A program made the position numbers and the translations under genes. Positions 1-64,000 of a stretch of DNA of 64,000 bases are shown here, in pieces. Source of the stretch: a delta proteobacterium MLS_D (GTDB lineage Bacteria > Desulfobacterota > Syntrophia > Syntrophales > UBA2210); assembly GCA_002030015.1 (NCBI GenBank), contig LQBH01000001.1, positions 103,900 through 167,899 on the forward strand. The letters run 5' to 3'. Below the pieces are notes generated by a model. That model was given only the letters and a program-made list of their open reading frames with translations, made no database searches and was not told where the DNA came from. Numbering within the stretch: position 1 is the first letter of the stretch; each line of letters opens with the position of its first letter.

Positions 1-309
1 GGCGCCCGCCTGCGACTGGCGGCCGTGGTGACCGATGCCGAACTCCTCGGCGATCCGATCATCGACGAGGATCCCTGTCCCCCGAAATGTCGTGTCTGTA
101 TGGAAGCCTGCCCGGCATGGGCGTTTACGGAAGACGGCACGTTCCAAAAAATGACCTGTATGGCTCATACCATCAAACACGCCATTTACCCGCTGGCGCT
201 TAAGGATGCCGAGGGGCTCAAACATATCGAGCGGGTCATCAACACCGCGGGGTATGACTACTGGCTTCATTGCGACGAATGCCTGAAGGTCTGCCCCAAT
301 AATGGCTAG
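1..309 (+). CDS. 4Fe-4S ferredoxin-type domain protein, C-terminal fragment (N-terminus outside window)
   Basis: Frame 1 is open from nt 1 with no stop. Two cluster motifs are present: CPPKCRVCMEACP and CDECLKVCP. Confidence 0.5.
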   Translation, partial: GARLRLAAVVTDAELLGDPIIDEDPCPPKCRVCMEACPAWAFTEDGTFQKMTCMAHTIKHAIYPLALKDAEGLKHIERVINTAGYDYWLHCDECLKVCPNNG

Positions 310-656
310 GAAAGCAATCCGAATCCGTATTGCGCGAGAGAAGTGCTTCCCCGGAATGTAGTGAAGCAGCAGAAATTACTCGGGAAGTGAAAGAGCGTCT
401 TCAGAACGGTGAAAGAAAACTTCACCACGGAGCAGCAGTTTGTTTATTAACAACATGATCGTTCTGATTGGCTGGTCTGGAATCGGACAGGGCGGCGGAG
501 AAGAGATGACAGGTGGACGAATCTGTGGTATGAACATCAACGTACCGCGGGAATGTACGGAGATTAAGCCGACAGAAAAAGAGATCCCCTGTCGAAGGAA
601 GCGACTTCGGGTACGTAAACGGCCGTCTCTCCACCTGACAGAGGGGCATCGTCATT

Positions 657-1700
657 ATGGATAAGGAAAAACTGGCGCTTTTTTTTCTCGCCCTGCTGGC
701 CCTTATAGCGGGTGGATTCGTGCTCAAGGCGGCCCAATCGGTGATTCTCCCGCTGGTAATTGCCTGGCTGCTCACTTTCGTTATAGGTCCGGTCATCAAC
801 GTGATGACGAAGCATAAAATCCCCCTGCCGATCGCCGTTCTCTGCGTCATCATTCTTCTTTTCGGAATCGGGTACATAGCGGTGGTTTTTCTTCACGGTC
901 GTGTTTTCGCCATCATGGCGGAATTTCCCAAATACGAGGAGCGATTCGGACAGCTGCTGGAGGAATTGAGCGGTTTTGCCCATCTGAAATACAATCCTCT
1001 GGCAGACTTCGACTGGGCGAAGACGATTCGGGATCTTCTGGTGCGGCTGTCGGGATCACTGTTTTCCATTCTGGTAAATCTCGTACTGATTATCATCTTC
1101 CTGGTTTTTCTGCTGCTTGGTAAACCTTACGCCCACTATAAAATAGGTCGCGCCCTGTCGGATGACCAGGCCGAGCGCATCACCCGTATCATCGCCTCCA
1201 TATCGTCGGAGATCAGCCGATATCTCTCGGTCCAGGTACTTATAAGCTTCATAACAGGGGTGCTGGTATGGCTGGCCCTTTCGGTTATCGGTGTCGATTT
1301 CGCGGTCACCTGGGGTGCGTTGGCCTTTGTCCTGAATTTCATTCCCAACATCGGTTCGATAATAGCAACGGTTCCGCCGGTTCTGCTGGCGCTTGTCCAG
1401 TATTATCCCGGTATCTGGCCGGCCGTCGTGACGCTTGTGGTCCTGGTAACCATCCAGATGGCCATCGGTAATTTTGTCGCACCGAAAGTATTCGGCGACC
1501 GCCTGAACCTGAGCCCCGTGGTCGTTCTGCTCTCCCTGCTTTTCTGGGGTTGGCTCTGGGGTATCGTTGGCGCCCTGCTTTCCATTCCCATCGCCTCGTC
1601 AATAAAAATTATCTGTGAGAATATCGAGGAACTGCGTCCCATCAGCGTCATGATGGGCTCCGGCAGGCGGTACTGGCAGGAGTCTCAGGAAAACGGCTGA
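657..1700 (+). CDS. AI-2E family transporter (PerM/UPF0118-type permease)
   Basis: 347-aa polytopic membrane protein. It carries the family-typical block FVLNFIPNIGSIIATVPPVLLALVQ and the C-terminal GALLSIPIAS segment. Confidence 0.8.
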   Translation: MDKEKLALFFLALLALIAGGFVLKAAQSVILPLVIAWLLTFVIGPVINVMTKHKIPLPIAVLCVIILLFGIGYIAVVFLHGRVFAIMAEFPKYEERFGQLLEELSGFAHLKYNPLADFDWAKTIRDLLVRLSGSLFSILVNLVLIIIFLVFLLLGKPYAHYKIGRALSDDQAERITRIIASISSEISRYLSVQVLISFITGVLVWLALSVIGVDFAVTWGALAFVLNFIPNIGSIIATVPPVLLALVQYYPGIWPAVVTLVVLVTIQMAIGNFVAPKVFGDRLNLSPVVVLLSLLFWGWLWGIVGALLSIPIASSIKIICENIEELRPISVMMGSGRRYWQESQENG

Positions 1701-1739
1701 TGGGGTGAATGACACGTCTCATCTCATGGGAAAAAGAAT

Positions 1740-1767
1740 AATAATGGCGGCGCCGGCCGCCATTATT
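1740..1767. terminator. Perfect 12-bp stem / 4-nt loop hairpin between convergent genes (candidate bidirectional terminator)
   Basis: AATAATGGCGGC-GCCG-GCCGCCATTATT lies between the AI-2E stop (1700) and the UbiA-family stop (1784). Confidence 0.55.
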
Positions 1768-1783
1768 CCGATAGGATCTCCTT

Positions 1784-2683
1784 TTAAAGAATACGTTCTA
1801 CCAGGAGCGACAGAAGCAGGAGCGCTCCGAAGGCCGTGACGACACCGGCGGTTCGGGCATCGGCGTCAATGGGGACAGCCTGAAGAATTTCCCGCGCCAG
1901 ATTGACGGTATAAGGAAGTGAAAGCAGGACTATCAGCGACCAGGGGGTAAGTGGTCCGAAAAACGACATGAGGGCAACCGCCGTGTAGGCGGCCGCTATC
2001 AGAAACAGGTACAAGCCGACGGCGGCATTGTGGCCCGCGAGCACGGGAATGGTGTGAATCCCGCGCGCGTGATCGCTCTGCCTGTCGCGAATATTATTTG
2101 CCAGGAGGACAAGGGCGACCAGTATCCCCAGCGGGATGGAAACCAGGAAGGTTTCACTGCTCAGCGATTGTCCCTGGACAAAAGAGGCGCCTCCCACGAC
2201 GAGAGGACCCCACACGATGAAGACCGCCGGTTCTCCAAGGGCGCTGTATTTGTACCTGAAGGGCGGCGCCGTATAAAAAACGCTGGCGAAAAGCCCGGCA
2301 AGGCCGATAACGAGAACGGTAAGGCCGCGCGTAACGGTGAGATACAGACCGATAACAAGGGCGACAAGAATGAACACCACAGCCGCCCTTCGAACGGCCT
2401 GAAGAGACAGCGAACCTTCGGCCAGTGGATGAGGGCGGTAGCGGGCGGTTGCCACGCCGGCGTCGTCGACTTTGCTTGCCACGTCATAATAATCGTTAAG
2501 AAAATTTGCCGCTCCGTGAAGAAGAACGACACCCAGCAGTGTAAGAACATACAAAAACCATGAAAAAGACTGGCAGGTGCTCCCCACCATGCTGCCCGTG
2601 GTGACGCAGAAGAAGGTCATGACGAACGACCAGGGCCTGACGGCGAGAAACCAGTTGCGGTAGTAATGAAGGGAATTTTTCAT
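1784..2683 (-). CDS. UbiA-superfamily aromatic prenyltransferase (MenA-like)
   Basis: Start taken at the ATG at 2683, preceded by GGAGGAA; the track ORF extends further upstream without support. About 8 TM helices and the Asp-rich motif NFLNDYYDVASKVDD. Confidence 0.75.
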   Translation of the reverse strand: MKNSLHYYRNWFLAVRPWSFVMTFFCVTTGSMVGSTCQSFSWFLYVLTLLGVVLLHGAANFLNDYYDVASKVDDAGVATARYRPHPLAEGSLSLQAVRRAAVVFILVALVIGLYLTVTRGLTVLVIGLAGLFASVFYTAPPFRYKYSALGEPAVFIVWGPLVVGGASFVQGQSLSSETFLVSIPLGILVALVLLANNIRDRQSDHARGIHTIPVLAGHNAAVGLYLFLIAAAYTAVALMSFFGPLTPWSLIVLLSLPYTVNLAREILQAVPIDADARTAGVVTAFGALLLLSLLVERIL

Positions 2684-2714
2684 GCGTCGATTCCTCCTTG
2701 TTTGACTGATAAAA

Positions 2715-3644
2715 TTATAATGTTTTCGGTGTCCCGAGGCATTCTTCGACCTGATCAAGAATGAAGCGCCCCGCTTTTTCACTGTGGGTCTCGCGATTGC
2801 TCTCCATAATTTCCATACGCGCGTCGGGAATGAGCCTCGCCATTCGTTCGATGTCTCTGACGCCGTGCAGAAGGTCGGTCCGCGCCGCCACAATGACCAC
2901 AGGGACGGCAATTCCGCTCAGTTTCGGCCATAAACTGTATCCTTTCATTGCCAGGGCGCTTGCTTTCAGTCTTCCGGGATCGGCCCAGTCCAGCGAACGC
3001 TGGTATTTCAGTGCCTGTTCCCTCTCGTGAAGACTGTCGATGCGGTAGGTACACAGGTAGTGCTTGAGCGGCGCCTTTATCAGGCCGTATGCTGCCGGCG
3101 GGATGAGGCGTACCAGGGGATAGAACCAGCGGGGAATGCCGAATTCGGCGTTCGGAGCAATAACGACGGCCAGTTCCGGCTTCCGCCGGCATCGGCTCAG
3201 ACAATCGAGAATGACCGTCGACCCGAGAGAACTGCCCGCGAGAAACAATACAGACGATGGAGGAACGAGTTCTTTCAGTATTTCCCGAAGGTCAAGTACC
3301 ATGCGGGGGATCGAAAAATCCGGCGATTTTGTCCAATCGACTCGGGCGCTCCTTTTTTCACGCGTTTCCACATAGAGGACCCTCATGCCCGGTGTCAGCA
3401 CCGACAGGACCGGACGCCAGGCGGAGATCATGGAAATCCAGCCGGCAACGAAGACGAGAACCGGTGTTACCCCATCGTTTTCGGGAGGAATAAAATCGAT
3501 GATCCTGAGATGAACGCCGTCCGAAGTTTTAAAGAATATCTCGTCGAAGGTCACCCCCGGGCCCGCGCAGGCGGTTGCGTCATCGTCCGAAGCGGGCGTG
3601 CCGGGCAGCGCTTTTTTCACACTCTGTTCTTTGAATGCAGTCAT
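2715..3644 (-). CDS. alpha/beta-fold hydrolase
   Basis: 309 aa with the nucleophile elbow GSSLG and a C-terminal His region (ETHSE). It sits directly upstream of the UbiA-family gene on the same strand. Confidence 0.7.
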   Translation of the reverse strand: MTAFKEQSVKKALPGTPASDDDATACAGPGVTFDEIFFKTSDGVHLRIIDFIPPENDGVTPVLVFVAGWISMISAWRPVLSVLTPGMRVLYVETREKRSARVDWTKSPDFSIPRMVLDLREILKELVPPSSVLFLAGSSLGSTVILDCLSRCRRKPELAVVIAPNAEFGIPRWFYPLVRLIPPAAYGLIKAPLKHYLCTYRIDSLHEREQALKYQRSLDWADPGRLKASALAMKGYSLWPKLSGIAVPVVIVAARTDLLHGVRDIERMARLIPDARMEIMESNRETHSEKAGRFILDQVEECLGTPKTL

Positions 3645-4060
3645 TGCTGTTCGTGCCGCAAGGTTGAGAAAAACCGGGCACGGAATGCCGGTTCTTCAAG
3701 AGACTGTTTTTTGTGCCGGACTACATCAGTGTAATCAACACGCCGAAAAACAGCCCTTCATTCATTTCTTTGATGCGGTTCGGGTTCTCCTGCTGGAGAC
3801 GGACGTGTTCTACAGGAAGCTGGAACCCGGTTCCGATGAGTCCCGTCTTGCATGACGCAGTGTTATTCTTCGGAATACCGCCCTGGAATCAGCGTCGGCA
3901 AACGGTCGCCATGATGTAGCCGGTAACAGGAGGCGCGGTCACGCGCAACCCGTCATCGAGGAAGCCGTACTCCGCCGCCCGGTAAGCGGTTGTCGCGGCC
4001 CTGTACCGGACGGCTCGGGCAAAACAGGGCTATAAACGCTCCGCCGTTTCGCCGGTTCGC

Positions 4061-4255
4061 TCATTCTTCCTGGTATGTTTTTCCCTCTTTAAAGAAATTG
4101 AAAAGGAATTCCTGCTCCATGGGTGACAGATTGAATTCCTGACCCGCTTCCTGGACGAGCCTGGAAATTTTACTTCCGTCCTTGTCTTCGAGGCGTGATG
4201 ATATGCGCTTGATCGCCTGACGAATTTTGTCCCCCTTCTGCTGTATAACCGTCAT
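4061..4255 (-). CDS. small hypothetical protein (64 aa, helical, charged)
   Basis: ATG start preceded by a GAAAGGAGA Shine-Dalgarno and coding-like codon usage. I recognise no family. Confidence 0.45.
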   Translation of the reverse strand: MTVIQQKGDKIRQAIKRISSRLEDKDGSKISRLVQEAGQEFNLSPMEQEFLFNFFKEGKTYQEE

Positions 4256-4316
4256 CCAGTGTCTCCTTTCTAGCCGTCGTCTTCAATGGTTTTTCATTTT
4301 ATATTATTAAACAATA

Positions 4317-5201
4317 TTATCCAACGCCTTTTTCGTAACAAGTCTTTTTCGTATTCGTCGGGTGCGGGTCGGCCTTCGAATGCAGACCGTCTTTCTTTAC
4401 CCGGTGTAAAGGATATCCTATTAGATAGGTTATTTTCCGAGGAAGCCGGAACGACTTTATGCTTCCCGCCCTCCAGGTATACACTGTGCCGTCACAGTTT
4501 CCGGCAAACCGCCGCAGTTCTTCGGGAGTATAGGTTCTCAGTGATGACAGGACGCCGTCCAGCGTAATAACCAGGGGAAGAATCGGAACGACGTAGGTGA
4601 AGAAGATACGGGAAAACCGTACCGGCCGAAGAAACGGGGTCAGAACCCAGACCAGCGGCGGGAGCGTGAAAATCATCTGAATAATGGAGAAAAGACTGCG
4701 TTCCGTTGCCTCGAAAACGGCGATGCCCCTGCCCGTGCTGACGGCGTTGCCCAGAATATCGTGAGCCTCTCGTGGTGAGAAATGATGGAAGGCGTTAAAA
4801 AACGTCAGAACCCCGTCGAGATCGGCGGGAACATTCCGGGCGTCAATGGGCTGCGATGAACAAGCGATAGTATCGCCGTTCGAAGAAAATATTCGGCAGT
4901 TTCTGAGTAATCCCGCCTCCGGGTTTTTGTCGGTAAGAAGTACCGAAGGACACAATCCGTTCTGTCGTTTCATCTCCCGGGCGAGACGGGGCCAGGGACC
5001 GCCCCCGCCCGAGCAAAGGTCAATGACGGCACTGGTTCCTGATCGGTCCAGGGCGTGTCGCAAAAGGGGTGCGACAGTACTGAAAATATTGCTGATGTTT
5101 TCGAAATAGCCCAGGAATTCAACAGATTCGCCGAAAAGAGACGACGGGAACCAGTGTCGTTCGGATAATTCAATGCCGTGATAGCGGTTCACCGGCGGCA
5201 A
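4317..5201 (-). CDS. class I SAM-dependent methyltransferase with C-terminal membrane segment
   Basis: SAM-binding motif I is VIDLCSGGGGPW. A hydrophobic stretch (SLFSIIQMIFTLPPLVWVLTPF..FFTYVVPILPLVITL) follows the Rossmann part. Confidence 0.65.
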   Translation of the reverse strand: MPPVNRYHGIELSERHWFPSSLFGESVEFLGYFENISNIFSTVAPLLRHALDRSGTSAVIDLCSGGGGPWPRLAREMKRQNGLCPSVLLTDKNPEAGLLRNCRIFSSNGDTIACSSQPIDARNVPADLDGVLTFFNAFHHFSPREAHDILGNAVSTGRGIAVFEATERSLFSIIQMIFTLPPLVWVLTPFLRPVRFSRIFFTYVVPILPLVITLDGVLSSLRTYTPEELRRFAGNCDGTVYTWRAGSIKSFRLPRKITYLIGYPLHRVKKDGLHSKADPHPTNTKKTCYEKGVG

Positions 5202-5264
5202 CCGTCCTTGTCGCTGATTGTTCAGGCCGGGAAGAAAACCTGATGTTCGGTGGCGAAGGGGACG

Positions 5265-6743
5265 TCACAGCGTCAGAATCGCCATGGTATCGGTTCCTCC
5301 CGGTCCGGTTCCTCCGCCCGGTCCGGAGAACTGTCCTTCAGTAAGAATAACCCGGTCGCCTGACGAGATAATACCCAGAAGTTTTAATTTTTCCACAACA
5401 CTTTCATGCCACGGTTTTGTTTTTTTGTCCATGATAAGCGGATACACGCCGGACGACATGAAACAGAAATTCATCACCGCTTCGTTATCGCACGCGGCTA
5501 TAATCCAGCTTGACGGTTTCAGGCGTGATATGCGCCGTGGCGTCATGCCCGTCACGGTCGACGTAAGCACGAAGGAAATGTCGAGTGCGAGGACCGATTC
5601 GGCCACGTTCAGTGATATCATGTCGGCGACGGAAATCCGTTTGCGAATAAGGTTGTTCTTGAGTTCTTCCCGGAGAGCGGATATCCACAGCAGTTCGCTG
5701 TGTCGGCGTTCAAAGGAGGCGGCAACGGCGGCCATGGTTGTGACCGCCGTAACAGGATGTCGTCCCACGGCGGTTTCCTCTGAGAGCATGATCGCATCGG
5801 TGCCGTCCTGAATAGCGTTCGCCACGTCCGTAACTTCGGCGCGGGTCGGACGCGTATGCTCAACCATCGACATCAGCATCTGGGTAGCCGTGATGACCGG
5901 TCGACACCGCTCATTGGCCTTGTGAATCAGCTCTTTCTGAACCGAGGGCATGTCTTCTATGGGGATTTCGATACCCAGGTCCCCACGGGCGATCATAATC
6001 GCATCGGCCTCGTCGAGTATGGAATCGATGTTGTCGATGGCGGCGGCCCGCTCGATTTTTGCCACAGTATGGATTGCCTTTCCCCGCTTCGCCGCGAAAT
6101 CTCTGATTTTGACAAGGGCGCCGGCGTCTTCCACGAAGGATACGCCGAAAATATCGATCCCCTCGGCCAGGGCGAATTCCATTATTTCCAGGTCCTGATC
6201 GGTTGGATTATCGAGAAAGACCTTTCGGCCCGGCAGATTGAGCCCCTTTCCGGAAAGCAGGCTGCCGCCGGAGGCGACCATGCAGCGGACCGAATCCTTT
6301 TGTACGTCAAGCACGGTGAGTTCCACGAACCCGTCGTTCAGGTAAATGGTGTCACCTTCCGAAAGGCTTTCGGGAAGCCGCTTGTAGTGGACGGAAATGC
6401 GGGAGGCCGTTCCCGGTATATCATCTGTCGTCAGAATGATTTCATTGCCTTTTTCCAGCGTAAGCGGATCATTCGCAAGCTGTCCGATTCTGATTTTCGG
6501 TCCGGGAAGGTCGGCAAGGATGGTTGCAGGTCTCGCTGCCGCTGCCGCTGCCGATCGGAAAGCTGCGATGTTGTGTCGATGGTCTTCAAAAGTACCGTGA
6601 GAAAAGTTCAACCGGGCCGCCGTCATGCCGTGTCGTATCATCGTTTCCAGCGTAGATGCGTCTTCGCAGGAAGGACCGACGGTGCCGATAATCTTGGTCC
6701 GGCAGGGAGGAAGAAATATTTCCATGGAACCCCGTGGCGGCAT
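5265..6743 (-). CDS. pyk: pyruvate kinase
   Basis: Motifs RTKIIGTVGPS, MIARGDLGIEIP and TQMLMSM, plus a C-terminal regulatory domain. An alternative start at 6725 is possible. Confidence 0.9.
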   Translation of the reverse strand: MPPRGSMEIFLPPCRTKIIGTVGPSCEDASTLETMIRHGMTAARLNFSHGTFEDHRHNIAAFRSAAAAAARPATILADLPGPKIRIGQLANDPLTLEKGNEIILTTDDIPGTASRISVHYKRLPESLSEGDTIYLNDGFVELTVLDVQKDSVRCMVASGGSLLSGKGLNLPGRKVFLDNPTDQDLEIMEFALAEGIDIFGVSFVEDAGALVKIRDFAAKRGKAIHTVAKIERAAAIDNIDSILDEADAIMIARGDLGIEIPIEDMPSVQKELIHKANERCRPVITATQMLMSMVEHTRPTRAEVTDVANAIQDGTDAIMLSEETAVGRHPVTAVTTMAAVAASFERRHSELLWISALREELKNNLIRKRISVADMISLNVAESVLALDISFVLTSTVTGMTPRRISRLKPSSWIIAACDNEAVMNFCFMSSGVYPLIMDKKTKPWHESVVEKLKLLGIISSGDRVILTEGQFSGPGGGTGPGGTDTMAILTL

Positions 6744-6888
6744 ATGCTATGTTTTTCCTTTACTCGGGGGAATCTTCACATCATTTATACTACAGAATCA
6801 CCTGCATGTCATCGCAATTGAACATCCATCCGGGATACCGGATTATTAATTACAAGGAGTCCATAAACATTATAGGGGGAGGAGTACT

Positions 6889-8349
6889 ATGGGCATTCGA
6901 ACAGTCGAAGAATACAGGGAGAGTCTTCGGGACGGACGGCGCGTCTACATCAGCGGCGAAAAAGTTGATGACATAACCGCCCACCCGATACTGGGAATCA
7001 GCTGTAATACTATCGGCGCGGGTTACGAACTGGCAGCTTCAAGTGATCCCGAAATACGGGACCTGTTCGTGGCGAAACACCCTGAAACGGGCGAACCAAT
7101 CAACCGACTTTTTGTCACGCCGAAAACGGTGGAGGACTTGCAGAACAGGACCAAAATCATACAGCGGGCCATCGAGCTTACCGGCGGCCTCCCTTTCGGA
7201 AAGGATATTGGAACGGATTGTCTCAACGCGGCCTTCGTGGTTGCCGGCCAGATGGGGAAAAAGGAGTACCAGGAAAACGCAACGAATTTTCTGGAACATC
7301 TGAGGAAAAACGACCTGCACACCTGTGGCGCCGTGAGCTGCGTGAAAGGTGACCGGTCGAAAGAGCCGGCAAAGCAGAAGCATCCCGATTATTACCTGCG
7401 CGTGGTAGATAAAAACAAGGACGGAATCATCGTCAAGGGTGCCAAGATTCATATTACCAGCGCTCCGGCGGCGAACGAAATCATCGTGGTCCCCACGCGC
7501 CAGATGCGGGAAAACGAGGCGGAATACGCGGTAAGTTTCGCGATTCCCGCCAACACCGAGGGCGTGACATTTATCTGCAGAGGAGGGCGGGGCGCCTGGT
7601 CGGATCGCGAATTTCACGCCGATCACCCCGTTCGGGAACTGACGGAAGCCATGATTGTTTTCGACAACGTTTTTGTCCCCTGGAATCGCGTTTTCATGTG
7701 CGGCGAGTGGCAGTACTCCATGCTTCTCGCCTATACCTTTGCCACCTTCCACCGGTTCACGGCCATCAGTTACAAGGTGCCCTCCGTTGAAGTACTGGCG
7801 GGATGTGCCGTGGCCATGGCTAAATACAACGGTCTCGAGAAAGTTGGCCACATCCGTGAAAAACTTGCCGCCATCGCGGCCTACGTTGAGACGCTGCGCG
7901 CCCTTACCAATGCCGCGGCCCGCGAACCGGTCATGTACGGCGAAATCGCCGTTCCCAACCCTCTCATCGCCAACATGGCCAAGCTGCACTTCGCCTCGAA
8001 ATATCACGAGATCCTGGAGCTTGTACAGGACATCAGCGGCGGCATTATCGCCACGGCGCCGGACAAGCGTGACTGGGACAATCCCGATATTCACGGATAT
8101 CTTGAGCACTACCTGGGAGGATCGGACCGTTACACCACTCTGGAGCGTATGCACATGATTCATGAAACCATGCGTCAGGCCTGTTCCCATGAATCCGCTT
8201 TTCACGAGGTGACGACTGTTCACGCCGAAGGTTCCATGGCGGCGCAGAACATGATGATTCTCGCCGAATCGCCGCTCGACCGATACGAAAAACTTGCCAA
8301 GAGGGCGGCGGGGATTATTCCCGTAGAAGAGGCGCTTGGAACAAAGTAA
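6889..8349 (+). CDS. 4-hydroxybutyryl-CoA dehydratase / 4-hydroxyphenylacetate 3-hydroxylase (AbfD/HpaB) family protein
   Basis: 486 aa, GGGGAGGAG SD before the ATG. Colinear similarity to AbfD as I recall it (SLRDGRRVYISGEKVDDITAHP, GDRSKEPAKQKHPDYYLRVV..DGIIVKGAK, AVSFAIP, VFDNVFVPW). Confidence 0.8.
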   Translation: MGIRTVEEYRESLRDGRRVYISGEKVDDITAHPILGISCNTIGAGYELAASSDPEIRDLFVAKHPETGEPINRLFVTPKTVEDLQNRTKIIQRAIELTGGLPFGKDIGTDCLNAAFVVAGQMGKKEYQENATNFLEHLRKNDLHTCGAVSCVKGDRSKEPAKQKHPDYYLRVVDKNKDGIIVKGAKIHITSAPAANEIIVVPTRQMRENEAEYAVSFAIPANTEGVTFICRGGRGAWSDREFHADHPVRELTEAMIVFDNVFVPWNRVFMCGEWQYSMLLAYTFATFHRFTAISYKVPSVEVLAGCAVAMAKYNGLEKVGHIREKLAAIAAYVETLRALTNAAAREPVMYGEIAVPNPLIANMAKLHFASKYHEILELVQDISGGIIATAPDKRDWDNPDIHGYLEHYLGGSDRYTTLERMHMIHETMRQACSHESAFHEVTTVHAEGSMAAQNMMILAESPLDRYEKLAKRAAGIIPVEEALGTK

Positions 8350-8365
8350 TTTTTTGTCATGTTTA

Positions 8366-8396
8366 CACCCGGGCCGGCCTTCGGCAGGCCCGGGTG
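8366..8396 (+). terminator. GC-rich hairpin after the AbfD-family gene
   Basis: CACCCGGGCC-11 nt-GGCCCGGGTG begins 17 nt after the stop codon. No clear U-tract follows. Confidence 0.45.
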
Positions 8397-8744
8397 CCGT
8401 GCTGGTGATGGAGGTGAGAATATTTCTCGTGAAAATATTTCCTTGACATACACTTAGCATCCTATTAGGTAAACGTAACCTGACAGCGTACAGAATGTGA
8501 ATATACTTCTTCTTCTGTAACCGCAATTTTCACCACCCCACACTCAATCATCCTGCGAATCCGCCAAATGCATCTAAGCCAAGCTGTAGATGTATCTCTT
8601 CCAGTTCCAATGTCGACAGCGAGGAGGTGATGCCGGATTCAGGAGTACATTACCGCGATGTTCTGCGAAAAAACGCAGGCTGAAGGGAACAATCCTCTCT
8701 TCTGAAATACATCAGCCAATCATTACAAGGAGGGAGTAAATACA

Positions 8745-9575
8745 ATGTCTGTTTTTTCAAAAAGAATCCTTACCCTTTTGGTCGCGGCGGCGGCGTTGTT
8801 TCTTTTCGCCGCCTGCGAACCGTCAGGAATTGAAACCTATGATATCAGCAGTCTGAATACCGGGTACGACGTCAGTTCGGCCCGCGTTTTTTATCCCGCC
8901 AACATTGCCGATCTGACCAACGTGCCCACCACTACGCTCTCCAGCGGCATGGGGGGAACCAAGGAAGGCATGTACTGGCTTGCCGAGCCGCTGGCCGAAT
9001 CAGGCATAATCGTCCTCGCCATCAGTGCCAGGGACAATATGTGGGTCGAAGGATACAAGGACGCGCATATCCGCGGCGTTGACATCATAGCTGAAGAAAA
9101 TGACCGTTCCGGAAGCCCCATTCGAGGCAAAGTCGGCAATGTCGGCATCATCGGGTATTCAAAAGGCGGCGGCGGTGTGATCAATGCGGCATCAGAGCTG
9201 GGCGGCGAGGTTACTCACTGTGTCGCACTCGCACCGTATGAGCCGAGCCCCAGGAGCACCCACGAGGCTGCAACCCTGATCTTTACCGGAACTATTGACG
9301 TGATAGCTCCTGCTTATCACGGCGAAGGCGCCTATAGTGGCCTTCCGGACGGTGTTCCCAAACTGTACGCTTCCATGATTGGGGAAGACCATATGTACTG
9401 GCATAACAGGTCAGTTCTGGGCAGCGAAACCGACTTCATAGAGGCCTGGATATCGTATTACTCAGGTGGCGATGAATCAGCCTACGGCGTGTTTGCCAAC
9501 GGTGCCGGCAGCGGCATGACCGATTACCGATTCGATCCCGCTGATGGGTCATCGGGCGGTGGCGGATGCAACTGA
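8745..9575 (+). CDS. secreted lipoprotein, cutinase/PETase-like (dienelactone-hydrolase-type) serine esterase
   Basis: Strong SD (AAGGAGGGAG) and a signal peptide with lipobox LFAAC. Nucleophile block IIGYSKGGGG, an Asp block (TLIFTGTIDVIAP) and a His block (GEDHMYW) are colinear with the polyesterase catalytic triad. Confidence 0.7.
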   Translation: MSVFSKRILTLLVAAAALFLFAACEPSGIETYDISSLNTGYDVSSARVFYPANIADLTNVPTTTLSSGMGGTKEGMYWLAEPLAESGIIVLAISARDNMWVEGYKDAHIRGVDIIAEENDRSGSPIRGKVGNVGIIGYSKGGGGVINAASELGGEVTHCVALAPYEPSPRSTHEAATLIFTGTIDVIAPAYHGEGAYSGLPDGVPKLYASMIGEDHMYWHNRSVLGSETDFIEAWISYYSGGDESAYGVFANGAGSGMTDYRFDPADGSSGGGGCN

Positions 9576-9645
9576 CAAGGCCGCCACGTGTCCGCGCGGT
9601 ACGGGTAATTTTACGCGGACAGCCTGATCAGTAAGAAGCTATAAG

Positions 9646-9687
9646 GCCGGGTCCATCCCGTTGAGGGGCGGACCCGGCTCTTTCTTT
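9646..9687. terminator. Rho-independent-type terminator between convergent genes
   Basis: GCCGGGTCC-15 nt-GGACCCGGC is followed by TCTTTCTTT. Confidence 0.6.
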
Positions 9688-9722
9688 GCCCGGCGCGTAT
9701 CAACGAGGCCGAAGTAACACTG

Positions 9723-12700
9723 TCATGGTTCTCGTTTAACACCGCTGCCGAGCCTGTTCTCGATCAGCGACAGGAGGTCTGTCCGACCCGATTCCCGGGC
9801 CAGTTCAAGCGCCCGTTCGGCGGTTTGACGGGCCCGTGACTCGTAACCTGACTCGCGGTAAGCCCGGGCCAGCGTTGCCAGTATTTCAGGGTTCTTTGCT
9901 CCCGTCAGTTTTGATGCCTGTCGCGCGTGGTAAAGGGACCACCGTGGATCGAATACCTGACGCTCGGTTGCAAGAACAAGTGCCAGGCTGTCGTGGGCCT
10001 CAGCCATTCCGGGCTCGAGCCGGATTGCCTGTCTGAGATGGGCGGCGGCGTCAACGGGATTGCCGAGTCGAACCTCAATATGTCCCGCCTGGTAGTGAGC
10101 TTCCGCCGAATCCGGCTCTACCCGAAGCACTTCCAGGAAATAATGAAGAGCCTTTTCATCCTGCCCTTTTGCAAGGTAAACATAGGCGCTGTTTCCAAGC
10201 GCCCGTAGAAACCGGGGTCTCAGTGCGAGTGCCCGTTCAAGGTATTCCAGGGCTTCATCATGTTTCCCCGCTTTGTACAGCAGGCAGCCAAGGTCATTGA
10301 GACTTTGCGTGTTAAACGGCTCACCCTGGATTCCTTTCCGGTAATGAACGATCGCTTCCTCCAGTTCACCTTCCTCTGCCAGGCACCAGCCGAGATAGAA
10401 GTGGGCGGGTGCCTTCTGTTCCATCGAAGGTAGCATTTCTTTTATTGATGTGATCTGGATCTGTCGAAGCTCCCGTGCCAGGGTGGAATCTCTCAGGATA
10501 TTAAAATCAAGGGGATTGCGGGAACTATACTCTTCCAAAAGCGCCCTGTATCGTTCCCGTTGATTTCTGTCCGCTCTGGATAGATCAACCATGTTGGCAA
10601 AGGGTGTATACACCGACAGGGCGTAGGCGGCATAGTCGATGCGGGCATCCACCGATTCGAACAAGACCTGGCGGTGGGAGCGGGTATCGGAACTGAGACG
10701 GGAATGCTCGAGCAGACGACGGAGAAGAGCCATCTGGACGTCACCATTCCGATACATGAGGCGCGGAGCGGCATATTCCAGCAGGGGCCGGTTTTCCCTG
10801 TTCACGGGTCCCTGCCCGAAAACTTCGTCAAGGTTCTCCGATACGATCAGACGGTAGAGCAGTTCCGGGTATGCCAGATCAATATTATGTGAATGCCGCG
10901 CATAGGAAATGTTGTGACGGGCCTGCTTCCAGTCCGGCCCGTTTCCGCTTTTGAACCCGACAAAGAGAAAGTCACCGGACAGACCTCCCGGTTCACAGGA
11001 GATGAGCAGGCTGTCGGGGAAAACGTCGGCAAAGGTCCGACCCACGAGAGTGAAAGTGTCCCAGTCCATCTGGTAGCAGTGAAACCACTGGACGCAAATG
11101 CCGTCGTCATTGAGCTTTTTCCGCGCCGCTTCGAAAAATTCCCGCGTAAAAAGTGATGCCTGCCCTGCCATCCAGGGATTCGACGGCTCCGATATAATCA
11201 CGTCGTAGGTTGTTCTGGTGAGAACCAGGTGGGCCAGGCCGTCCTGCACGATAGGGCGAGTTCGCGGATCGTCGAGAACATTATTGTTCCAGAGATCAAA
11301 AAAACGGGCGGCCTCAAAGACCCGGTCATTGATGTCCACCACGTCGACCTGTTGCACCGGGTAGTGAAGCACTTCACCGACCGTGATGCCGCTCGCCAGC
11401 CCCAGAATCATAACATTTCCCGGGTTTTTTGCAAAGAGCATGGGAAAATGGGCAAGCAGCGTCTGGGTCTTCATGTCTCCCCGCGACGAAGCATCCATCT
11501 TGCCGCTGTTGGCCATCGAATACTCGGCTTCGCCGAAAGGTCCGGGATATTTCAGAACCGTGGTGAACCCTCCGATGCCGTCGCCGTAATATACCAGCTC
11601 ACCCCGCTCCAGGGCCGCGAGAATATCGGCCCCCGAAAGGGCCGCTCGAACCCATCCCGTAGATTCCGCCAGCTCGGTGATTCCATCCGCCCCTCCGAAA
11701 CGGTGATACTTTCCCCGTGCCAGAATATGGCGGTTCCAGGATGGATAGATCGTACAGAGTGTCAGCCCTGCGACAAAAATAATTGCAAGCGTCGCAGCCC
11801 GCCAGAGTCTCTCCCCCTGCTTTAGTATCAGTACCAGCCCGGCGCCCAGTGAAACAGCCATCTGCAGGGCGATCACGAGGCTTATCCCCGTTTCCTTGCC
11901 CACCATCGGAATGAGAATGAACCCGGTACAGAACGAACCCAGCACGGCGCCGATAGTGTTCATGGCGTAGGCGACGCCGATGGATCGTCCGACGGTTGAC
12001 AGGGAACGTGTGTAGATTTTCGCAACCAGCGGGAAGGTGGCCCCCAGGAAAAAGGTGGGAAGTATCATGAATCCAAACAGGGTAAGCGCCTTGATAATGA
12101 AGAAGACCGTGAAGTGATCGCTGAAAGCGTGAATAAGCTTGACAAAGAAAAGCTGGCTGTTCCCGAAAAACTGGCTCACAAAGAGGGCAAAAAAAGCTGC
12201 TGCCGTCTGGCTCACGATGAGCAGTGCGGGAACGTTTTTCGTTCTGTCGGCCCACCGGCCGAATGCCAGGTTTCCCAGGGCAAGTCCCGCAATAAAAGTC
12301 ACCAGGACAATGGTGAAAGAATAGGTTGTGGGGCCGATGAGAAGTCCCAGGAGCTTGGTCCAGAAAACCTCGTAGGCCATAGCACAGAAACCGGACACCA
12401 TGAAAATCGCGAGGGCGCAATACAGAACCGCGGGAGAATACAACCCGTCGATTGTTTCTGTTACTTTTCCATTCACTTCGCTGCTGCCGGTGGTTTTCTC
12501 AGGCCGGCCGTTTTTTTCTCGGGGTGCCAGGGCGAGACAGGTAACGCCGATGGCACAATTAACAGCGACAGCCGCAAGCATGGAGCCCCAGACTCCCATG
12601 ACGTTGATCATCCAGAAGCCACAGAGCAGTGCTCCCAGCGCGGCGCCAAAGGTGTTGATTCCGTACAACAGGCCCGCGTTCGAACCAAGTCGCGAAAGGC

Positions 12701-13130
12701 TGTCAACTGAGTACTTGCAGAGAATGGGCAGGGTCGCCCCCATACAGGTTGTGGGAACAACCAGTACAAGGAGTGTCCCGACAAAAATAAAAAAATTGTA
12801 CGCCAGGATATGTTCGTAGAGATTGTTGTACAATACTCCGCACGGAATCTGTAACAGCATGAGCAACAGGGGAACGCCGAGCGCATATATGCCGACGGCC
12901 AGTTCGAGAAAACCATATATTCTGACGAGTTTGGGTCCCTGGAAGCGATCGATTGTCCGGGCGGCTATGTAGCTTCCCAGTCCCAGTCCGCTCATGAAAG
13001 CCACGAGGGTTGCGGCGACAGCAAAGGGCGCTCCGCCGATAACCTGGGAGATCAATCGCATCCAGATAATTTGATAGACGAGGCCGGTCATTCCGGAAAA
13101 AAAGAAAAAACCCGGGATGAGGATCTTCAT
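9723..13130 (-). CDS. fused polytopic membrane (MFS-like) / spermidine-synthase-like / TPR-repeat protein
   Basis: About 1135 aa from the ATG at 13130 (MKILIPGFFFFSG..); the ORF stays open to 13265. The N-terminal ~500 aa hold many TM helices, the middle is a SpeE-like Rossmann domain (ILGLASGITVGE, DVVDIND, IISEPSNPW), and the C-terminus has several TPR-like repeats. Confidence 0.75.
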   Translation of the reverse strand: MKILIPGFFFFSGMTGLVYQIIWMRLISQVIGGAPFAVAATLVAFMSGLGLGSYIAARTIDRFQGPKLVRIYGFLELAVGIYALGVPLLLMLLQIPCGVLYNNLYEHILAYNFFIFVGTLLVLVVPTTCMGATLPILCKYSVDSLSRLGSNAGLLYGINTFGAALGALLCGFWMINVMGVWGSMLAAVAVNCAIGVTCLALAPREKNGRPEKTTGSSEVNGKVTETIDGLYSPAVLYCALAIFMVSGFCAMAYEVFWTKLLGLLIGPTTYSFTIVLVTFIAGLALGNLAFGRWADRTKNVPALLIVSQTAAAFFALFVSQFFGNSQLFFVKLIHAFSDHFTVFFIIKALTLFGFMILPTFFLGATFPLVAKIYTRSLSTVGRSIGVAYAMNTIGAVLGSFCTGFILIPMVGKETGISLVIALQMAVSLGAGLVLILKQGERLWRAATLAIIFVAGLTLCTIYPSWNRHILARGKYHRFGGADGITELAESTGWVRAALSGADILAALERGELVYYGDGIGGFTTVLKYPGPFGEAEYSMANSGKMDASSRGDMKTQTLLAHFPMLFAKNPGNVMILGLASGITVGEVLHYPVQQVDVVDINDRVFEAARFFDLWNNNVLDDPRTRPIVQDGLAHLVLTRTTYDVIISEPSNPWMAGQASLFTREFFEAARKKLNDDGICVQWFHCYQMDWDTFTLVGRTFADVFPDSLLISCEPGGLSGDFLFVGFKSGNGPDWKQARHNISYARHSHNIDLAYPELLYRLIVSENLDEVFGQGPVNRENRPLLEYAAPRLMYRNGDVQMALLRRLLEHSRLSSDTRSHRQVLFESVDARIDYAAYALSVYTPFANMVDLSRADRNQRERYRALLEEYSSRNPLDFNILRDSTLARELRQIQITSIKEMLPSMEQKAPAHFYLGWCLAEEGELEEAIVHYRKGIQGEPFNTQSLNDLGCLLYKAGKHDEALEYLERALALRPRFLRALGNSAYVYLAKGQDEKALHYFLEVLRVEPDSAEAHYQAGHIEVRLGNPVDAAAHLRQAIRLEPGMAEAHDSLALVLATERQVFDPRWSLYHARQASKLTGAKNPEILATLARAYRESGYESRARQTAERALELARESGRTDLLSLIENRLGSGVKREP

Positions 13131-13301
13131 CCGATGTACGGAGATTCTCACAATTTCCCGCAGACTCCTGTTTTTTTTATTCACTATAACGGGTCGGAAA
13201 GGAGAATGATCGGACACGGTCGAGAGATGTGATACTGCTATACCACAAGACTGTACCTCATTCAAAGAGTAAGGGAAGAAACGGCTTTCTTCGGGGTTTT
13301 C

Positions 13302-13331
13302 TTGACGAAAGTCGGTTTTCTGTTCTATAGT
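13302..13331 (+). promoter_or_regulatory. candidate sigma-70 promoter for the LysM/rhomboid/DUF2007 genes
   Basis: TTGACG-18 nt-TATAGT, 30 nt upstream of the ATG at 13361, with a GAAAGGA SD in between. Confidence 0.45.
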
Positions 13332-13360
13332 CTTTCAACACAGCGAAAGGATACCATCAC

Positions 13361-13978
13361 ATGCGCAGCGACAAAGAGGACGAGTTCATCGACCTTGAAG
13401 AACACGACGAGGACGATTCCGACAATGGGGACGATTTCGATGATGATTCCCGGGATCTGTCGGAATGGGCAAAAGACAGAAAAAATATACTCCTGATCAC
13501 CGCCGGATGTGTGCTGGCGCTGATTCTCATTGTCCTTCTTCTGTCGTCGGGAGACGAACCGGCTGTTTCGCAAGATGATTTTACGGCGTTGATGCTTCGT
13601 GTCAACCGGATCGAGTCGCGGGTAGCCCAGCTCGATGGAATGGAACGGGCGGTCGCCGACCTGCTTGAGAATCGAAAGGATGTTCCCGGTGACGCACCGG
13701 TCCTGATCAGTCGACTCGACGCCCTGTCGAAGAAAGTCGACGCCCTGCAGCGCAATATGGGGACACTCTCGGCCGAGGCGCAGGCTCTCAAGACGACCGC
13801 GACATCGAAGACCGAAGAACGTGGAACACCTCGCTATCACACGGTGAAGCAGGGGGAAACCCTCTTCGGAATCGCGCGGGCCTATAATGTCGATCTTGAC
13901 AGGCTTTGCTCCATGAACAAGATAAATCGCCGGGATACCCTTCATGAGGGCCTGAAACTGGCTATTCCGTCCGAATAA
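13361..13978 (+). CDS. LysM domain membrane protein
   Basis: Acidic N-terminus, one TM helix (ILLITAGCVLALILIVLLL), a coiled-coil region and a C-terminal LysM domain (YHTVKQGETLFGIARAYNVDLDRLCSMNKI..LKLAIP). Confidence 0.8.
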   Translation: MRSDKEDEFIDLEEHDEDDSDNGDDFDDDSRDLSEWAKDRKNILLITAGCVLALILIVLLLSSGDEPAVSQDDFTALMLRVNRIESRVAQLDGMERAVADLLENRKDVPGDAPVLISRLDALSKKVDALQRNMGTLSAEAQALKTTATSKTEERGTPRYHTVKQGETLFGIARAYNVDLDRLCSMNKINRRDTLHEGLKLAIPSE

Positions 13979-14055
13979 AAGGCGGGGCGACAGGACATGT
14001 TCCTTTTCGTATCCGCGTCTTGGTCCCTGCAGGAACCGGGAGACCCCGGCCGTCC

Positions 14056-15033
14056 ATGATACCCCTTCGAGACACCATACCCGCCAGGACCTTTCCCGTT
14101 GTTACCACGTCGCTTATCGTCGTCAACGTCCTTATTTTCCTGATGATGCCGGGTCACGGCCGGGAACTCCAGAACGTTGTTTTCACCTACGGGCTTGTCC
14201 CTGCGCGGTACAACCTGCCCGGGTTAGCCGAGCGGTTCAGCTTCGGCATGCAGGCGTTGTCGCTGGTTTCTTTCATGTTTCTTCACGGTAGCTTCTGGCA
14301 CCTTCTGGGGAACATGTGGTTCCTCCATATTTTCGGTGATAATGTTGAAGACGAGCTGGGACCGTTCGCGTTTCTGGCTTTTTATCTTCTCTGCGGGACG
14401 TTTTCCGGCGTTGCGCACCTGGTCCTGAATTTCCACTCGGCGGTTCCCGTCATCGGCGCAAGCGGCGCTGTCGCCGGCGTCATGGGCGCTTACTTTATCC
14501 GGTATCCGCGGTCCCGCATTCTGACGTTCATCCCGATTCTAATCATTCCCTACTTTATTGAGGTGCCGGCGGCCTTTTTTCTCGGAGTCTGGTTCTTTTT
14601 TCAGTTTATAAGCGCCGCGCTTTCCGGCGCGGATGGAGGAGGAATAGCCTGGTGGGCCCACGTGGGCGGCTTCGTCGCGGGCGTCCTGTTTTTTAAGCTG
14701 TTCATGATTTTCCCGGAATCGGGCGTGACGGACAGCCTTCGCCGAATCACGGCACGGCGAAGCAGCCCCCGCGTCCGCGTTGTCCGTCGCGAAGAAAGTG
14801 GGGGCAATGATTTTTACGGAACGCTTTCCATATCGCCGGACGAAGCCCTGCGGGGAACGCGTAAAATTATAAGCGTTCCTTCCGGGGTTCAGAAACGATT
14901 ATTCGCCGTTTCTGTTCCGTCCGGCGTCGAAAATAAACAGGTAATACGATTACCGGAGCTGGGCCGGAAAGTAGGTGATGAGAGCGGCGGCGACGGGTAT
15001 CTCACGATTTTGATCAACCGCAGCGCGCCATAA
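14056..15033 (+). CDS. rhomboid-family intramembrane serine protease fused to a DnaJ-type C-terminal domain
   Basis: Rhomboid motifs FLHGSFWHLLGNMWFL, GASGAVAGVMGAY (Ser) and AHVGGFVAG (His). The C-terminal ~70 aa (DFYGTLSISPDEALRGTRKIISVP..VSVPSGVENKQVIRLPELG..GGDGYLTILI) match the DnaJ CTD pattern. Start taken at the ATG at 14056. Confidence 0.8.
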   Translation: MIPLRDTIPARTFPVVTTSLIVVNVLIFLMMPGHGRELQNVVFTYGLVPARYNLPGLAERFSFGMQALSLVSFMFLHGSFWHLLGNMWFLHIFGDNVEDELGPFAFLAFYLLCGTFSGVAHLVLNFHSAVPVIGASGAVAGVMGAYFIRYPRSRILTFIPILIIPYFIEVPAAFFLGVWFFFQFISAALSGADGGGIAWWAHVGGFVAGVLFFKLFMIFPESGVTDSLRRITARRSSPRVRVVRREESGGNDFYGTLSISPDEALRGTRKIISVPSGVQKRLFAVSVPSGVENKQVIRLPELGRKVGDESGGDGYLTILINRSAP

Positions 15034-15061
15034 GGCGCGATTGATGTAAAAGGAGACCGTA

Positions 15062-15322
15062 ATGAAACCGGAAGGATGGGAAGTGGTATTTGTCGCGCCG
15101 GGACTGGCTTACGCGAACATCGCGGCGGGAAGACTGGAGGCGGAAGGGATTCCTGTGCGCATGGACTATGAATCGGTCGCCGTTCTCTACGGTCTCACTC
15201 TCGACGGTCTCGGTCGCGTGAACATACTGGTTCCGGCCGGGGAACGGGAACACGCCCGCCGGGTGCTGGATGAAACATACCGGGAGGACGATCTCGAATG
15301 GGAAAAGCCATTCGAAGATTGA
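15062..15322 (+). CDS. DUF2007-type small protein (putative signal-transducing fold)
   Basis: 86 aa with the pattern VVFVAP..EANIAAGRLEAEGIPV..NILVP..EHARRVL, typical of the family as I recall it. Confidence 0.55.
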   Translation: MKPEGWEVVFVAPGLAYANIAAGRLEAEGIPVRMDYESVAVLYGLTLDGLGRVNILVPAGEREHARRVLDETYREDDLEWEKPFED

Positions 15323-15337
15323 TAACCGGGAATGTCG

Positions 15338-15604
15338 TCAGGATTGCAGCATGGTCCAGACGCCGACGGCAATGAAGGCGCCTCCGGCAAGTTTCATCAT
15401 GATTTTTTCGTTGATGAACTGGGAGAGCGCCGTTCCGAAGAGTACCGCCAGGATCGTGGCGGTGACGAGCGCCAGGGCGGCGCCGAAAAAAACGACAAGC
15501 TTGCTGTTACCCGCGCCGGAAGCATAGAGCAGGGTGGCAATCTGGGTTTTATCGGCTATTTCTGCAAGGAACACTGTTGTAAAAACCGTAAGAAAAAGCT
15601 TCAT
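15338..15604 (-). CDS. UPF0016 (GDT1/TMEM165) single-domain membrane protein, putative cation transporter half-unit
   Basis: 88 aa, 3 TM helices, signature FLAEIADKTQIAT. Confidence 0.75.
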   Translation of the reverse strand: MKLFLTVFTTVFLAEIADKTQIATLLYASGAGNSKLVVFFGAALALVTATILAVLFGTALSQFINEKIMMKLAGGAFIAVGVWTMLQS

Positions 15605-15644
15605 ATTTTATGTCCTTTGTTCGCACGGAAACAGGGGGTTTTGT

Positions 15645-16676
15645 TTATGAGACAGCGGTGCCGCCGCATTGTAAAATGCCGTCCAGTTGAGTTCCGCAGC
15701 GGGGGCATGCCGTTCCCGAAAGATTGATTCCCAGAATACGGAACCCGTAACGATCAATGAGCAGCTCCCCGCAGGATGAGCACCTGGTTTTTTCTCCATT
15801 ATCACCGGGAAGGTTGCCTGAGTAAACGTATTTAAGTCCCTCCTCCGCCCCGATTCGGCATGCCTTCTGAATCGTTTCCGGGGGTGTCGCCCCGGTAGTA
15901 TGTAATTTATAGTGAGGTTGAAAACGGCTGATGTGCCAGGGCACTTCCGGTCCGAGTGAACGAATGAAGCGCGCGATGTCCCTCAGCTCTTCAGGGCTGT
16001 CATTCAGGCCGGGTATGATAAGCGTCGTTACTTCGAGCCAGATGCCTCGCTCATGCATTCCCTGCAGCGTGTCGAGAACGGGCTGCAGCCTGCCCCCGCA
16101 GTACTTCCTGTAAAAGGAGTCACTGAAAGATTTGAGGTCGATATTGGCCGCGTCGATAACGGTTCCTGCGAGATCGAGGGCCTCGGGTGTCAGGAACCCG
16201 TTTGATATGAAAAGATTTAAAATATTTTTTTCATGTGCCAGGCGGCCCGTTTCGTAGACAAACTCAAAGAACACGGTCGGTTCCGTGTAGGTATACGCGA
16301 TTGACAACGCTCCGCTCCGCGCGGCGTAATCAACGATCTGTTCCGGCGTCCGCACGCGGCCCGGGATTACAGCCTGATCCTGTGGTACCTGGGAGATTTC
16401 GTAATTCTGGCAGAAAACACAGTGAAAATTGCAACCGACGGAAGCAACCGAAAAGGATAAAGATCCCGGACAAACGTGAAAGAGAGGTTTTTTTTCGATA
16501 GGGTCCAGGTTTTCGGCGATGATGCGGCCGTCGACAAGCGAGTAGAGTGTCCCGTCGCGGTTTTCCCTGACGCCGCAGATACCTCGCCTGCCGGGTTTTA
16601 TCAGGCACCTGTGCGCGCAGAGAACACACCGGACGCGTTTGTCGTCCAATCGCTCATACAGCATCGCTTCTCTCAT
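15645..16676 (-). CDS. AmmeMemoRadiSam-system-type radical SAM enzyme (PFL-activase-like)
   Basis: N-terminal Cys cluster CVLCAHRCLIKPGRRGICGVR, radical SAM motif GCNFHCVFCQN, and a C-terminal zinc-ribbon-like CSSCG..CPRCG. Confidence 0.75.
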   Translation of the reverse strand: MREAMLYERLDDKRVRCVLCAHRCLIKPGRRGICGVRENRDGTLYSLVDGRIIAENLDPIEKKPLFHVCPGSLSFSVASVGCNFHCVFCQNYEISQVPQDQAVIPGRVRTPEQIVDYAARSGALSIAYTYTEPTVFFEFVYETGRLAHEKNILNLFISNGFLTPEALDLAGTVIDAANIDLKSFSDSFYRKYCGGRLQPVLDTLQGMHERGIWLEVTTLIIPGLNDSPEELRDIARFIRSLGPEVPWHISRFQPHYKLHTTGATPPETIQKACRIGAEEGLKYVYSGNLPGDNGEKTRCSSCGELLIDRYGFRILGINLSGTACPRCGTQLDGILQCGGTAVS

Positions 16677-16682
16677 GAGACA

Positions 16683-17438
16683 TCACCTTTCCCTGTTACA
16701 GGCCGTGCCGGCAACCCGGCGGTTTTCTCTCAGCCGTACTTCGACATTCGCTCCGAGCGGTTCCTGCAGCGTTCGAAAGTGGTAGGTTACGGGGAATGAG
16801 ATGCCAGCAATCGATCCGAAGGGATTTTTACGCCACGGGATCTTCCGGTCGATGCCCTCCGCCCGGGGATACCAGCAGGCGGGGAAAAAGACAATGCTTC
16901 CCCATTCCACGGGCACACCGGGCATTGCGGCGCGGACCAGGCGAATCGCTTCAAACACGCCGAATGAATGAAACGCCGGCGCCGGGAAACTCGTTGCCCT
17001 GATTCGCTGCGCAAACGGCGAGGCATGGTTGATAAGCGTCAACACCACCCTCGCCCGGCTCACTCGAACCGCTTCGCGAAGTGCCTGAATCGGATTTTCT
17101 GTCGTTTCCAGCGAGGTCAGCATCGTTACCACGTCGAACTCGTCGTCTGAAAAGGGCAGATCCTCGCTGTCTCCAAGGTGCAAGTCAATTCCGGGACTGA
17201 TCTTTTGGCGCGCGGCGTCGATAAGGACCCGGGATGTTTCCGTTCCCGTGACCAGATATCCAAGATTTCTGAAAAAAACCAGATCACGACCCGTTTTGCA
17301 TCCTACACCGAGAAGGCGTTTCCCTCCCGTTGAAGGAAGAAGAGTTGAAACAAGTTCATGGGTTCTCGTTTCAATTGATGTTCCTTCTGGCGACGCGATC
17401 CACTCTTCGTAGGTATTAAGGGTATCGTTGATTTCCAT
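16683..17438 (-). CDS. class I SAM-dependent methyltransferase
   Basis: Motif I LLGVGCKTGRD and the acidic post-I region DLPFSDDEFDVV. It lies 6 nt upstream of the radical SAM gene. Confidence 0.7.
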   Translation of the reverse strand: MEINDTLNTYEEWIASPEGTSIETRTHELVSTLLPSTGGKRLLGVGCKTGRDLVFFRNLGYLVTGTETSRVLIDAARQKISPGIDLHLGDSEDLPFSDDEFDVVTMLTSLETTENPIQALREAVRVSRARVVLTLINHASPFAQRIRATSFPAPAFHSFGVFEAIRLVRAAMPGVPVEWGSIVFFPACWYPRAEGIDRKIPWRKNPFGSIAGISFPVTYHFRTLQEPLGANVEVRLRENRRVAGTACNRER

Positions 17439-17461
17439 TGCCGGTTATTCCTCGCCGCCGG

Positions 17462-18454
17462 TCATCCCCCAATGGTGGACATGTTTCTCGCGCATTTCTT
17501 CCGGGCGGTGAAATTCGAAGCACAGTGATATCCCTCCGGTTTCATGCTGATCAGCCATTCAATCAATTCGGTCAGACGGGAATCTGTGCAACCGCTGCGC
17601 AGCGGCGACATGAGATCGACTTCCGGATCATCGGCGAGCAGGCAGGCCCGAAGACGGCCATCCGCGGTAAGGCGAAGCCTGTTGCAGGTTGCGCAAAACT
17701 GGTGGCTCATGGCGCTTATGAACCCCAGTTCACCCGGGAGGTCCTTCATTTTGAATATTCGGGCCGGGCCGTTGTTTCCTCCGGGGGCAACGTCGACGGG
17801 TATAAGGGGTATGGCGGCGTTGATCCTGTTCATGATCATATCGTTCGACAGGTACCGGAAATCGTGTTCCATGTTTTCACCGATGGGCATGTATTCGATG
17901 AATCTCACCTGGTAGTCGTTTTCCGAGGCAAGCCTGACAAGATCATCGATTTCGTCGTCATTGAATCCCTTGATAACAACCACGTTGATCTTGATTGGAT
18001 CGAATCCTGCTTCCCGGGCTTTCGCGATGCCCCGGAGGACTCGTTCCAGGTCGCCGCCCCTCGTTATGGCCCGGTATTTCTCGGGAACCAGGGAGTCCAG
18101 GCTGACATTGATCCGCCTGATGCCTGCTTCATACAGTGGTTCCGCGAAACGTTCCAGAAGAATCCCGTTCGTGGTGAGGCTGATATCCCGCAGACCCTCG
18201 ACCTTTCCGAGAGCAGCCAGAAAATCAACCACGCCCTTTCGTACCAGTGGTTCTCCTCCGGTGACGCGGATCTTGGTAATGCCCTGTTGAACGGCGATTC
18301 TGACCACCCGCAGCATTTCCTCATAGCGGAGAATGTCGTTATGCCCGAGGCAGGAAATGCCCTCTTTCGGCATACAGTAGACGCATCGGAGATTGCAGCG
18401 GTCGGTGACGGATATTCTCAGGTAGTTGATTTCTCTTTTGAAGGTGTCGATCAT
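17462..18454 (-). CDS. moaA: GTP 3',8-cyclase MoaA (molybdenum cofactor biosynthesis)
   Basis: YLRISVTDRCNLRCVYCMP radical SAM motif, C-terminal cluster CATCNRLRLTADG, terminal GG. Confidence 0.9.
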   Translation of the reverse strand: MIDTFKREINYLRISVTDRCNLRCVYCMPKEGISCLGHNDILRYEEMLRVVRIAVQQGITKIRVTGGEPLVRKGVVDFLAALGKVEGLRDISLTTNGILLERFAEPLYEAGIRRINVSLDSLVPEKYRAITRGGDLERVLRGIAKAREAGFDPIKINVVVIKGFNDDEIDDLVRLASENDYQVRFIEYMPIGENMEHDFRYLSNDMIMNRINAAIPLIPVDVAPGGNNGPARIFKMKDLPGELGFISAMSHQFCATCNRLRLTADGRLRACLLADDPEVDLMSPLRSGCTDSRLTELIEWLISMKPEGYHCASNFTARKKCARNMSTIGG

Positions 18455-18559
18455 CGGAAAGCGCCCTTTCCTAGCCGATATTTGCCGGAAAATTTATCAC
18501 ATTGACACAGTGATGGCAAGAAAGAGGAGCTGCCGTCCAAAGGCGTCGTAACGGGGAAA

Positions 18560-19492
18560 TCATGCCTTATCGGCCGAATAATTTCGCTGGTTGATCCGGT
18601 AACAGCTGCCCTCATGTTCCTTGGCGAAAGCTTTCAATTCGGCGGCGATTTCGGTGATTTCTCCGTAGTGGGAAAAGGAAGAACCTTCCGAGAAGACGAC
18701 CCCTATGGAAATGGCCAGCAGAGGAAATTTCCGGGCCCGCCCGGAGCGGTTGTGTCCCTGAATGAACCCCCTGTCGCGGTCTTCGGGATCGTAAAAAGTG
18801 GGGATGATTCGATCGAAGGCCAGAATAAGGTCCCGGCAGATATCTTCCATGACCTGTGTGTCGGCTATGCTCACAAAGTCGTCGCCGCCGATGTGACCGA
18901 CGAAGCTGCCTTCATTCTGTCTGTCCTTCGTGATGGTGAAAAGCAATCGTCCCGTGATTCTCAGTACGTCATCTCCCCGGCTGAAGCCGTAGGTGTCGTT
19001 ATAGGGTTTGAAATTATCGAGATCCGCGTAGGCGAGGGCAAAGGGTTGTTTCTCGTCGAGCCGGTTCTGAATCTGTCGGTTGATGGAAATGTTTCCCGGC
19101 AGACGGGTCAGGGGATTCATTTCCACGACCCGCCTGGCGCGCAGAAGGCAAAGCTGGACCCTCGTTCGCAGCTCCCGCTTTAGATCTTTTTTCCATATAT
19201 AATCATCAACTTGCAGAACATTCCATTCGGGAACGCCTTTCGCGTCATCGAACAGGCCGATTACCGGCAGTCCGGAAAACAGCGGATCGTCCTTCAGGAA
19301 GGTGACAAGTTCCTTCGCGTCCTCTTCGGCCGCCATGTCGGCAATGAGCAGAAGGGGCATCTCGTTGCAGATACAATCATAAGCCGAAGAAACCCTGTCA
19401 AACACGAGCAGGCTGCCTTCGCCCGACAGTTCACGTTGTATGACCGATGTCACGGCGGGGTCGCCGGACAGAATCAGGATCGTGCCGGTCAT
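18560..19492 (-). CDS. atypical receiver + GGDEF-family nucleotide cyclase domain protein (motif GGDDF)
   Basis: The N-terminal REC-like fold keeps the candidate acceptor Asp (LLLIADM) but has SGD instead of DD and no conserved Thr/Ser. The C-terminal GGDEF fold shows DLDNFKPYNDTYGFSRGDDVL and HIGGDDF, with no RxxD I-site. The start ATG overlaps the HDOD stop (ATGA). Confidence 0.75.
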   Translation of the reverse strand: MTGTILILSGDPAVTSVIQRELSGEGSLLVFDRVSSAYDCICNEMPLLLIADMAAEEDAKELVTFLKDDPLFSGLPVIGLFDDAKGVPEWNVLQVDDYIWKKDLKRELRTRVQLCLLRARRVVEMNPLTRLPGNISINRQIQNRLDEKQPFALAYADLDNFKPYNDTYGFSRGDDVLRITGRLLFTITKDRQNEGSFVGHIGGDDFVSIADTQVMEDICRDLILAFDRIIPTFYDPEDRDRGFIQGHNRSGRARKFPLLAISIGVVFSEGSSFSHYGEITEIAAELKAFAKEHEGSCYRINQRNYSADKA

Positions 19493-20325
19493 CAGAGATC
19501 CTCCGCTTCTGAGGCGGCGGTTTCCAGTTCGGCGAGAATATCCCGCACGTCATCATCGGTAAGCTGCAGGAGCGTCCACGATTCTGGATGAATATCCGGA
19601 ACCAGCATGTCTCCGTTGATTCCTATTCCACGGGCGCGTACCAGTATGTCTGATACGTGAACGATGGCCGTTTCCAGCTTCGCCTGCCGCGAGAGATGAG
19701 GAGTGTGATGATATTCGATAGCTTCGGCGAGATTGACGGGGAACCGCCATTTCCGCGCCAGCCATGATCCCACGTCGGCGTGAGTTGCTTCGAATCGGCT
19801 TTGTTCCGCTTCGAAAAGACTTATTCCCTCGTCACGGGCCTTGGCGAGCACCGTCTCGTATTCCCGGGGGTAGTGAAGGATAAGTATAACCTTGCCTATG
19901 TCGTGAAGCAGTCCGCATATGGATACCTCTTCAGGTTCCTGCAGGTTTTTCTTTTGAGCAATGCACCGGGCGGCGACGGCGCATCCCACGGAATGTTCCC
20001 AGAGGCCCGCGATGTTTTTCTGCATAAGGTCGAAAACCGAGACGCCGAGAAGCAGTCCCCTGACCACGTTGAACCCGAGGAGCATGATGGCGTGTGAAAT
20101 GGATGAAATCCTGTTGGGGAAACCGTAAGCGGCGGAGTTTACCATCTTGAGAATTTTGCTGGTAAGCGCCGGATCACCGGATATAAAACCGCTCAGCTCG
20201 TCGATCGAGAGCCGCGGCTTTTCGAACATCGCCGAAATTTGTTTGAGGGCGGAGGGAACCGTCGGCAGGGCATTGATCGCCTCGGTCCTGGTCCGCATAT
20301 TTCTGATATCGATACGCTCAGTCAT
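19492..20325 (-). CDS. HDOD domain protein
   Basis: DPALTSKILKMVNSAAYGF..ISSISHAIMLLG followed by LHDIGK and YHH. The ATG at 20325 overlaps the stop of the upstream small gene (ATGACTGA); the ORF stays open to 20346. Confidence 0.8.
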   Translation of the reverse strand: MTERIDIRNMRTRTEAINALPTVPSALKQISAMFEKPRLSIDELSGFISGDPALTSKILKMVNSAAYGFPNRISSISHAIMLLGFNVVRGLLLGVSVFDLMQKNIAGLWEHSVGCAVAARCIAQKKNLQEPEEVSICGLLHDIGKVILILHYPREYETVLAKARDEGISLFEAEQSRFEATHADVGSWLARKWRFPVNLAEAIEYHHTPHLSRQAKLETAIVHVSDILVRARGIGINGDMLVPDIHPESWTLLQLTDDDVRDILAELETAASEAEDL

Positions 20326-20611
20326 AGAGGCCCGCGATGTGTTCACGAACGAGGTTTTTTATATGTTTCAGCAACGGATCGTCTTCCTTGTTGCGGAATC
20401 TTTCGTCCAGAAGCGTCATGGCTTCGTCGCGGGAAATCGGTTGTTCCTCCGAACCTTCGACGAAAGCATGTTCGATCTCCATGGAGCGCAGTCGCGATAT
20501 GGCAGTTTCACCGAGGACAACGCCTTTGCCGAGGAATACGGTCGATCCCCGCAGGATTGGTCTCTCCAGGACCATGCCCGGTTCTAGCTGGTCAATTGAT
20601 ACCTTTCGCAT
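20318..20611 (-). CDS. small protein resembling the DUF3391-type N-terminal domain of HD-GYP proteins
   Basis: 97 aa from the ATG at 20611 (GAAGGAA SD). MRKVSIDQLEPGMVLERPI..LGKGVVL..ISRLRSMEIEHAFVEG follows the pattern I associate with that domain. Confidence 0.5.
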   Translation of the reverse strand: MRKVSIDQLEPGMVLERPILRGSTVFLGKGVVLGETAISRLRSMEIEHAFVEGSEEQPISRDEAMTLLDERFRNKEDDPLLKHIKNLVREHIAGLYD

Positions 20612-20776
20612 GCTTTCGTTCCTTCTTTTAAAACTTGTGTAAAGCCGCTGAAGCACCTTTCCGAAGGGCTGTTGCCCCTGTCCGCCAAGCCTGCCGGTGA
20701 AGGTGAAACTACCTTCCATGGCGGTGAATGGCAAGCATTTTTTGGGTGTCGGTCCGCCGCCGATTCCGGACGGACT

Positions 20777-22210
20777 TCAGTATGCCCCGCCGACTCCCAG
20801 GTACCAGGTGGCGATGCTGAAATAGATTATAACGCCGCCCACGTCGGCGATCGATGTTATAAGGGGAGCGCTCGCGGTGGCGGGGTCCAGGTTGAACCTG
20901 GTCAGGACAAAGGGGAGCAGACACCCCACGAGGCTGCCGAACAGCACCACGGACAACATTGTAACGGCAACCACGAGGGCCACCTCAGGTCCAGACCGAG
21001 CCGCCCCCACAAGCGATACCGCGAGTGCCATTCCGAGGCCGAGGATCAGCGCTATTCCCACCTCCCTGCCCAGAAGGCGGATCCAGTCGCCGCTCTGCAC
21101 GTCACCCGTGGCGAGCGCGCGCACCATCAGCGTCGCCGATTGGGCGCCGGCGTTGCCGCCGCTTGCTATCAGGAGGGGCAGAAAGAACACCAGGGCGACA
21201 GCTGCCTGGATGGTGGGTTCAAAATAGGCGATACCGGCGCCGGACAGAAGATTGACGAACACCAGGGCGAGCAACCAGGGGAGTCGTTTCTGAATGAGCA
21301 GTCGCGAGCTTGCGTCGATGTAGCCGGTATCGGACAATTTTTCACCATACCCGCCGATTGATCCCATGCGGTGGAAATCTTCCGTCGCTTCTTCCTCGAT
21401 AATGTCGTGCACGTCATCAAAAGTGACGATACCAACCAGCTTATCGTCGCCATTGATAATGGGCACGGCCATGAGATCGTACTTTGCCAGGACTTCGGCC
21501 ACTTCTTCGTCGCTCGCCGTGGCATGGCAGAAAATCAGATCGTCGCTCATGATATCCATCAGGCGGGCCTCCGGCGAGGCCATAACGAGTTCCCGCAGCG
21601 ACACGACGCCAAGAAGTTTCCGCTCGTCGTCTGTGACGTATGACTGATAAATGGTCTCCCGGTTTGGTGCTTCCCGGCGCAGTTTCGCCAGGGCTTCTCC
21701 CGCCGTCAGGTGCGGCGCCAGCGAGCAATAGTCGGAGGTCATGACGGCGCCCGCCGTTCCCTCCGGGTAGGACGTCAGTTTGTTGATATCGTCACGTTCG
21801 GACTGTTCGAGCGCCTGGAGGATTTCGGTCCTCTGTTCCGGTTCAAACTGGTTGAAAAGATCGGCCCGCTCGTCGTGGGACATGGCTTTTATAATCGTGA
21901 CAAGGTCACTGCGGGCCATGGTCGACGCCATGCGGGCTTCGAATCTGGCGGGCAGGTAATTGAATATTTGCACCCGGGACTCGATATCCAGGATATTAAT
22001 AAAATTGCAGGCTTTTTCCGGTGTGTATGATTCGAGTATCAGCGCAGCATCGGCGGGGTGAACGGATGAGAAGAAATCCCGCAGCGCGTCGACGTCGCCG
22101 GCTGCAAGGTATGACTCGAGCCGTTCCGCCAGGGCGTCGCGGGCGTCCCCATCTCCGGCGAGGGCGCTCTCAAGAAGCTCTTTTAGTTCAAGAAGGATTG
22201 TATTCGGCAT
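20777..22210 (-). CDS. mgtE: magnesium transporter MgtE
   Basis: 477 aa with an N-domain, tandem CBS domains and a C-terminal 5-TM domain carrying LDPATASAPLITSIADVGG. Confidence 0.9.
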   Translation of the reverse strand: MPNTILLELKELLESALAGDGDARDALAERLESYLAAGDVDALRDFFSSVHPADAALILESYTPEKACNFINILDIESRVQIFNYLPARFEARMASTMARSDLVTIIKAMSHDERADLFNQFEPEQRTEILQALEQSERDDINKLTSYPEGTAGAVMTSDYCSLAPHLTAGEALAKLRREAPNRETIYQSYVTDDERKLLGVVSLRELVMASPEARLMDIMSDDLIFCHATASDEEVAEVLAKYDLMAVPIINGDDKLVGIVTFDDVHDIIEEEATEDFHRMGSIGGYGEKLSDTGYIDASSRLLIQKRLPWLLALVFVNLLSGAGIAYFEPTIQAAVALVFFLPLLIASGGNAGAQSATLMVRALATGDVQSGDWIRLLGREVGIALILGLGMALAVSLVGAARSGPEVALVVAVTMLSVVLFGSLVGCLLPFVLTRFNLDPATASAPLITSIADVGGVIIYFSIATWYLGVGGAY

Positions 22211-22583
22211 GATCCACCTCTTTCAGCCGTCACACCCACGGGCGACGGCTCAGGCGGATCAGGAAACTATGGCTGGTGTTTCAATCCGCTGACCGGCATC
22301 CGCCACGGGGGCTCTTCCGGCATAATTTCGACGGCTCTTGGAACGTCGTCGGCTGGTTTTATTTCCGGGCAACTACTACTCGGAACGTCCATTTTACTTT
22401 GTCTGTCCTTATGTTTTGTTTTACCGTGGACACCGCGGAAATCCTGTAATACGCGGGTCTGTAATCGAGGAAAGCTGTATATTAAAAATTATTTATTGTC
22501 AACAGCCGTGACGGGTATTCCTTTATTTTTTTTAACTCTTCCGGTACACCGTCTTGAATCGTTTCTCATATAATTTTTAAAAG

Positions 22584-22611
22584 TTGCATTTATTGTGCTC
22601 TGTTGTAATAT
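22584..22611 (+). promoter_or_regulatory. candidate sigma-70 promoter for the inositol-3-phosphate synthase gene
   Basis: TTGCAT-16 nt-TAATAT in an AT-rich stretch, about 70 nt upstream of the GTG start. Confidence 0.35.
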
Positions 22612-22679
22612 ACGAAGTCGCCTGTTTCTGGTTGGCTCTCATAAACTTGCACGTTGAATGTTCAGGAGGTGCTCTGCTC

Positions 22680-23774
22680 GTGGGTAAGATACGTATCGCT
22701 CTCGCCGGCGTCGGTAATTGCGCCAGTTCTCTTATTCAAGGAATTCATTATTATCGTAACGGAATCCCGTCAGAAGCAATCGGCCTGATGCACTGGTCCA
22801 TCGGCGGGTATCGTCCCGAGGATATCGAAGTAGTGGCTGCCCTCGACATTGACGCGAGGAAAGTCGGTCGAGATTTGCACGAGGCCGTTTTCGCCGAACC
22901 CAACTGCACGCGTGTGTTCTTCTCGGAACTGGATCATTCGGGTGTCACGGTGCGCATGGGAAAAATTCTCGATGGTATTTCCGAACACATGAAGGATTAC
23001 GAGCCCCGACGAACCTTTGTGCCCGCCGAGGCGCCCGAACCGGATCGTGAGGACATCGTCCGGCTTCTCAGGGAAAGCGGCGCCGAAATACTGTTGAACT
23101 ACATGCCCGTCGGTTCCGATGAAGCGACCAGGTTTTACGCGGAATGCGCTCTCGAGGCGGGGATCGGATTCATCAACAACATGCCGTCCTTCATCGCCAG
23201 CGACCCGCAGTGGGCTGAACGTTTCGCCGAAAAGAACATTCCCATCATCGGCGACGACGTGAAATCGCAGCTGGGCGCCACCATAACGCACCGTGTCCTG
23301 GCGGACCTGTTCAAGAAACGGGGCGTCAGATTTGACAGGACCTATCAGCTCAATACAGGCGGGAACACTGATTTTCTCAATATGCTCAATCAGGACCGCC
23401 TTGTGTCGAAACGGGAATCAAAAACAGAAGCGGTTCAGTCCGTGACGGATCACCGCCTCTCGAAAGAGGATATTCACATCGGTCCCAGTGATTACATTCC
23501 CTGGCTGAAGGACAATAAGGTCTGCTTCCTGAGGATGGAAGGAAGAATCTTCGGCGATGTTTCGATTAACCTTGAATTACGACTTTCCGTTGAGGATTCA
23601 CCCAACTCGGCGGGGGTGGCCATTGACTCGGTGCGATGTGTAAAACTTGCACTTGACAGAGGCCAGGGCGGCGTGCTTGAGGGGCCGTCGGCATACTTCT
23701 GCAAGCATCCCCTGCGACAGTACACCGATGATGAAGCCTACCGCATGACCGAAGAATTCATCGCCGGCTCCTGA
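22680..23774 (+). CDS. ino1: myo-inositol-3-phosphate synthase (archaeal/bacterial short type)
   Basis: GTG start 10 nt after AGGAGG. N-terminal GKIRIALAGVGNCASSLIQGIHYY, a central SQLGATI block and a C-terminal NSAGVAID block. Confidence 0.85.
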   Translation: MGKIRIALAGVGNCASSLIQGIHYYRNGIPSEAIGLMHWSIGGYRPEDIEVVAALDIDARKVGRDLHEAVFAEPNCTRVFFSELDHSGVTVRMGKILDGISEHMKDYEPRRTFVPAEAPEPDREDIVRLLRESGAEILLNYMPVGSDEATRFYAECALEAGIGFINNMPSFIASDPQWAERFAEKNIPIIGDDVKSQLGATITHRVLADLFKKRGVRFDRTYQLNTGGNTDFLNMLNQDRLVSKRESKTEAVQSVTDHRLSKEDIHIGPSDYIPWLKDNKVCFLRMEGRIFGDVSINLELRLSVEDSPNSAGVAIDSVRCVKLALDRGQGGVLEGPSAYFCKHPLRQYTDDEAYRMTEEFIAGS

Positions 23775-23785
23775 GCCTGGCACAA

Positions 23786-24589
23786 TCATCGCCAGGAACT
23801 TCGCAGTCTTGACAACTCGCGCCCCGTTTCGGCGTGGAGGATCCTGTGCAGATAGACGTTTTGATCGTCGGAATCGTCAATGCGGCAGACCTGTGATCTG
23901 ATGAAATCGTCTTCAAGTGCTTCGGCCTGAAACAGGACATCTATCTCCCGGGGGCTGCAACCATCAGCCGTTTCCCGCGGGACGGTATCTATCGCCCATT
24001 GGACGAAAACGGCATTGTTGGCGTGCCGGTTCACGTCGAGGTCGTGCCTTCTGACCGGAAGAAGAGCTTCGCGATCGATCCGTGTCGGAACTTCAGGCGG
24101 CCTGAATGTCCAGGTAATATCCTTCTCGCACCCGCACGCCAGCGCCGGCAGGTTCCTGTCGAGGCGCAGCGGCCTTCGCGATCCCAGGTGAATGAGGATC
24201 CATGAACTTTTCGCGTGGGCGATCTTTCGGCCTGATCCGTTTCGTACGTCAAATTCCCTCAGTTCGTACAGTCGTCGATGAGTCTGCCGCCAGGTACGGA
24301 CTTCGATATTCTCATTCAACGACGGATACCGGTCGATGTGCAGGCTGTATTGATGAAGCACCCAGCCGAGGCCGGACTGTATGAGATCACCGGACGACAC
24401 GCCCAGCAGGGCGGCATGATCGCCGGCGGCATCCTGCAGGTAGTTAAAAATTGCGCCCGGTTTGAGACGACCGTCGGCGCCCGTTTCCGAGTACCTGACC
24501 GCGTAGTTCGCCGTGAACAGAGCTTTCGATGTATCGCTCGAAACGTGCTCATCCGCGGTGTCCGGCGCTGCTATCGTGTTTTTCACCAT
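23786..24589 (-). CDS. acyl-ACP thioesterase family protein
   Basis: 267 aa with a double hot-dog arrangement: YAVRYSETGADGRLKPGAIFNYLQDAA.., then a second-half DLDVNRHANN block. Confidence 0.7.
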   Translation of the reverse strand: MVKNTIAAPDTADEHVSSDTSKALFTANYAVRYSETGADGRLKPGAIFNYLQDAAGDHAALLGVSSGDLIQSGLGWVLHQYSLHIDRYPSLNENIEVRTWRQTHRRLYELREFDVRNGSGRKIAHAKSSWILIHLGSRRPLRLDRNLPALACGCEKDITWTFRPPEVPTRIDREALLPVRRHDLDVNRHANNAVFVQWAIDTVPRETADGCSPREIDVLFQAEALEDDFIRSQVCRIDDSDDQNVYLHRILHAETGRELSRLRSSWR

Positions 24590-24635
24590 CGTTCTTCAGA
24601 ACCGACCATTTCCAGGCGACAGCATTCGATCGCCA

Positions 24636-25415
24636 TCACTTAAAAAGATCTTCCACACCCTTTTTTATGTCTTCAAGGTTACCGCCGGACTTGTCAATTA
24701 TTTCACGGCCACGTTTTTCCAGTTCGCCGAGTTTTTCACGGAAAAGTGCCGTGTTTTCAGTCGCCGAACGAGCCGCCGCGGTGTACACCTGCCGGTAGAT
24801 CTGCCTGATGGCTTCGCCCGCCGTTTCGCCGCCGCTTTTTTCACCAATGCCGGTGAGATGAAGATCGGGCAGAGGAATGGTGACCAGTTTTTTGCCTGAT
24901 GCAACGAAATCCAGAGACCCGTCCTTTAGATACACATTTCTGATGATTACCTTTTTGCCCGGTTTCTTATCTTCAGGTGGAGCTTCAGCCGGTTTCTCCC
25001 CCGGTTTTTTGAAACGCTCCGTGTATGATTCGATATTTTTCATGATCTGTTGATGATTGTCCCCCCTGAGCTCTTCCCAGGTGACGGCCGCTCCCTCGAT
25101 GGTTACTTCTCGCACGATGACTACATCCTTTAAAAGCGACGCGGGGTCAACCTCGATTCGGAAGCGGCGGACGGCGAGGGAATGGTCGGCAGTGAACCCC
25201 GATGGGTTGCCCATGGTAAAGGTATTCAGACCGAACGTCCCCGAAAAGGGTGAGATATCGACGGAATCAACGGTTACGCTGACACCTGTCGCTTCAGGAC
25301 CGACCGTTTCGATACCCGTCTTGATGATTTTGTCCATCATGATGTAAACGGCGGCCAGTGCCCCGCCGACAACGATGACGAGAACCGCCGCGACGACGAT
25401 GATTGCTTTTTTCAT
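24636..25415 (-). CDS. N-terminally membrane-anchored protein (AsmA/DUF748-like)
   Basis: Single N-terminal TM helix (AIIVVAAVLVIVVGGALAAVYI), then beta-rich repeats and a Lys/Pro/Glu linker. The family call is tentative. Confidence 0.45.
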   Translation of the reverse strand: MKKAIIVVAAVLVIVVGGALAAVYIMMDKIIKTGIETVGPEATGVSVTVDSVDISPFSGTFGLNTFTMGNPSGFTADHSLAVRRFRIEVDPASLLKDVVIVREVTIEGAAVTWEELRGDNHQQIMKNIESYTERFKKPGEKPAEAPPEDKKPGKKVIIRNVYLKDGSLDFVASGKKLVTIPLPDLHLTGIGEKSGGETAGEAIRQIYRQVYTAAARSATENTALFREKLGELEKRGREIIDKSGGNLEDIKKGVEDLFK

Positions 25416-25475
25416 GGCGTGATACCTCCTCAGTTATCTGCCGGTACCGTTAGCGGTACCGCCGCGCCTGCTTCA

Positions 25476-26303
25476 TCAGGGGAGCCCGGCTCCCGGGACT
25501 TCCACCTCGATTCCCTCTATACAGCCATCGGTGAGAGACCATCCTCCGGAGGTGCAGACGAAGAGCGTGCGCCGGTCAACTCCTCCCAGCATGCAGGCAT
25601 AGGGTCTGGTGGAAACCGACACGCGGTCCGCTATGGTGCCGCCGGGAAGTACCCGTAACACGTCAGCCGTTTCAGGAGAGGCCACCCACACGGCGCCATC
25701 CCGGTCGAGACAGATGCCGTCGGGTGTGGCCGGCGCGATGTCCGCCCAGAGACGACGGTCCACCAGCGAGCCGTCTTCTTTCCTGGTGAAGGCGGTCAGC
25801 CGTCGTCCGAAACTCTCGGCCACGATGAGCGTTCGACCATCGGGAGTGATGACCGTGCCGTTGGGAAAGGCCATGTCTCTTGCCGCCACGCGGGCCGATC
25901 CGTCGGGTTTGACCATGATGATTTCCGCGGGGGAGAAAGGTTCCCGTTTTGTGAGATCAAACCCGAAATTTCCAATGTACGCCCGTCCCCGGTCGTCGAC
26001 GACCATGTCGTTGAGGTGGTAGGAGGCCAGATCGAAAAGATCCGCTACCTCGACCAGGCCGTCGGAATCGAGGCGGAGCAGTTTCCGGTCGATCATGGAT
26101 ACCACCAGCAAACGTCCGTCAGGAAGCCACCCGAGTCCCGAAGGACTGCCGGGTACATGAAGGACAGTGTTGAGAACGCCGGTCTCGTCAACGGTCATGA
26201 CCACTCCACGGTTCATGTCGGAAAACCAGAGCCGGTCACCACGCCAGCGCGGGTCCTCGGGAAAACCGAGACCTTCCGCCAGAATTGTCGTTTGCTTTGT
26301 CAT
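25476..26303 (-). CDS. SMP-30/gluconolactonase/LRE-family beta-propeller protein
   Basis: Start at the ATG at 26303 with a GGAG SD. Repeated propeller blocks (EGLGFPEDPRW, PSGLGWLPDGRLLV, PNGTVITPDGRTLIVAES, PDGICLDRDGAVWVA). Confidence 0.75.
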   Translation of the reverse strand: MTKQTTILAEGLGFPEDPRWRGDRLWFSDMNRGVVMTVDETGVLNTVLHVPGSPSGLGWLPDGRLLVVSMIDRKLLRLDSDGLVEVADLFDLASYHLNDMVVDDRGRAYIGNFGFDLTKREPFSPAEIIMVKPDGSARVAARDMAFPNGTVITPDGRTLIVAESFGRRLTAFTRKEDGSLVDRRLWADIAPATPDGICLDRDGAVWVASPETADVLRVLPGGTIADRVSVSTRPYACMLGGVDRRTLFVCTSGGWSLTDGCIEGIEVEVPGAGLP

Positions 26304-26482
26304 TACCTGCTCCGAACAGTATTTTTTATTATTGTTTGTATACACGCTCAGGGATTACGGTTCAAATAATTATTCGAGTTTTCACGCTGTGCCGGGGCCG
26401 ATTTTGATGGACGGAAAATAACCTCTCGTGGTAGGGCTCACCGGAGAAGCGGCAGGCGGATATGGGAGTCCGGGAGTGAGAT

Positions 26483-27925
26483 ATGGAGAAACGCGTACAG
26501 GCGTCGATTCTCATCATTGACGACGATGCAGGATTTTCCGGCATGCTTGGTGAGACGTTGCAACAGGAAGGGTATCGGACGGTAACGGCCGGAACCCTGG
26601 AGAAAGGAATGACGCATCTCGCAGGGGAGCATTTCGACCTGGTGCTTCTCGACGTTCGTCTTCCCGACGGGAACGGTCTTGCCGCACTTCCCAGCATCAA
26701 ATCGGTACGCTCGTCTCCGGAGGTGATAATCATGACCGGATTCGGCGACGTGGACGGCGCCGGGCTTGCCCTGCGAAACGGTGCGTGGGATTACCTGGAG
26801 AAAACGTCCGGCATGGACAGCATCTTGTTGCCGGTGATTCGAGCGCTGCAATACCGTGAAGCCAGGACGCCTTCTCCCCGGGCGGTGCTTTTTACTCGTT
26901 CGGGAATCAGGGGGAAGGGTCCACGCATAGCCGCGTGCCTGGATTTCGTGGCCCGCGTCGCTCCGACCGATGCCGCGGTACTTATCAGGGGAGAGACCGG
27001 AACCGGCAAGGAACTTTTCGCCCGCGCCATTCACGAGAATAGCCGCCGTCCGAGAGGAAAATTCGTGGTGGTTGACTGCGCCGCCTTGTCGCCGGGCCTG
27101 GCGGGAAGCATTCTCTTCGGCCATGACAGGGGGGCCTTTACGGGCGCCGACCGGGTTCACCAGGGTCTCGTGAAAGAGGCTCACGGCGGGACGCTCTTCC
27201 TTGACGAGGTGGCCGAGCTGCCGCTCGAGATGCAGACAGTATTCCTGCGGGTGCTTCAGGAACACCGTTTCCGTTCCCTGGGCGGCAGGAGAGACGAGAC
27301 AAGCGACTTTCGCCTGGTGGCGGCCACCAACCGGAATCTCGAAGACATGGAACGGGAAGGCCGTTTCAGAAGCGAGCTTTTGTTCAGACTGGGCGCTTCG
27401 GTTCTGACCGCGCCTCCGCTTCGGGAGTGCCGCGAAGACATAGCGGAACTTTCCATGCTGCACCTCGCCAGGCTTTCCGATCGTTACAATGTTCCCTGCA
27501 AGGGGCTTGCGCCGGATTTTCTGGAATCACTGTTACTCTACGACTGGCCGGGCAACGTTCGGCAGCTTTTTCACGTCCTGGAAAGGGCCTTCGCTGAAGC
27601 GCTGGACGAAACGGTTCTCTTTTCGCGGGATTTGCCTCTCGAAGTTCGCTTGAAGGCGCGGGAAACAAGCCGGCGGCCGCCGGAACCCGAAACGAATGAA
27701 TCACCACCCGTTTCGAAGAAAGTGCGGGGAAACGAGCCCTTTCTGCGGCTCCGGGATGTGCGTAATGAGGCCATCGCGCAGGCAGAAAGAGAGTATGTCG
27801 ACAGGCTCCTTGAGGTCACCGGCGGCGATATAAAACAGGCGATCGCCCCGTCGGGATTATCCCGTTCGCAGTTGTACCGTCTCATAAAAAAATATGCGCC
27901 CGGCCGCCGTTCAGGCGGTGCATAA
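26483..27925 (+). CDS. sigma-54-dependent response regulator (NtrC family: REC-AAA+-HTH)
   Basis: ILIIDDD..LVLLDVRLPDGNG receiver, GETGTGKELFARAIH Walker A, GAFTGA loop, C-terminal Fis-type HTH (SRSQLYRLIKKY). Confidence 0.9.
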   Translation: MEKRVQASILIIDDDAGFSGMLGETLQQEGYRTVTAGTLEKGMTHLAGEHFDLVLLDVRLPDGNGLAALPSIKSVRSSPEVIIMTGFGDVDGAGLALRNGAWDYLEKTSGMDSILLPVIRALQYREARTPSPRAVLFTRSGIRGKGPRIAACLDFVARVAPTDAAVLIRGETGTGKELFARAIHENSRRPRGKFVVVDCAALSPGLAGSILFGHDRGAFTGADRVHQGLVKEAHGGTLFLDEVAELPLEMQTVFLRVLQEHRFRSLGGRRDETSDFRLVAATNRNLEDMEREGRFRSELLFRLGASVLTAPPLRECREDIAELSMLHLARLSDRYNVPCKGLAPDFLESLLLYDWPGNVRQLFHVLERAFAEALDETVLFSRDLPLEVRLKARETSRRPPEPETNESPPVSKKVRGNEPFLRLRDVRNEAIAQAEREYVDRLLEVTGGDIKQAIAPSGLSRSQLYRLIKKYAPGRRSGGA

Positions 27926-27967
27926 TCCGATTGTTCACGCGATTGATGTCGCGTCGGCTGGCACAGT

Positions 27968-27984
27968 GTCGCAGCCGGTGCGAC
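27968..27984 (+). promoter_or_regulatory. inverted repeat, candidate enhancer (UAS) site
   Basis: GTCGCA-N5-TGCGAC lies about 100 nt upstream of the -24 element at 28081. An AT-rich tract (28031-28065) sits between them. Confidence 0.35.
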
Positions 27985-28080
27985 TGTTTTTCTCTTCCGT
28001 ATCACCCTTCCCGAAGAACGTGGTCAAGATAACCTGTTAATTATATTAAATAAATAATTTTTTGCTTCCCCGCGCTGGAG

Positions 28081-28096
28081 TGGAACGATGATTGCT
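28081..28096 (+). promoter_or_regulatory. sigma-54 (-24/-12) promoter upstream of the chemoreceptor gene
   Basis: TGGAACGATGATTGCT compared with consensus TGGCACG-N4-TTGCW. The GG-to-GC spacing is correct and there is one mismatch in the -24 box. It is 162 nt before the ATG at 28258. Confidence 0.6.
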
Positions 28097-28257
28097 GAAG
28101 ACAGGGGTGACAGGGGAGCGTATTCTTCCTTGTTTTAATGGCGCGGACCGGAAGAATACAGTCCCGGTCGACGGGCCGCCGATTCCGACGAAAGCGTTTC
28201 CCGGACCGATTTTACCGGGACGGCGCATTCACAACTGAAAACGACAGAGGAGGAATT

Positions 28258-30147
28258 ATGAAAAAAAGAACACTTGCTTTCAAACTGGTACTGGGAGGCG
28301 TCATTGCCGTGCTCATACCCCTTATGGCGGTTGGTATATTTTCGGCTGTCCAATCTTCGACGGCCCTGAGGGCAGCTGCGCAGAACCAGGCCGCCCTGGT
28401 CGCGCGGAGTCTGGCATCCACGGTTGAAACGGTGCTCCAGCAGGAGGTGAAAAAGATCCAGGCGGCGGCGGCCGATCCGGCCTTTGCTGAAGACGATCTT
28501 GATGCCGCGACCAGGCGGCTTGAAACCTTAATGAAAACAATAGGTGATAATTACGAATCACTCTTCCTGGCCGACGCGAAGGGAATTATCCGGGCCGATG
28601 GATGCGGCGGCGGTTACGTGGGAGTCGATATTTCGGCGCGGAACTATTTTGCCAGGGCGCGGGCCGGCGAAGCGTCGGTAGGAGAACCGGCCAAGTCGCT
28701 GGCAACAGGGAATTCCATTGTCGTTGCAGTTGCCCCCGTCACGGGACCCGGCGGTCGCTTCGCCGGTGTACTCGCCGCCGCCGTGGAGATCGATTTCCTG
28801 ACCGACCTCATTGATGACATTCAGATAGGCCGGACCGGATACGCTTTTATGATCACCGGCAATGGTGATATGATCGCGCATCCGCGGAAAGAATTTATTC
28901 TCGAGCTTAATCTGAAAAACGAGCGCGGCATGGAAGAAATCGTGGACAACATGCTCGCGGGACGTACGGGAGTTATCCCCTACCGGTTCGAAAACGTGGC
29001 GAAGGTCGCGGGTTTCGCCCCGGTGCCTTTCCTGGGGTGGAGTATTGGCGTGACACAGGATGCCCCGGAATTCCTGGCGGCCGCGAACAAAATGCGGAAC
29101 ATCATCTTCGTCGTTGCTGTACTGTTTCTTCTGCTTACTGGCGTGGCCGTCTTTTTCTTCTCCCGGACCATCACGCGGCCCCTGTGGAGAGCTGCGGACG
29201 AACTGAATGAAGGAGCGGAGCAGGTTGCGGCGGCCTCGTCACAGGTTTCGTCGGCGAGCCAGTCGCTTGCCGAGGGCGCGACCGAACAGGCTTCATCACT
29301 CGAAGAAACCTCATCGTCTCTTGAAGAGATGTCATCCATGACAAAGCAGAACGCGGAAAGTTCCCTTCAGGCGGACGGTCTGATGACACAGGCCAACGAA
29401 ATCGTTCAGAGAGCCACTGGATCCATGAGGTCGCTGACGGCGGCAATGTCCGATATAACGTCGGCAAGTGAAGAGACGTCAAAAATCATTAAGACCATTG
29501 ATGAAATCGCGTTTCAGACGAACCTGCTGGCCCTGAATGCCGCCGTGGAGGCCGCGCGGGCCGGCGAAGCGGGTGCCGGGTTTGCCGTCGTTGCCGAGGA
29601 GGTCCGTAATCTCGCCATGCGCGCGGCCGAGGCGGCACGCAACACGACGGGACTTATCGAAGGCACGGTAAAGAAAATCAACGAGGGGTCGCATCTTGTC
29701 GACAAAACCAACGACGATTTTGCCGAAGTTGAAAAAAGCGCGGCCAAGGTTGGTGAACTGGTGAGCGAGATTTCCGCTGCGTCCCAGGAACAGGCGCAGG
29801 GTATCGATCAGATTAATCGAGCGGTCGCAGAGATGGATAAGGTGACCCAGCAGACTGCTGCGAATGCCGAGGAATCCGCGTCCGCCTCGGAAGAAATGAA
29901 TTCCCAGGCGGAACAGATGAAATCTATATCGATGCAGCTCGCCCTGATTATAGGCGGTGTCTCCGGCAACGGGAGGAGTTCCCTGAAGCACACGCAATCA
30001 GGCAAAGGCAGATCGACGAGCGGCACCGCACCGGAACGGTCTTTTGATAAGCGGCCCTCCGTGGTAAAATCGCTCAAGGCACCGGAACATCCGGACACGA
30101 TTATTCCCATGGACGACGACGGGAGCAACGGTTTCCGGAATTTCTAG
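28258..30147 (+). CDS. methyl-accepting chemotaxis protein (periplasmic Cache-like sensor, HAMP, MA domain)
   Basis: ATG after a GAGGAGGAA SD, two TM helices flanking a ~280-aa periplasmic domain, and the signalling hairpin core [33 protein letters not shown]. Confidence 0.9.
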
Positions 30148-30184
30148 GGGTTTTTGTCGAAAGGGGTCTTCACGACTGAACATT

Positions 30185-30222
30185 CCCCCTGCGACTACCG
30201 CGCCGTCGGCCGTTGCAGGGGG
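30185..30222. terminator. hairpin between convergent MCP and DUF2065 genes
   Basis: CCCCCTGC-22 nt-GCAGGGGG. No U-tract. Confidence 0.35.
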
Positions 30223-30239
30223 ATCATTACTTCGAGGTG

Positions 30240-30425
30240 TTACGCCCTGCCGATATATACCAGCACGACGCCGATCATAATGGAAGCGAGACCGATGATT
30301 CTGAGTGTGGAGGAGGGCATCGTGATGACTTTGGCGAGATATATCTTGATGCGATCCGGAAACGTGAAATAGGGAAGCCCCTCGATGATCAGGATCAGGC
30401 CGATGACTGACAACAGCAGTTTCAT
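30240..30425 (-). CDS. DUF2065-type small membrane protein
   Basis: 61 aa, two TM helices, LILIIEGLPYFTFP motif. The start overlaps the mazG stop (ATGA). Confidence 0.6.
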   Translation of the reverse strand: MKLLLSVIGLILIIEGLPYFTFPDRIKIYLAKVITMPSSTLRIIGLASIMIGVVLVYIGRA

Positions 30426-31234
30426 GGATTGTTATTTCCTTTTCCCGTGGTTTTCGACAATTCCCACAGCCGATCCATCTCGGCCATGGCGGACGATTCC
30501 GGTGTTTTGCCTTCCGCGGACAAACGTTCTTCAATGAAGGTGAAACGGTCCGTAAATTTACGCGTGGCGCCGCGCAGGGCCCGGTCGGGATCGACGTGCG
30601 CGTGCCGGCAGAGATTGACAACGGAAAAAAGCAGGTCTCCCAGCTCTTCGCCGGTTTTCTCCGCGTCATTTTCGGCAAGGGCTGTTTCCAGCTCCCGGAG
30701 TTCTTCTTCCACCTTATCGATCACACCGTCGATCGAGTTCCAATCGAAACCGACTCTCGCGGCTTTTTCCGTGATTTTGAACGCCCGGTCGAGGGCCGGA
30801 AGCGAACGCGGGACTCTCTCAAGAACAGAATGGGGCCGCGGCTGACCCTGTCGCTCGCGGCGTTTGATTTCTTCCCAGTTTTCTCTGACCTTCTCGACGG
30901 TATCCGCTCTGGCGTCTCCAAATACGTGGGGATGACGCCGGATCATCTTTTCCGACGCGGCCGCCATAACATCCCCTATGTGGTAGGCTCCTTCTTCCTC
31001 CGCCATCCGTGCCAGGAAGAAGATCTGGAAGAGCAGATCCCCCAGTTCTTCCTTCAGGTGTTCCGGTGATTCCTCGTCGATGGCGTCGATAACCTCGCAG
31101 GCTTCATCCAGGACGTATCTCGCCACGTCGGGCCTGGTTTGGCGACGGTCCCAGGGACAGCCCGACGGCGATCTCAGTTTTTCAATAATGTTCACTATCC
31201 GTTCAAATTCGGCAAGTGTCCGATGCGACGGCAT
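30422..31234 (-). CDS. mazG: nucleoside triphosphate pyrophosphohydrolase MazG
   Basis: Start at the ATG at 31234 with a GAGGAG SD. Tandem MazG domains with the EExGDLLF motif twice (EELGDLLFQI, EELGDLLFSV). Confidence 0.85.
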   Translation of the reverse strand: MPSHRTLAEFERIVNIIEKLRSPSGCPWDRRQTRPDVARYVLDEACEVIDAIDEESPEHLKEELGDLLFQIFFLARMAEEEGAYHIGDVMAAASEKMIRRHPHVFGDARADTVEKVRENWEEIKRRERQGQPRPHSVLERVPRSLPALDRAFKITEKAARVGFDWNSIDGVIDKVEEELRELETALAENDAEKTGEELGDLLFSVVNLCRHAHVDPDRALRGATRKFTDRFTFIEERLSAEGKTPESSAMAEMDRLWELSKTTGKGNNNP

Positions 31235-31463
31235 GAAGGGTCTCCTCACGATGTCCATCCTTCTAGCACGAAGGCCGGTTACTGTCAAAAGCGGGTGCGG
31301 CGGGTGTTTATTTACGGCTCGTTCATTACTGCCTGCGGATTTGAGGGTTTTGAGGGTTGACGGGTTCGCTTTGAGGTGCTATGCGACGCATTATTCACGG
31401 TCGGAAAGGTTTGGTATCTTCCTTTCGGATTCGTGATTATTCCGGTGAACAGGAGGCGTTTCC

Positions 31464-31688
31464 ATGAGCATTGAGATCGAATCCCCCATGCCGGGAACGG
31501 TCCAGGAAATATTCGTGACGGTCGGCGACAGGCTGGATGCGGATGAGCAGATTATTGTCCTGGAGGCGATGAAAATGGAGCACTCCATATTCACGCCCGC
31601 CGAGGGCGTGGTAACCGATGTGCTGGTTGAAGAAGACCAGAAGGTTGAAGCGAGGCAGGTTCTTGTGCTGCTCGAATCACCGGAATAA
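31464..31688 (+). CDS. stand-alone biotinyl/lipoyl-carrier domain protein (BCCP-like, 74 aa)
   Basis: AGGAGG SD and the biotinylation motif EAMKME inside a typical hammerhead-type sequence (PMPGTV..V.VGD.V...Q.L..LEAMKME). Confidence 0.8.
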   Translation: MSIEIESPMPGTVQEIFVTVGDRLDADEQIIVLEAMKMEHSIFTPAEGVVTDVLVEEDQKVEARQVLVLLESPE

Positions 31689-31721
31689 AGGAACGGGAAA
31701 CCCGAAACGACAGTGATTGCG

Positions 31722-32138
31722 TCACTCGGTGGAGCGGTCCCCGTCACGGACAGGCCACTCGTCACGCTCCTTCAGTACTTCCCTGTAAACGTCAAGCGCC
31801 TCGTTCACGGCAGGCATGCCGCCGTAGGGTGCGAGTTGAAAAAATACTTCCGCCAGTTTTCGTGGATCGCATCCGACATTAAGGGCGGCGTTGACATGCA
31901 GTTTCAATTCGTCCCGCGCCCTAAGCGCCGCGAGCATGGCACAAGCGGCCATCTGTCGTTCCTGAAGCGTAAGGATGGTCCGCGAGTACAGATTGCCCGT
32001 AATAAAGAGCGAAAAGTCGTTTGCCAGGTCCCGGTCGAAAGCCTTCCACATGTGGTAGGGAGGTTCCATTTTTATACCTTCGCCGAAAAGTGTCGCCGCC
32101 GTCTTTTTTGTCCTCGTTTTTAACTCATTCTTGTCCAT
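31722..32138 (-). CDS. carboxymuconolactone decarboxylase (CMD/AhpD-like) family protein
   Basis: 138 aa from the ATG at 32138, with LTLQERQMAACAMLAALRARDELKLHVNAALNVGCDPRKLAEVFFQLAPYGGMP typical of the CMD fold. An alternative start at 32153 is possible. Confidence 0.65.
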   Translation of the reverse strand: MDKNELKTRTKKTAATLFGEGIKMEPPYHMWKAFDRDLANDFSLFITGNLYSRTILTLQERQMAACAMLAALRARDELKLHVNAALNVGCDPRKLAEVFFQLAPYGGMPAVNEALDVYREVLKERDEWPVRDGDRSTE

Positions 32139-32166
32139 TGTAAGGCCTTTCATAAAGAGAGGGTTC

Positions 32167-33474
32167 TTATTTCCTGGTGAACACATCCCGGTCCCGGTCC
32201 TGCAGGTAAACGTAGCGGTAAACGTCGCCTGATTTCGTTGCGGCGAATAGTGCTTCACCCTCCCGTCTACAGGCCGCGCAGGCACGACCGGGAACAATGA
32301 CGGCGAATATCCGGTTTCCCGTGCTGGCCATTGAATCGATGGTCACCACACCGCCGCAGTCATCGCAGATCCGCACGGATTCGATCTGTTCTTCGTGGAT
32401 GTTGTCGGTATCGTAATAGATACTCCTGCTCCGCCGCTCGAATGTTCCGATGTCCGATGATGCTTTCAGACTTCCCCGCTGACGCCACTGGTCATAAAGT
32501 GCGGGAACGAGCCGTTCTATGTAGGCGGTGACTTCCGGGTCCTGCCGCAGAGCGGCGGGGTTGTAATCAGGTTCTTTTACGAAACTATAGTCGATTCCCG
32601 CCATCGCCAGAATAATACCGACGTTGATATAGGGAAGGGCCGTTTCCACCGAGTAACCCCCCTCAAGGACGGCGATGTGAGGTTTGAGACGGTCCGTGAG
32701 AATCGCGTATCCCTGAGCGGTGAAATTCATGTTGGTGATGGGGTCGCTGTAGTGGTTGTCCTGTCCCGCCGAATTTATAATGATGTCCGGTTTGAAGTCT
32801 TCCAGCACGGGCAGGATGAGATTATCCAGAGCAAAGAGGAATCCTTCCTCAGATGTTTCCGGCGGCAGGGGAATATTGAGTGTGTATCCGCGGGCGTTCG
32901 GTCCTCCCGTTTCATTCGGAAATCCTGTTCCGGGATAGAGTGTCCTGCCGTCCTGGTGGACCGATATGTAGAGAGTGTCCGGGTCGTGCCAGAAGATGTC
33001 CTGGCTTCCGTCACCGTGATGGCAGTCGGTGTCCACGATCGCGATTTTCCGGTGACCGTAGTGTCGTCTGATGTACTCTACCATGACAGCTTCGATGTTG
33101 ATGTTGCAGAATCCCCGGGCGCCATGAACGACCCGCATCGCGTGGTGCCCCGGCGGGCGGACGAGAGCGAACGCGTTGTCCACGTCACCCCGCAGCACCT
33201 TGTCAGCCGCCGTTATGGCGCCTCCGGCGGAGATGAGATGGGATTCGGTACAAATTGCCGATGCCTCCGGAACGCAGATGTGAACCCTGTTGATGTCGTC
33301 CTGGCCGGCCAGGCCGGGCTTATACTCTAAAATATTTTCAAAATCCAGCAGGCCCTCTTCAAAGACCTGGTCCTGGGTGTAAAGCAACCGTTCTTCACGT
33401 TCGGGGTGCGTGGGTGATATGGCCCAGTCGAAAGCGGGAAAGAAAATCAGGCCTGTTCTCTTCACTGAGTGCAT
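32167..33474 (-). CDS. histone-deacetylase/acetoin-utilisation (arginase-fold) family deacylase with C-terminal 4-Cys extension
   Basis: Motifs RPPGHHA, DTDCHHGDGSQDIFW and GGYS. The C-terminal ~90 aa contain CDDCGG...CAAC. The start overlaps the upstream gene by 13 nt. Confidence 0.8.
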   Translation of the reverse strand: MHSVKRTGLIFFPAFDWAISPTHPEREERLLYTQDQVFEEGLLDFENILEYKPGLAGQDDINRVHICVPEASAICTESHLISAGGAITAADKVLRGDVDNAFALVRPPGHHAMRVVHGARGFCNINIEAVMVEYIRRHYGHRKIAIVDTDCHHGDGSQDIFWHDPDTLYISVHQDGRTLYPGTGFPNETGGPNARGYTLNIPLPPETSEEGFLFALDNLILPVLEDFKPDIIINSAGQDNHYSDPITNMNFTAQGYAILTDRLKPHIAVLEGGYSVETALPYINVGIILAMAGIDYSFVKEPDYNPAALRQDPEVTAYIERLVPALYDQWRQRGSLKASSDIGTFERRSRSIYYDTDNIHEEQIESVRICDDCGGVVTIDSMASTGNRIFAVIVPGRACAACRREGEALFAATKSGDVYRYVYLQDRDRDVFTRK

Positions 33475-35144
33475 GAAGGGTCCCCCCTTTCGACGCCGGT
33501 GATAAGTCCGGGCTTGACCTGTGCCTTTATTCGGATGTTCCTGCCGGCCGTGTAAAAACCGCGGACCATGTTGAAGCTCTGATCCTCGGTGATTTCAAGT
33601 TCCAGGTCTTCCGTGCGGGCGCCCATGCTGAGAGCCCGTTCCCGCAGACGATCCAGGCAGATATCCGCCGCTTCTTCCCGGGTGAACCCTGCGGAGATGG
33701 GAATCCGGATCCCTTCTTCAACGATGGTGAGCGTTTTTTCCTCCGTGTCGGCCAGCACGGTCAGCTCCGTCGTCGTCCGGGCGAGTGCCGCGCCGACGGC
33801 ATTGGCGACTTCCGCGTGCGGCGGAATCTCGGCCCGACAGTTCAGGTATTCGGCGATGCGGGGCGCCATTGGTTGCGCCGGTCCTCCCACGACGTGCAGG
33901 ACCGCCGGCCGGAGCACCTTGCCTTCCAGGAGTTCATGAATCGTGTAAACTGGTTGAGCGTTGACCCTTTCGATCATGGCGGTAACGGCGCGCGCGATGT
34001 GCCGACAGGTTTCGTCGAATATCTCCTGAGCAGCGCTTTCCAGCGATATGCCTGCCTGGGCGGCGAGAGGTTCGAGAGCCGTTTCCGCTTTCCGCCGGTC
34101 GTCCGGGGAGGTGAGACCCAGGACGATCATCGCGTCCGTGGGAGTCGGCGCCGGTCCTCCGAAGGCGGCTGCGGGACCGAGCCGGTGAGGGCCGATGACA
34201 AATCCGCCGTTTTCGAATCGAACGGCGCTGTCGCCGCCTATACCGATTGATTGAGTCCTGAGTCCCCGGATCAGCGTTTTGTATTTTCCGATGGTAAGTC
34301 CTCGCGGTTCCAGCAAAGGTACGCCGTCGGCAAATAACGCGATGTCCGTCGTCGTGCCGCCGATATCCAGGGCGACGGCATCGTCGACGCAGTCGGCGAG
34401 GCTGAGGATTCCCATGACGCTTGCCGCGGGCCCGGAAAGAATGGTCTGTACCGGGTAGTCGGCGGAACGATTTATTTCAAGAGTTCCGCCGTCCGCTTTC
34501 AATATGTAGACGGGAAAGCGTTTTCCGAAGCGATTGATAAAGGCGTTTACAACCTCGATAAATTTTCGGTAGATGTCCCAGACGGCGGCGTTGAGATACG
34601 TCGTGGCGACACGGCGCGGAAAATTCAGATTTCCGGACATGCGGTGTCCCAGCGAAACATGGGAGAAACGGGATCCCGCGATTTCCTCGATATCGAGCTC
34701 AAGCCGCTGGTTGCGGGTTGAAAATTTTCCCGCCACACCGATGGCGGTGATACCTTTTTTATGAAAACCTTCTGCGATGATTTCCACTTCGCGCCGGTCC
34801 ACCGGCACGACGCTGATACCGCGGTGATTGACATAGCCGGAGACGAAACGGGCGTTTTTGTCGGTGGTGATGCGTGACGGCGGAATGCCGGGACCGTTCG
34901 CCAGGATCATGCCGACGGTGCTGACGGCATCCTGCACGATGGCGTTTGTGGAGATTGTGGTGCTGAAAACAACGCGATCAGGGTAACGGGAACCGACGGG
35001 CCCGAGAAGCTGTTCCGCCACTTCGAGCAGTGAGCCGCCCAGGTCGTCGCTGTTTGTCGGTACTTTAATTTTTTCGAGAACGTCGCGGCCTTCGATGAGC
35101 ACGGCATCGGTATGTGTTCCTCCGACATCGATTCCCAGAATCAT
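33462..35144 (-). CDS. hydantoinase/oxoprolinase (HyuA-like, ASKHA-fold ATPase) family protein
   Basis: MILGIDVGGTHTDAVL N-terminal phosphate-1 motif and a second ALDIGGTTTDIAL motif. 560 aa. Confidence 0.75.
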   Translation of the reverse strand: MILGIDVGGTHTDAVLIEGRDVLEKIKVPTNSDDLGGSLLEVAEQLLGPVGSRYPDRVVFSTTISTNAIVQDAVSTVGMILANGPGIPPSRITTDKNARFVSGYVNHRGISVVPVDRREVEIIAEGFHKKGITAIGVAGKFSTRNQRLELDIEEIAGSRFSHVSLGHRMSGNLNFPRRVATTYLNAAVWDIYRKFIEVVNAFINRFGKRFPVYILKADGGTLEINRSADYPVQTILSGPAASVMGILSLADCVDDAVALDIGGTTTDIALFADGVPLLEPRGLTIGKYKTLIRGLRTQSIGIGGDSAVRFENGGFVIGPHRLGPAAAFGGPAPTPTDAMIVLGLTSPDDRRKAETALEPLAAQAGISLESAAQEIFDETCRHIARAVTAMIERVNAQPVYTIHELLEGKVLRPAVLHVVGGPAQPMAPRIAEYLNCRAEIPPHAEVANAVGAALARTTTELTVLADTEEKTLTIVEEGIRIPISAGFTREEAADICLDRLRERALSMGARTEDLELEITEDQSFNMVRGFYTAGRNIRIKAQVKPGLITGVERGDPSCTQ

Positions 35145-35341
35145 GGCGCCGCTTCCTTTTCCCTGGTTTTTGTCTGCGGAATCGTTACCACAGTGGCGCG
35201 CCGGGAGTCAATAAACGAATTCGGACCGTAAAATACCCGGTGATTTCGAGGTATAAAGATATGTGTTCGGGGGACGTGGGCGAACGCTATGCCGGTGAAG
35301 TAACGCTAAGCAAAAAGTGACGTTGACGGTGAATAAAATAT

Positions 35342-35370
35342 TTGACCGTTATTTATTTCCTGTGATAATT
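35342..35370 (+). promoter_or_regulatory. candidate sigma-70 promoter for gdhA
   Basis: TTGACC-17 nt-ATAATT (preceded by TG), about 80 nt upstream of the ATG at 35453. Confidence 0.4.
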
Positions 35371-35452
35371 CTTGCGGTTATATCCACGCTGGTGTGTCGC
35401 GGGGACAAATCTTTCTTATCACTTGATTTTACTGAGAGGAGCCGAGAGAAAA

Positions 35453-36802
35453 ATGCAGGAATTCATAAGGATGTGCGAGGAATGCAACCCGGGAGAAACC
35501 GAGTTTTTGCAGGCCGTGTCCGAGGTGGCCGAGTCGGTCAAGCCGGTGCTTGACAGACATCCCGAGTATCGCAAGGCTAAAATACTGGAACGGATGGTCG
35601 AACCGGAACGGTTGATCTCCTTCCGGGTGCCCTGGGTCGACGACAGGGGCGAGGTGCAGGTGAACCGTGGCTACCGGATTCAGATGAACAGCGCTATCGG
35701 GCCCTACAAGGGCGGTTTTCGCTTTCATCCCTCCGTTAACGCGAGCATTCTCAAATTTCTCGCCTTTGAACAGGTATACAAGAACGCCCTTACCACGCTT
35801 CCCATGGGAGGAGGAAAAGGCGGGTCGAATTTTGATCCCAAAGGCAGGTCGGACATGGAGGTCATGCGGTTCTGCCAGAGTTTCATGAGCGAGTTGTTCC
35901 GGCATCTGGGCCCGAACACGGATGTTCCCGCCGGCGACATCGGCGTGGGGGCCCGCGAGATAGGGTATCTGTTCGGTACGTACAAGAAACTGAGAAATGA
36001 ATTCACCGGTGTCCTCACCGGCAAGCGACTCGAATGGGGTGGAAGCCTGATCCGGCCGGAAGCAACGGGGTACGGGTCGGTGTATTTCGCGGCGGAAATG
36101 CTGGCCACGAGGGACCAGACCCTGGAGGGGAAAATCTGCCTCGTATCCGGTTCGGGCAACGTGGCCCAGTTCACCGTTGAAAAGCTCATCGAGATGGGCG
36201 CCCGCGTGGTAACCCTGTCCGATTCGTCGGGGTACATCTTCGACGAAGCAGGCATCGACCGGGCGAAGCTCGATTACGTGATGCACCTCAAGAATGTTGA
36301 GCGGGGTCGGATCAAGGAATATGCCGATAAATACCCCGAGGCGGTGTACACGCCCTGTGATCCTGCGGCGGATTTCAATTCATTGTGGAACCACAAGGCC
36401 GACTGTGCCTTTCCCAGCGCGACGCAGAACGAAATCAACGAGCGGGACGCGGCCAACCTGATCGACAATGGTGTGTATGTTGTCAGTGAAGGAGCGAACA
36501 TGCCGACCGTTCCGAAGGGCGTCGATCTGTTCCAGGAACAGAGGATTCTTTACGGGCCGGGCAAGGCGGCGAACGCCGGCGGCGTGTCTGTATCGGGGCT
36601 CGAAATGAGCCAGAACAGCCTGCGAATGAGCTGGTCGCGGGAAGAAGTGGACGGTCATCTGCAGCGGATTATGAAGAATATACACAAGGCCTGCGTCGAG
36701 GCGGCGGAATCTTACGGGACGCCCGGAAATTACGTGAGTGGAGCAAACATCGCCGGATTTGAGAAAGTGGCCAGGGCAATGCTGGATCAGGGCGTGATGT
36801 GA
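35453..36802 (+). CDS. gdhA: NADP-specific glutamate dehydrogenase
   Basis: 449 aa from the ATG after a GAGAGGAG SD. Motifs RFHPSVN, LPMGGGKGGSNFDPKG and GSGNVAQ (dinucleotide fold). Confidence 0.9.
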   Translation: MQEFIRMCEECNPGETEFLQAVSEVAESVKPVLDRHPEYRKAKILERMVEPERLISFRVPWVDDRGEVQVNRGYRIQMNSAIGPYKGGFRFHPSVNASILKFLAFEQVYKNALTTLPMGGGKGGSNFDPKGRSDMEVMRFCQSFMSELFRHLGPNTDVPAGDIGVGAREIGYLFGTYKKLRNEFTGVLTGKRLEWGGSLIRPEATGYGSVYFAAEMLATRDQTLEGKICLVSGSGNVAQFTVEKLIEMGARVVTLSDSSGYIFDEAGIDRAKLDYVMHLKNVERGRIKEYADKYPEAVYTPCDPAADFNSLWNHKADCAFPSATQNEINERDAANLIDNGVYVVSEGANMPTVPKGVDLFQEQRILYGPGKAANAGGVSVSGLEMSQNSLRMSWSREEVDGHLQRIMKNIHKACVEAAESYGTPGNYVSGANIAGFEKVARAMLDQGVM

Positions 36803-36811
36803 TAATGGTGC

Positions 36812-36862
36812 AACCGCCGGGAACGGGCCGGGCGTCGTGTCGTCAGGCGCCGCCCGGCGGTT
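36812..36862 (+). terminator. long GC hairpin after gdhA
   Basis: AACCGCCGGG-31 nt-CCCGGCGGTT followed by ATTATAAA. Confidence 0.4.
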
Positions 36863-36892
36863 ATTATAAACAAGGCAATCAGGGGATATAAA

Positions 36893-37339
36893 ATGGCGCG
36901 GCGGACGTTTGGAGTTCAAAAAGGTCGTGTCCGTTCGAAGACGGCGGGGAACGGCGGCAGTGATCGTCCCGTGGACGAAGTCATCAGGGAACTGAAAAGC
37001 AATATTCAGAAGCCCGCGGACGAGGACTACAGGGAACGGTCTCTCGCCATTCATGGTCTCGTCTGCGCCCGCTGCGGCAGGACTTTTGAAGGGAAGGACC
37101 GCAGGCTCCTGACAGTTCATCACAAGGACGGGAACCATCACAATAATCCACCCGACGGGAGTAACTGGGAGAATCTCTGTGTGTATTGCCACGACGATAT
37201 TCACAGTCGCGGTGTACTGGGTGACTATCTCGGAGGAGAAGGCGAGGCGCCGAAGGGTGAGCTGGTCTACAGCGACGAATCATCCTCCGCGGGGTTTGGA
37301 ACGCTGGCGGAGAAGTTGAGAAAGGCCGGGAAAAAATAA
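36893..37339 (+). CDS. yajD: YajD-like HNH nuclease family protein
   Basis: CARCGRTF..LTVHHKDGNHHNNPPDGSNWENLCVYCHDDIH is the HNH/zinc-finger core typical of YajD. Confidence 0.75.
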   Translation: MARRTFGVQKGRVRSKTAGNGGSDRPVDEVIRELKSNIQKPADEDYRERSLAIHGLVCARCGRTFEGKDRRLLTVHHKDGNHHNNPPDGSNWENLCVYCHDDIHSRGVLGDYLGGEGEAPKGELVYSDESSSAGFGTLAEKLRKAGKK

Positions 37340-37375
37340 TAGAAATCAGTCGGTTTTCATGTGCGTGGTCGGAAT

Positions 37376-37404
37376 GGCGGGGGCGTGAGGATGAACCCCC
37401 CGCC
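37376..37404. terminator. 8-bp G/C hairpin between convergent yajD and the zinc-ribbon gene
   Basis: GGCGGGGG-13 nt-CCCCCGCC. No U-tract on either strand. Confidence 0.3.
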
Positions 37405-37480
37405 GAAACCCGTCGTCTCATTCAATCGGCAGGGGCTTTGGAGCCTGATCGCGGGGTAATTTAAAAACCGGCATGCAATT

Positions 37481-37684
37481 TTACCTGGCCGGAATGATTT
37501 TCTGATCGCCGCCGCTTTCCTGTTTTTCTCCCACCGAACATCCACAGTAGGCGCAGCGATACTCGTACTTGTCTCCCTGTGGCAGTACCAGGAGCAGGTG
37601 CTTTCTCACGGGAACGGATCGCCGACATCGCGGACAATACAGTTCAGTCGCGTCAAAATCGTCGTAACTGTTCCGGTTCATCAT
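37481..37684 (-). CDS. small zinc-ribbon protein (CPxC...CxxC), function unknown
   Basis: 67 aa with YCPRCRR and CAYCGC. The start codons overlap the nadE stop (ATGATGA). Confidence 0.5.
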   Translation of the reverse strand: MMNRNSYDDFDATELYCPRCRRSVPVRKHLLLVLPQGDKYEYRCAYCGCSVGEKQESGGDQKIIPAR

Positions 37685-39744
37685 TGCGTGTCGCCGTCGG
37701 GGATTGTTTCGGCCTGTTTCAGCCATGACGCAGCTTCGGCGTCACTGGGGGCGCGGTAGTCGCCCCGGGGTGACAGTGATCCGCCGGAACCGATCTTGGG
37801 GCTGTCAGGCACGCAGCTTCGCTTGAACTGGCTCGCCGTGAAAAACCGTCTCAGGTATTCCATGAGCCAGCCCTTTATTTCTCCGATGGTGTATTCGTTG
37901 CGCCGGTCTTCCGGCACGTCAAGCCAGCATCCCTGCGTCCGGTCGCGCCAGGCGCAGTAGGCCATGAAGGCCACCTTGGCGGGGCCATAGCCGTAGCGGG
38001 TAATATAAAAATTATTAAAATCCTGAAGTTCATAAGGTCCCACGATGGCCTCCGTCATTTGAGACGGTCCCTGTTCCGCCGTTCCGGGAACCAGTTCGGG
38101 GCTGATTTCCGTATTGACGATGTCGACGAGAACCGACGCCACGTCCGTTCCGAAGCGGCCTGAAGCGGCGGCCCAGCGGAGGAGATGGACGATAAGCGTC
38201 TTCGGAATCCCGGCATTGATGTTGTAGTGGGACATGTGATCACCCACGCCGTAGGTGCTCCAGCCGAGGGCGAGTTCGCTCAGGTCGCCCGTTCCCACTA
38301 CCAGGCCGTTTCGATAATTGGCGATGCGGAACAGGTGCGACGTCCGTTCCCCGGCCTGTATGTTTTCGAAGGTAATATCGTACAATTCTTCTCCCTCGGC
38401 ATAGGGATGTTCTATATCTTTCATCATCTGAAGACAGCTCGGCCTGATATCAAGTTCGTTTCCCTCGACACCCAGTGATTGCATGAGACGCACGGCATTG
38501 GCAAGGGTCTTCTTCGAGGTGGCGAATCCCGGCATGGTGTAGGCTTTTACATGTGACCGGGGCCGGTTCAGGAGGTCCATGGTGTGAGCCGCCACGATCA
38601 GGGCGAGACTGGAATCGAGCCCTCCTGAAACACCGACGACCAGGTTCACGATGCCTGACGATTCAAGCCGTTTCGCCAGGCTGTGAGACTGAATGTTGAA
38701 TATTTCGTAGCAGCGCAGATCCCGTTTGTCCGGGTCTTCCGGTATATACGGAAACCGGGAATGCGGATGGTCCAGGAGCATCCTTTTCCGGGGCGTTTCA
38801 AGTGAAAATGAAATCTTCCGAAAGCGGGAGATTGCATCACGCCAGTACTGCCTGTTTTGGGCGAAACTGTTGGTTCGCATACGGTCCTGCGAGAGCCGGT
38901 CAAGGTCTATGTCGGCGCAAACCACCTGGGGACGGAGAGAAAATCGTTCCGACTCCGCCAGGAGCGTTCCGTTTTCATAGATGACGCCCTGCCCGTCCCA
39001 GGCCAGGTTGGTGGTTGATTCTCCGTAGCCCGCCGCCGTGTAGATGTAAGCCGCCATGCAGCGGGCCGACTGGGTTGCTACCAGGTTGTGCCGGTATTCC
39101 GACTTGCCGACGGTTATGTTCGACGCGGACAGGTTTCCCACTACGGTTGCTCCCGCCAGGGCCGCAAGGCTCGACGGTGAAACGGGAACCCAGAGGTCCT
39201 CGCAGATTTCCACGAACAGTGAAAGGCGGGGCATATTCACGGCGCGGAAAATCAGGTCCGACCCGAAGGGCACGTTTTCCTGGCCGCAGAGCGTCACTGT
39301 TTTTGAAAGCGCCCCGTCCGCCGCCGTGAACTGGCGGGCCTCGTAATACTCCCGGTAATTCGGAAGATGGGACTTGACGGCCACGCCCAGGATCGTTCCA
39401 CGATAGAGCACGGCGGCGCAGTTGAAAAGCAGATCGTCCACCTTCAGGGGGGCGCCGACGGCGAACAGCAGGTTCAGGTCGGCCGTTTCTTTCGCAATGT
39501 GTTGAAGCGCCTTCTCCGTTTCGACAAGCAGTGCTTCCTGGTGAAAAAGATCCTCGTTTGAGTAAGCCGAAAGTCCCAGCTCCGGAAAAAACGCGAGCAG
39601 GGCGCCCGCGTCGCACGCCTGCCTTGCAAGATTAATTGTTTCTTCGGCATTAAAGTCGGGGTCGGCCACCCGGATTCTCGGTATGCACAGGGCCGTTCGT
39701 ACGAAACCATGGTGGTAAAGATTGAAAAAATCGTCTTTTTTCAT
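37681..39744 (-). CDS. nadE: glutamine-dependent NAD+ synthetase (long form, C-N hydrolase + synthetase domains)
   Basis: 687 aa. N-terminal nitrilase-like domain (FPELGLSAY..EICEDLW) and the PP-loop GVSGGLDSSLAL. Confidence 0.9.
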   Translation of the reverse strand: MKKDDFFNLYHHGFVRTALCIPRIRVADPDFNAEETINLARQACDAGALLAFFPELGLSAYSNEDLFHQEALLVETEKALQHIAKETADLNLLFAVGAPLKVDDLLFNCAAVLYRGTILGVAVKSHLPNYREYYEARQFTAADGALSKTVTLCGQENVPFGSDLIFRAVNMPRLSLFVEICEDLWVPVSPSSLAALAGATVVGNLSASNITVGKSEYRHNLVATQSARCMAAYIYTAAGYGESTTNLAWDGQGVIYENGTLLAESERFSLRPQVVCADIDLDRLSQDRMRTNSFAQNRQYWRDAISRFRKISFSLETPRKRMLLDHPHSRFPYIPEDPDKRDLRCYEIFNIQSHSLAKRLESSGIVNLVVGVSGGLDSSLALIVAAHTMDLLNRPRSHVKAYTMPGFATSKKTLANAVRLMQSLGVEGNELDIRPSCLQMMKDIEHPYAEGEELYDITFENIQAGERTSHLFRIANYRNGLVVGTGDLSELALGWSTYGVGDHMSHYNINAGIPKTLIVHLLRWAAASGRFGTDVASVLVDIVNTEISPELVPGTAEQGPSQMTEAIVGPYELQDFNNFYITRYGYGPAKVAFMAYCAWRDRTQGCWLDVPEDRRNEYTIGEIKGWLMEYLRRFFTASQFKRSCVPDSPKIGSGGSLSPRGDYRAPSDAEAASWLKQAETIPDGDTQ

Positions 39745-39781
39745 GATGCACCTTTCAGCCCGTCGCCCCGGCTTTTTACGA

Positions 39782-40795
39782 TTAAAGATCTCCGGCGGCC
39801 CGGGGTTTCTTCAGTGCCGCGATGAGCGCCGGAACTATTTCCCGGTAATCCCCCACCAGTCCCAGGTCGCAGTGATCAAAAATGGCGGCCCGGGGATCCT
39901 GGTTGACGGCCACTTTCAACTCGGTCCCCTTGACGCCGACCAGGTGGTGCAGGTGGCCGGAAACTCCGACGCCGATGTACAGCCGGGGATGAACGGTGCG
40001 GCCGCTCTGTCCCACCATGAGGTCCGCGGTTACCCACCCTTCGTCCACGGGGGGACGGGTGGCGCCGGCGACACCGCCGAGCAGCGAGGCAAGTTCTTTC
40101 ACCAGGGGCCAGTTCTCCCGCGCTCCGATGCCGTAGCCGCCCACGACAACGACCCGGGCGTTTTCGAGATCGCCCGGTTTTCTTTCTTCCGGGGTTTTTT
40201 CAACGATTCGGTAGAATCCCCGGTCGGAGTCCAGTGTTCCGTCGACAGTCAGGATTTTTGCTTTGGGGAAGACGTTCCGCGGCACATCGAAGATTCCCGG
40301 GGAGACCGTCGCCATCTGGGGACGACGCCGCGGGCAGACGATCCGCCCGAGAAAGTCACCGCCCGGCCAGGGGATGACGGCCGTCAGTTCTCCCCTGTCG
40401 CTCAGTTCGAGATCAACGCAGTGCCCTGAAAGACCCGTCCTCAGCCGGGCCGCAAGGCGCGCGGCAAGGTCGACGCCCATGGACGTTGCTCCGAAGAGAA
40501 CGACATCAGGTTTGTGTTTCCGGACCGCACGTTCCACGACGGCGAGATAGTTACCGCCTCGGTAGTCTTCCAGGGCGGGATCGTCGGCAACAAGAATCTC
40601 GTCCGCGCCGCGGTTGTCGAGGAGTGCCGCCGTGCCGGTCACATTGTGGCCGATTAACAGGGCGCCCACCTTCCATCCCGGCGCCGCGGCAAGCAGACGG
40701 GTCTTTGCAAGGAGTTCAAAAACCACGTCGACAGGTTGCCCCGATCGTTGCTCCGCGAATACCCAGATCCTGCTTTCCGGTTTTCGATTATCCAT
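39782..40795 (-). CDS. etfA: electron transfer flavoprotein alpha subunit
   Basis: Start at the ATG at 40795, an 8-nt overlap with etfB. C-terminal FAD block LYIGVGVSGHLHHLVGVKGTELKVAVNQDPRAAIF. Confidence 0.85.
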   Translation of the reverse strand: MDNRKPESRIWVFAEQRSGQPVDVVFELLAKTRLLAAAPGWKVGALLIGHNVTGTAALLDNRGADEILVADDPALEDYRGGNYLAVVERAVRKHKPDVVLFGATSMGVDLAARLAARLRTGLSGHCVDLELSDRGELTAVIPWPGGDFLGRIVCPRRRPQMATVSPGIFDVPRNVFPKAKILTVDGTLDSDRGFYRIVEKTPEERKPGDLENARVVVVGGYGIGARENWPLVKELASLLGGVAGATRPPVDEGWVTADLMVGQSGRTVHPRLYIGVGVSGHLHHLVGVKGTELKVAVNQDPRAAIFDHCDLGLVGDYREIVPALIAALKKPRAAGDL

Positions 40796-41588
40796 TGCGG
40801 AATCCCATGCGCCGCAACCGATCGGCGAGTACTTCCGCCTGTTCGGCGGGAGTCCCTGAAAGCATTTCGGCGCGGTTTTTTCGTTCCGGTTCGAAGAGTT
40901 CGAGAACCCTGGTGGGAGACCCTTCGAGGCCGATCCACGGTTCTTCCAGCGGCAAATCGTCGGCCGACAGGACAACGACTTCCTTACTCTCCGAATCCAG
41001 TACATCCATCAGCGTCACGTAGCGGGGTTCGTTGATATCCACCGTAACCGCGACAACCATGGGGAATTGCCCCTCGGCTGTAAAGGCGCCCTCCTCGGTT
41101 CGTGATCGAAGGCGAAGACCGTCGCCGGGCGACACCCGGCAGTCATCCACGTGCATGATGTTCGGCACGTCGAGAAATTCGGCGATCTGGGCGCTTACCT
41201 GGAAGGTGCCGCTGTCCGTTGTTTCGTCGCCGCACATCACAAGATCGAAGGCCCCGAGATGCCTGACGGCCGACGCTATGACGCAGGCCGTCGCGAGGGT
41301 GTCTCCGCCGGCGAAACGCCGATCGGAAAGAAGCACCAGGCGGTCGGCGCCGCGGGCCAGCGATTCCTTCAGCACGGGCAGTGCATCGCCGGGAGCCATA
41401 CTGACCGCGGTGACACGCCCGCCATGACGTTCCCTGATCTGCACGGCAGCCTCGAGCGCGTGCCGGTCGAGGGGGTTGATCACGAAGGGTATGTCACGAC
41501 GAATCATGGTCCCGGTCTCCCCGTCGATGGTCATTTTGTCCGCCTGCTTCGGGTCCGGAACGGGCTTTATGCACACGATCAGTTCCAT
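40788..41588 (-). CDS. etfB: electron transfer flavoprotein beta subunit
   Basis: MELIVCIKPVPD N-terminus and the DLVMCGDETTD block. Confidence 0.85.
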   Translation of the reverse strand: MELIVCIKPVPDPKQADKMTIDGETGTMIRRDIPFVINPLDRHALEAAVQIRERHGGRVTAVSMAPGDALPVLKESLARGADRLVLLSDRRFAGGDTLATACVIASAVRHLGAFDLVMCGDETTDSGTFQVSAQIAEFLDVPNIMHVDDCRVSPGDGLRLRSRTEEGAFTAEGQFPMVVAVTVDINEPRYVTLMDVLDSESKEVVVLSADDLPLEEPWIGLEGSPTRVLELFEPERKNRAEMLSGTPAEQAEVLADRLRRMGFRNG

Positions 41589-41610
41589 ACGGACGGTTCG
41601 CCGTTTCGTT

Positions 41611-42744
41611 TCAGGACATGGCCTGACGGGAAAGGACGACCTTTGCTATCTCTGCCGTTCCTCCCGCAGGAACCGTCACCAGGGCGTCGCGCAACAACCG
41701 CTGCACGGGATATTCTTTCAGAATGCCGTAGCTGCCGTGAATCTCGACGGCTTTCCGGGCGGACCTGGCGGCCGCCTCGCAGATCCACTGTTTTGCCAGC
41801 GTCGCTTCGGCGTCGGCGGGCAGTTCGTTGTCGAGCAGCCACCCCGCCCGGTACGCCAGAAGGCGGGCGATTTCCAGGTCAGAATAAATATCCGCGAGGT
41901 AAAACTGTATGGCCTGGAGTCTGGAAATCGGTTTTCCGTAAAGAACCCGCTCGTTTGCGAATTTCACCGCTTCTTCCAGAACTGCGTTGAGAATGCCCAG
42001 TCCCACGCTCGCCATGCCGGTACGACCGCACTTGACAATGGTTTCAAGGGCGACGCTCATGCCGTTGCCTTCACCGCCGAGAAGATTCTCCTTCGGAACG
42101 CGGCAGTCCTGCAGCACCAGCTCACCCGTATTGGCGCCCCGGAGTCCCAGCTTGTCTTCCACGTGTCCCGTCCCGGCGCCGGGGAAATCCTTTTCGACGA
42201 TGAAAGCCGACATGCCCTTGCGTCCCTCTCCGGTCATCGCCGCAACAACCCAGATGTCGGATACGTGGGCGTTGGTGATAAAGCATTTCCTGCCGTTGAG
42301 AACATAGTCGTTTCCATCGAGGCGGGCGGTTGTCTGCGTTCCGCCGACGTCCGAGCCTCCGCCGGGTTCCGTTACGGCAAACACGCCCAGTGTTTTCCCG
42401 TCAGCCAGCGCCGGAAGATATTTCTTTTTCTGTTCTTCCGTGCCCCAGGTATTGATTCCATAGATGCACATGTGGTGTACTTCGAGTGACATGGGTATAG
42501 CCGGACAAATCCTGCCGAGCTGTTCAAGTACGAGAACGCGGGCGAGGTGCCCCAATCCGGAACCACCGTATTCACGGGGCGTGACCACGCCCAGGATGCC
42601 CATCTTCGCCAGTCCATCGAGAAGATCCAGCGGGAATTCACCCGTTTCCTCCATGCGATCCATGCGCGGCGGCAGTTCCTTTTCGGCGAATTCACGGATC
42701 GATTTTTGAAGCATCCGGTCGCGCTCGCTCAGTGTGAAATCCAT
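41611..42744 (-). CDS. acyl-CoA dehydrogenase
   Basis: 377 aa, TAAGGAGGAAG SD. Motifs FAVTEPGGGSD, a central beta domain, and a C-terminal EIHGSYGILKEYPVQRLLRDA..GGTAEI. Confidence 0.9.
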   Translation of the reverse strand: MDFTLSERDRMLQKSIREFAEKELPPRMDRMEETGEFPLDLLDGLAKMGILGVVTPREYGGSGLGHLARVLVLEQLGRICPAIPMSLEVHHMCIYGINTWGTEEQKKKYLPALADGKTLGVFAVTEPGGGSDVGGTQTTARLDGNDYVLNGRKCFITNAHVSDIWVVAAMTGEGRKGMSAFIVEKDFPGAGTGHVEDKLGLRGANTGELVLQDCRVPKENLLGGEGNGMSVALETIVKCGRTGMASVGLGILNAVLEEAVKFANERVLYGKPISRLQAIQFYLADIYSDLEIARLLAYRAGWLLDNELPADAEATLAKQWICEAAARSARKAVEIHGSYGILKEYPVQRLLRDALVTVPAGGTAEIAKVVLSRQAMS

Positions 42745-43119
42745 AAGTCTTCCTCCTTAATTCAGGATGTTGTATTGTAGTGAAGCCGTCGTCCGGTCGG
42801 AGGGCGCCTTGTGTCGACCCGGTTCCGGGAGGATAAAGAAGAATGCCGCCCGTTTTATCGCGGCGATTACCAGCAAGACGCCCGGACCGTATAGTGCCGG
42901 AATTCTGCGGGATTGCAGATACGGCCTATGATCACTATGAATACTGGACTCTGGTATCTTTGTCAATACGGATAATCAGCCGCCGGGTCTGTGAATGGCG
43001 GGATCCTGGGGTGTGCTTAAGCGCCGACGCCCGCATTCAGGGCGGGGGAATGCCGCCTGCGGCTGACGAAAGAAAAGAGTGGAGATATAAAAAAAGGGAG
43101 TCGTCAACTATGCGCCCGG

Positions 43120-43638
43120 TCAGCGCGATATCCACGCCTCCATGTGGGGGACTTCCGTGGCTGTCCAGGTTTCAGAATCCCTCAGCCGGTTGAAGAGCGA
43201 GAAGAGACGTCCCATAGTATCCGCGGCCTTTTCCATGCAGCCGATCCTGTCGAGAACACGGGCTTCCTTGTCGGCTTCGTCGTCGCTCTCATCCGGATTT
43301 ACGGGAAGTGTCATGGACTGAAAGAAAAAACCGTCCGCCTTGAAGGTGAATTCCCACTCGCTGCTTCCCACGCCGATCTTGATGCGGGCCTCCCTGACCT
43401 TCTTCCCCGTGCGCAGGGCCGCCTTGCCTTCGGACAGGTCGGCATGAAGTCCGCTGCAAACGACTGTTTCTGAATATTCACCTTCACCCGACTCCAGGAC
43501 AATCCTTCGAACAAACATAATTTCCACATCGCCGAGACCTGGTATCATGACGGTCCCGTTTCTCTCTTCGCTTTTGAACCAGAGCCAGGTCAGAAATTCT
43601 CTGGCTGGAGAGATGATATTTTTTTCTTTGGTTTCCAT
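43120..43638 (-). CDS. rdgC: RdgC-like recombination-associated protein, C-terminal half (separate ORF)
   Basis: 172 aa from the ATG at 43638 (AAGGA 9 nt upstream). Colinear with the second half of E. coli RdgC as I recall it (EFLTWLW.., ..KVREARIKIG..EWEFTFKADGFFFQSMTLP, acidic DESDDEAD, C-terminal helix). Confidence 0.6.
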   Translation of the reverse strand: METKEKNIISPAREFLTWLWFKSEERNGTVMIPGLGDVEIMFVRRIVLESGEGEYSETVVCSGLHADLSEGKAALRTGKKVREARIKIGVGSSEWEFTFKADGFFFQSMTLPVNPDESDDEADKEARVLDRIGCMEKAADTMGRLFSLFNRLRDSETWTATEVPHMEAWISR

Positions 43639-43655
43639 TGGAAAAAGTCCTTGTT

Positions 43656-44240
43656 TCAGCCCCGGGGCGATTGTTCCGGCTGTGCCGTGGTCATCGCCGG
43701 GTCGGGATTCCAGGGAGTAAACGGTACAAGTTGAAGTGAAAAAGTCGCCTTGAATTGTTTTTCGAAATCTTCCGCCGCCTTTTCCGAGAGCGAGCCGAAA
43801 AGCACCCATTCCTGGAATGGCGCCCAGCAGACTTCATACCAGGAAGGAACGGGAGGCGTGGTTTTCAAAAGGGCCCGGCGGACGTCCTCCCGCAGATCCT
43901 GGCGCTGTTCGCGAAAGAGCTTCTTGAGGCCCTTCTCCCGCAGGTAGTTTTGCTCCGCTTCCAGGGTTCTCACGCGGAGGAGGGAAGGCGGCAGGATTAT
44001 TCGGTCCATTCGCAGGGCGAACAGAAGAAATTCGCCGAACCGGTAATTGGCGTATTCAAAATTATTATCGAGGATGTTCTCGATACTCGTCCAGCCCAGG
44101 TTTTTTTCCGCAGGTTCCGCCGTCATTTCACGAAAGGCATGAAGCTTGATCCGGTCGTCGAAGAAGTTGTTGAAGTCCGGCGGCAGATCGCCCGCCACCC
44201 GGTAACGTCGGAACGTAGCACTTCCTTTTAAAAATCCCAT
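43656..44240 (-). CDS. rdgC: RdgC-like recombination-associated protein, N-terminal half (separate ORF)
   Basis: 194 aa from the ATG at 44240 (AAGGAG SD). MGFLKGSATFRRYRV.., LGWTS.., RMDRIILPPSLLRVRTLEAEQNYLREKGLKKL..REDVRRALL parallel the RdgC N-terminal ~170 aa. It stops 17 nt before the next ORF, which is in another frame. Confidence 0.6.
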   Translation of the reverse strand: MGFLKGSATFRRYRVAGDLPPDFNNFFDDRIKLHAFREMTAEPAEKNLGWTSIENILDNNFEYANYRFGEFLLFALRMDRIILPPSLLRVRTLEAEQNYLREKGLKKLFREQRQDLREDVRRALLKTTPPVPSWYEVCWAPFQEWVLFGSLSEKAAEDFEKQFKATFSLQLVPFTPWNPDPAMTTAQPEQSPRG

Positions 44241-44564
44241 GAAACGAAGCTCCTTCAGATACTGTCGAGTCGACACGATGAAACAGACGGGAAGTAGGTG
44301 AACCGCGCGCCGACATAGAGGAGGGAACCTATCCCAGGGTCCCGTGCCATGTCAAGCGAATTGCCGTTGAGAAAAATTTTTTCGAAGAAAAGAAAGCCCG
44401 TTTCATAATGACCGATCACGGGATATCCGCGGGAATTGCGAATAGACACCCCCGTTCTTTTATGATAGAAATCATCGGAATCAAAGCCGATCGGCGGGTC
44501 TTCACCGCGTGACAGCGGTGACCCGGCGACGGCATCCATCACGTGAAAGGATTTGTCCTTCGGC

Positions 44565-45413
44565 ATGAATATACAACGGGTGGGTATACTCGCCAATGCG
44601 GGAAAGGAAACCGCGGCGCGTGATTCGCTCAAGCTGGGTGAATGGCTCGAGGAGCGCGGCATATCGGTTGTTTATGAAGAAGAAATAGCCCGGCACGTCG
44701 AGGGTGTGCGGGGAGTGTCCCATGAGGAACTGCCCCGTCTTTCGGACATGATCGTCGTGTTCGGCGGCGATGGCACCCTGCTCAAGGCGGCGCGGATCGT
44801 CAAAGGTCACGATGTCCCCATACTCGGCGTCAACCTGGGCGCCTTCGGGTTCATGACGGTCGTGAATCTTCACGAAATGTTCGATACGATGGAGCTGATT
44901 CTCGGAGGGTACTCGCGTACGTCGAAGCGTATGATGCTTGATGCGTCCATCGACGGAAAATGTCTGTCCGCTCTCAATGACGTGGTGATCAACCGGGGCA
45001 ACCTTTCGAGGATCGTGAACCTGGAAACCTTCGTGGACGACAGGTATCTTGCCACCTTCAAGGCCGACGGGCTTATCATATCGACGCCCACCGGTTCGAC
45101 GGCATATTCGCTTTCCACGGGCGGTCCCATCGTTTTCCCTGAACTTGATTCCATGATCATCACCCCCATTTGTCCCCACACGCTGACCAACCGGCCCGTC
45201 GTCGTGCCGCCCGATTGCGTCGTCAAGGTGGTCCTGACGACCAGGGAAGAGGGCGCGACGGTAACCGTGGACGGCCAGGATTCGCTCGTCATGACCTCGG
45301 GCGACGCGGCGAGTATTTCAAAATCGGACGATGGAGTCCGCCTGTTCACCTCACCGGAACGGGACTACATGGAGGTTTTGCGCGGCAAACTCGGATGGGG
45401 CGGAAGCCCGTAA
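44565..45413 (+). CDS. nadK: NAD kinase
   Basis: ATG at 44565 after GAAAGGA. Motifs VVFGGDGTLL, NLGAFGF, DGLIISTPTGSTAYSLS. Confidence 0.9.
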   Translation: MNIQRVGILANAGKETAARDSLKLGEWLEERGISVVYEEEIARHVEGVRGVSHEELPRLSDMIVVFGGDGTLLKAARIVKGHDVPILGVNLGAFGFMTVVNLHEMFDTMELILGGYSRTSKRMMLDASIDGKCLSALNDVVINRGNLSRIVNLETFVDDRYLATFKADGLIISTPTGSTAYSLSTGGPIVFPELDSMIITPICPHTLTNRPVVVPPDCVVKVVLTTREEGATVTVDGQDSLVMTSGDAASISKSDDGVRLFTSPERDYMEVLRGKLGWGGSP

Positions 45414-45418
45414 ACGCG

Positions 45419-47119
45419 ATGCTGAATGAACTCTACATCGAAAATTTTGCCATAATCGACTCCCTGCGGATTTCTTTTTCTCCCGGCATGAATATTCTGT
45501 CGGGCGAAACCGGGGCGGGAAAATCGATTATCGTCGGCGCCGTCAGTGTTCTTCTGGGTGACAGGGTGTCGAACGATCTGATCCGTTCCTCGGCCGAGTC
45601 CGCCGTGGTGGAGGCGAGGTTCGATATAGCGGGAAACGTCACGGCGCGTAAGAAGCTCGAAGAACTGGACCTCTGCGAGGGGGACGAGCTGTTGCTGGCG
45701 AGAACCATCAGCAGGACCGGCCGAAACCGGATATATGTGAACGGCAGGCTCGCAACGGCGGGGATGCTGTCATCCATCAGCGAGTCGCTGGTCAATATCT
45801 GCGGTCAGCATGAACACCAGGTCCTGATGCAGAAAGAAAACCATATCGATGTTCTCGACGAGTTCGCGGGAGTCCTGAAGGAACGGGAGGATTACGACCG
45901 GCGTTACCAGGAATACCGTGAAATAACAAGGAAGCATGAGGAGCTGAAAGCGGCGGGAAGGGAACGCCGCGAGCGCAGGGAACTGCTCGGGTTTCAGCTT
46001 GACGAAATTGAAAAGAGCGGCGTCAGAGCAGGTGAGGATGAGGAGCTTGCCGAGGAAAAGCGGATGCTTGCAAACGCTCAGAAACTGAGGGAATGCGCCG
46101 GAGAGTCGTACGACATTCTGTACGGCGGTGAAGGCTCACTTCTGGAACGACTCGGCCGGGTCAGGACGTTGATCGATGAAATCAGAGGTCTCGATCAATC
46201 GTTCCCCGTCGCGGAAACCGCCGCCGATTCTCTTTATTTCGGCCTGGAAGACGTGGCGCTTACGTTGCGTGATTACCTGGGAAACATCGTTCACGACCCC
46301 GCCCGCCTCGAGGAGATCGACAACCGCCTTGAATTTCTGGGTATGTTGAAACGAAAATACGGAGGATCACTTAAGGCGGTTCTGGAGCGACAGGAAACGG
46401 TCTCGCGGGAACTGGAAGAATTGGAGCATGTCGAAGAAAACCTCGAAGGTATGGAACATGCCGTCGAGGAGAAGAGAAACGAGCTGGAAAAACTGGCGGC
46501 CGATCTTTCGGCCCGGCGCAGGGACGCGGCCCGGGCACTGGAAAAGGCCGTAAACAACGAAATGGCGGATCTTCGCATGGCGAACACGAACTTCGCTGTT
46601 TCCTTTGAAGATCGCCAGGCTGAGAACGACAGTGAAGCGCCCGCCCTTCATCAGAAGGGATGTGACGAGGTGGAATTTTATTTTTCCGCCAATCCCGGTG
46701 AGACTCTGAAACCACTGAACCGCGTAGCCTCGGGAGGCGAGTTGTCGCGACTTGTCCTTGCCCTTAAAAAAGTGCTTGTTCACGGTTCATCGGCGGAAAC
46801 GGTCATTTTTGATGAAGTTGACACCGGCATCGGCGGCGCGGCGGCGCAAGTGGTGGGTTCCAAGCTCAGAGACATATCTCGTCGCCACCAGGTTGTCTGC
46901 ATCACGCACCTGCCCCAGATCGCGAGCTTCGGGACGATTCATTTCCTGGTGACGAAAGGCGTGAATGACGACAGGACCAGCGCGGGCGTGCGAAAACTCG
47001 ACGACGATGATCGAATAGAAGAAATCGCCCGCATGCTCGGCGGCGTCAAGCTTACGGAAAAAACGCGGGAACACGCGCGTGAAATGCTTCGGTTATCCCA
47101 GGACGTCCCGGCCGGGTAA
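45419..47119 (+). CDS. recN: DNA repair protein RecN
   Basis: 566 aa from the ATG at 45419 (MLNELYIENFAIIDSL). Walker A SGETGAGKS, a long coiled coil, and C-terminal SGGELSRLVLALK plus VIFDEVDTG. Confidence 0.9.
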   Translation: MLNELYIENFAIIDSLRISFSPGMNILSGETGAGKSIIVGAVSVLLGDRVSNDLIRSSAESAVVEARFDIAGNVTARKKLEELDLCEGDELLLARTISRTGRNRIYVNGRLATAGMLSSISESLVNICGQHEHQVLMQKENHIDVLDEFAGVLKEREDYDRRYQEYREITRKHEELKAAGRERRERRELLGFQLDEIEKSGVRAGEDEELAEEKRMLANAQKLRECAGESYDILYGGEGSLLERLGRVRTLIDEIRGLDQSFPVAETAADSLYFGLEDVALTLRDYLGNIVHDPARLEEIDNRLEFLGMLKRKYGGSLKAVLERQETVSRELEELEHVEENLEGMEHAVEEKRNELEKLAADLSARRRDAARALEKAVNNEMADLRMANTNFAVSFEDRQAENDSEAPALHQKGCDEVEFYFSANPGETLKPLNRVASGGELSRLVLALKKVLVHGSSAETVIFDEVDTGIGGAAAQVVGSKLRDISRRHQVVCITHLPQIASFGTIHFLVTKGVNDDRTSAGVRKLDDDDRIEEIARMLGGVKLTEKTREHAREMLRLSQDVPAG

Positions 47120-47138
47120 GGCCGGAGGTTCTTTTTTT
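47108..47138 (+). terminator. Rho-independent terminator of recN
   Basis: CCGGCC-GGGTAA-GGCCGG (the stop codon sits in the loop), followed within 5 nt by T7. Confidence 0.5.
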
Positions 47139-47231
47139 GTTGAAAAGAAATGAGTCGGGGTCTCGAGGGCGCGGGGCCGGTGTGCCCGCTTCTTCCGGAC
47201 AGGCAATTATTATAACAGAAGGATTCGGCCC

Positions 47232-47690
47232 ATGCTTCGTAAAGCAAAAGTAAGCGACGTTAAATATATTCACCGCATGATAAACGATTCGGCCCGCCGG
47301 GGGGAGATGCTTCCCCGGTCCCTCATGGAGTTGTACGGCTTCCTGCGGGACTATTTTGTCTATTGCCCCAATGACGGCAAGACGGTCGTGGGCGTCTGCG
47401 CCATGCACATATTCTGGGAGAACCTCGCGGAAGTGCGGTCGCTCTTCGTGGCGCCGGAGTACCGGCGCAAAGGAATCGCCACGAAACTTGTTGAAGCCTG
47501 CATTTCCGAAGCCATCACCCTTGACCTGTATCGCATTTTCACCCTGACCAACCAGGAACTGTTTTTCAAGAGCATGGGATTCATCGAGGTCGACCGCGCG
47601 ACACTTCCCGAAAAGATCTGGACGGAATGCATGAAGTGTCCCAAGTATCCTGATTACTGCGACGAAATTCCGATGATCATTGAACCATGA
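47232..47690 (+). CDS. GNAT-family N-acetyltransferase (small ArgA-like type)
   Basis: 152 aa with acetyl-CoA motif A (LFVAPEYRRKGIATKLV) and a C-terminal CMKCPKYPDYC. Confidence 0.75.
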   Translation: MLRKAKVSDVKYIHRMINDSARRGEMLPRSLMELYGFLRDYFVYCPNDGKTVVGVCAMHIFWENLAEVRSLFVAPEYRRKGIATKLVEACISEAITLDLYRIFTLTNQELFFKSMGFIEVDRATLPEKIWTECMKCPKYPDYCDEIPMIIEP

Positions 47691-49069
47691 GGATGGGGGA
47701 AGATACGTACAAATACCGAGACCTTTATTGCAGAACCTCACAAAACCGGCAATTTCGTCATGCCGGAGAATACCCTGACGGACACGCGAGCCGTCATCCG
47801 GTACTGTCAAGTACTGTCCGGAATGACGGGAAAAAGGGTCGCGCAAAGGTCTCACGCCACGCCGGAGTCATCGCGGGACTTGCGATTTTCGCGTTGATCG
47901 CCGTCCTGGCGGCCGGTTGCGCCGTCGGGCCGAAACCTCGTCCGGTCGCGGAAGCCGAGCCGGAACACCTCGTCCTCGTAGACCCCGGCTGGTGGCCCGA
48001 TTTTTCCGACGACATGGACCGGGACTCTCTGCTGATTGCTGTTGATCGAAGTCTCGTGTACTACGGCCGGCTTCCCGAGAATACCACTTTTCAATTCGGA
48101 AATACTGTCTACAGCCTGCAGGAAATGAAAGATTCGCTGCTCCTGTTGCGCGATATCGTCGCGACGACGGAAAACACAAGCGACCTGCGCCGTCGGCTGA
48201 TGGGATCATTCGATCTTTACCAGTGCACGGGAACGGGCGGGGATGGAAACGTTTTATTCACCGGGTACTACGAACCCGTTCTCAGGGGATCGCGAGTCAG
48301 AACAGACCGATACCGGCATCCCGTCTATCGCACACCCGATGATCACACCATTATCGACCTTGGCGGGTTTCACGAGAAGTTTGCCGACGAAAGGATCATC
48401 GCGCGCGTAGAGAACGGCGACGTGCTTCCCTATTTTACCAGGAGCGAGATCGACATTGAAGGACGCCTCGAAGGATGCGGGCTGGAAATCGCCTGGACCG
48501 ACGACCCGGTGGAACTGTTTTTCATGCATATTCAGGGATCGGGGACTATCATTTTTGAGAACGGGGAGTCTATCCAGGTCAGTTACGATACCTGGAACGG
48601 CCGCCCCTATCGAAGCCTGGGACGGCACCTGGCACAAAAGGGCGTTCTCGCACTGGCCGAGATGTCCCTGCGGGGCATAAAAAATTATCTTCAATCCACC
48701 AGCGGAGACGACGTGATGTCGCTCCTGGCGCACAATGAGAGCTATATTTTTTTCAGGGTCGTTGAAGAAGGTCCGCGGGGCGCCCTCGGCGTGCCCGTGA
48801 CGGCGGGTCGAACGATAGCCACCGATCCCGCCTTTTTCCCCCGCGGCGCGATAGCACTGGTTTCCCTGAAGCGCCCGTTCTTTTCCGATGCCGGCGAGAT
48901 CTCATTCTGGAAACCTTTCTCGCGCCTGGTGCTCAATCAGGATGCGGGAGGCGCCATCAAGGGACCGGGACGTGTTGATCTTTTCTGGGGCACCGGCGAC
49001 GAAGCGGGCCTCACTGCCGGGTACATGAAAGAATACGGACAGCTTTATTTTCTGGTAAAAAAACGGTGA
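47687..49069 (+). CDS. mltA: membrane-bound lytic murein transglycosylase A family protein
   Basis: MltA-type blocks (LFTGYYEP, FFMHIQGSG, TGRTIATD) and a 3D-domain end (DAGGAIKGPGRVDLFWG). The ATG overlaps the GNAT stop (ATGA). About 60 aa precede the hydrophobic segment ending in the lipobox-like LAAGC. Confidence 0.8.
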   Translation: MRMGEDTYKYRDLYCRTSQNRQFRHAGEYPDGHASRHPVLSSTVRNDGKKGRAKVSRHAGVIAGLAIFALIAVLAAGCAVGPKPRPVAEAEPEHLVLVDPGWWPDFSDDMDRDSLLIAVDRSLVYYGRLPENTTFQFGNTVYSLQEMKDSLLLLRDIVATTENTSDLRRRLMGSFDLYQCTGTGGDGNVLFTGYYEPVLRGSRVRTDRYRHPVYRTPDDHTIIDLGGFHEKFADERIIARVENGDVLPYFTRSEIDIEGRLEGCGLEIAWTDDPVELFFMHIQGSGTIIFENGESIQVSYDTWNGRPYRSLGRHLAQKGVLALAEMSLRGIKNYLQSTSGDDVMSLLAHNESYIFFRVVEEGPRGALGVPVTAGRTIATDPAFFPRGAIALVSLKRPFFSDAGEISFWKPFSRLVLNQDAGGAIKGPGRVDLFWGTGDEAGLTAGYMKEYGQLYFLVKKR

Positions 49070-49241
49070 ACAGATTCACCATATGGACCGTCGCGCCGCA
49101 GGTCACGAGATCCGGTTCATGGCGTATTTCTTGTACGAGTTGTGACATCATGGCGGCTATACAGTCATTTCCGCCCATGATGACGGTCGGAGGGACTATT
49201 TGCGGGGCGGGTCGATTCTCGACACGGACGGGAACAATGGC

Positions 49242-49865
49242 ATGAGAGAACGCGTCGTAAAAATATATTATGCAGTGATTGGAAAAGCGGTCCGACCGCT
49301 GGCGAATAGTTCTCTTTCTCCGAACACCCTGACCCTGCTTTCGCTCCTGGTTTCCCTGGGTGTTTTCTTTCTCTTCGCGGGCGGCTGTTTTTTTCTCGGC
49401 GGCCTGGCGCTCCTCCTGTCGGGACTGTTTGACACGATGGACGGAACTGTCGCCCGTCTCGAAGGGCGAGCCACGCGATTCGGAGCGCTGCTCGATTCAA
49501 GCGCGGACCGCCTCGCGGATTTTTTTATATTCGCGGGATTGCTGGTTTATTTCCGGCAGGGGCCGACATTCTACGGGCTGCTTATGGCGCTGGCGGGCTC
49601 TTACCTGGTGAGTTACGTGAAGGCCCGGGCCGAATCACTGGGAACGATCCGCGTGGTTGGTTTCATGCAACGCCCGGAACGTATACTGCTTCTCGCCGCC
49701 GCGTCGCTGTCGGTACCTCTCACGGCGGCCTGGTTTCCCGGTTATTCGGAAGTTCCCCTTGTTACCGTCATTTGGTTCATGGCGGTCGCCACAAACATAA
49801 CGGCGGTTCACCGGCTTCTGGCGGCACGCCGTGATCTCGATGATTCATCACGCCTCGCCGGCTGA
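49242..49865 (+). CDS. CDP-alcohol phosphatidyltransferase family protein
   Basis: 207 aa with the complete signature DTMDGTVARLEGRATRFGALLDSSADRLAD (D-x2-DG-x2-AR-x8-G-x3-D-x3-D) and about 6 TM helices. Confidence 0.85.
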   Translation: MRERVVKIYYAVIGKAVRPLANSSLSPNTLTLLSLLVSLGVFFLFAGGCFFLGGLALLLSGLFDTMDGTVARLEGRATRFGALLDSSADRLADFFIFAGLLVYFRQGPTFYGLLMALAGSYLVSYVKARAESLGTIRVVGFMQRPERILLLAAASLSVPLTAAWFPGYSEVPLVTVIWFMAVATNITAVHRLLAARRDLDDSSRLAG

Positions 49866-49874
49866 TCGGCGGAG

Positions 49875-51476
49875 TTACCAGCTGTCGACGCGGGGACGTT
49901 TCTTGCCGGTGCGCACCGGGGGCTCGGGCTGGGCCCGCAGTCCACGTATGATCCAGTGGCGGGTATCGACGGGATCGATAACATCGTCGATCTCGAGACA
50001 GGCCGCCATGTTGAGCGCCTTGCCGTGTTCGTAGTGAAGCGCCACGAGTTCTTCGTAGCGCTTCTGCCTTTTTTCCGGGTCCTCGATGGCGTCCAGTTCT
50101 TTCTTGAATCCCAATCGTACGGCGCCTTCAAGTCCCATGCCGCCGAACTCACCCGTGGGCCACGAGACGATAAAGTCGGAATTATGAAAACTTCCGCCGG
50201 CCATGGCCATGGCACCGAGACCGTACCCCCGCCGCAACACAATGCTGAACAGAGGTATATCGGAATTAACCGCGTTCATGAAAATGCGGCAGAAATGACG
50301 GACCTGGGCTGTTTTCTCTGCTTCGGGTCCCACCATGAACCCGGGGGTGTCTATGAGAATGATCATGGGAATATCGAAGGCGTCGCACAACTGGACAAAC
50401 CGGGCGATTTTGTCGGCGCCGTCCGAGTCGATGGCGCCGGCCAGGTGAAGCGTGTTGTTCGCCATCAGGCCGAAAGGCTTTCCCTCGATCCTCACGAGCG
50501 CGGTGACGATACCAACGCCAAAATCGTGCCGCAGTTCAAGAACCGAATCGGTGTCGGCGAGCAGGTGTATGACTTTCCTGACGTCATAGGCCCGCCTCCT
50601 GCTTTTCGGTATCGAATGCCGCAGGAGCCGCTGATCGGCGCAGTCCCAGTCCGGCAGGTCTCCCTGAAAATAGGACAGATACTTCTTTGTTTTGGCCACG
50701 GCGTCGGCGTCGTCTTCGGCGACGATATCGACAACACCGTCCGCGGTCTGCACCTCGATCGGTCCTATTTCTTCGGGCGCGAAGACGCCCAGGCCGCCGC
50801 CCTCGATCATGGCCGGACCCGCCATGCCGATGTTGGAATCCTTCGTGGCGATGATAACATCGCAACAGCCCAGCAGCGCGGCATTGCCGGCGAAACAGCG
50901 GCCCGTTACGACGCCCACCACGGGGACCAGACCGCTCAGCCTTGCAATATGTGAAAAGGACCTGAACTCAAGACCCGCCACGATAATTTCCATCATGTCA
51001 ACATCGCCGGGCCGACCGCCTCCGCCTTCGGCGAACAGGACCAGCGGCAGCCTCCACTCATAGGCAAGCTCGAGCACGCGGTCTTTCTTCTTGTGATTGA
51101 ACCATCCCTGGGTGCCGGCCAGAACGGTATAATCATAGCCGATGGCCAGGCAGCGGCTCTTCGATGGTTCGAACATGTCGCTGTTCACCGATCCCACCTC
51201 GGCGACGAGCCCGTCGCCGGGAGTCTTACGAATGAGTTCGTCTTTGGGAACCCGGCTGCGTTGCGCCGCAAGCGTGAACGCGCCGTATTCAATCGTATCG
51301 TCGTTGTCGAACAGGTCGGCGATGTTTTCCCGTATCATACGGTGTCCCTGCTTACGGCGTTTCGCCACGGCGTCGGGCCGCGCTTCATCGCGGGTCAGGT
51401 TGCGGCGTTCGATGACTTCCGCCAGTTCCGGCCTGATTTCATCGGGATTTGCCTGTTTCTTGTTTCTGTCGCTCAT
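49875..51476 (-). CDS. acyl-CoA carboxylase/decarboxylase carboxyltransferase subunit (AccD/PccB/GcdA family)
   Basis: 533 aa from the ATG at 51476 (GGAG SD). Tandem crotonase-like CT domains with FAEGGGGR, AGNAALLG, MAGPAMIEGG, DTPGFMVG and RRGYGLGAMAM. Confidence 0.85.
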   Translation of the reverse strand: MSDRNKKQANPDEIRPELAEVIERRNLTRDEARPDAVAKRRKQGHRMIRENIADLFDNDDTIEYGAFTLAAQRSRVPKDELIRKTPGDGLVAEVGSVNSDMFEPSKSRCLAIGYDYTVLAGTQGWFNHKKKDRVLELAYEWRLPLVLFAEGGGGRPGDVDMMEIIVAGLEFRSFSHIARLSGLVPVVGVVTGRCFAGNAALLGCCDVIIATKDSNIGMAGPAMIEGGGLGVFAPEEIGPIEVQTADGVVDIVAEDDADAVAKTKKYLSYFQGDLPDWDCADQRLLRHSIPKSRRRAYDVRKVIHLLADTDSVLELRHDFGVGIVTALVRIEGKPFGLMANNTLHLAGAIDSDGADKIARFVQLCDAFDIPMIILIDTPGFMVGPEAEKTAQVRHFCRIFMNAVNSDIPLFSIVLRRGYGLGAMAMAGGSFHNSDFIVSWPTGEFGGMGLEGAVRLGFKKELDAIEDPEKRQKRYEELVALHYEHGKALNMAACLEIDDVIDPVDTRHWIIRGLRAQPEPPVRTGKKRPRVDSW

Positions 51477-51660
51477 TGATTCACTCTCCGGGATTAATGC
51501 GAAAAACGGCTTTCCGTGGATTTGAAAGAATCCGGGAAAACGTAGAACGTGCACTCATACCTTATTTTTATTTTTGTGACAATTCCTCCCATAAGAGGGA
51601 TGCCCCTGTATGCCCGCCGTGTTTGCTGAAGCGAGAGAGAAGCTTGTTAAACGAAGACCC

Positions 51661-52995
51661 CTATTTTATACCGTATTTTTTAAATACCTGTTCTGTGTCT
51701 TCACCGATTCGGGCGGAGATTCTTTTGATCCGCAGCGGTGTTTTTGACATTTTGCCCGTGACGGGAACCTGGAATATACCGTAATAGTGATCATCTACTT
51801 TGAAAAAGGTGTTTCTCGCCTTCCAGTGGTCTACTTCCATGACTTCTCTGGGGCGCAGCATTCTCGTGGTGACGGGCAAGCCGCCTCCCCGCCATTTTGA
51901 TCGTGCCACCTTGATGCTGAATGCTTGAAATTTTTTAAATATTTCATCGAATGTCATGGAAGCTATAGCCTGCTCAATTTCACGGTTCAATGTTTTTGCC
52001 TTTTCCACGTCGTCGGTGATCCTGTCGAGAAGTGTTTTCCATTCCTCTTCAATTTTCCAGAGTCCCAGAATACGAAGAGCAGCCCTGAAATCCTGGTCCC
52101 TGAAGCAGGCGATTGCGGCGTAACCATCCTTGCATTTGAAAAAACCGTACGGGCAGAGCCCGTAGTCAAGTGTACCGTAGCGCGGGCGGGGTTTTTTCCA
52201 AATGTCCCCGATGGTGGGTGGAAATCCCACGCATGAGGAAAAGGAATCGGCCGTGGCAACATCAACCATCTGGCCACGTCCCGTGCGACGCTTGAAAAAA
52301 AGAGCCATGAGCGCTGAACAGACGGCCGACACGGCGCTCGCGTATCCTCCCGCGTGGAATCCGGCCCTGGTAGGCCAGTTATAAGGTTCGGGGTCATCCG
52401 GTAGTGCCCCGACGAGGGCTGCCATTCCCGATTCCGCCTGGCTGGTAATGTCGGACCACGGAATGGACGCAAGTTTTTTCGCGTGTTCAGTGTATTGGCC
52501 GTAAGGTGTTATGGCTACGTAAACGAGAGAAGGATTGATTTCTTTCAATTGCCGATAGCCGATACCCAGCTCGTCAAGCAACCCCGGTTCAAACGTTTCG
52601 ATGAGCACGTCGGCTTTTTGCGCCAGGGCGCGCAACCTGTCCCTGTCCGTTTCATCGTGAATATCGAGACATATATTATGCTTATTCCTGCTTTCCATAA
52701 TATAGGGAATGCCGGTTCCCTTCACGGTTTTGCCGTAAGGCGTCATGAGACGGGCCGGGTCGCCTTCCGGGGGTTCTATTTTAATAACTTCCGCGCCTCC
52801 TTCCGCGAAAAGACTTGACGCGATGAGTCCGGTGAAATTGGCGTAGCTGAGATCGAGCACGACCGTATCCGCCAGTGCTTCGGGTTTGCCTTCGGGAGAC
52901 AGGATATCGGAAAGGATGCTGCTCCATTCAGATATCCGCTTCACCGCGCCTTTGTTCTGCATGTGTCGTGAATAGACTTTTTCCTTACTCGGCAT
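51661..52995 (-). CDS. family III (CaiB/BaiF/Frc-type) CoA-transferase, copy 2
   Basis: 444 aa from the ATG at 52995 (GGAG SD, 11-nt overlap with copy 1). VVLDLSYANFTGLIASSLFAEGGAEVIKIEPPEGDP N-terminal motif. Confidence 0.8.
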   Translation of the reverse strand: MPSKEKVYSRHMQNKGAVKRISEWSSILSDILSPEGKPEALADTVVLDLSYANFTGLIASSLFAEGGAEVIKIEPPEGDPARLMTPYGKTVKGTGIPYIMESRNKHNICLDIHDETDRDRLRALAQKADVLIETFEPGLLDELGIGYRQLKEINPSLVYVAITPYGQYTEHAKKLASIPWSDITSQAESGMAALVGALPDDPEPYNWPTRAGFHAGGYASAVSAVCSALMALFFKRRTGRGQMVDVATADSFSSCVGFPPTIGDIWKKPRPRYGTLDYGLCPYGFFKCKDGYAAIACFRDQDFRAALRILGLWKIEEEWKTLLDRITDDVEKAKTLNREIEQAIASMTFDEIFKKFQAFSIKVARSKWRGGGLPVTTRMLRPREVMEVDHWKARNTFFKVDDHYYGIFQVPVTGKMSKTPLRIKRISARIGEDTEQVFKKYGIK

Positions 52996-54346
52996 CGCTT
53001 TCTCCACCATAGTTAAATATTTCGTCTTTTTCGATATTGTAGTAAACGGGAGGACGCTGACCCACGCGGTAGTCCCAGTATCCCACCACGTATTCTTTTT
53101 CGAGTTGCCTGATTTCAGACTCCGAAAGTCCGAGAAGTGTTTTAAAAATATAGCGGTTATGGTATCCCAGCGGCCGGGTGAGCCACTTTATCCGGCCCGG
53201 AGTTTCACTCATCATTGCCGCCGAACCGGCCATGGTCAGTTTCCTGTACATAGGATCATTGAATTCGACGACACTGCCGCGTTCTTTACGCCATTCATCC
53301 CTGCTTATACTTACGTCGTCCTCCACTTCACTCAGGGCGAATCTGCAGGTTTCACGAATTTTCCGTATATCGGCGATTTTCAGCGAGTCAATCCATTCCG
53401 CTACAATTCGGTGTAATTCTTCGGCATGAGCCGGCTTCAATCGTTCAAGTGCTTCCGCGAAACGGGAATCGGTTGCGAGGTCATTTCTTTTCATGACTTT
53501 ACAAAGCGATCCGAACTGCTCATCCGTTCCCACGGCAAGCGCGACAAAACCGCCATCCGCTGTTTTAAAAATGCCGGAAGGAGATACGGTGGGGTCCTGG
53601 TTTCCTGTTCTTTCCAGGTCGTCTCCCGTGGCACTGGTGTATGTGAATTGAAAAAGCGACCTCATCAGAATCTCTGCCTGGGAAATATCGAGGTACTGTC
53701 CTTCACCCGTTCTTTCGCGGTAATTGAGCGCCATCATGACGAGCATGGCGGCAAAGAACCCGGGGTAAAAATCACCGAAGAAATCAGGTATCTTAAAAAA
53801 ATGCTCAGTATCGGGATACCCCGTGACACTTATAACCCCGCTTGTTCCCTGGGCGAGCAGGTCCCAGCCGGGGAAAAACCGGGACGGCCCGGTCTGGCCG
53901 AAAGTGCTGAGGCTGGCGTAAATAATATTCGGGTTCACGGCACGGGTCTGGGTGTAGCCGATTCCCCAGGCTTCAACCGTGCCGCTGGCAAAATTTTCGA
54001 TCACGATGTCGGATTGTTCAGCCAGTTTCAGGATGAGTTCTTTTCCGCGGGGATACTTGACGTCGATGCCGACGAAGTACTTGCTGTGATTGATAAAGTG
54101 CCACATGGGATTTGAATGCTTCCAGTATTTTCCCCAGTAGGTGGCGCTCCGCCAGTAATCCCCCTGGTAGGGAACCTCGACCTTGATTACCTCGGCACCG
54201 TGTTCGGCGAGCACATCGGCTGCCTTGGGACCGAAGATCATGTGGGACAAATCGAGCACCCTGATTCCTTTCAGCGCTTCAGATTTTTTATCCACCTGTG
54301 ACCGATCGAAAACCTCGGCCATGTAGGAAAAGTAATCGTTATTCAT
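52985..54346 (-). CDS. family III (CaiB/BaiF/Frc-type) CoA-transferase, copy 1
   Basis: 453 aa from the ATG at 54346 (GGGAG SD inside the end of livF). IRVLDLSHMIFGPKAADVLAEHGAEVIKVEVPYQGD N-terminal motif. Confidence 0.8.
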   Translation of the reverse strand: MNNDYFSYMAEVFDRSQVDKKSEALKGIRVLDLSHMIFGPKAADVLAEHGAEVIKVEVPYQGDYWRSATYWGKYWKHSNPMWHFINHSKYFVGIDVKYPRGKELILKLAEQSDIVIENFASGTVEAWGIGYTQTRAVNPNIIYASLSTFGQTGPSRFFPGWDLLAQGTSGVISVTGYPDTEHFFKIPDFFGDFYPGFFAAMLVMMALNYRERTGEGQYLDISQAEILMRSLFQFTYTSATGDDLERTGNQDPTVSPSGIFKTADGGFVALAVGTDEQFGSLCKVMKRNDLATDSRFAEALERLKPAHAEELHRIVAEWIDSLKIADIRKIRETCRFALSEVEDDVSISRDEWRKERGSVVEFNDPMYRKLTMAGSAAMMSETPGRIKWLTRPLGYHNRYIFKTLLGLSESEIRQLEKEYVVGYWDYRVGQRPPVYYNIEKDEIFNYGGESDAE

Positions 54347-54350
54347 AAAA

Positions 54351-55058
54351 TCAGACTCCCATGTAGGCTTGTTTGATGAGATCACTGGAAAGCAGCTCGC
54401 TGCTCGTTTCTTCCATCACGATTTCACCGTCCTGCATCACGTATCCCCTTGTACTGATTTCAAGGGCGATCTGCGCGTTCTGCTCCGCCAGAAGGACCGT
54501 AACCCCCTGTTCAGGGAGCTTTTCGATTGCGCTGTATATCTGTTGCTGAAAAGCCGGACTCAACCCCAGTGACGGTTCGTCGATCATAAGAAATCTGGGT
54601 TTGGCCATCAAACCGCGGGCGATGACGAGCATCTGCTGTTCACCGCCGCTCATAAGGCTGGCGCGTTGATCTTTTCGCTCGGCAAGGATGGGAAAGATGC
54701 CGGTTACCAGGTCGAACATTTCATGGCGGTTGCTCCAGGCGCCACGGGTGCTTGCTCCCATGAAAAGGTTTTCTTTCACCGTCAAAAACGGAAAAATCTT
54801 CCGTCCTTCGGGAATCTGTGAAATACCGCCTTTCACGATGTTCTGCGGCTGAGAGTTTTCAATATTTTTTCCGTTAAAGATGATCGATCCTGATGACGGT
54901 CTGAGAAGGCCGGATATGGTATTCAGAAGCGTCGTCTTTCCCGCCCCGTTCGAGCCAAGAAGCGCCACCAGTTCCCCACTTTCGACGGACAGACTGATAG
55001 TGTGAAGAACAGGAATAACACCATATGAGACATTAAGATTTTTAATTTCAAGCATCAT
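54351..55058 (-). CDS. livF: Liv-type ABC transporter ATP-binding protein (LivF-like)
   Basis: Walker A GSNGAGKTT, signature MSGGEQQML, Walker B FLMIDEPS. Confidence 0.85.
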   Translation of the reverse strand: MMLEIKNLNVSYGVIPVLHTISLSVESGELVALLGSNGAGKTTLLNTISGLLRPSSGSIIFNGKNIENSQPQNIVKGGISQIPEGRKIFPFLTVKENLFMGASTRGAWSNRHEMFDLVTGIFPILAERKDQRASLMSGGEQQMLVIARGLMAKPRFLMIDEPSLGLSPAFQQQIYSAIEKLPEQGVTVLLAEQNAQIALEISTRGYVMQDGEIVMEETSSELLSSDLIKQAYMGV

Positions 55059-55783
55059 CAGTGTTTGCCTCCTAAATAGGCCTCGATGATCCGGGGATCA
55101 TTGGCGATCTGTTCGGGAGGTCCTTCTGCGATTTTTTTGCCGTACTGCAGGACCACTATTCTCTGTGCCGCTTTCATGATGATCTTCATAACATGCTCGA
55201 TCCACAGGAGAGTGATGCCGAACTGCTCCTGAGCGCTCCAGATCATCTCAAGCGCCCGTTCCGATTCAACGGGATTGAGACCAGCCATGACTTCATCAAG
55301 CAGGAGCAGTTTCGGCGTTGTCGCCAATGCCCGGGCAAGCTCCAGCATCCGCAGTTCGTAAAGATTCAGATTTGAGGCAAGTTCATCCCGTTTAGAAAAG
55401 AGACCGACAAACTCGAGGTAATACGAGGCCTCGAGACCTGCGTCCGAGAAGCACATGTGAGGCCGTTTTTTGCCGTTTAACACGGCGGTGACTACTCCCG
55501 CCAGTGCCGTCATAGCGTAAAAGGGCTGGGGAATCTGGTAGGTTCTCGATATGCCAAACCTGCAGATTTTGTCGGAGGAAAGCCTGGTGATTTCGTTTTC
55601 TTCAAAAAATATTTTTCCCTCGGCTGGCCTGTAGACACCGCAGATAATGTTCATCATGGTTGTCTTTCCCGCCCCATTCGGGCCAATGAGTCCCACGACT
55701 TCACCCTCCCCGACGGAAAAACTCACGTCGTCGAGAGCACGAAGTCCCCCGAAATTAATTCCGATGTTTTGAATTTTCAGCAC
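55058..55783 (-). CDS. livG: Liv-type ABC transporter ATP-binding protein (LivG-like)
   Basis: Walker A GPNGAGKTT and Walker B LLLLDEVMAG. 1-nt overlap with livF (TGATG). Confidence 0.85.
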   Translation of the reverse strand: MLKIQNIGINFGGLRALDDVSFSVGEGEVVGLIGPNGAGKTTMMNIICGVYRPAEGKIFFEENEITRLSSDKICRFGISRTYQIPQPFYAMTALAGVVTAVLNGKKRPHMCFSDAGLEASYYLEFVGLFSKRDELASNLNLYELRMLELARALATTPKLLLLDEVMAGLNPVESERALEMIWSAQEQFGITLLWIEHVMKIIMKAAQRIVVLQYGKKIAEGPPEQIANDPRIIEAYLGGKH

Positions 55784-55858
55784 GTCGGACGTATCTCCTT
55801 TGTTTCTATAAGCTGTATTGAGCGCATTCGGCGAAGATCATTCGATTACACCTGCGGG

Positions 55859-56902
55859 TTACTCCCGTCGGACATGTAGCCTGGGGAAGTAGTCACGCGG
55901 GTGACGTTTGTGGTAAAGTCCCCACAATCCCTCGCCGCGTGGGAGCACATAGATCAGTGCGATCAGGACCAGAGGAAATATCCAGTGACTGACATGGCCG
56001 AAACCGCGAAGTCCTTCTTCGAGCATGGCAACGGCATAGGCGCCCGGAACGGCGCCATAGACAAAAGCGCGGCCGCCGATAATAACGATAAATAGTATTT
56101 TCAGCATGAATTCCAGCGGGAGATAGGTTACTCCGGCGAATGACCGGAACGTGTGAACGATGAACCATCCCACGATCCCGGTGAGGATTGAAGGCAAGAC
56201 ATAATAGAATACTTTGTACTTGCTGACATTGATTCCCATCATGCGTGCCACGTCTTCATTTTCGTTTATTGCCGCGAGTGAAACTCCGAAACGGGAACGG
56301 CCTATTTTATCCGCCGTCAGCATATAGAGAAGCATCAGAAACAGCGACAGATAATAATACGAAAGGTAGTTCCAGCGGACTCGCCCCAGATCAAGCAGGG
56401 GACTCATGCCGAACAAACCGACCTCTCCCCTGAAAATGTCGCCGAACTGGTATGTCAGGTCGAGAAACGCGAGAGGAAGAATGAGGGTAATAAGCGAGAA
56501 ATAAAGTCCCCGGGCGATCCAGGTGATGGGACTGAGAAGCAGGGCGATGGAACCACAAACGATAATGGTGCCCGCGAGAGTGAACGGGGGGCTCCATCCC
56601 AGATGCAGGTTCAGCAGTGCCGCCGTGTAGCCGCCGATGCCAAGATAGAACTGGGGGCCGAAATTAACCCTGGCCGTTCCCAGAATCTGAAGGCTCAGAG
56701 GAATGGCGATCGCCGCCAGCAGGTTAGCCGTGGTAAGCATGGTCAGCAGGTGCGGGTAAGAATAAAAGAACAGGGGCAGCGCCAGGAGAATAGTAACGCC
56801 GATAACAGGATTCCTCCAGTATCGGGGTTCTATGCACCATTCGTATTTTTCGATTCCCCACCGCAACAGGACGCGGTCTCGTTTCAATTCAAAATTTACC
56901 AT
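55859..56902 (-). CDS. livM: Liv-type ABC transporter permease (LivM-like)
   Basis: 347 aa, polytopic. 7-nt overlap with the upstream permease gene. Confidence 0.8.
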   Translation of the reverse strand: MVNFELKRDRVLLRWGIEKYEWCIEPRYWRNPVIGVTILLALPLFFYSYPHLLTMLTTANLLAAIAIPLSLQILGTARVNFGPQFYLGIGGYTAALLNLHLGWSPPFTLAGTIIVCGSIALLLSPITWIARGLYFSLITLILPLAFLDLTYQFGDIFRGEVGLFGMSPLLDLGRVRWNYLSYYYLSLFLMLLYMLTADKIGRSRFGVSLAAINENEDVARMMGINVSKYKVFYYVLPSILTGIVGWFIVHTFRSFAGVTYLPLEFMLKILFIVIIGGRAFVYGAVPGAYAVAMLEEGLRGFGHVSHWIFPLVLIALIYVLPRGEGLWGLYHKRHPRDYFPRLHVRRE

Positions 56903-57768
56903 ATCGTTTCTCCCGCAACTAGTCCTCCCCGTTTAACGATCAAAAATATAAGCGTCACGAACAGTGCTGCGAAACTCATGAACCGGGGCGCCAGTAGAAA
57001 ACTGGTTGAAAAATGGATAAAGGCGATCAGGTAGGATGCCATGATGTTGCCTTTCAGGTTTCCCAGTCCGCCGAGGATTGCGATCAACAGTGCTGTAATG
57101 AGAAGAGGTTGTCCCATGTGAGGGTCGACGCCCCAGAAAGGGGCGATCATGAGAACGCAGATCGAAGGGGGTATCACCGCCATAATCATGGCAAGGTAAT
57201 ACATATTGTCCACGCTTGCCCCCATGAGCCTGGCGGCGTTCAAATCCTGGCTCATGGCACGGATAATGAGGCCGGTTCGCGTTTTGAGAAACATCAGCAC
57301 GAAGAGGGCCGTAACAACAATGCCGACGACGGCAGCCGCTATCATCTGATAAGACACGTTGACTGCGCCTATTTTGGCCATTCCCGGGATCAGCGTCGTT
57401 GGGATCGTTACTCCCACCGTCACGGGATAGAGCCAGTTTGAAAAATGGCTCGCGGCAAGGAAAAGAAGAATGGAAATCACCAGCAGGTTTTCCTCTTCAT
57501 CCAGGTAACGTTGAAATACACCCTTGTAAAAAACGAAAACGGCGATAAACATTTGCAGAAGTAACATGAGAATAATACTCGGGACCAACCCCAACTGCAT
57601 ATCGGACAAGAAGAACCACATGCCGTAAGCGGCGATCACAAAGGTTATACCGTAACCAAGGTGAAAGATGCGCAGAACCCCGCAGATTAATGAAAAACCG
57701 ATCGATATGAGAAGATAGATCGATCCCCACAAGAGTGTGTAAATAATAATATTTTGAATTACATCCAT
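56896..57768 (-). CDS. livH: Liv-type ABC transporter permease (LivH-like)
   Basis: 290 aa, polytopic, with a family-typical length and hydrophobic profile. Confidence 0.8.
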   Translation of the reverse strand: MDVIQNIIIYTLLWGSIYLLISIGFSLICGVLRIFHLGYGITFVIAAYGMWFFLSDMQLGLVPSIILMLLLQMFIAVFVFYKGVFQRYLDEEENLLVISILLFLAASHFSNWLYPVTVGVTIPTTLIPGMAKIGAVNVSYQMIAAAVVGIVVTALFVLMFLKTRTGLIIRAMSQDLNAARLMGASVDNMYYLAMIMAVIPPSICVLMIAPFWGVDPHMGQPLLITALLIAILGGLGNLKGNIMASYLIAFIHFSTSFLLAPRFMSFAALFVTLIFLIVKRGGLVAGETIW

Positions 57769-57877
57769 GGTGTTGTTTCCCGATAAAAGGCACTGTTCGC
57801 GGTGCCGGTTTGCTGTAAATTACGGCCGCGGGCGACCGGGACGGCATCGCCCGCGGTGTCGAAGTACGATAATGAAG

Positions 57878-59140
57878 TTACTTCCTCAGATCGGCCGGCT
57901 GCTGGAAAGTTCCCTGGGCCACGTCGGAGGGATAAACCGGTACCATTTTACCGTCCTGCCACTGGACAATGGGTGTCACGTAGTCAGGGTAGGGAATATT
58001 GTAATGATATCTGGCATCCCATCCTATTTTTCCCAGAACGGCTGTTTCACGTACATTTTCTAGTGATTTTATTATTTTGTTTGTATCCTTGGTGTCACCC
58101 GCCTGTTCAAGTGCTTTTTTATAGCCGTAAAGCGTGTCATACGTCGTATGGGAACCGAAAATAGGACCGGTTTTATATTTTTCCACCATGTTATCCATGA
58201 AGGGGATGGTCTTTTCGGTAATGGGAACCCGGACGAACGATGAACCGATGCTTCCGCCGGCGACCATGCCCTCGGTCATATTCCACGCCATGGGCATGCC
58301 GGCGAGACCGCCCCAGAAAAACCAGGGAATATCACGGGCACTCGACTGGGCCCATTGCTTGATGAATGCCGGTTGGTCGATGTACCCGACGACACAGTCC
58401 ATCACGCAGGCGCCCTTTTTTGCAACATCCTCGAAAAGTGTGCTGAAAACTTTTTGATCCAGGGAGATAGTTTTTTCATACACCACCTCCAGGCCCTGGT
58501 TTTCGTAAACTTTTCTGAGGCTCGGAGAAACGCCCGGGAGCCCGTCTCTCAGTGGTTTCGTCCAGTCCATGTCCTCATATATCAGGGCAACTTTCGTGGC
58601 GCCGACGAAATTTTTAAAGAAATCTGGAATGATCTGTCCTCCCATAATTTCCAGGTAGTGGGAGGAGACAAAATAATACGTCTGAAAACCGAACTTGAAT
58701 CGTTCATAATCGTCGCGCACATGATGCCAGATGGCATCTCCGGATCCTATGGTGGAGAACATGATGTGCGGAAATTCACGGAAAAGTTCGGCGCCTATCT
58801 GCATGCCGGCGACTCCCATTTCTACCTTTTCAGCTACCACAATCGCGTCGACACGGTTGTGCATGACCAGTTTTTTATATACTTCTATACCCTTTGGAAT
58901 TTCCCCTTTGGTGTCTTCCGAGAGGAGCTCGACGGGTCGTCCCAGAATGCCCCCCGCCTCGTTCATCTCTGCTACGGCAAGCTTGGCGGCCGCCTGCGCG
59001 CTCAGAGAAAAGGGCGCCGAAAGATTTCCCATGAAACCAATTTTGATAGGTTTTCCTTTCTGTGCCAGTGCGGGTGACATACCCAGGGCGATGCACAGCA
59101 TGACCGTAACAACGGTGAAGAATAAACGGGCTTTGTTCAT
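57878..59140 (-). CDS. Liv-type (type I PBP) periplasmic substrate-binding protein, ligand unknown
   Basis: 420 aa from the ATG at 59140 (GGAGGA SD). Signal peptide MNKARLFFTVVTVMLCIALGMSPALA, then IKIGFMGNLSAPFS..AVAEMNEAGGILGRPVELL. The track ORF extends 83 codons further upstream without support. Confidence 0.85.
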   Translation of the reverse strand: MNKARLFFTVVTVMLCIALGMSPALAQKGKPIKIGFMGNLSAPFSLSAQAAAKLAVAEMNEAGGILGRPVELLSEDTKGEIPKGIEVYKKLVMHNRVDAIVVAEKVEMGVAGMQIGAELFREFPHIMFSTIGSGDAIWHHVRDDYERFKFGFQTYYFVSSHYLEIMGGQIIPDFFKNFVGATKVALIYEDMDWTKPLRDGLPGVSPSLRKVYENQGLEVVYEKTISLDQKVFSTLFEDVAKKGACVMDCVVGYIDQPAFIKQWAQSSARDIPWFFWGGLAGMPMAWNMTEGMVAGGSIGSSFVRVPITEKTIPFMDNMVEKYKTGPIFGSHTTYDTLYGYKKALEQAGDTKDTNKIIKSLENVRETAVLGKIGWDARYHYNIPYPDYVTPIVQWQDGKMVPVYPSDVAQGTFQQPADLRK

Positions 59141-59306
59141 GGCATCCTCCTTTTGTTGGTTCGTCTGTTGCGGTTGTTCAGTGGTATATTCTGTCGCGAC
59201 GGACGGAATGCATGTGCCGATCCGTTTCAAAGAAAAACATCCGGATTCTGGGAGTCCGGCGCGACCTTCGAATCCCGGTAGTCTGATCACCAATCGAAAA
59301 AAGCTC

Positions 59307-59321
59307 GCAAATCGCGTGCCA
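59307..59321 (-). promoter_or_regulatory. sigma-54 (-24/-12) promoter of the ABC/CoA-transferase operon
   Basis: The minus strand reads TGGCACGCGATTTGC, an exact TGGCACG-N4-TTGC, 167 nt upstream of the SBP start codon. Confidence 0.75.
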
Positions 59322-59324
59322 TGT

Positions 59325-59388
59325 TGTGCTGATCGACAGGTTGCGCGAACAGCGCCCGTCGATTCGCTGTTTCGCGGGTCGGAGCACA
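59325..59388 (-). promoter_or_regulatory. nested imperfect inverted repeat between the activator gene and the -24/-12 element
   Basis: On the plus strand: TGTGCTGATCGAC..CGCGAACAGCG-10 nt-CGCTGTTTCGCG..GTCGGAGCACA. It could be a terminator/insulator hairpin or a protein-binding site. Confidence 0.4.
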
Positions 59389-59472
59389 AATTAATTAAAC
59401 GACATTTCGTTAACTAACCGCATGCCGTGACAAACGGTCCGCCCGGTATTCAGCATGGCGCTTTCGGGAACA

Positions 59473-62400
59473 TCACGTGGAGCCGCTTACGTAATTTGCT
59501 TTTTTCGAAATGCCCAGTTTTTTCATTCGTGAAAAAAGCGTGTTGGGATGAATGTCAAGAATTCCAGCGGCGCCTCCCGGTCCCGTTACTTTTCCGCGGG
59601 TTTTCGTGAGAACCCGGAGAATATGGTTTCTCTCATTATCGCGAAGTGTGAGGGTCTGGTCGTACTGTTGCGTCCTGCCGCCGTTGAGCTCAGGTACCCG
59701 GTAAACCTTCCCTTTACTGAGAATAACGCCTCGTTCTATGACATTTTCGAGTTCTCTCACATTACCGGGCCAGTCATAGGAGAGAAGTTTTTCCATCTCT
59801 TCCCGGGGAATAACCGCTACGTCCTTGTTGCACTTGTTCGCGTATAAATTTAAAAAATAACACGCGAGCAGGGGGGTGTCTTCTTGCCTGTCCCGAAGAG
59901 GGGAGACATTAATTGGAAAAACGTTCAGACGGTAAAAAAGATCGCGGCGGAAGCGACCGTTTTTCACTTCCCGCTCCAGGTCGCGGTTGGTTGCGGCGAG
60001 AAGCCTGAAGTCTGACCGCAGCGTTTCGTGACCACCGACTCGCTCGAATTCCTTGCTCTGAAGCACACGGAGAAGTCGTACCTGGACATCCATCGAAATG
60101 TCTCCGATTTCATCCAGAAAAATGGTGCCTCCATCGGCCAGTTCGAATCTGCCGATCTGTTTTGAAGTTGCGCCCGTGTAGGCCCCTTTTTCATGGCCGA
60201 AGAGTTCGCTCGAGATCAGGCTTTCCGGCAAGGCGCTACAGTGTACCCGTATGAAAGGTTTTTCAGCGCGATCACTGTGACGGTGAATGAACCGCGCCAC
60301 CAGTTCCTTGCCTACCCCCGTTTCGCCGAGAATGAGCACCGTTGTGGAGGTTTGCGCCACCTGTTCGGCTTGAGCGAAAACATTTCTGATGGCGGGGCTT
60401 TTTCCGACAAAATCGTCAAAATGAATTGTCTCCAGATATTCCCGTTCGTAATGTTCTTTTTCGAGTTGTTGTTGTTTGTACAGCTTTCGCAACGTTTGCC
60501 ACGCTTCGGCGTTATCCATTGCGATGGCCGCCTGAGAGGCGAAGTAATTGAGTATTTCCAGGTCAGATTTTTTAAAGGCGCTTCGAAAGAGGCGGTTGTC
60601 ATGATAGAGCACGCCTTTTACTGTGTTCCTGATCTTGAGGGGAACGCAGATACATGATTGAATAGTATTTTCGGATTCCGAACGGAGTGGTTGATTGTTC
60701 CCGTTGAATTCCATAATCTTCCCTTCGCCCGTGCGCGTGGTTTCCGTGATGAGTTTCATGGAATCCTGAAACGTGGCAAGATCGATATCTTCCGCCGTCA
60801 GGTTTTTCGCGGCTTTCAGAACAATCTTATCGGTTCTTCCGTTTTCCAGGACGAAAATGGCGCCGCGCTCGGCCCCTGTTATTCTGTTGACCGTCGAGAT
60901 GATCCGATTGGAGAGTTCCCGGTAATCCCGGATGATCGGTAATTCATGACCAAGACGCAGTATTTCTTCCAGCAGGCTTTCGCCGTTGCGAAGATTTTTA
61001 ACAAGCGGGCGGATGTCGTCGGGAACGAGGTGTTCATTGAAAGAATGAAGCAGCCTGGCTGCCGGTCCGGCGATTTCGATGGCCTTTTTTTCATTTCCCG
61101 CGCGTATATACTCGCGTGCCGTTTCTATCTTGGAGTTGGCTATCTCAATGCTGTGGCCGCAAATTTCCAGGTCGACGACGGACTTGTCAAGTTCCCGAAG
61201 AACTTCGCTGCAGGGTTGTCCCGCATGTCTCAACTGCAGAGCCAGGTGACGGTGAGCAACGCCGCTCAGGAGGTAATTGCCGCTCTCCATGGAATATTTG
61301 ATTTCCTCTTCCAGGGACATGCCGGGAATCCGCGGGAATTCTCCGTCTTCGATGGCCTGGCAGATCGCCAGCCCCACGGCGGTATATTTCACGGTCATCC
61401 CGCATCGGCGCCCGAGATCGATATATTCTTTCAGACAGTCAACGGCCTTCTTGTGATCGTTCACTAGGTGATAAGCGTACGCGAGCAACGCGAGTCCCCC
61501 CAGCCGGGCGTAATAGCTTTTACTTTTTTCAGCTTCATCCCACGAGCCCTGAATGCACGTGATGGCGTCTTCGGGGCGGTTCACTTCCAGGAGAAGATAT
61601 CCCAGTGTTACTCCCGCGAGGGACGCCACTGAAAGATTGCCGATAGTGCGGCCGTGAACGCGGATGGCGTGAAGCATGCCCATCGCCTGAGAATACAGTC
61701 CCGTGTGTCCAAGGCACACACCGGCCGTCAGCGCGGCAAGGAGGGGCATTCTGCCCTTGGGAAACTGGTCTTCCACGTCCGGCACAAGAGTTTCGTAACT
61801 CTGGACGACTTCCCGGTACCGGCCCGACCAGTAGTTATAGAACATACCGAAAATCGTTGCAGATTTCTGGATACCGGGATCATTTCTGGTGCGGATCATT
61901 TCCCAGCCATGCCGGAAGTGGTCTAACGCCTGGCGGTAATGTGAGCGAAGCCATTCGCTCTTGCCCAGATGCATTTCGAGAAAAGCCACTGCATCCATGT
62001 CGCTCGTTGATTCAGCCCTTGCGATTGCTTCCCCGATTATTGCAATGACGCGATTGGGATTATCGCTGTCCGTTGAAACTTTGCAATATTCAAGGGCAGC
62101 TTCAATAAAGAGGCTGTTCGATGCGGGATCCCGAAGATTTCTCAAATCGTCGAGGGCCTTTTCATAAAACAGTCGTGCTTCTTCATCCCTGAAATGCCGG
62201 CGGTGGTGTATGCCGTTTTCAATGAGAAGCTGGCAGCCGTTGTAATCATTGCTGATATGAAGCAGATGGCGGGCCGTTCTATGTATTCTGTCCGGGCTTT
62301 CTGGCAGGTTTCTGATCAGAAGATCTGCGATTTTGTTGTGAAGATCTGTCCTTATTTCACGAGGGAGGGAACGTGCCAGCTTTTCCTGCTCTGAACCGTC

Positions 62401-62622
62401 TATGAAGGAAAAATTGACCAGATTGTTTCGATAAAGCCACCTCTGTTTCGTTCCGAATTCCAGGGCGGCAAAGATAATCGACGCCCTTTCACCCGTCAGT
62501 TCTTGAAGCCAGTCAATGCTGAACTCGCCGTCAAACAGGGAAGCGAATTCAAGGACTCGAAGATGTTTTTCTGTGAACACGTCGGAAGCCACGATCGGTT
62601 GCATGGTTTCTCCACGCCGCAT
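59473..62622 (-). CDS. sigma-54-dependent transcriptional activator with large helical-repeat (TPR/MalT-sensor-like) N-terminus and GAF domain
   Basis: 1049 aa. The first ~540 aa are helical repeats, followed by a GAF-like block (about 560-710). AAA+ motifs GETGVGKELVARFIH, GAYTGA and ESELFGHEKG. C-terminal HTH (PNTLFSRMKKLGI). An alternative start at 62604 is possible. Confidence 0.85.
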   Translation of the reverse strand: MRRGETMQPIVASDVFTEKHLRVLEFASLFDGEFSIDWLQELTGERASIIFAALEFGTKQRWLYRNNLVNFSFIDGSEQEKLARSLPREIRTDLHNKIADLLIRNLPESPDRIHRTARHLLHISNDYNGCQLLIENGIHHRRHFRDEEARLFYEKALDDLRNLRDPASNSLFIEAALEYCKVSTDSDNPNRVIAIIGEAIARAESTSDMDAVAFLEMHLGKSEWLRSHYRQALDHFRHGWEMIRTRNDPGIQKSATIFGMFYNYWSGRYREVVQSYETLVPDVEDQFPKGRMPLLAALTAGVCLGHTGLYSQAMGMLHAIRVHGRTIGNLSVASLAGVTLGYLLLEVNRPEDAITCIQGSWDEAEKSKSYYARLGGLALLAYAYHLVNDHKKAVDCLKEYIDLGRRCGMTVKYTAVGLAICQAIEDGEFPRIPGMSLEEEIKYSMESGNYLLSGVAHRHLALQLRHAGQPCSEVLRELDKSVVDLEICGHSIEIANSKIETAREYIRAGNEKKAIEIAGPAARLLHSFNEHLVPDDIRPLVKNLRNGESLLEEILRLGHELPIIRDYRELSNRIISTVNRITGAERGAIFVLENGRTDKIVLKAAKNLTAEDIDLATFQDSMKLITETTRTGEGKIMEFNGNNQPLRSESENTIQSCICVPLKIRNTVKGVLYHDNRLFRSAFKKSDLEILNYFASQAAIAMDNAEAWQTLRKLYKQQQLEKEHYEREYLETIHFDDFVGKSPAIRNVFAQAEQVAQTSTTVLILGETGVGKELVARFIHRHSDRAEKPFIRVHCSALPESLISSELFGHEKGAYTGATSKQIGRFELADGGTIFLDEIGDISMDVQVRLLRVLQSKEFERVGGHETLRSDFRLLAATNRDLEREVKNGRFRRDLFYRLNVFPINVSPLRDRQEDTPLLACYFLNLYANKCNKDVAVIPREEMEKLLSYDWPGNVRELENVIERGVILSKGKVYRVPELNGGRTQQYDQTLTLRDNERNHILRVLTKTRGKVTGPGGAAGILDIHPNTLFSRMKKLGISKKANYVSGST

Positions 62623-62877
62623 TACCGGCAGGCAGCTTTGTCTGTATCCGATTTTACACTGAAACTTACCCGGGAAACCAATGCTTTGTCAATTGTTCTT
62701 ATTCGACGTGTCCGACGGTGAAATGTTGTTTCAGGGAGATCGACGGCGACCCCTGACCGTTTAATCGGTTGATATTTATTCGGGAAACGGATGATTGACA
62801 AACAAACGAAGGTATACTATGAAGGCACGCTGCCCTGAATAATCGAATTGACCGAGATATCAATAATTTTATGTAAA

Positions 62878-63558
62878 ATGGAAAAAGAGAGCCAACAGAA
62901 AGAATTGCCGCGTCCGGCGATTGTTGTGTGCTGCAAGCCGATCCGGCTTCTGCTGCTCATGGTGGTGTCGCTGGGTCTGTTTTTCGCGGGCGATTATCAG
63001 AATGTCCTCGTTATGAAGTATTCTCCCGTCGTTGAGCAGCCAGACACCTTCCTGGAGGAGATTCCGGAACCTGCTCAGGCGAGGGAAGAGCGGGCGCCGG
63101 AACCGGCGGTCGCCGAAGAAGTTCCTGCTTTCGATTGTAAAAGACAGGACAGTTTCGACGACATTATCGAGGAAGCGGCCGTCCGTTATAACGTCGAAGC
63201 CGCGCTGGTGAAGGCGATCATCATGGCCGAGTCCGGCTATGATCCCCGCGCCGTTTCAAGCCGCGGCGCCATGGGGCTCATGCAGCTCATGCCCGGAACC
63301 GCCGAATCTCTCGGCGTTAAAGACGGGTTTAACCCCGAAGAAAACATTGATGCCGGTGTCAGGTATTTCAGAAATCTCATGAATAATTTTGGAGAAGAGA
63401 CCCGCCTCGCGCTTGCGGCTTACAACGCCGGACCGAGAAAGGTAAGGGAATACAGCGGAGTTCCTCCTTTTCCGGCGACACGCGTCTACATCGAAAAAGT
63501 CTTTCGGTACTATCGCTATTTCAAGGACTCACCCGGCGGGTCGATGGAGAACGTCTGA
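62878..63558 (+). CDS. SLT-domain lytic transglycosylase with N-terminal membrane anchor
   Basis: SLT motif ESGYDPRAVSSRGAMGLMQLMPGTA and AYNAGP; TM helix LLLLMVVSLGLFFAG. The start is uncertain (ATG at 62878 or TTG at 62848). Confidence 0.8.
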   Translation: MEKESQQKELPRPAIVVCCKPIRLLLLMVVSLGLFFAGDYQNVLVMKYSPVVEQPDTFLEEIPEPAQAREERAPEPAVAEEVPAFDCKRQDSFDDIIEEAAVRYNVEAALVKAIIMAESGYDPRAVSSRGAMGLMQLMPGTAESLGVKDGFNPEENIDAGVRYFRNLMNNFGEETRLALAAYNAGPRKVREYSGVPPFPATRVYIEKVFRYYRYFKDSPGGSMENV

Positions 63559-63573
63559 CCCGTAGCGTCGATG

Positions 63574-64000
63574 CTACAGTTCGCCGTTCTCTTTCATTTG
63601 AACCCGTTTGTCCCGGGGAATATACTCGCGCAGAGTTGGTCCCAGGTAAATCTGCCGGGGCCGGCACAGTTTTCTGTCGGGATCTTCCATGCTTTCCATC
63701 CATTGGCCGATCCATCCGGGAAGACGTCCTATGGCGAACATGACGGGGAACATGTTCACGGGGACATCCATCGCCCGCAGCAGTATGCCGCTGTGAAAAT
63801 CAACATTCGGATACAGGTTGTGGTCGATAAAATACGGGTCGCGTATGACCAGTTCTTCCAGATTTTGCGCGATATCGAGCAGCGGGTCCGTGCGTCCCAG
63901 CTTCGTCAGTATCTTGTCGGTCATTTTCTTGATGATCGGGGCCCGGGGATCATAGGTTTTATACACCCTGTGCCCGAATCCCATGAGGCGAAAGGGGTCG
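63574..64000 (-). CDS. gltA: citrate synthase, C-terminal part (gene continues beyond window end)
   Basis: ..DPFRLMGFGHRVYKTYDPRA.. signature and the C-terminal GRLPGWI block. The frame stays open to nt 64000. Confidence 0.85.
   Translation of the reverse strand, partial: DPFRLMGFGHRVYKTYDPRAPIIKKMTDKILTKLGRTDPLLDIAQNLEELVIRDPYFIDHNLYPNVDFHSGILLRAMDVPVNMFPVMFAIGRLPGWIGQWMESMEDPDRKLCRPRQIYLGPTLREYIPRDKRVQMKENGEL

Follow-up and report, generated by a model that had tools for sequence, protein, structure and literature searches.

The window analysed here is a 64-kb stretch of DNA from an uncultured sulfate-reducer-like bacterium, and its positions 49875-62622 carry a minus-strand cluster of nine open reading frames, all present where the initial annotation had placed them (Table 1). 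Domain calls were taken from a Pfam profile search of the cluster proteins, and orthology was judged by NCBIfam equivalog cut-offs; none of the cluster enzymes reached a curated orthologue threshold. The cluster is real and conserved, and it is a variant assembled from familiar kinds of parts. The earlier view that no described pathway fits it was upheld, as the equivalog scores all fell far under their cut-offs.

Most junctions agreed with the first description: livH and livM overlap by 7 nt (56896-56902), livG and livF by 1 nt (55058), and livF is followed after 4 nt by CoAT1, provided that the latter starts at ATG 54346. The 11-nt overlap of CoAT1 and CoAT2 stands for one of two Met codons that could start CoAT2, and becomes 26 nt with the other. 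The gap between CoAT2 and the carboxyltransferase (CT) gene is 181 nt when the RBS-preceded ATG at 51479 is used, and not 184 nt as originally reported.

Table 1. Features of the cluster and of the window, with the evidence for each.
Feature	Position	Strand	Evidence or remark
Sigma-54 enhancer-binding activator, 1049 aa	59473-62622	-	Pfam Sigma54_activat 5.5e-71, AAA_lid_14, GAF 9e-11
Palindrome AACGA-N4-TCGTT, extended TAACGA-N4-TCGTTA	59398-59411		Candidate upstream activator sequence
Sigma-54 promoter element TGGCAC-N5-TTGC (-24 GG / -12 GC)	59307-59321	-	Sequence TGGCACGCGATTTGC
Periplasmic type I (Liv/HAAT-like) substrate-binding protein (SBP), Sec signal peptide	57878-59140	-	Pfam Peripla_BP_6 7.8e-30
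GC-rich hairpin and T-run, SBP-livH intergenic	57789-57806	-	Pattern scan only
ABC permease, LivH/UrtB-like	56896-57768	-	Pfam BPD_transp_2 3.4e-24
ABC permease, LivM/UrtC-like	55859-56902	-	Pfam BPD_transp_2 2.2e-29
ABC ATPase, LivG-like	55058-55783	-	Pfam ABC_tran, BCA_ABC_TP_C
ABC ATPase, LivF-like	54351-55058	-	Pfam ABC_tran 8.6e-32
Class III CoA-transferase subunit 1 (CoAT1), 453 aa	52985-54346	-	Pfam CoA_transf_3 6e-95, full length
Class III CoA-transferase subunit 2 (CoAT2), 449 aa	51661-53010	-	Pfam CoA_transf_3 1.7e-77
Motif TTGTCACAAA within TTGTCA-17 nt-TATGAG, CoAT2-CT gap	51573-51582	-	Shared with relatives
Stand-alone biotin-dependent carboxyltransferase, LCC type (CT-A), 534 aa	49875-51479	-	Pfam Carboxyl_trans 1.4e-73
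Orphan biotin carboxyl carrier protein, 74 aa, EAMKM motif	31464-31688	+	Pfam Biotin_lipoyl 6.5e-18

The activator and its candidate sites

The activator consists of a helical N-terminal region of ~540 aa, a GAF domain (residues 565-704), an AAA+ sigma-54 interaction domain (Sigma54_activat, residues 739-904) with a Walker A motif GETGVGKE and a readable GAYTGA, and a C-terminal Fis-type HTH. Two of the domain claims were borne out in part: an HTH_8 match exists but at 19.9 bits misses the 22-bit cut-off, and the N-terminal region is indeed all-helical, but its TPR signal of 24-27 bits stays under the cut-off of 30 bits. A search for a solved-structure relative of this region returned none. 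FhlA, NifA and NorR were the best NCBIfam matches, and they share with the activator the succession of GAF, AAA+ with a GAFTGA-type loop (here GAYTGA) and Fis-type HTH, as well as a candidate site roughly 90 nt 5' of a -24/-12 promoter; the activator differs from them by its additional N-terminal region and by equivalog scores that remain below cut-off. The window encodes another sigma-54 activator, which indicates that the organism uses sigma-54.

The exact -24/-12 element was confirmed as the sole match in 64 kb, where ~0.12 would be expected by chance, and it lies 167 nt 5' of the ATG of the binding-protein gene. It recurs 5' of the SBP gene as one copy each in related loci L002, L004/L049, L005 and L006/L016, which together with the window makes five lineages, exactly those that have an orthologous activator (64-69% identity and cassette-linked in L002, L004 and L005), and it is not present 5' of the SBP gene in relatives under other regulation. 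This co-occurrence across lineages argues for the proposed control of the transporter and CoA-transferase genes by sigma-54 and the activator. In the window, L002, L005 and L006/L016 the palindrome begins exactly 90 nt 5' of the element's first base, whereas L004 lacks it; it is likely a binding site for the activator HTH.

Importer, CoA-transferase pair and their conservation

Comparison of gene neighbourhoods across relatives, as the initial annotation had suggested, showed SBP-livHMGF-CoAT1-CoAT2 to be conserved as a 7-gene cassette. Its order is invariant in ~45 loci (all those long enough to show order), Korarchaeota included, CoAT1 precedes CoAT2 in all related loci, SBP orthologues of 58-93% identity accompany it, and one genome carries it as two tandem copies. 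Judged by these comparisons, the cassette is an evolutionary unit, often accompanied by CT and carrier as an accessory module.

Like LivJHMGF/HAAT importers, including carboxylate-binding members from Rhodopseudomonas palustris, the importer has five components and a binding protein of type I fold, but its permeases score higher with Urt than with Liv models, and under both cut-offs (LivH-like permease: UrtB 68.6 bits, LivH 25.4 bits). The ATPases reach 204.8 bits for LivG (cut-off 362) and 246 bits for LivF (cut-off 441). The SBP signal peptide terminates at ALA/QK, and the AlphaFold model of the protein (pLDDT 92.6) has type I SBP folds with mixed ligands as its best PDB neighbours; proteins that bind Leu, GABA, pyroglutamate or urea are among these, with aromatic-acid binders equally close, and as identity to any solved member is at most 21%, no ligand class is assignable.

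CoAT1 and CoAT2 are 27% identical. The catalytic Asp of CoAT1 in PGWDLLAQGTSG aligns with the Y-D motif Asp of YfdE and two further solved family members, and PWSDITSQAESG of CoAT2 holds an Asp that matches the CoAT1 residue in the alignment. The best characterised relatives of the pair are dicarboxylate enzymes: YfdE (acetyl-CoA:oxalate), the formyl-CoA transferase group, SUGCT (succinyl-CoA:glutarate), succinyl-CoA:mesaconate CoA-transferase, and BbsEF. The closest of them use succinyl-CoA or acetyl-CoA as donors with C2-C6 dicarboxylates. For CoAT1 the dicarboxylate-type matches were PDB 10uh (1e-52), 4hl6 (2e-46) and 9br7 (9e-43) and 198-202 bits in NCBIfam, far under the equivalog cut-offs of 522-750 bits for these enzymes; over all equivalogs its scores did not exceed 202 bits, with cut-offs of 413-750. 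Apart from BbsEF, these enzymes are homodimers that are unlinked to an ABC importer or carboxyltransferase, unlike the pair in the window. BbsEF (succinyl-CoA:(R)-benzylsuccinate CoA-transferase, PDB 9FN0) likewise consists of adjacent paralogous class III subunits, with chain B the best match of CoAT1 (7e-36) and chain A that of CoAT2 (7e-29), and by this analogy CoAT1 and CoAT2 probably form a BbsEF-like heteromer. The similarity is weak, however, the window cluster has no benzylsuccinate beta-oxidation genes, and CoAT1 and CoAT2 are joined at the operon level to an ABC importer that the bbs operon does not have.

These matches bear on a distinctly improbable alternative, in which the transporter imports amino acids or small amides and the substrate of the CoA-transferases is not the imported molecule but a later product, such as the 2-hydroxy and 2-oxo acids of HadA/FldA-type Stickland pathways or GABA-derived 4-hydroxybutyrate. 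The family-level matches to Liv and Urt components and the amino-acid and urea binders near the SBP agree with it, as does the presence of an HpaB-family gene (4-hydroxybutyryl-CoA dehydratase family) or an Fe-alcohol dehydrogenase gene after some related cassettes. Yet the Liv/Urt scores are all far under curated cut-offs, the SBP is just as near to aromatic-acid binders, and genes for an aminotransferase, deaminase or dehydrogenase are absent from the window cluster and its closest relatives; the close spacing of livF and CoAT1, which persists from Bacteria to Korarchaeota, fits an imported molecule that is handed over directly.

The carboxyltransferase and a candidate carrier

CT-A matched the CT domain of 4RCN (long-chain acyl-CoA carboxylase) with 640 bits over 500 residues, nearly ungapped, and is 64-66% identical to the CT portion of BCCP-CT and BC-BCCP-CT fusions. 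LCC (PMC4319993 as cited in PMC6491548) has a CT domain that aligns with CT-A, but it joins BC, BCCP and CT in a single chain, whereas CT-A stands alone, without linked BC, and the only carrier in the window is a free protein 18 kb distant. In related loci, ~70-aa biotin carriers adjoin CT (L004/L049-51, L033, L040, L046) and lie within the cluster, sometimes with a second carboxyltransferase. The orphan carrier is 42-47% identical to those of L004, L033, L040 and L046, and is a candidate partner of CT-A, which has no adjoining carrier gene in the window.

A biotin carboxylase, a second acceptor enzyme and a membrane decarboxylase subunit were not seen in the window, the cassette has no linked biotin carboxylase in any of ~50 loci, and none of the related loci encodes a carboxybiotin decarboxylase. 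The module had been described as self-contained, which it is not: CT requires a biotin carrier, for which the candidate in the window lies 18 kb off, and neither a biotin carboxylase nor a membrane decarboxylase subunit was linked in any locus. An acyl-CoA CT and a small carrier without biotin carboxylase are also found in transcarboxylase (12S/5S/1.3S) and in Na-pumping methylmalonyl- and glutaconyl-CoA decarboxylases; in contrast to these, 5S (oxaloacetate/pyruvate) and membrane beta subunits are encoded in no locus seen, and L004 has two acyl-CoA carboxyltransferases, one on each side of the carrier.

The idea that CT is a fixed member of the operon had to be abandoned. It adjoins the cassette in ~15 of 23 informative lineages, either 3' of CoAT2 or 5' of the SBP gene, and is of two non-orthologous types that are 27% identical: the LCC type of the window and a type nearest to PccB/12S (1vrg 1e-105, 1on3 4e-94), which takes the position of the window CT in L005, L006, L026, L027 and L046 and stands with a biotin carrier 5' of the cassette in L033 and L040. 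About one third of related cassettes have no CT and carry instead an enoyl-CoA hydratase, an HpaB-family enzyme, an Fe-alcohol dehydrogenase or a TetR regulator, which counts against a CT step in the module.

It is conceivable, if rather unlikely, that the regulated unit is the 7-gene cassette alone and that CT is transcribed on its own, as a more housekeeping component of an acyl-CoA carboxylase or decarboxylase, and chances to sit between the cassette and cell-envelope genes, with its adjacency reflecting inherited synteny and not shared function. Orthologues of CT-A occur as monocistronic genes in unrelated contexts, one of them in the genome of L005/L011, whose cassette bears the other CT type, and the -24/-12 element precedes no CT gene. 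The window, L001, L004 and L014 have genes for a CDP-alcohol phosphatidyltransferase and a murein transglycosylase beyond CT, and L019, L021, L030 and L031 have a murein transglycosylase-like gene there; these common neighbours suggest vertical synteny. The 181-nt gap stands out from the other, tight junctions and is not conserved, and GC3 rises at this boundary from 0.57-0.62 in the eight upstream genes to 0.72 in CT; both points, like the monocistronic orthologues, also count against the operon reading preferred below. The gap contains a candidate TTGTCA-17-TATGAG promoter whose motif TTGTCACAAA is also found 5' of the LCC-type CT in L017/L028/L029 and recurs with a single mismatch in L001 and L014. 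The region is possibly a sigma-70-type promoter or operator for the CT gene alone, a weak assignment because the motif is shared by no more than two independent lineages. On the other hand, inherited synteny leaves unexplained the repeated independent recruitment of a second CT type, to the same position or to the 5' side of the cassette together with a carrier; moreover, the gap is just ~45 nt in L019/L021/L022, and a pattern scan found no intrinsic terminator between CoAT2 and CT. In this genome the CT module may be transcribed by read-through as well as from its own promoter.

Proposed function

I consider it reasonably probable that the operon serves the sigma-54-dependent uptake and CoA activation of a carboxylic acid, with CT and carrier as frequent accessories. 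The cluster most likely imports an organic acid, adds coenzyme A and passes the product on to a carboxyl-transfer enzyme that depends on biotin. The best guess for the imported substrate, made with low confidence, is a dicarboxylate of the malonate type (malonate, methyl- or alkyl-malonate) or of the succinate type.

A carboxylating, assimilatory direction of the module is hard to credit; in it a monocarboxylate such as acetate, propionate or butyrate would be taken up and turned via its CoA ester into (alkyl)malonyl-CoA, with carboxybiotin from a partner (biotin carboxylase or transcarboxylase) whose gene lies elsewhere. An ATP-driven, SBP-dependent route for bringing in short-chain fatty acids would be costly for this type of anaerobe, the nearest characterised CoA-transferases use dicarboxylates, and the missing link to a biotin carboxylase in ~50 loci also speaks against it. 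In its favour, characterised members of both CT families (LCC and PccB) are mostly carboxylases, and LCC relatives accept C2-C16 acyl-CoAs (PMC6491548).

Under the preferred reading of uptake and CoA activation, the activator would sense a ligand via GAF, the helical N-terminal region or both, bind the conserved palindrome ~85-90 nt 5' of the -24/-12 element and open the sigma-54 promoter. The transcript would encode the SBP, the Liv/HAAT-type ABC importer and then the two class III CoA-transferase subunits, translationally packed behind the last ATPase gene. The imported acid would receive CoA from a donor thioester, and the LCC-type CT with a small free biotin carrier would shift a carboxyl group between this acyl-CoA pool and biotin, either by decarboxylating or transcarboxylating a 2-carboxy-acyl-CoA or in the opposite reaction. 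The hairpin and T-run between SBP and livH are possibly an attenuator that yields surplus SBP transcript.

Gene layout and the conserved cassette

All nine long minus-strand ORFs that the initial annotation had placed between 49875 and 62622 were recovered at those coordinates, together with the overlaps of livH/livM (7 nt) and livG/livF (1 nt) and the 4-nt gap between livF and the first of two class III CoA-transferase genes, CoAT1. The gap between the second of these, CoAT2, and the carboxyltransferase gene (CT) is also present, but measures 181 nt to an RBS-preceded ATG at 51479 instead of the claimed 184 nt. The flanks consist of unrelated housekeeping genes, with RecN, GNAT, MltA and CDP-alcohol phosphatidyltransferase genes convergent with the cluster on one side, and a lytic transglycosylase and citrate synthase on the other. 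Two ORFs of 152 and 460 aa beyond CT (47232-49069), candidates for AccB and AccC by size only, were rejected after Pfam assigned them to a GNAT acetyltransferase and MltA. An Rfam scan of 49000-63000 returned no RNA elements. CoAT1 matches a protein of 'delta proteobacterium MLS_D' with 100% identity, and the nearest relatives are MAGs of Syntrophales, Syntrophaceae and Desulfobacteraceae.

Genes of the cluster, with their coordinates in the window
Feature	Coordinates	Strand	Source
Carboxyl_trans protein (CT)	49875-51479	-	Pfam
CoA_transf_3, full-length (CoAT2)	51661-53010	-	Pfam
CoA_transf_3, full-length (CoAT1)	52985-54346	-	Pfam
ABC ATPase (livF)	54351-55058	-	Pfam
ABC ATPase with BCA_ABC_TP_C tail (livG)	55058-55783	-	Pfam
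BPD_transp_2 permease (livM)	55859-56902	-	Pfam
BPD_transp_2 permease (livH)	56896-57768	-	Pfam
Peripla_BP_6 binding protein, signal peptide	57878-59140	-	Pfam
1049-aa protein: GAF, Sigma54_activat, AAA_lid_14 (activator)	59473-62622	-	Pfam

Pfam matches for all five importer components gave the architecture of the HAAT family (Liv-type, TC 3.A.1.4), namely a type I substrate-binding protein (SBP), two BPD_transp_2 permeases and two ATPases, one of them with a BCA_ABC_TP_C tail. The importer falls outside the Liv and Urt orthologous groups, and orthology to LivJHMGF or UrtABCDE was not supported: all NCBIfam Liv/Urt scores were well under their cut-offs (LivF 246 vs 441, UrtB 68.6 vs 250, binding protein 52 vs 495). 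A structural model (pLDDT 92.6) and Foldseek confirmed the fold of the SBP. Its PDB neighbours are all ≤21% identical and have leucine, GABA, pyroglutamate, urea or 4-hydroxybenzoate as ligands, so the ligand class cannot be inferred from structure.

Gene neighbourhoods across related genomes were compared by tblastn of the window proteins against 48 loci from genomes and metagenomes. The conserved unit turned out to be a seven-gene cassette whose order, SBP-livH-livM-livG-livF-CoAT1-CoAT2, was invariant wherever the contig was long enough, down to 43-56% identity. The binding protein keeps 58-93% identity across the main cassette group before falling to about 35%, which suggests that the main group shares one ligand class. 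The cassette recurs in many anaerobic sediment, wetland and digester metagenomes, with multiple copies in some genomes, and is present in the cultured sulfate reducer Desulfatitalea tepidiphila (WP_054030432.1). Two tandem cassettes (4724-12695 and 16016-21359) were found in L007, a locus from a 4.8-Mb genome, with a TetR gene, acyl-CoA dehydrogenases, an acetoacetate-decarboxylase-family gene and an AMP-ligase between or around them. Three contigs attributed to Korarchaeota (L009, L010 and L036) carry the cassette at about 62% identity, and these similarities suggest that it has moved between domains; an enoyl-CoA hydratase and an AMP-ligase adjoin the cassette there.

A distant subfamily (43-55% identity) was represented by loci L041 (11395-15429), L043 (2871-6905) and L047 (487-2052), and probably serves a different substrate. 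In L041 and L043 an SDR and two FAD-dependent, phytoene-desaturase-like oxidoreductases come after the cassette, and in L047 one such oxidoreductase lies upstream. No description of the cassette was found in literature searches that covered its gene combination, the source organism and pathways with malonate CoA-transferase. The parts of the cluster (sigma-54 activator, Liv-type ABC importer, class III CoA-transferase and biotin carboxyltransferase) are all of textbook kinds and their combination is uncharacterised yet common, and the value of the cassette lies in its spread and testability and not in a surprising mechanism demonstrated to date.

Promoter, upstream palindrome and activator

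The -24/-12 element held up as an exact sequence (TGGCACGCGATTTGC, 59307-59321, minus strand) 167 nt upstream of the binding-protein ATG, and is the sole TGGCAC-N5-TTGC match in the 64 kb, for which 0.12 matches are expected by chance. It has the sequence features of a sigma-54 promoter, with GG and GC doublets 10 nt apart within TGGCAC-N5-TTGC, located 5' of the regulated gene. One exact copy was likewise found 5' of the binding-protein gene in L002, L004 (identical to L049-51), L005 and L006/L016, and the lineages with the element were exactly those with an orthologous activator (64-69% identity). In L005 the activator gene has been relocated downstream of the cluster while the promoter is still 5' of the binding-protein gene. 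IS1595-family transposase genes adjoin the cassette in L005 (2455-3135) and L038 (1042-1893), and fit the rearrangements in L005, in which the activator has moved and the type of carboxyltransferase has been swapped. More distant cassettes had neither activator nor -24/-12 element, and in some of them a TetR gene takes the activator's place.

The intergenic sequence around the promoter was otherwise unalignable across lineages, apart from a palindrome, AACGA-N4-TCGTT (59411 to 59398), whose start lies exactly 90 nt upstream of the element's first base. The same palindrome at the same offset was found in L002, L005 and L006/L016, making four lineages including the window, and was missing from L004. 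As this geometry is typical of an enhancer-binding protein site, the palindrome is a probable, candidate site for the activator. The conserved promoter and palindrome offer a reporter handle for ligand screening. Transcription of the membrane components may be attenuated by a hairpin with a following T-run (57806-57789), located between the binding-protein gene and livH.

The domain reading of the activator stood for the GAF domain and for the sigma-54 AAA+ module (PF00158, 5.5e-71, residues 739-904), whose GETGVGKE, FLDEIG and GAYTGA motifs are visible in the sequence and correspond to the Walker A/B motifs and GAFTGA-type loop of enhancer-binding proteins. The HTH and TPR assignments did not reach Pfam thresholds, with HTH_8 at 19.9 bits (cut-off 22), and TPR_12 and TPR_2 in the N-terminus at 27.2 bits (cut-off 30.1) and 21.6 bits (cut-off 27). 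A PDB sequence search returned no relative of the N-terminal region, and a single-sequence AlphaFold model was all-helical at a low pLDDT of 46.5. Given the sub-threshold matches, the N-terminal 540 residues are best termed a helical region without assigned family. The window encodes another sigma-54 activator, of the NtrC response-regulator type (26483-27925, plus strand), so the organism uses sigma-54; a dCache-domain methyl-accepting chemotaxis protein (28138-30147, plus strand) adjoins it. Overall, control of the cluster by sigma-54 and the activator, and its function in uptake and activation, are well supported.

CoA-transferases, carboxyltransferases and biotin carriers

Both CoA-transferases matched CoA_transf_3 over profile positions 1-366 of 366 (CoAT1 6e-95, CoAT2 1.7e-77). 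The GWD of CoAT1, part of PGWDLLAQGTSG, lines up with the Asp-containing motif (Y-D) of 10uh, 4ed9 and YfdE (4hl6), and an Asp of CoAT2 in PWSDITSQAESG aligns with it in turn, so that both proteins have the catalytic aspartate on which class III enzymes build their acyl-aspartyl anhydride intermediate. They are paralogues of 27% identity whose genes were always adjacent, and usually overlapping, in the related loci. The BbsF-like chain of benzylsuccinate CoA-transferase was the best matching chain for CoAT1 and the other chain for CoAT2. The two probably form a heteromer. Their strongest characterised relatives are dicarboxylate enzymes, i.e. YfdE, the formyl-CoA transferase group, SUGCT and succinyl-CoA:mesaconate CoA-transferase. 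They belong to none of the characterised class III groups: NCBIfam equivalogs placed neither with Frc, YfdE, CaiB, SUGCT, mesaconate CoA-transferase or Mct, the best scores being 201.9 bits for CoAT1 (cut-off 750) and 139.4 bits for CoAT2 (cut-off 700). Since all scores were far under the equivalog cut-offs, no window enzyme falls into an orthologous group with an assigned pathway, which bears out the initial annotation in that the enzymes could not be mapped to a described pathway.

CT matched Carboxyl_trans (PF01039) at 1.4e-73, an alignment that covers profile positions 2-483 of 493 and includes both the N and the C half. This form, CT-A, aligns almost gap-free to the CT domain of 4RCN, which is an LCC (long-chain acyl-CoA carboxylase; 640 bits), and shares 64-66% identity with the CT portion of BCCP-CT and BC-BCCP-CT fusions. 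An LCC carries BC, BCCP and CT in a single chain; the window ORF is CT only (534 aa, or ≤559 aa from the furthest in-frame start) and is hence not an LCC, and no BC was found in the 64-kb window. Relatives with a BC-less BCCP-CT fusion had uninformative contexts, one standing alone and one resembling a broken LCC. In the account of PMC6491548 (citing PMC4319993), LCC takes acyl-CoAs of C2-C16, and its Km is much lower for palmitoyl-CoA.

CT-A follows CoAT2 in the window and in L001-L004, L014, L017, L019/21/22, L025, L030 and L031. A second type, CT-B, shares just 27-28% identity with CT-A and is nearest to PccB/12S; it follows CoAT2 in L005, L006/16, L026/27 (twice) and L046. In L004 it is found after CT-A, and in L033 and L040 upstream of the binding-protein gene. 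By my own count, a carboxyltransferase adjoins the cassette in about 15 of 23 informative lineages, and the repeated recruitment of two non-orthologous types at different positions argues for a functional link. In the remaining lineages there is an enoyl-CoA hydratase, an HpaB-family gene, an Fe-alcohol dehydrogenase or a TetR regulator, and in some no recognisable gene.

The carboxyltransferase had been counted as part of the operon, and it is a recurrent neighbour; a long unconserved gap, a motif of its own, a jump in GC3 and stand-alone orthologues argue against strict membership in this window. The gap between CoAT2 and CT did not align across lineages except for a short TTGTCACAAA motif; a TTGTCA-17-TATGAG motif in this gap was common to one other lineage, and no terminator was found there. 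Composition shifts at the CoAT2/CT boundary (49875-53010), with GC 0.59 and GC3 0.72 in CT against GC 0.48-0.53 and GC3 0.57-0.62 in the eight cassette and activator genes. The GC3 jump was also seen in L004 and was absent in L019, L025 and L046, and was consequently dismissed as a general rule and kept as weak local evidence. Orthologues of CT-A stand alone elsewhere, for instance in the genome of L005, whose cassette has CT-B. The carboxyltransferase is thus a recurrent accessory and not a fixed member of the cassette.

ADP-forming acyl-CoA synthetase genes (CoA_binding/Succ_CoA_lig/ATP-grasp_5; L011 3869-9748, L012 7745-9844, L005 18737-20173) repeatedly adjoin carboxyltransferases or the activator, a hint that the product acyl-CoA may be used for substrate-level phosphorylation. 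HpaB-family proteins of about 485 aa are encoded in the window (6889-8349, plus strand), directly after CoAT2 in L023 (2906-4369) and near a stand-alone CT-A in L012 (5687-7129). The HpaB family includes 4-hydroxybutyryl-CoA dehydratase.

A scan for biotinylation motifs located carrier ORFs of ~70 aa directly beside CT-B in four loci, L004 (= L049-51), L033, L040 and L046; the carrier sits between CT-A and CT-B in L004, where independent gene calls confirmed it as PF00364, and between CoAT2 and CT-B in L046. No biotin carrier adjoins CT in the window. The window does encode a 74-aa carrier with an EAMKM motif (31464-31688, plus strand), 42-47% identical to the carriers of these four related loci; no carboxylase gene lies beside it, and small ORFs without Pfam match (31080-31436 and 31713-32123) flank it. 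The fullest cluster, L004/L049, contains the activator, the cassette, CT-A, a 71-aa carrier and CT-B, and the window has a reduced version of this arrangement. The module was originally regarded as self-contained, which does not agree with a carrier 18 kb from CT and with biotin carboxylase, 5S-type and membrane beta subunits that were linked in no locus and absent from the scanned window ORFs. Carriers beside CT-B and the lack of these linked subunits indicate that carboxyl transfer is biotin-dependent, with the other half-reaction provided elsewhere or by a second carboxyltransferase. The BC-less carrier and carboxyltransferase accessory points, as judged from gene content, to an energy-saving decarboxylation or transcarboxylation step.

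Relation to known pathways and proposed function

The cluster resembles other catabolic operons that join import to CoA activation under a dedicated sigma-54 activator. It differs from sodium-translocating Mmd/Gcd decarboxylases, which are defined by a membrane beta subunit that was not found in the window or the related loci, and from classical transcarboxylase, which is defined by a 5S-type second carboxyltransferase, also not found; L004 instead has a second acyl-CoA carboxyltransferase. Several pathways were considered and rejected: benzylsuccinate (bbs), for weak similarity and the absence of beta-oxidation genes; oxalate (frc/oxc), with no TPP decarboxylase; phthalate, with no UbiD/UbiX; malonate mdc/mad, with no ACP, MadA or MdcA; and succinate-to-propionate, for which mutase and epimerase are unlinked.

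In the mechanism proposed here, the activator would sense a ligand and open the sigma-54 promoter, the importer would take up a carboxylic acid, and CoAT1/CoAT2 would transfer CoA to it, with succinyl-, acetyl- or the product acyl-CoA as the donor. The carboxyltransferase and a carrier would then remove or relocate the carboxyl group of the resulting 2-carboxy-acyl-CoA, or run in reverse. A malonate-type substrate is a guess from gene content alone, and would be the most economical because no further enzymes are needed, while a succinate-type substrate would require the unlinked mutase and epimerase.

A more specific alternative is that the cassette is an import-and-thioesterify device, its importer functionally coupled to a heteromeric class III CoA-transferase, from Thermodesulfobacteriota to Korarchaeota. 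In its fullest form (L004/L049) it would feed CT-A, carrier and CT-B as a BC-less acyl-CoA:acyl-CoA transcarboxylase. The free carboxyl of a (long-/medium-chain) 2-carboxy-acyl-CoA would be moved onto acetyl- or propionyl-CoA, and the window would hold a reduced scavenging pathway for dicarboxylates of the alkyl-malonate/alkyl-succinate type. A transcarboxylation variant of the carboxyl-transfer step in anaerobic alkane/alkylsuccinate catabolism is reportedly part of the literature on HxN1. The enzyme for the alkylmalonyl-CoA carboxyl-transfer step has been postulated but is not known to have been identified, and such a transcarboxylase would supply it. I consider this alternative unlikely, because neither mutase nor ass genes are linked and the wide range of habitats suggests a commoner substrate. 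The outline of this catabolism in Syntrophaceae and relatives is given in PMC5606693.

Once the substrate is identified, hundreds of 'branched-chain amino acid transporter' and 'CaiB-like' genes would be annotated together, and this would show how anaerobes capture a dissolved organic acid without spending ATP on a ligase step.

Elsewhere in the window, a spermine/spermidine-synthase-like domain and a long C-terminal TPR array occur together in a 1180-aa protein (9723-13265, minus strand). On the same strand, a hydantoinase-A/oxoprolinase-like gene (33462-35144) and a histone-deacetylase-family gene (32167-33474) overlap by 13 nt, and the pair (32167-35144) looks like a two-gene unit.
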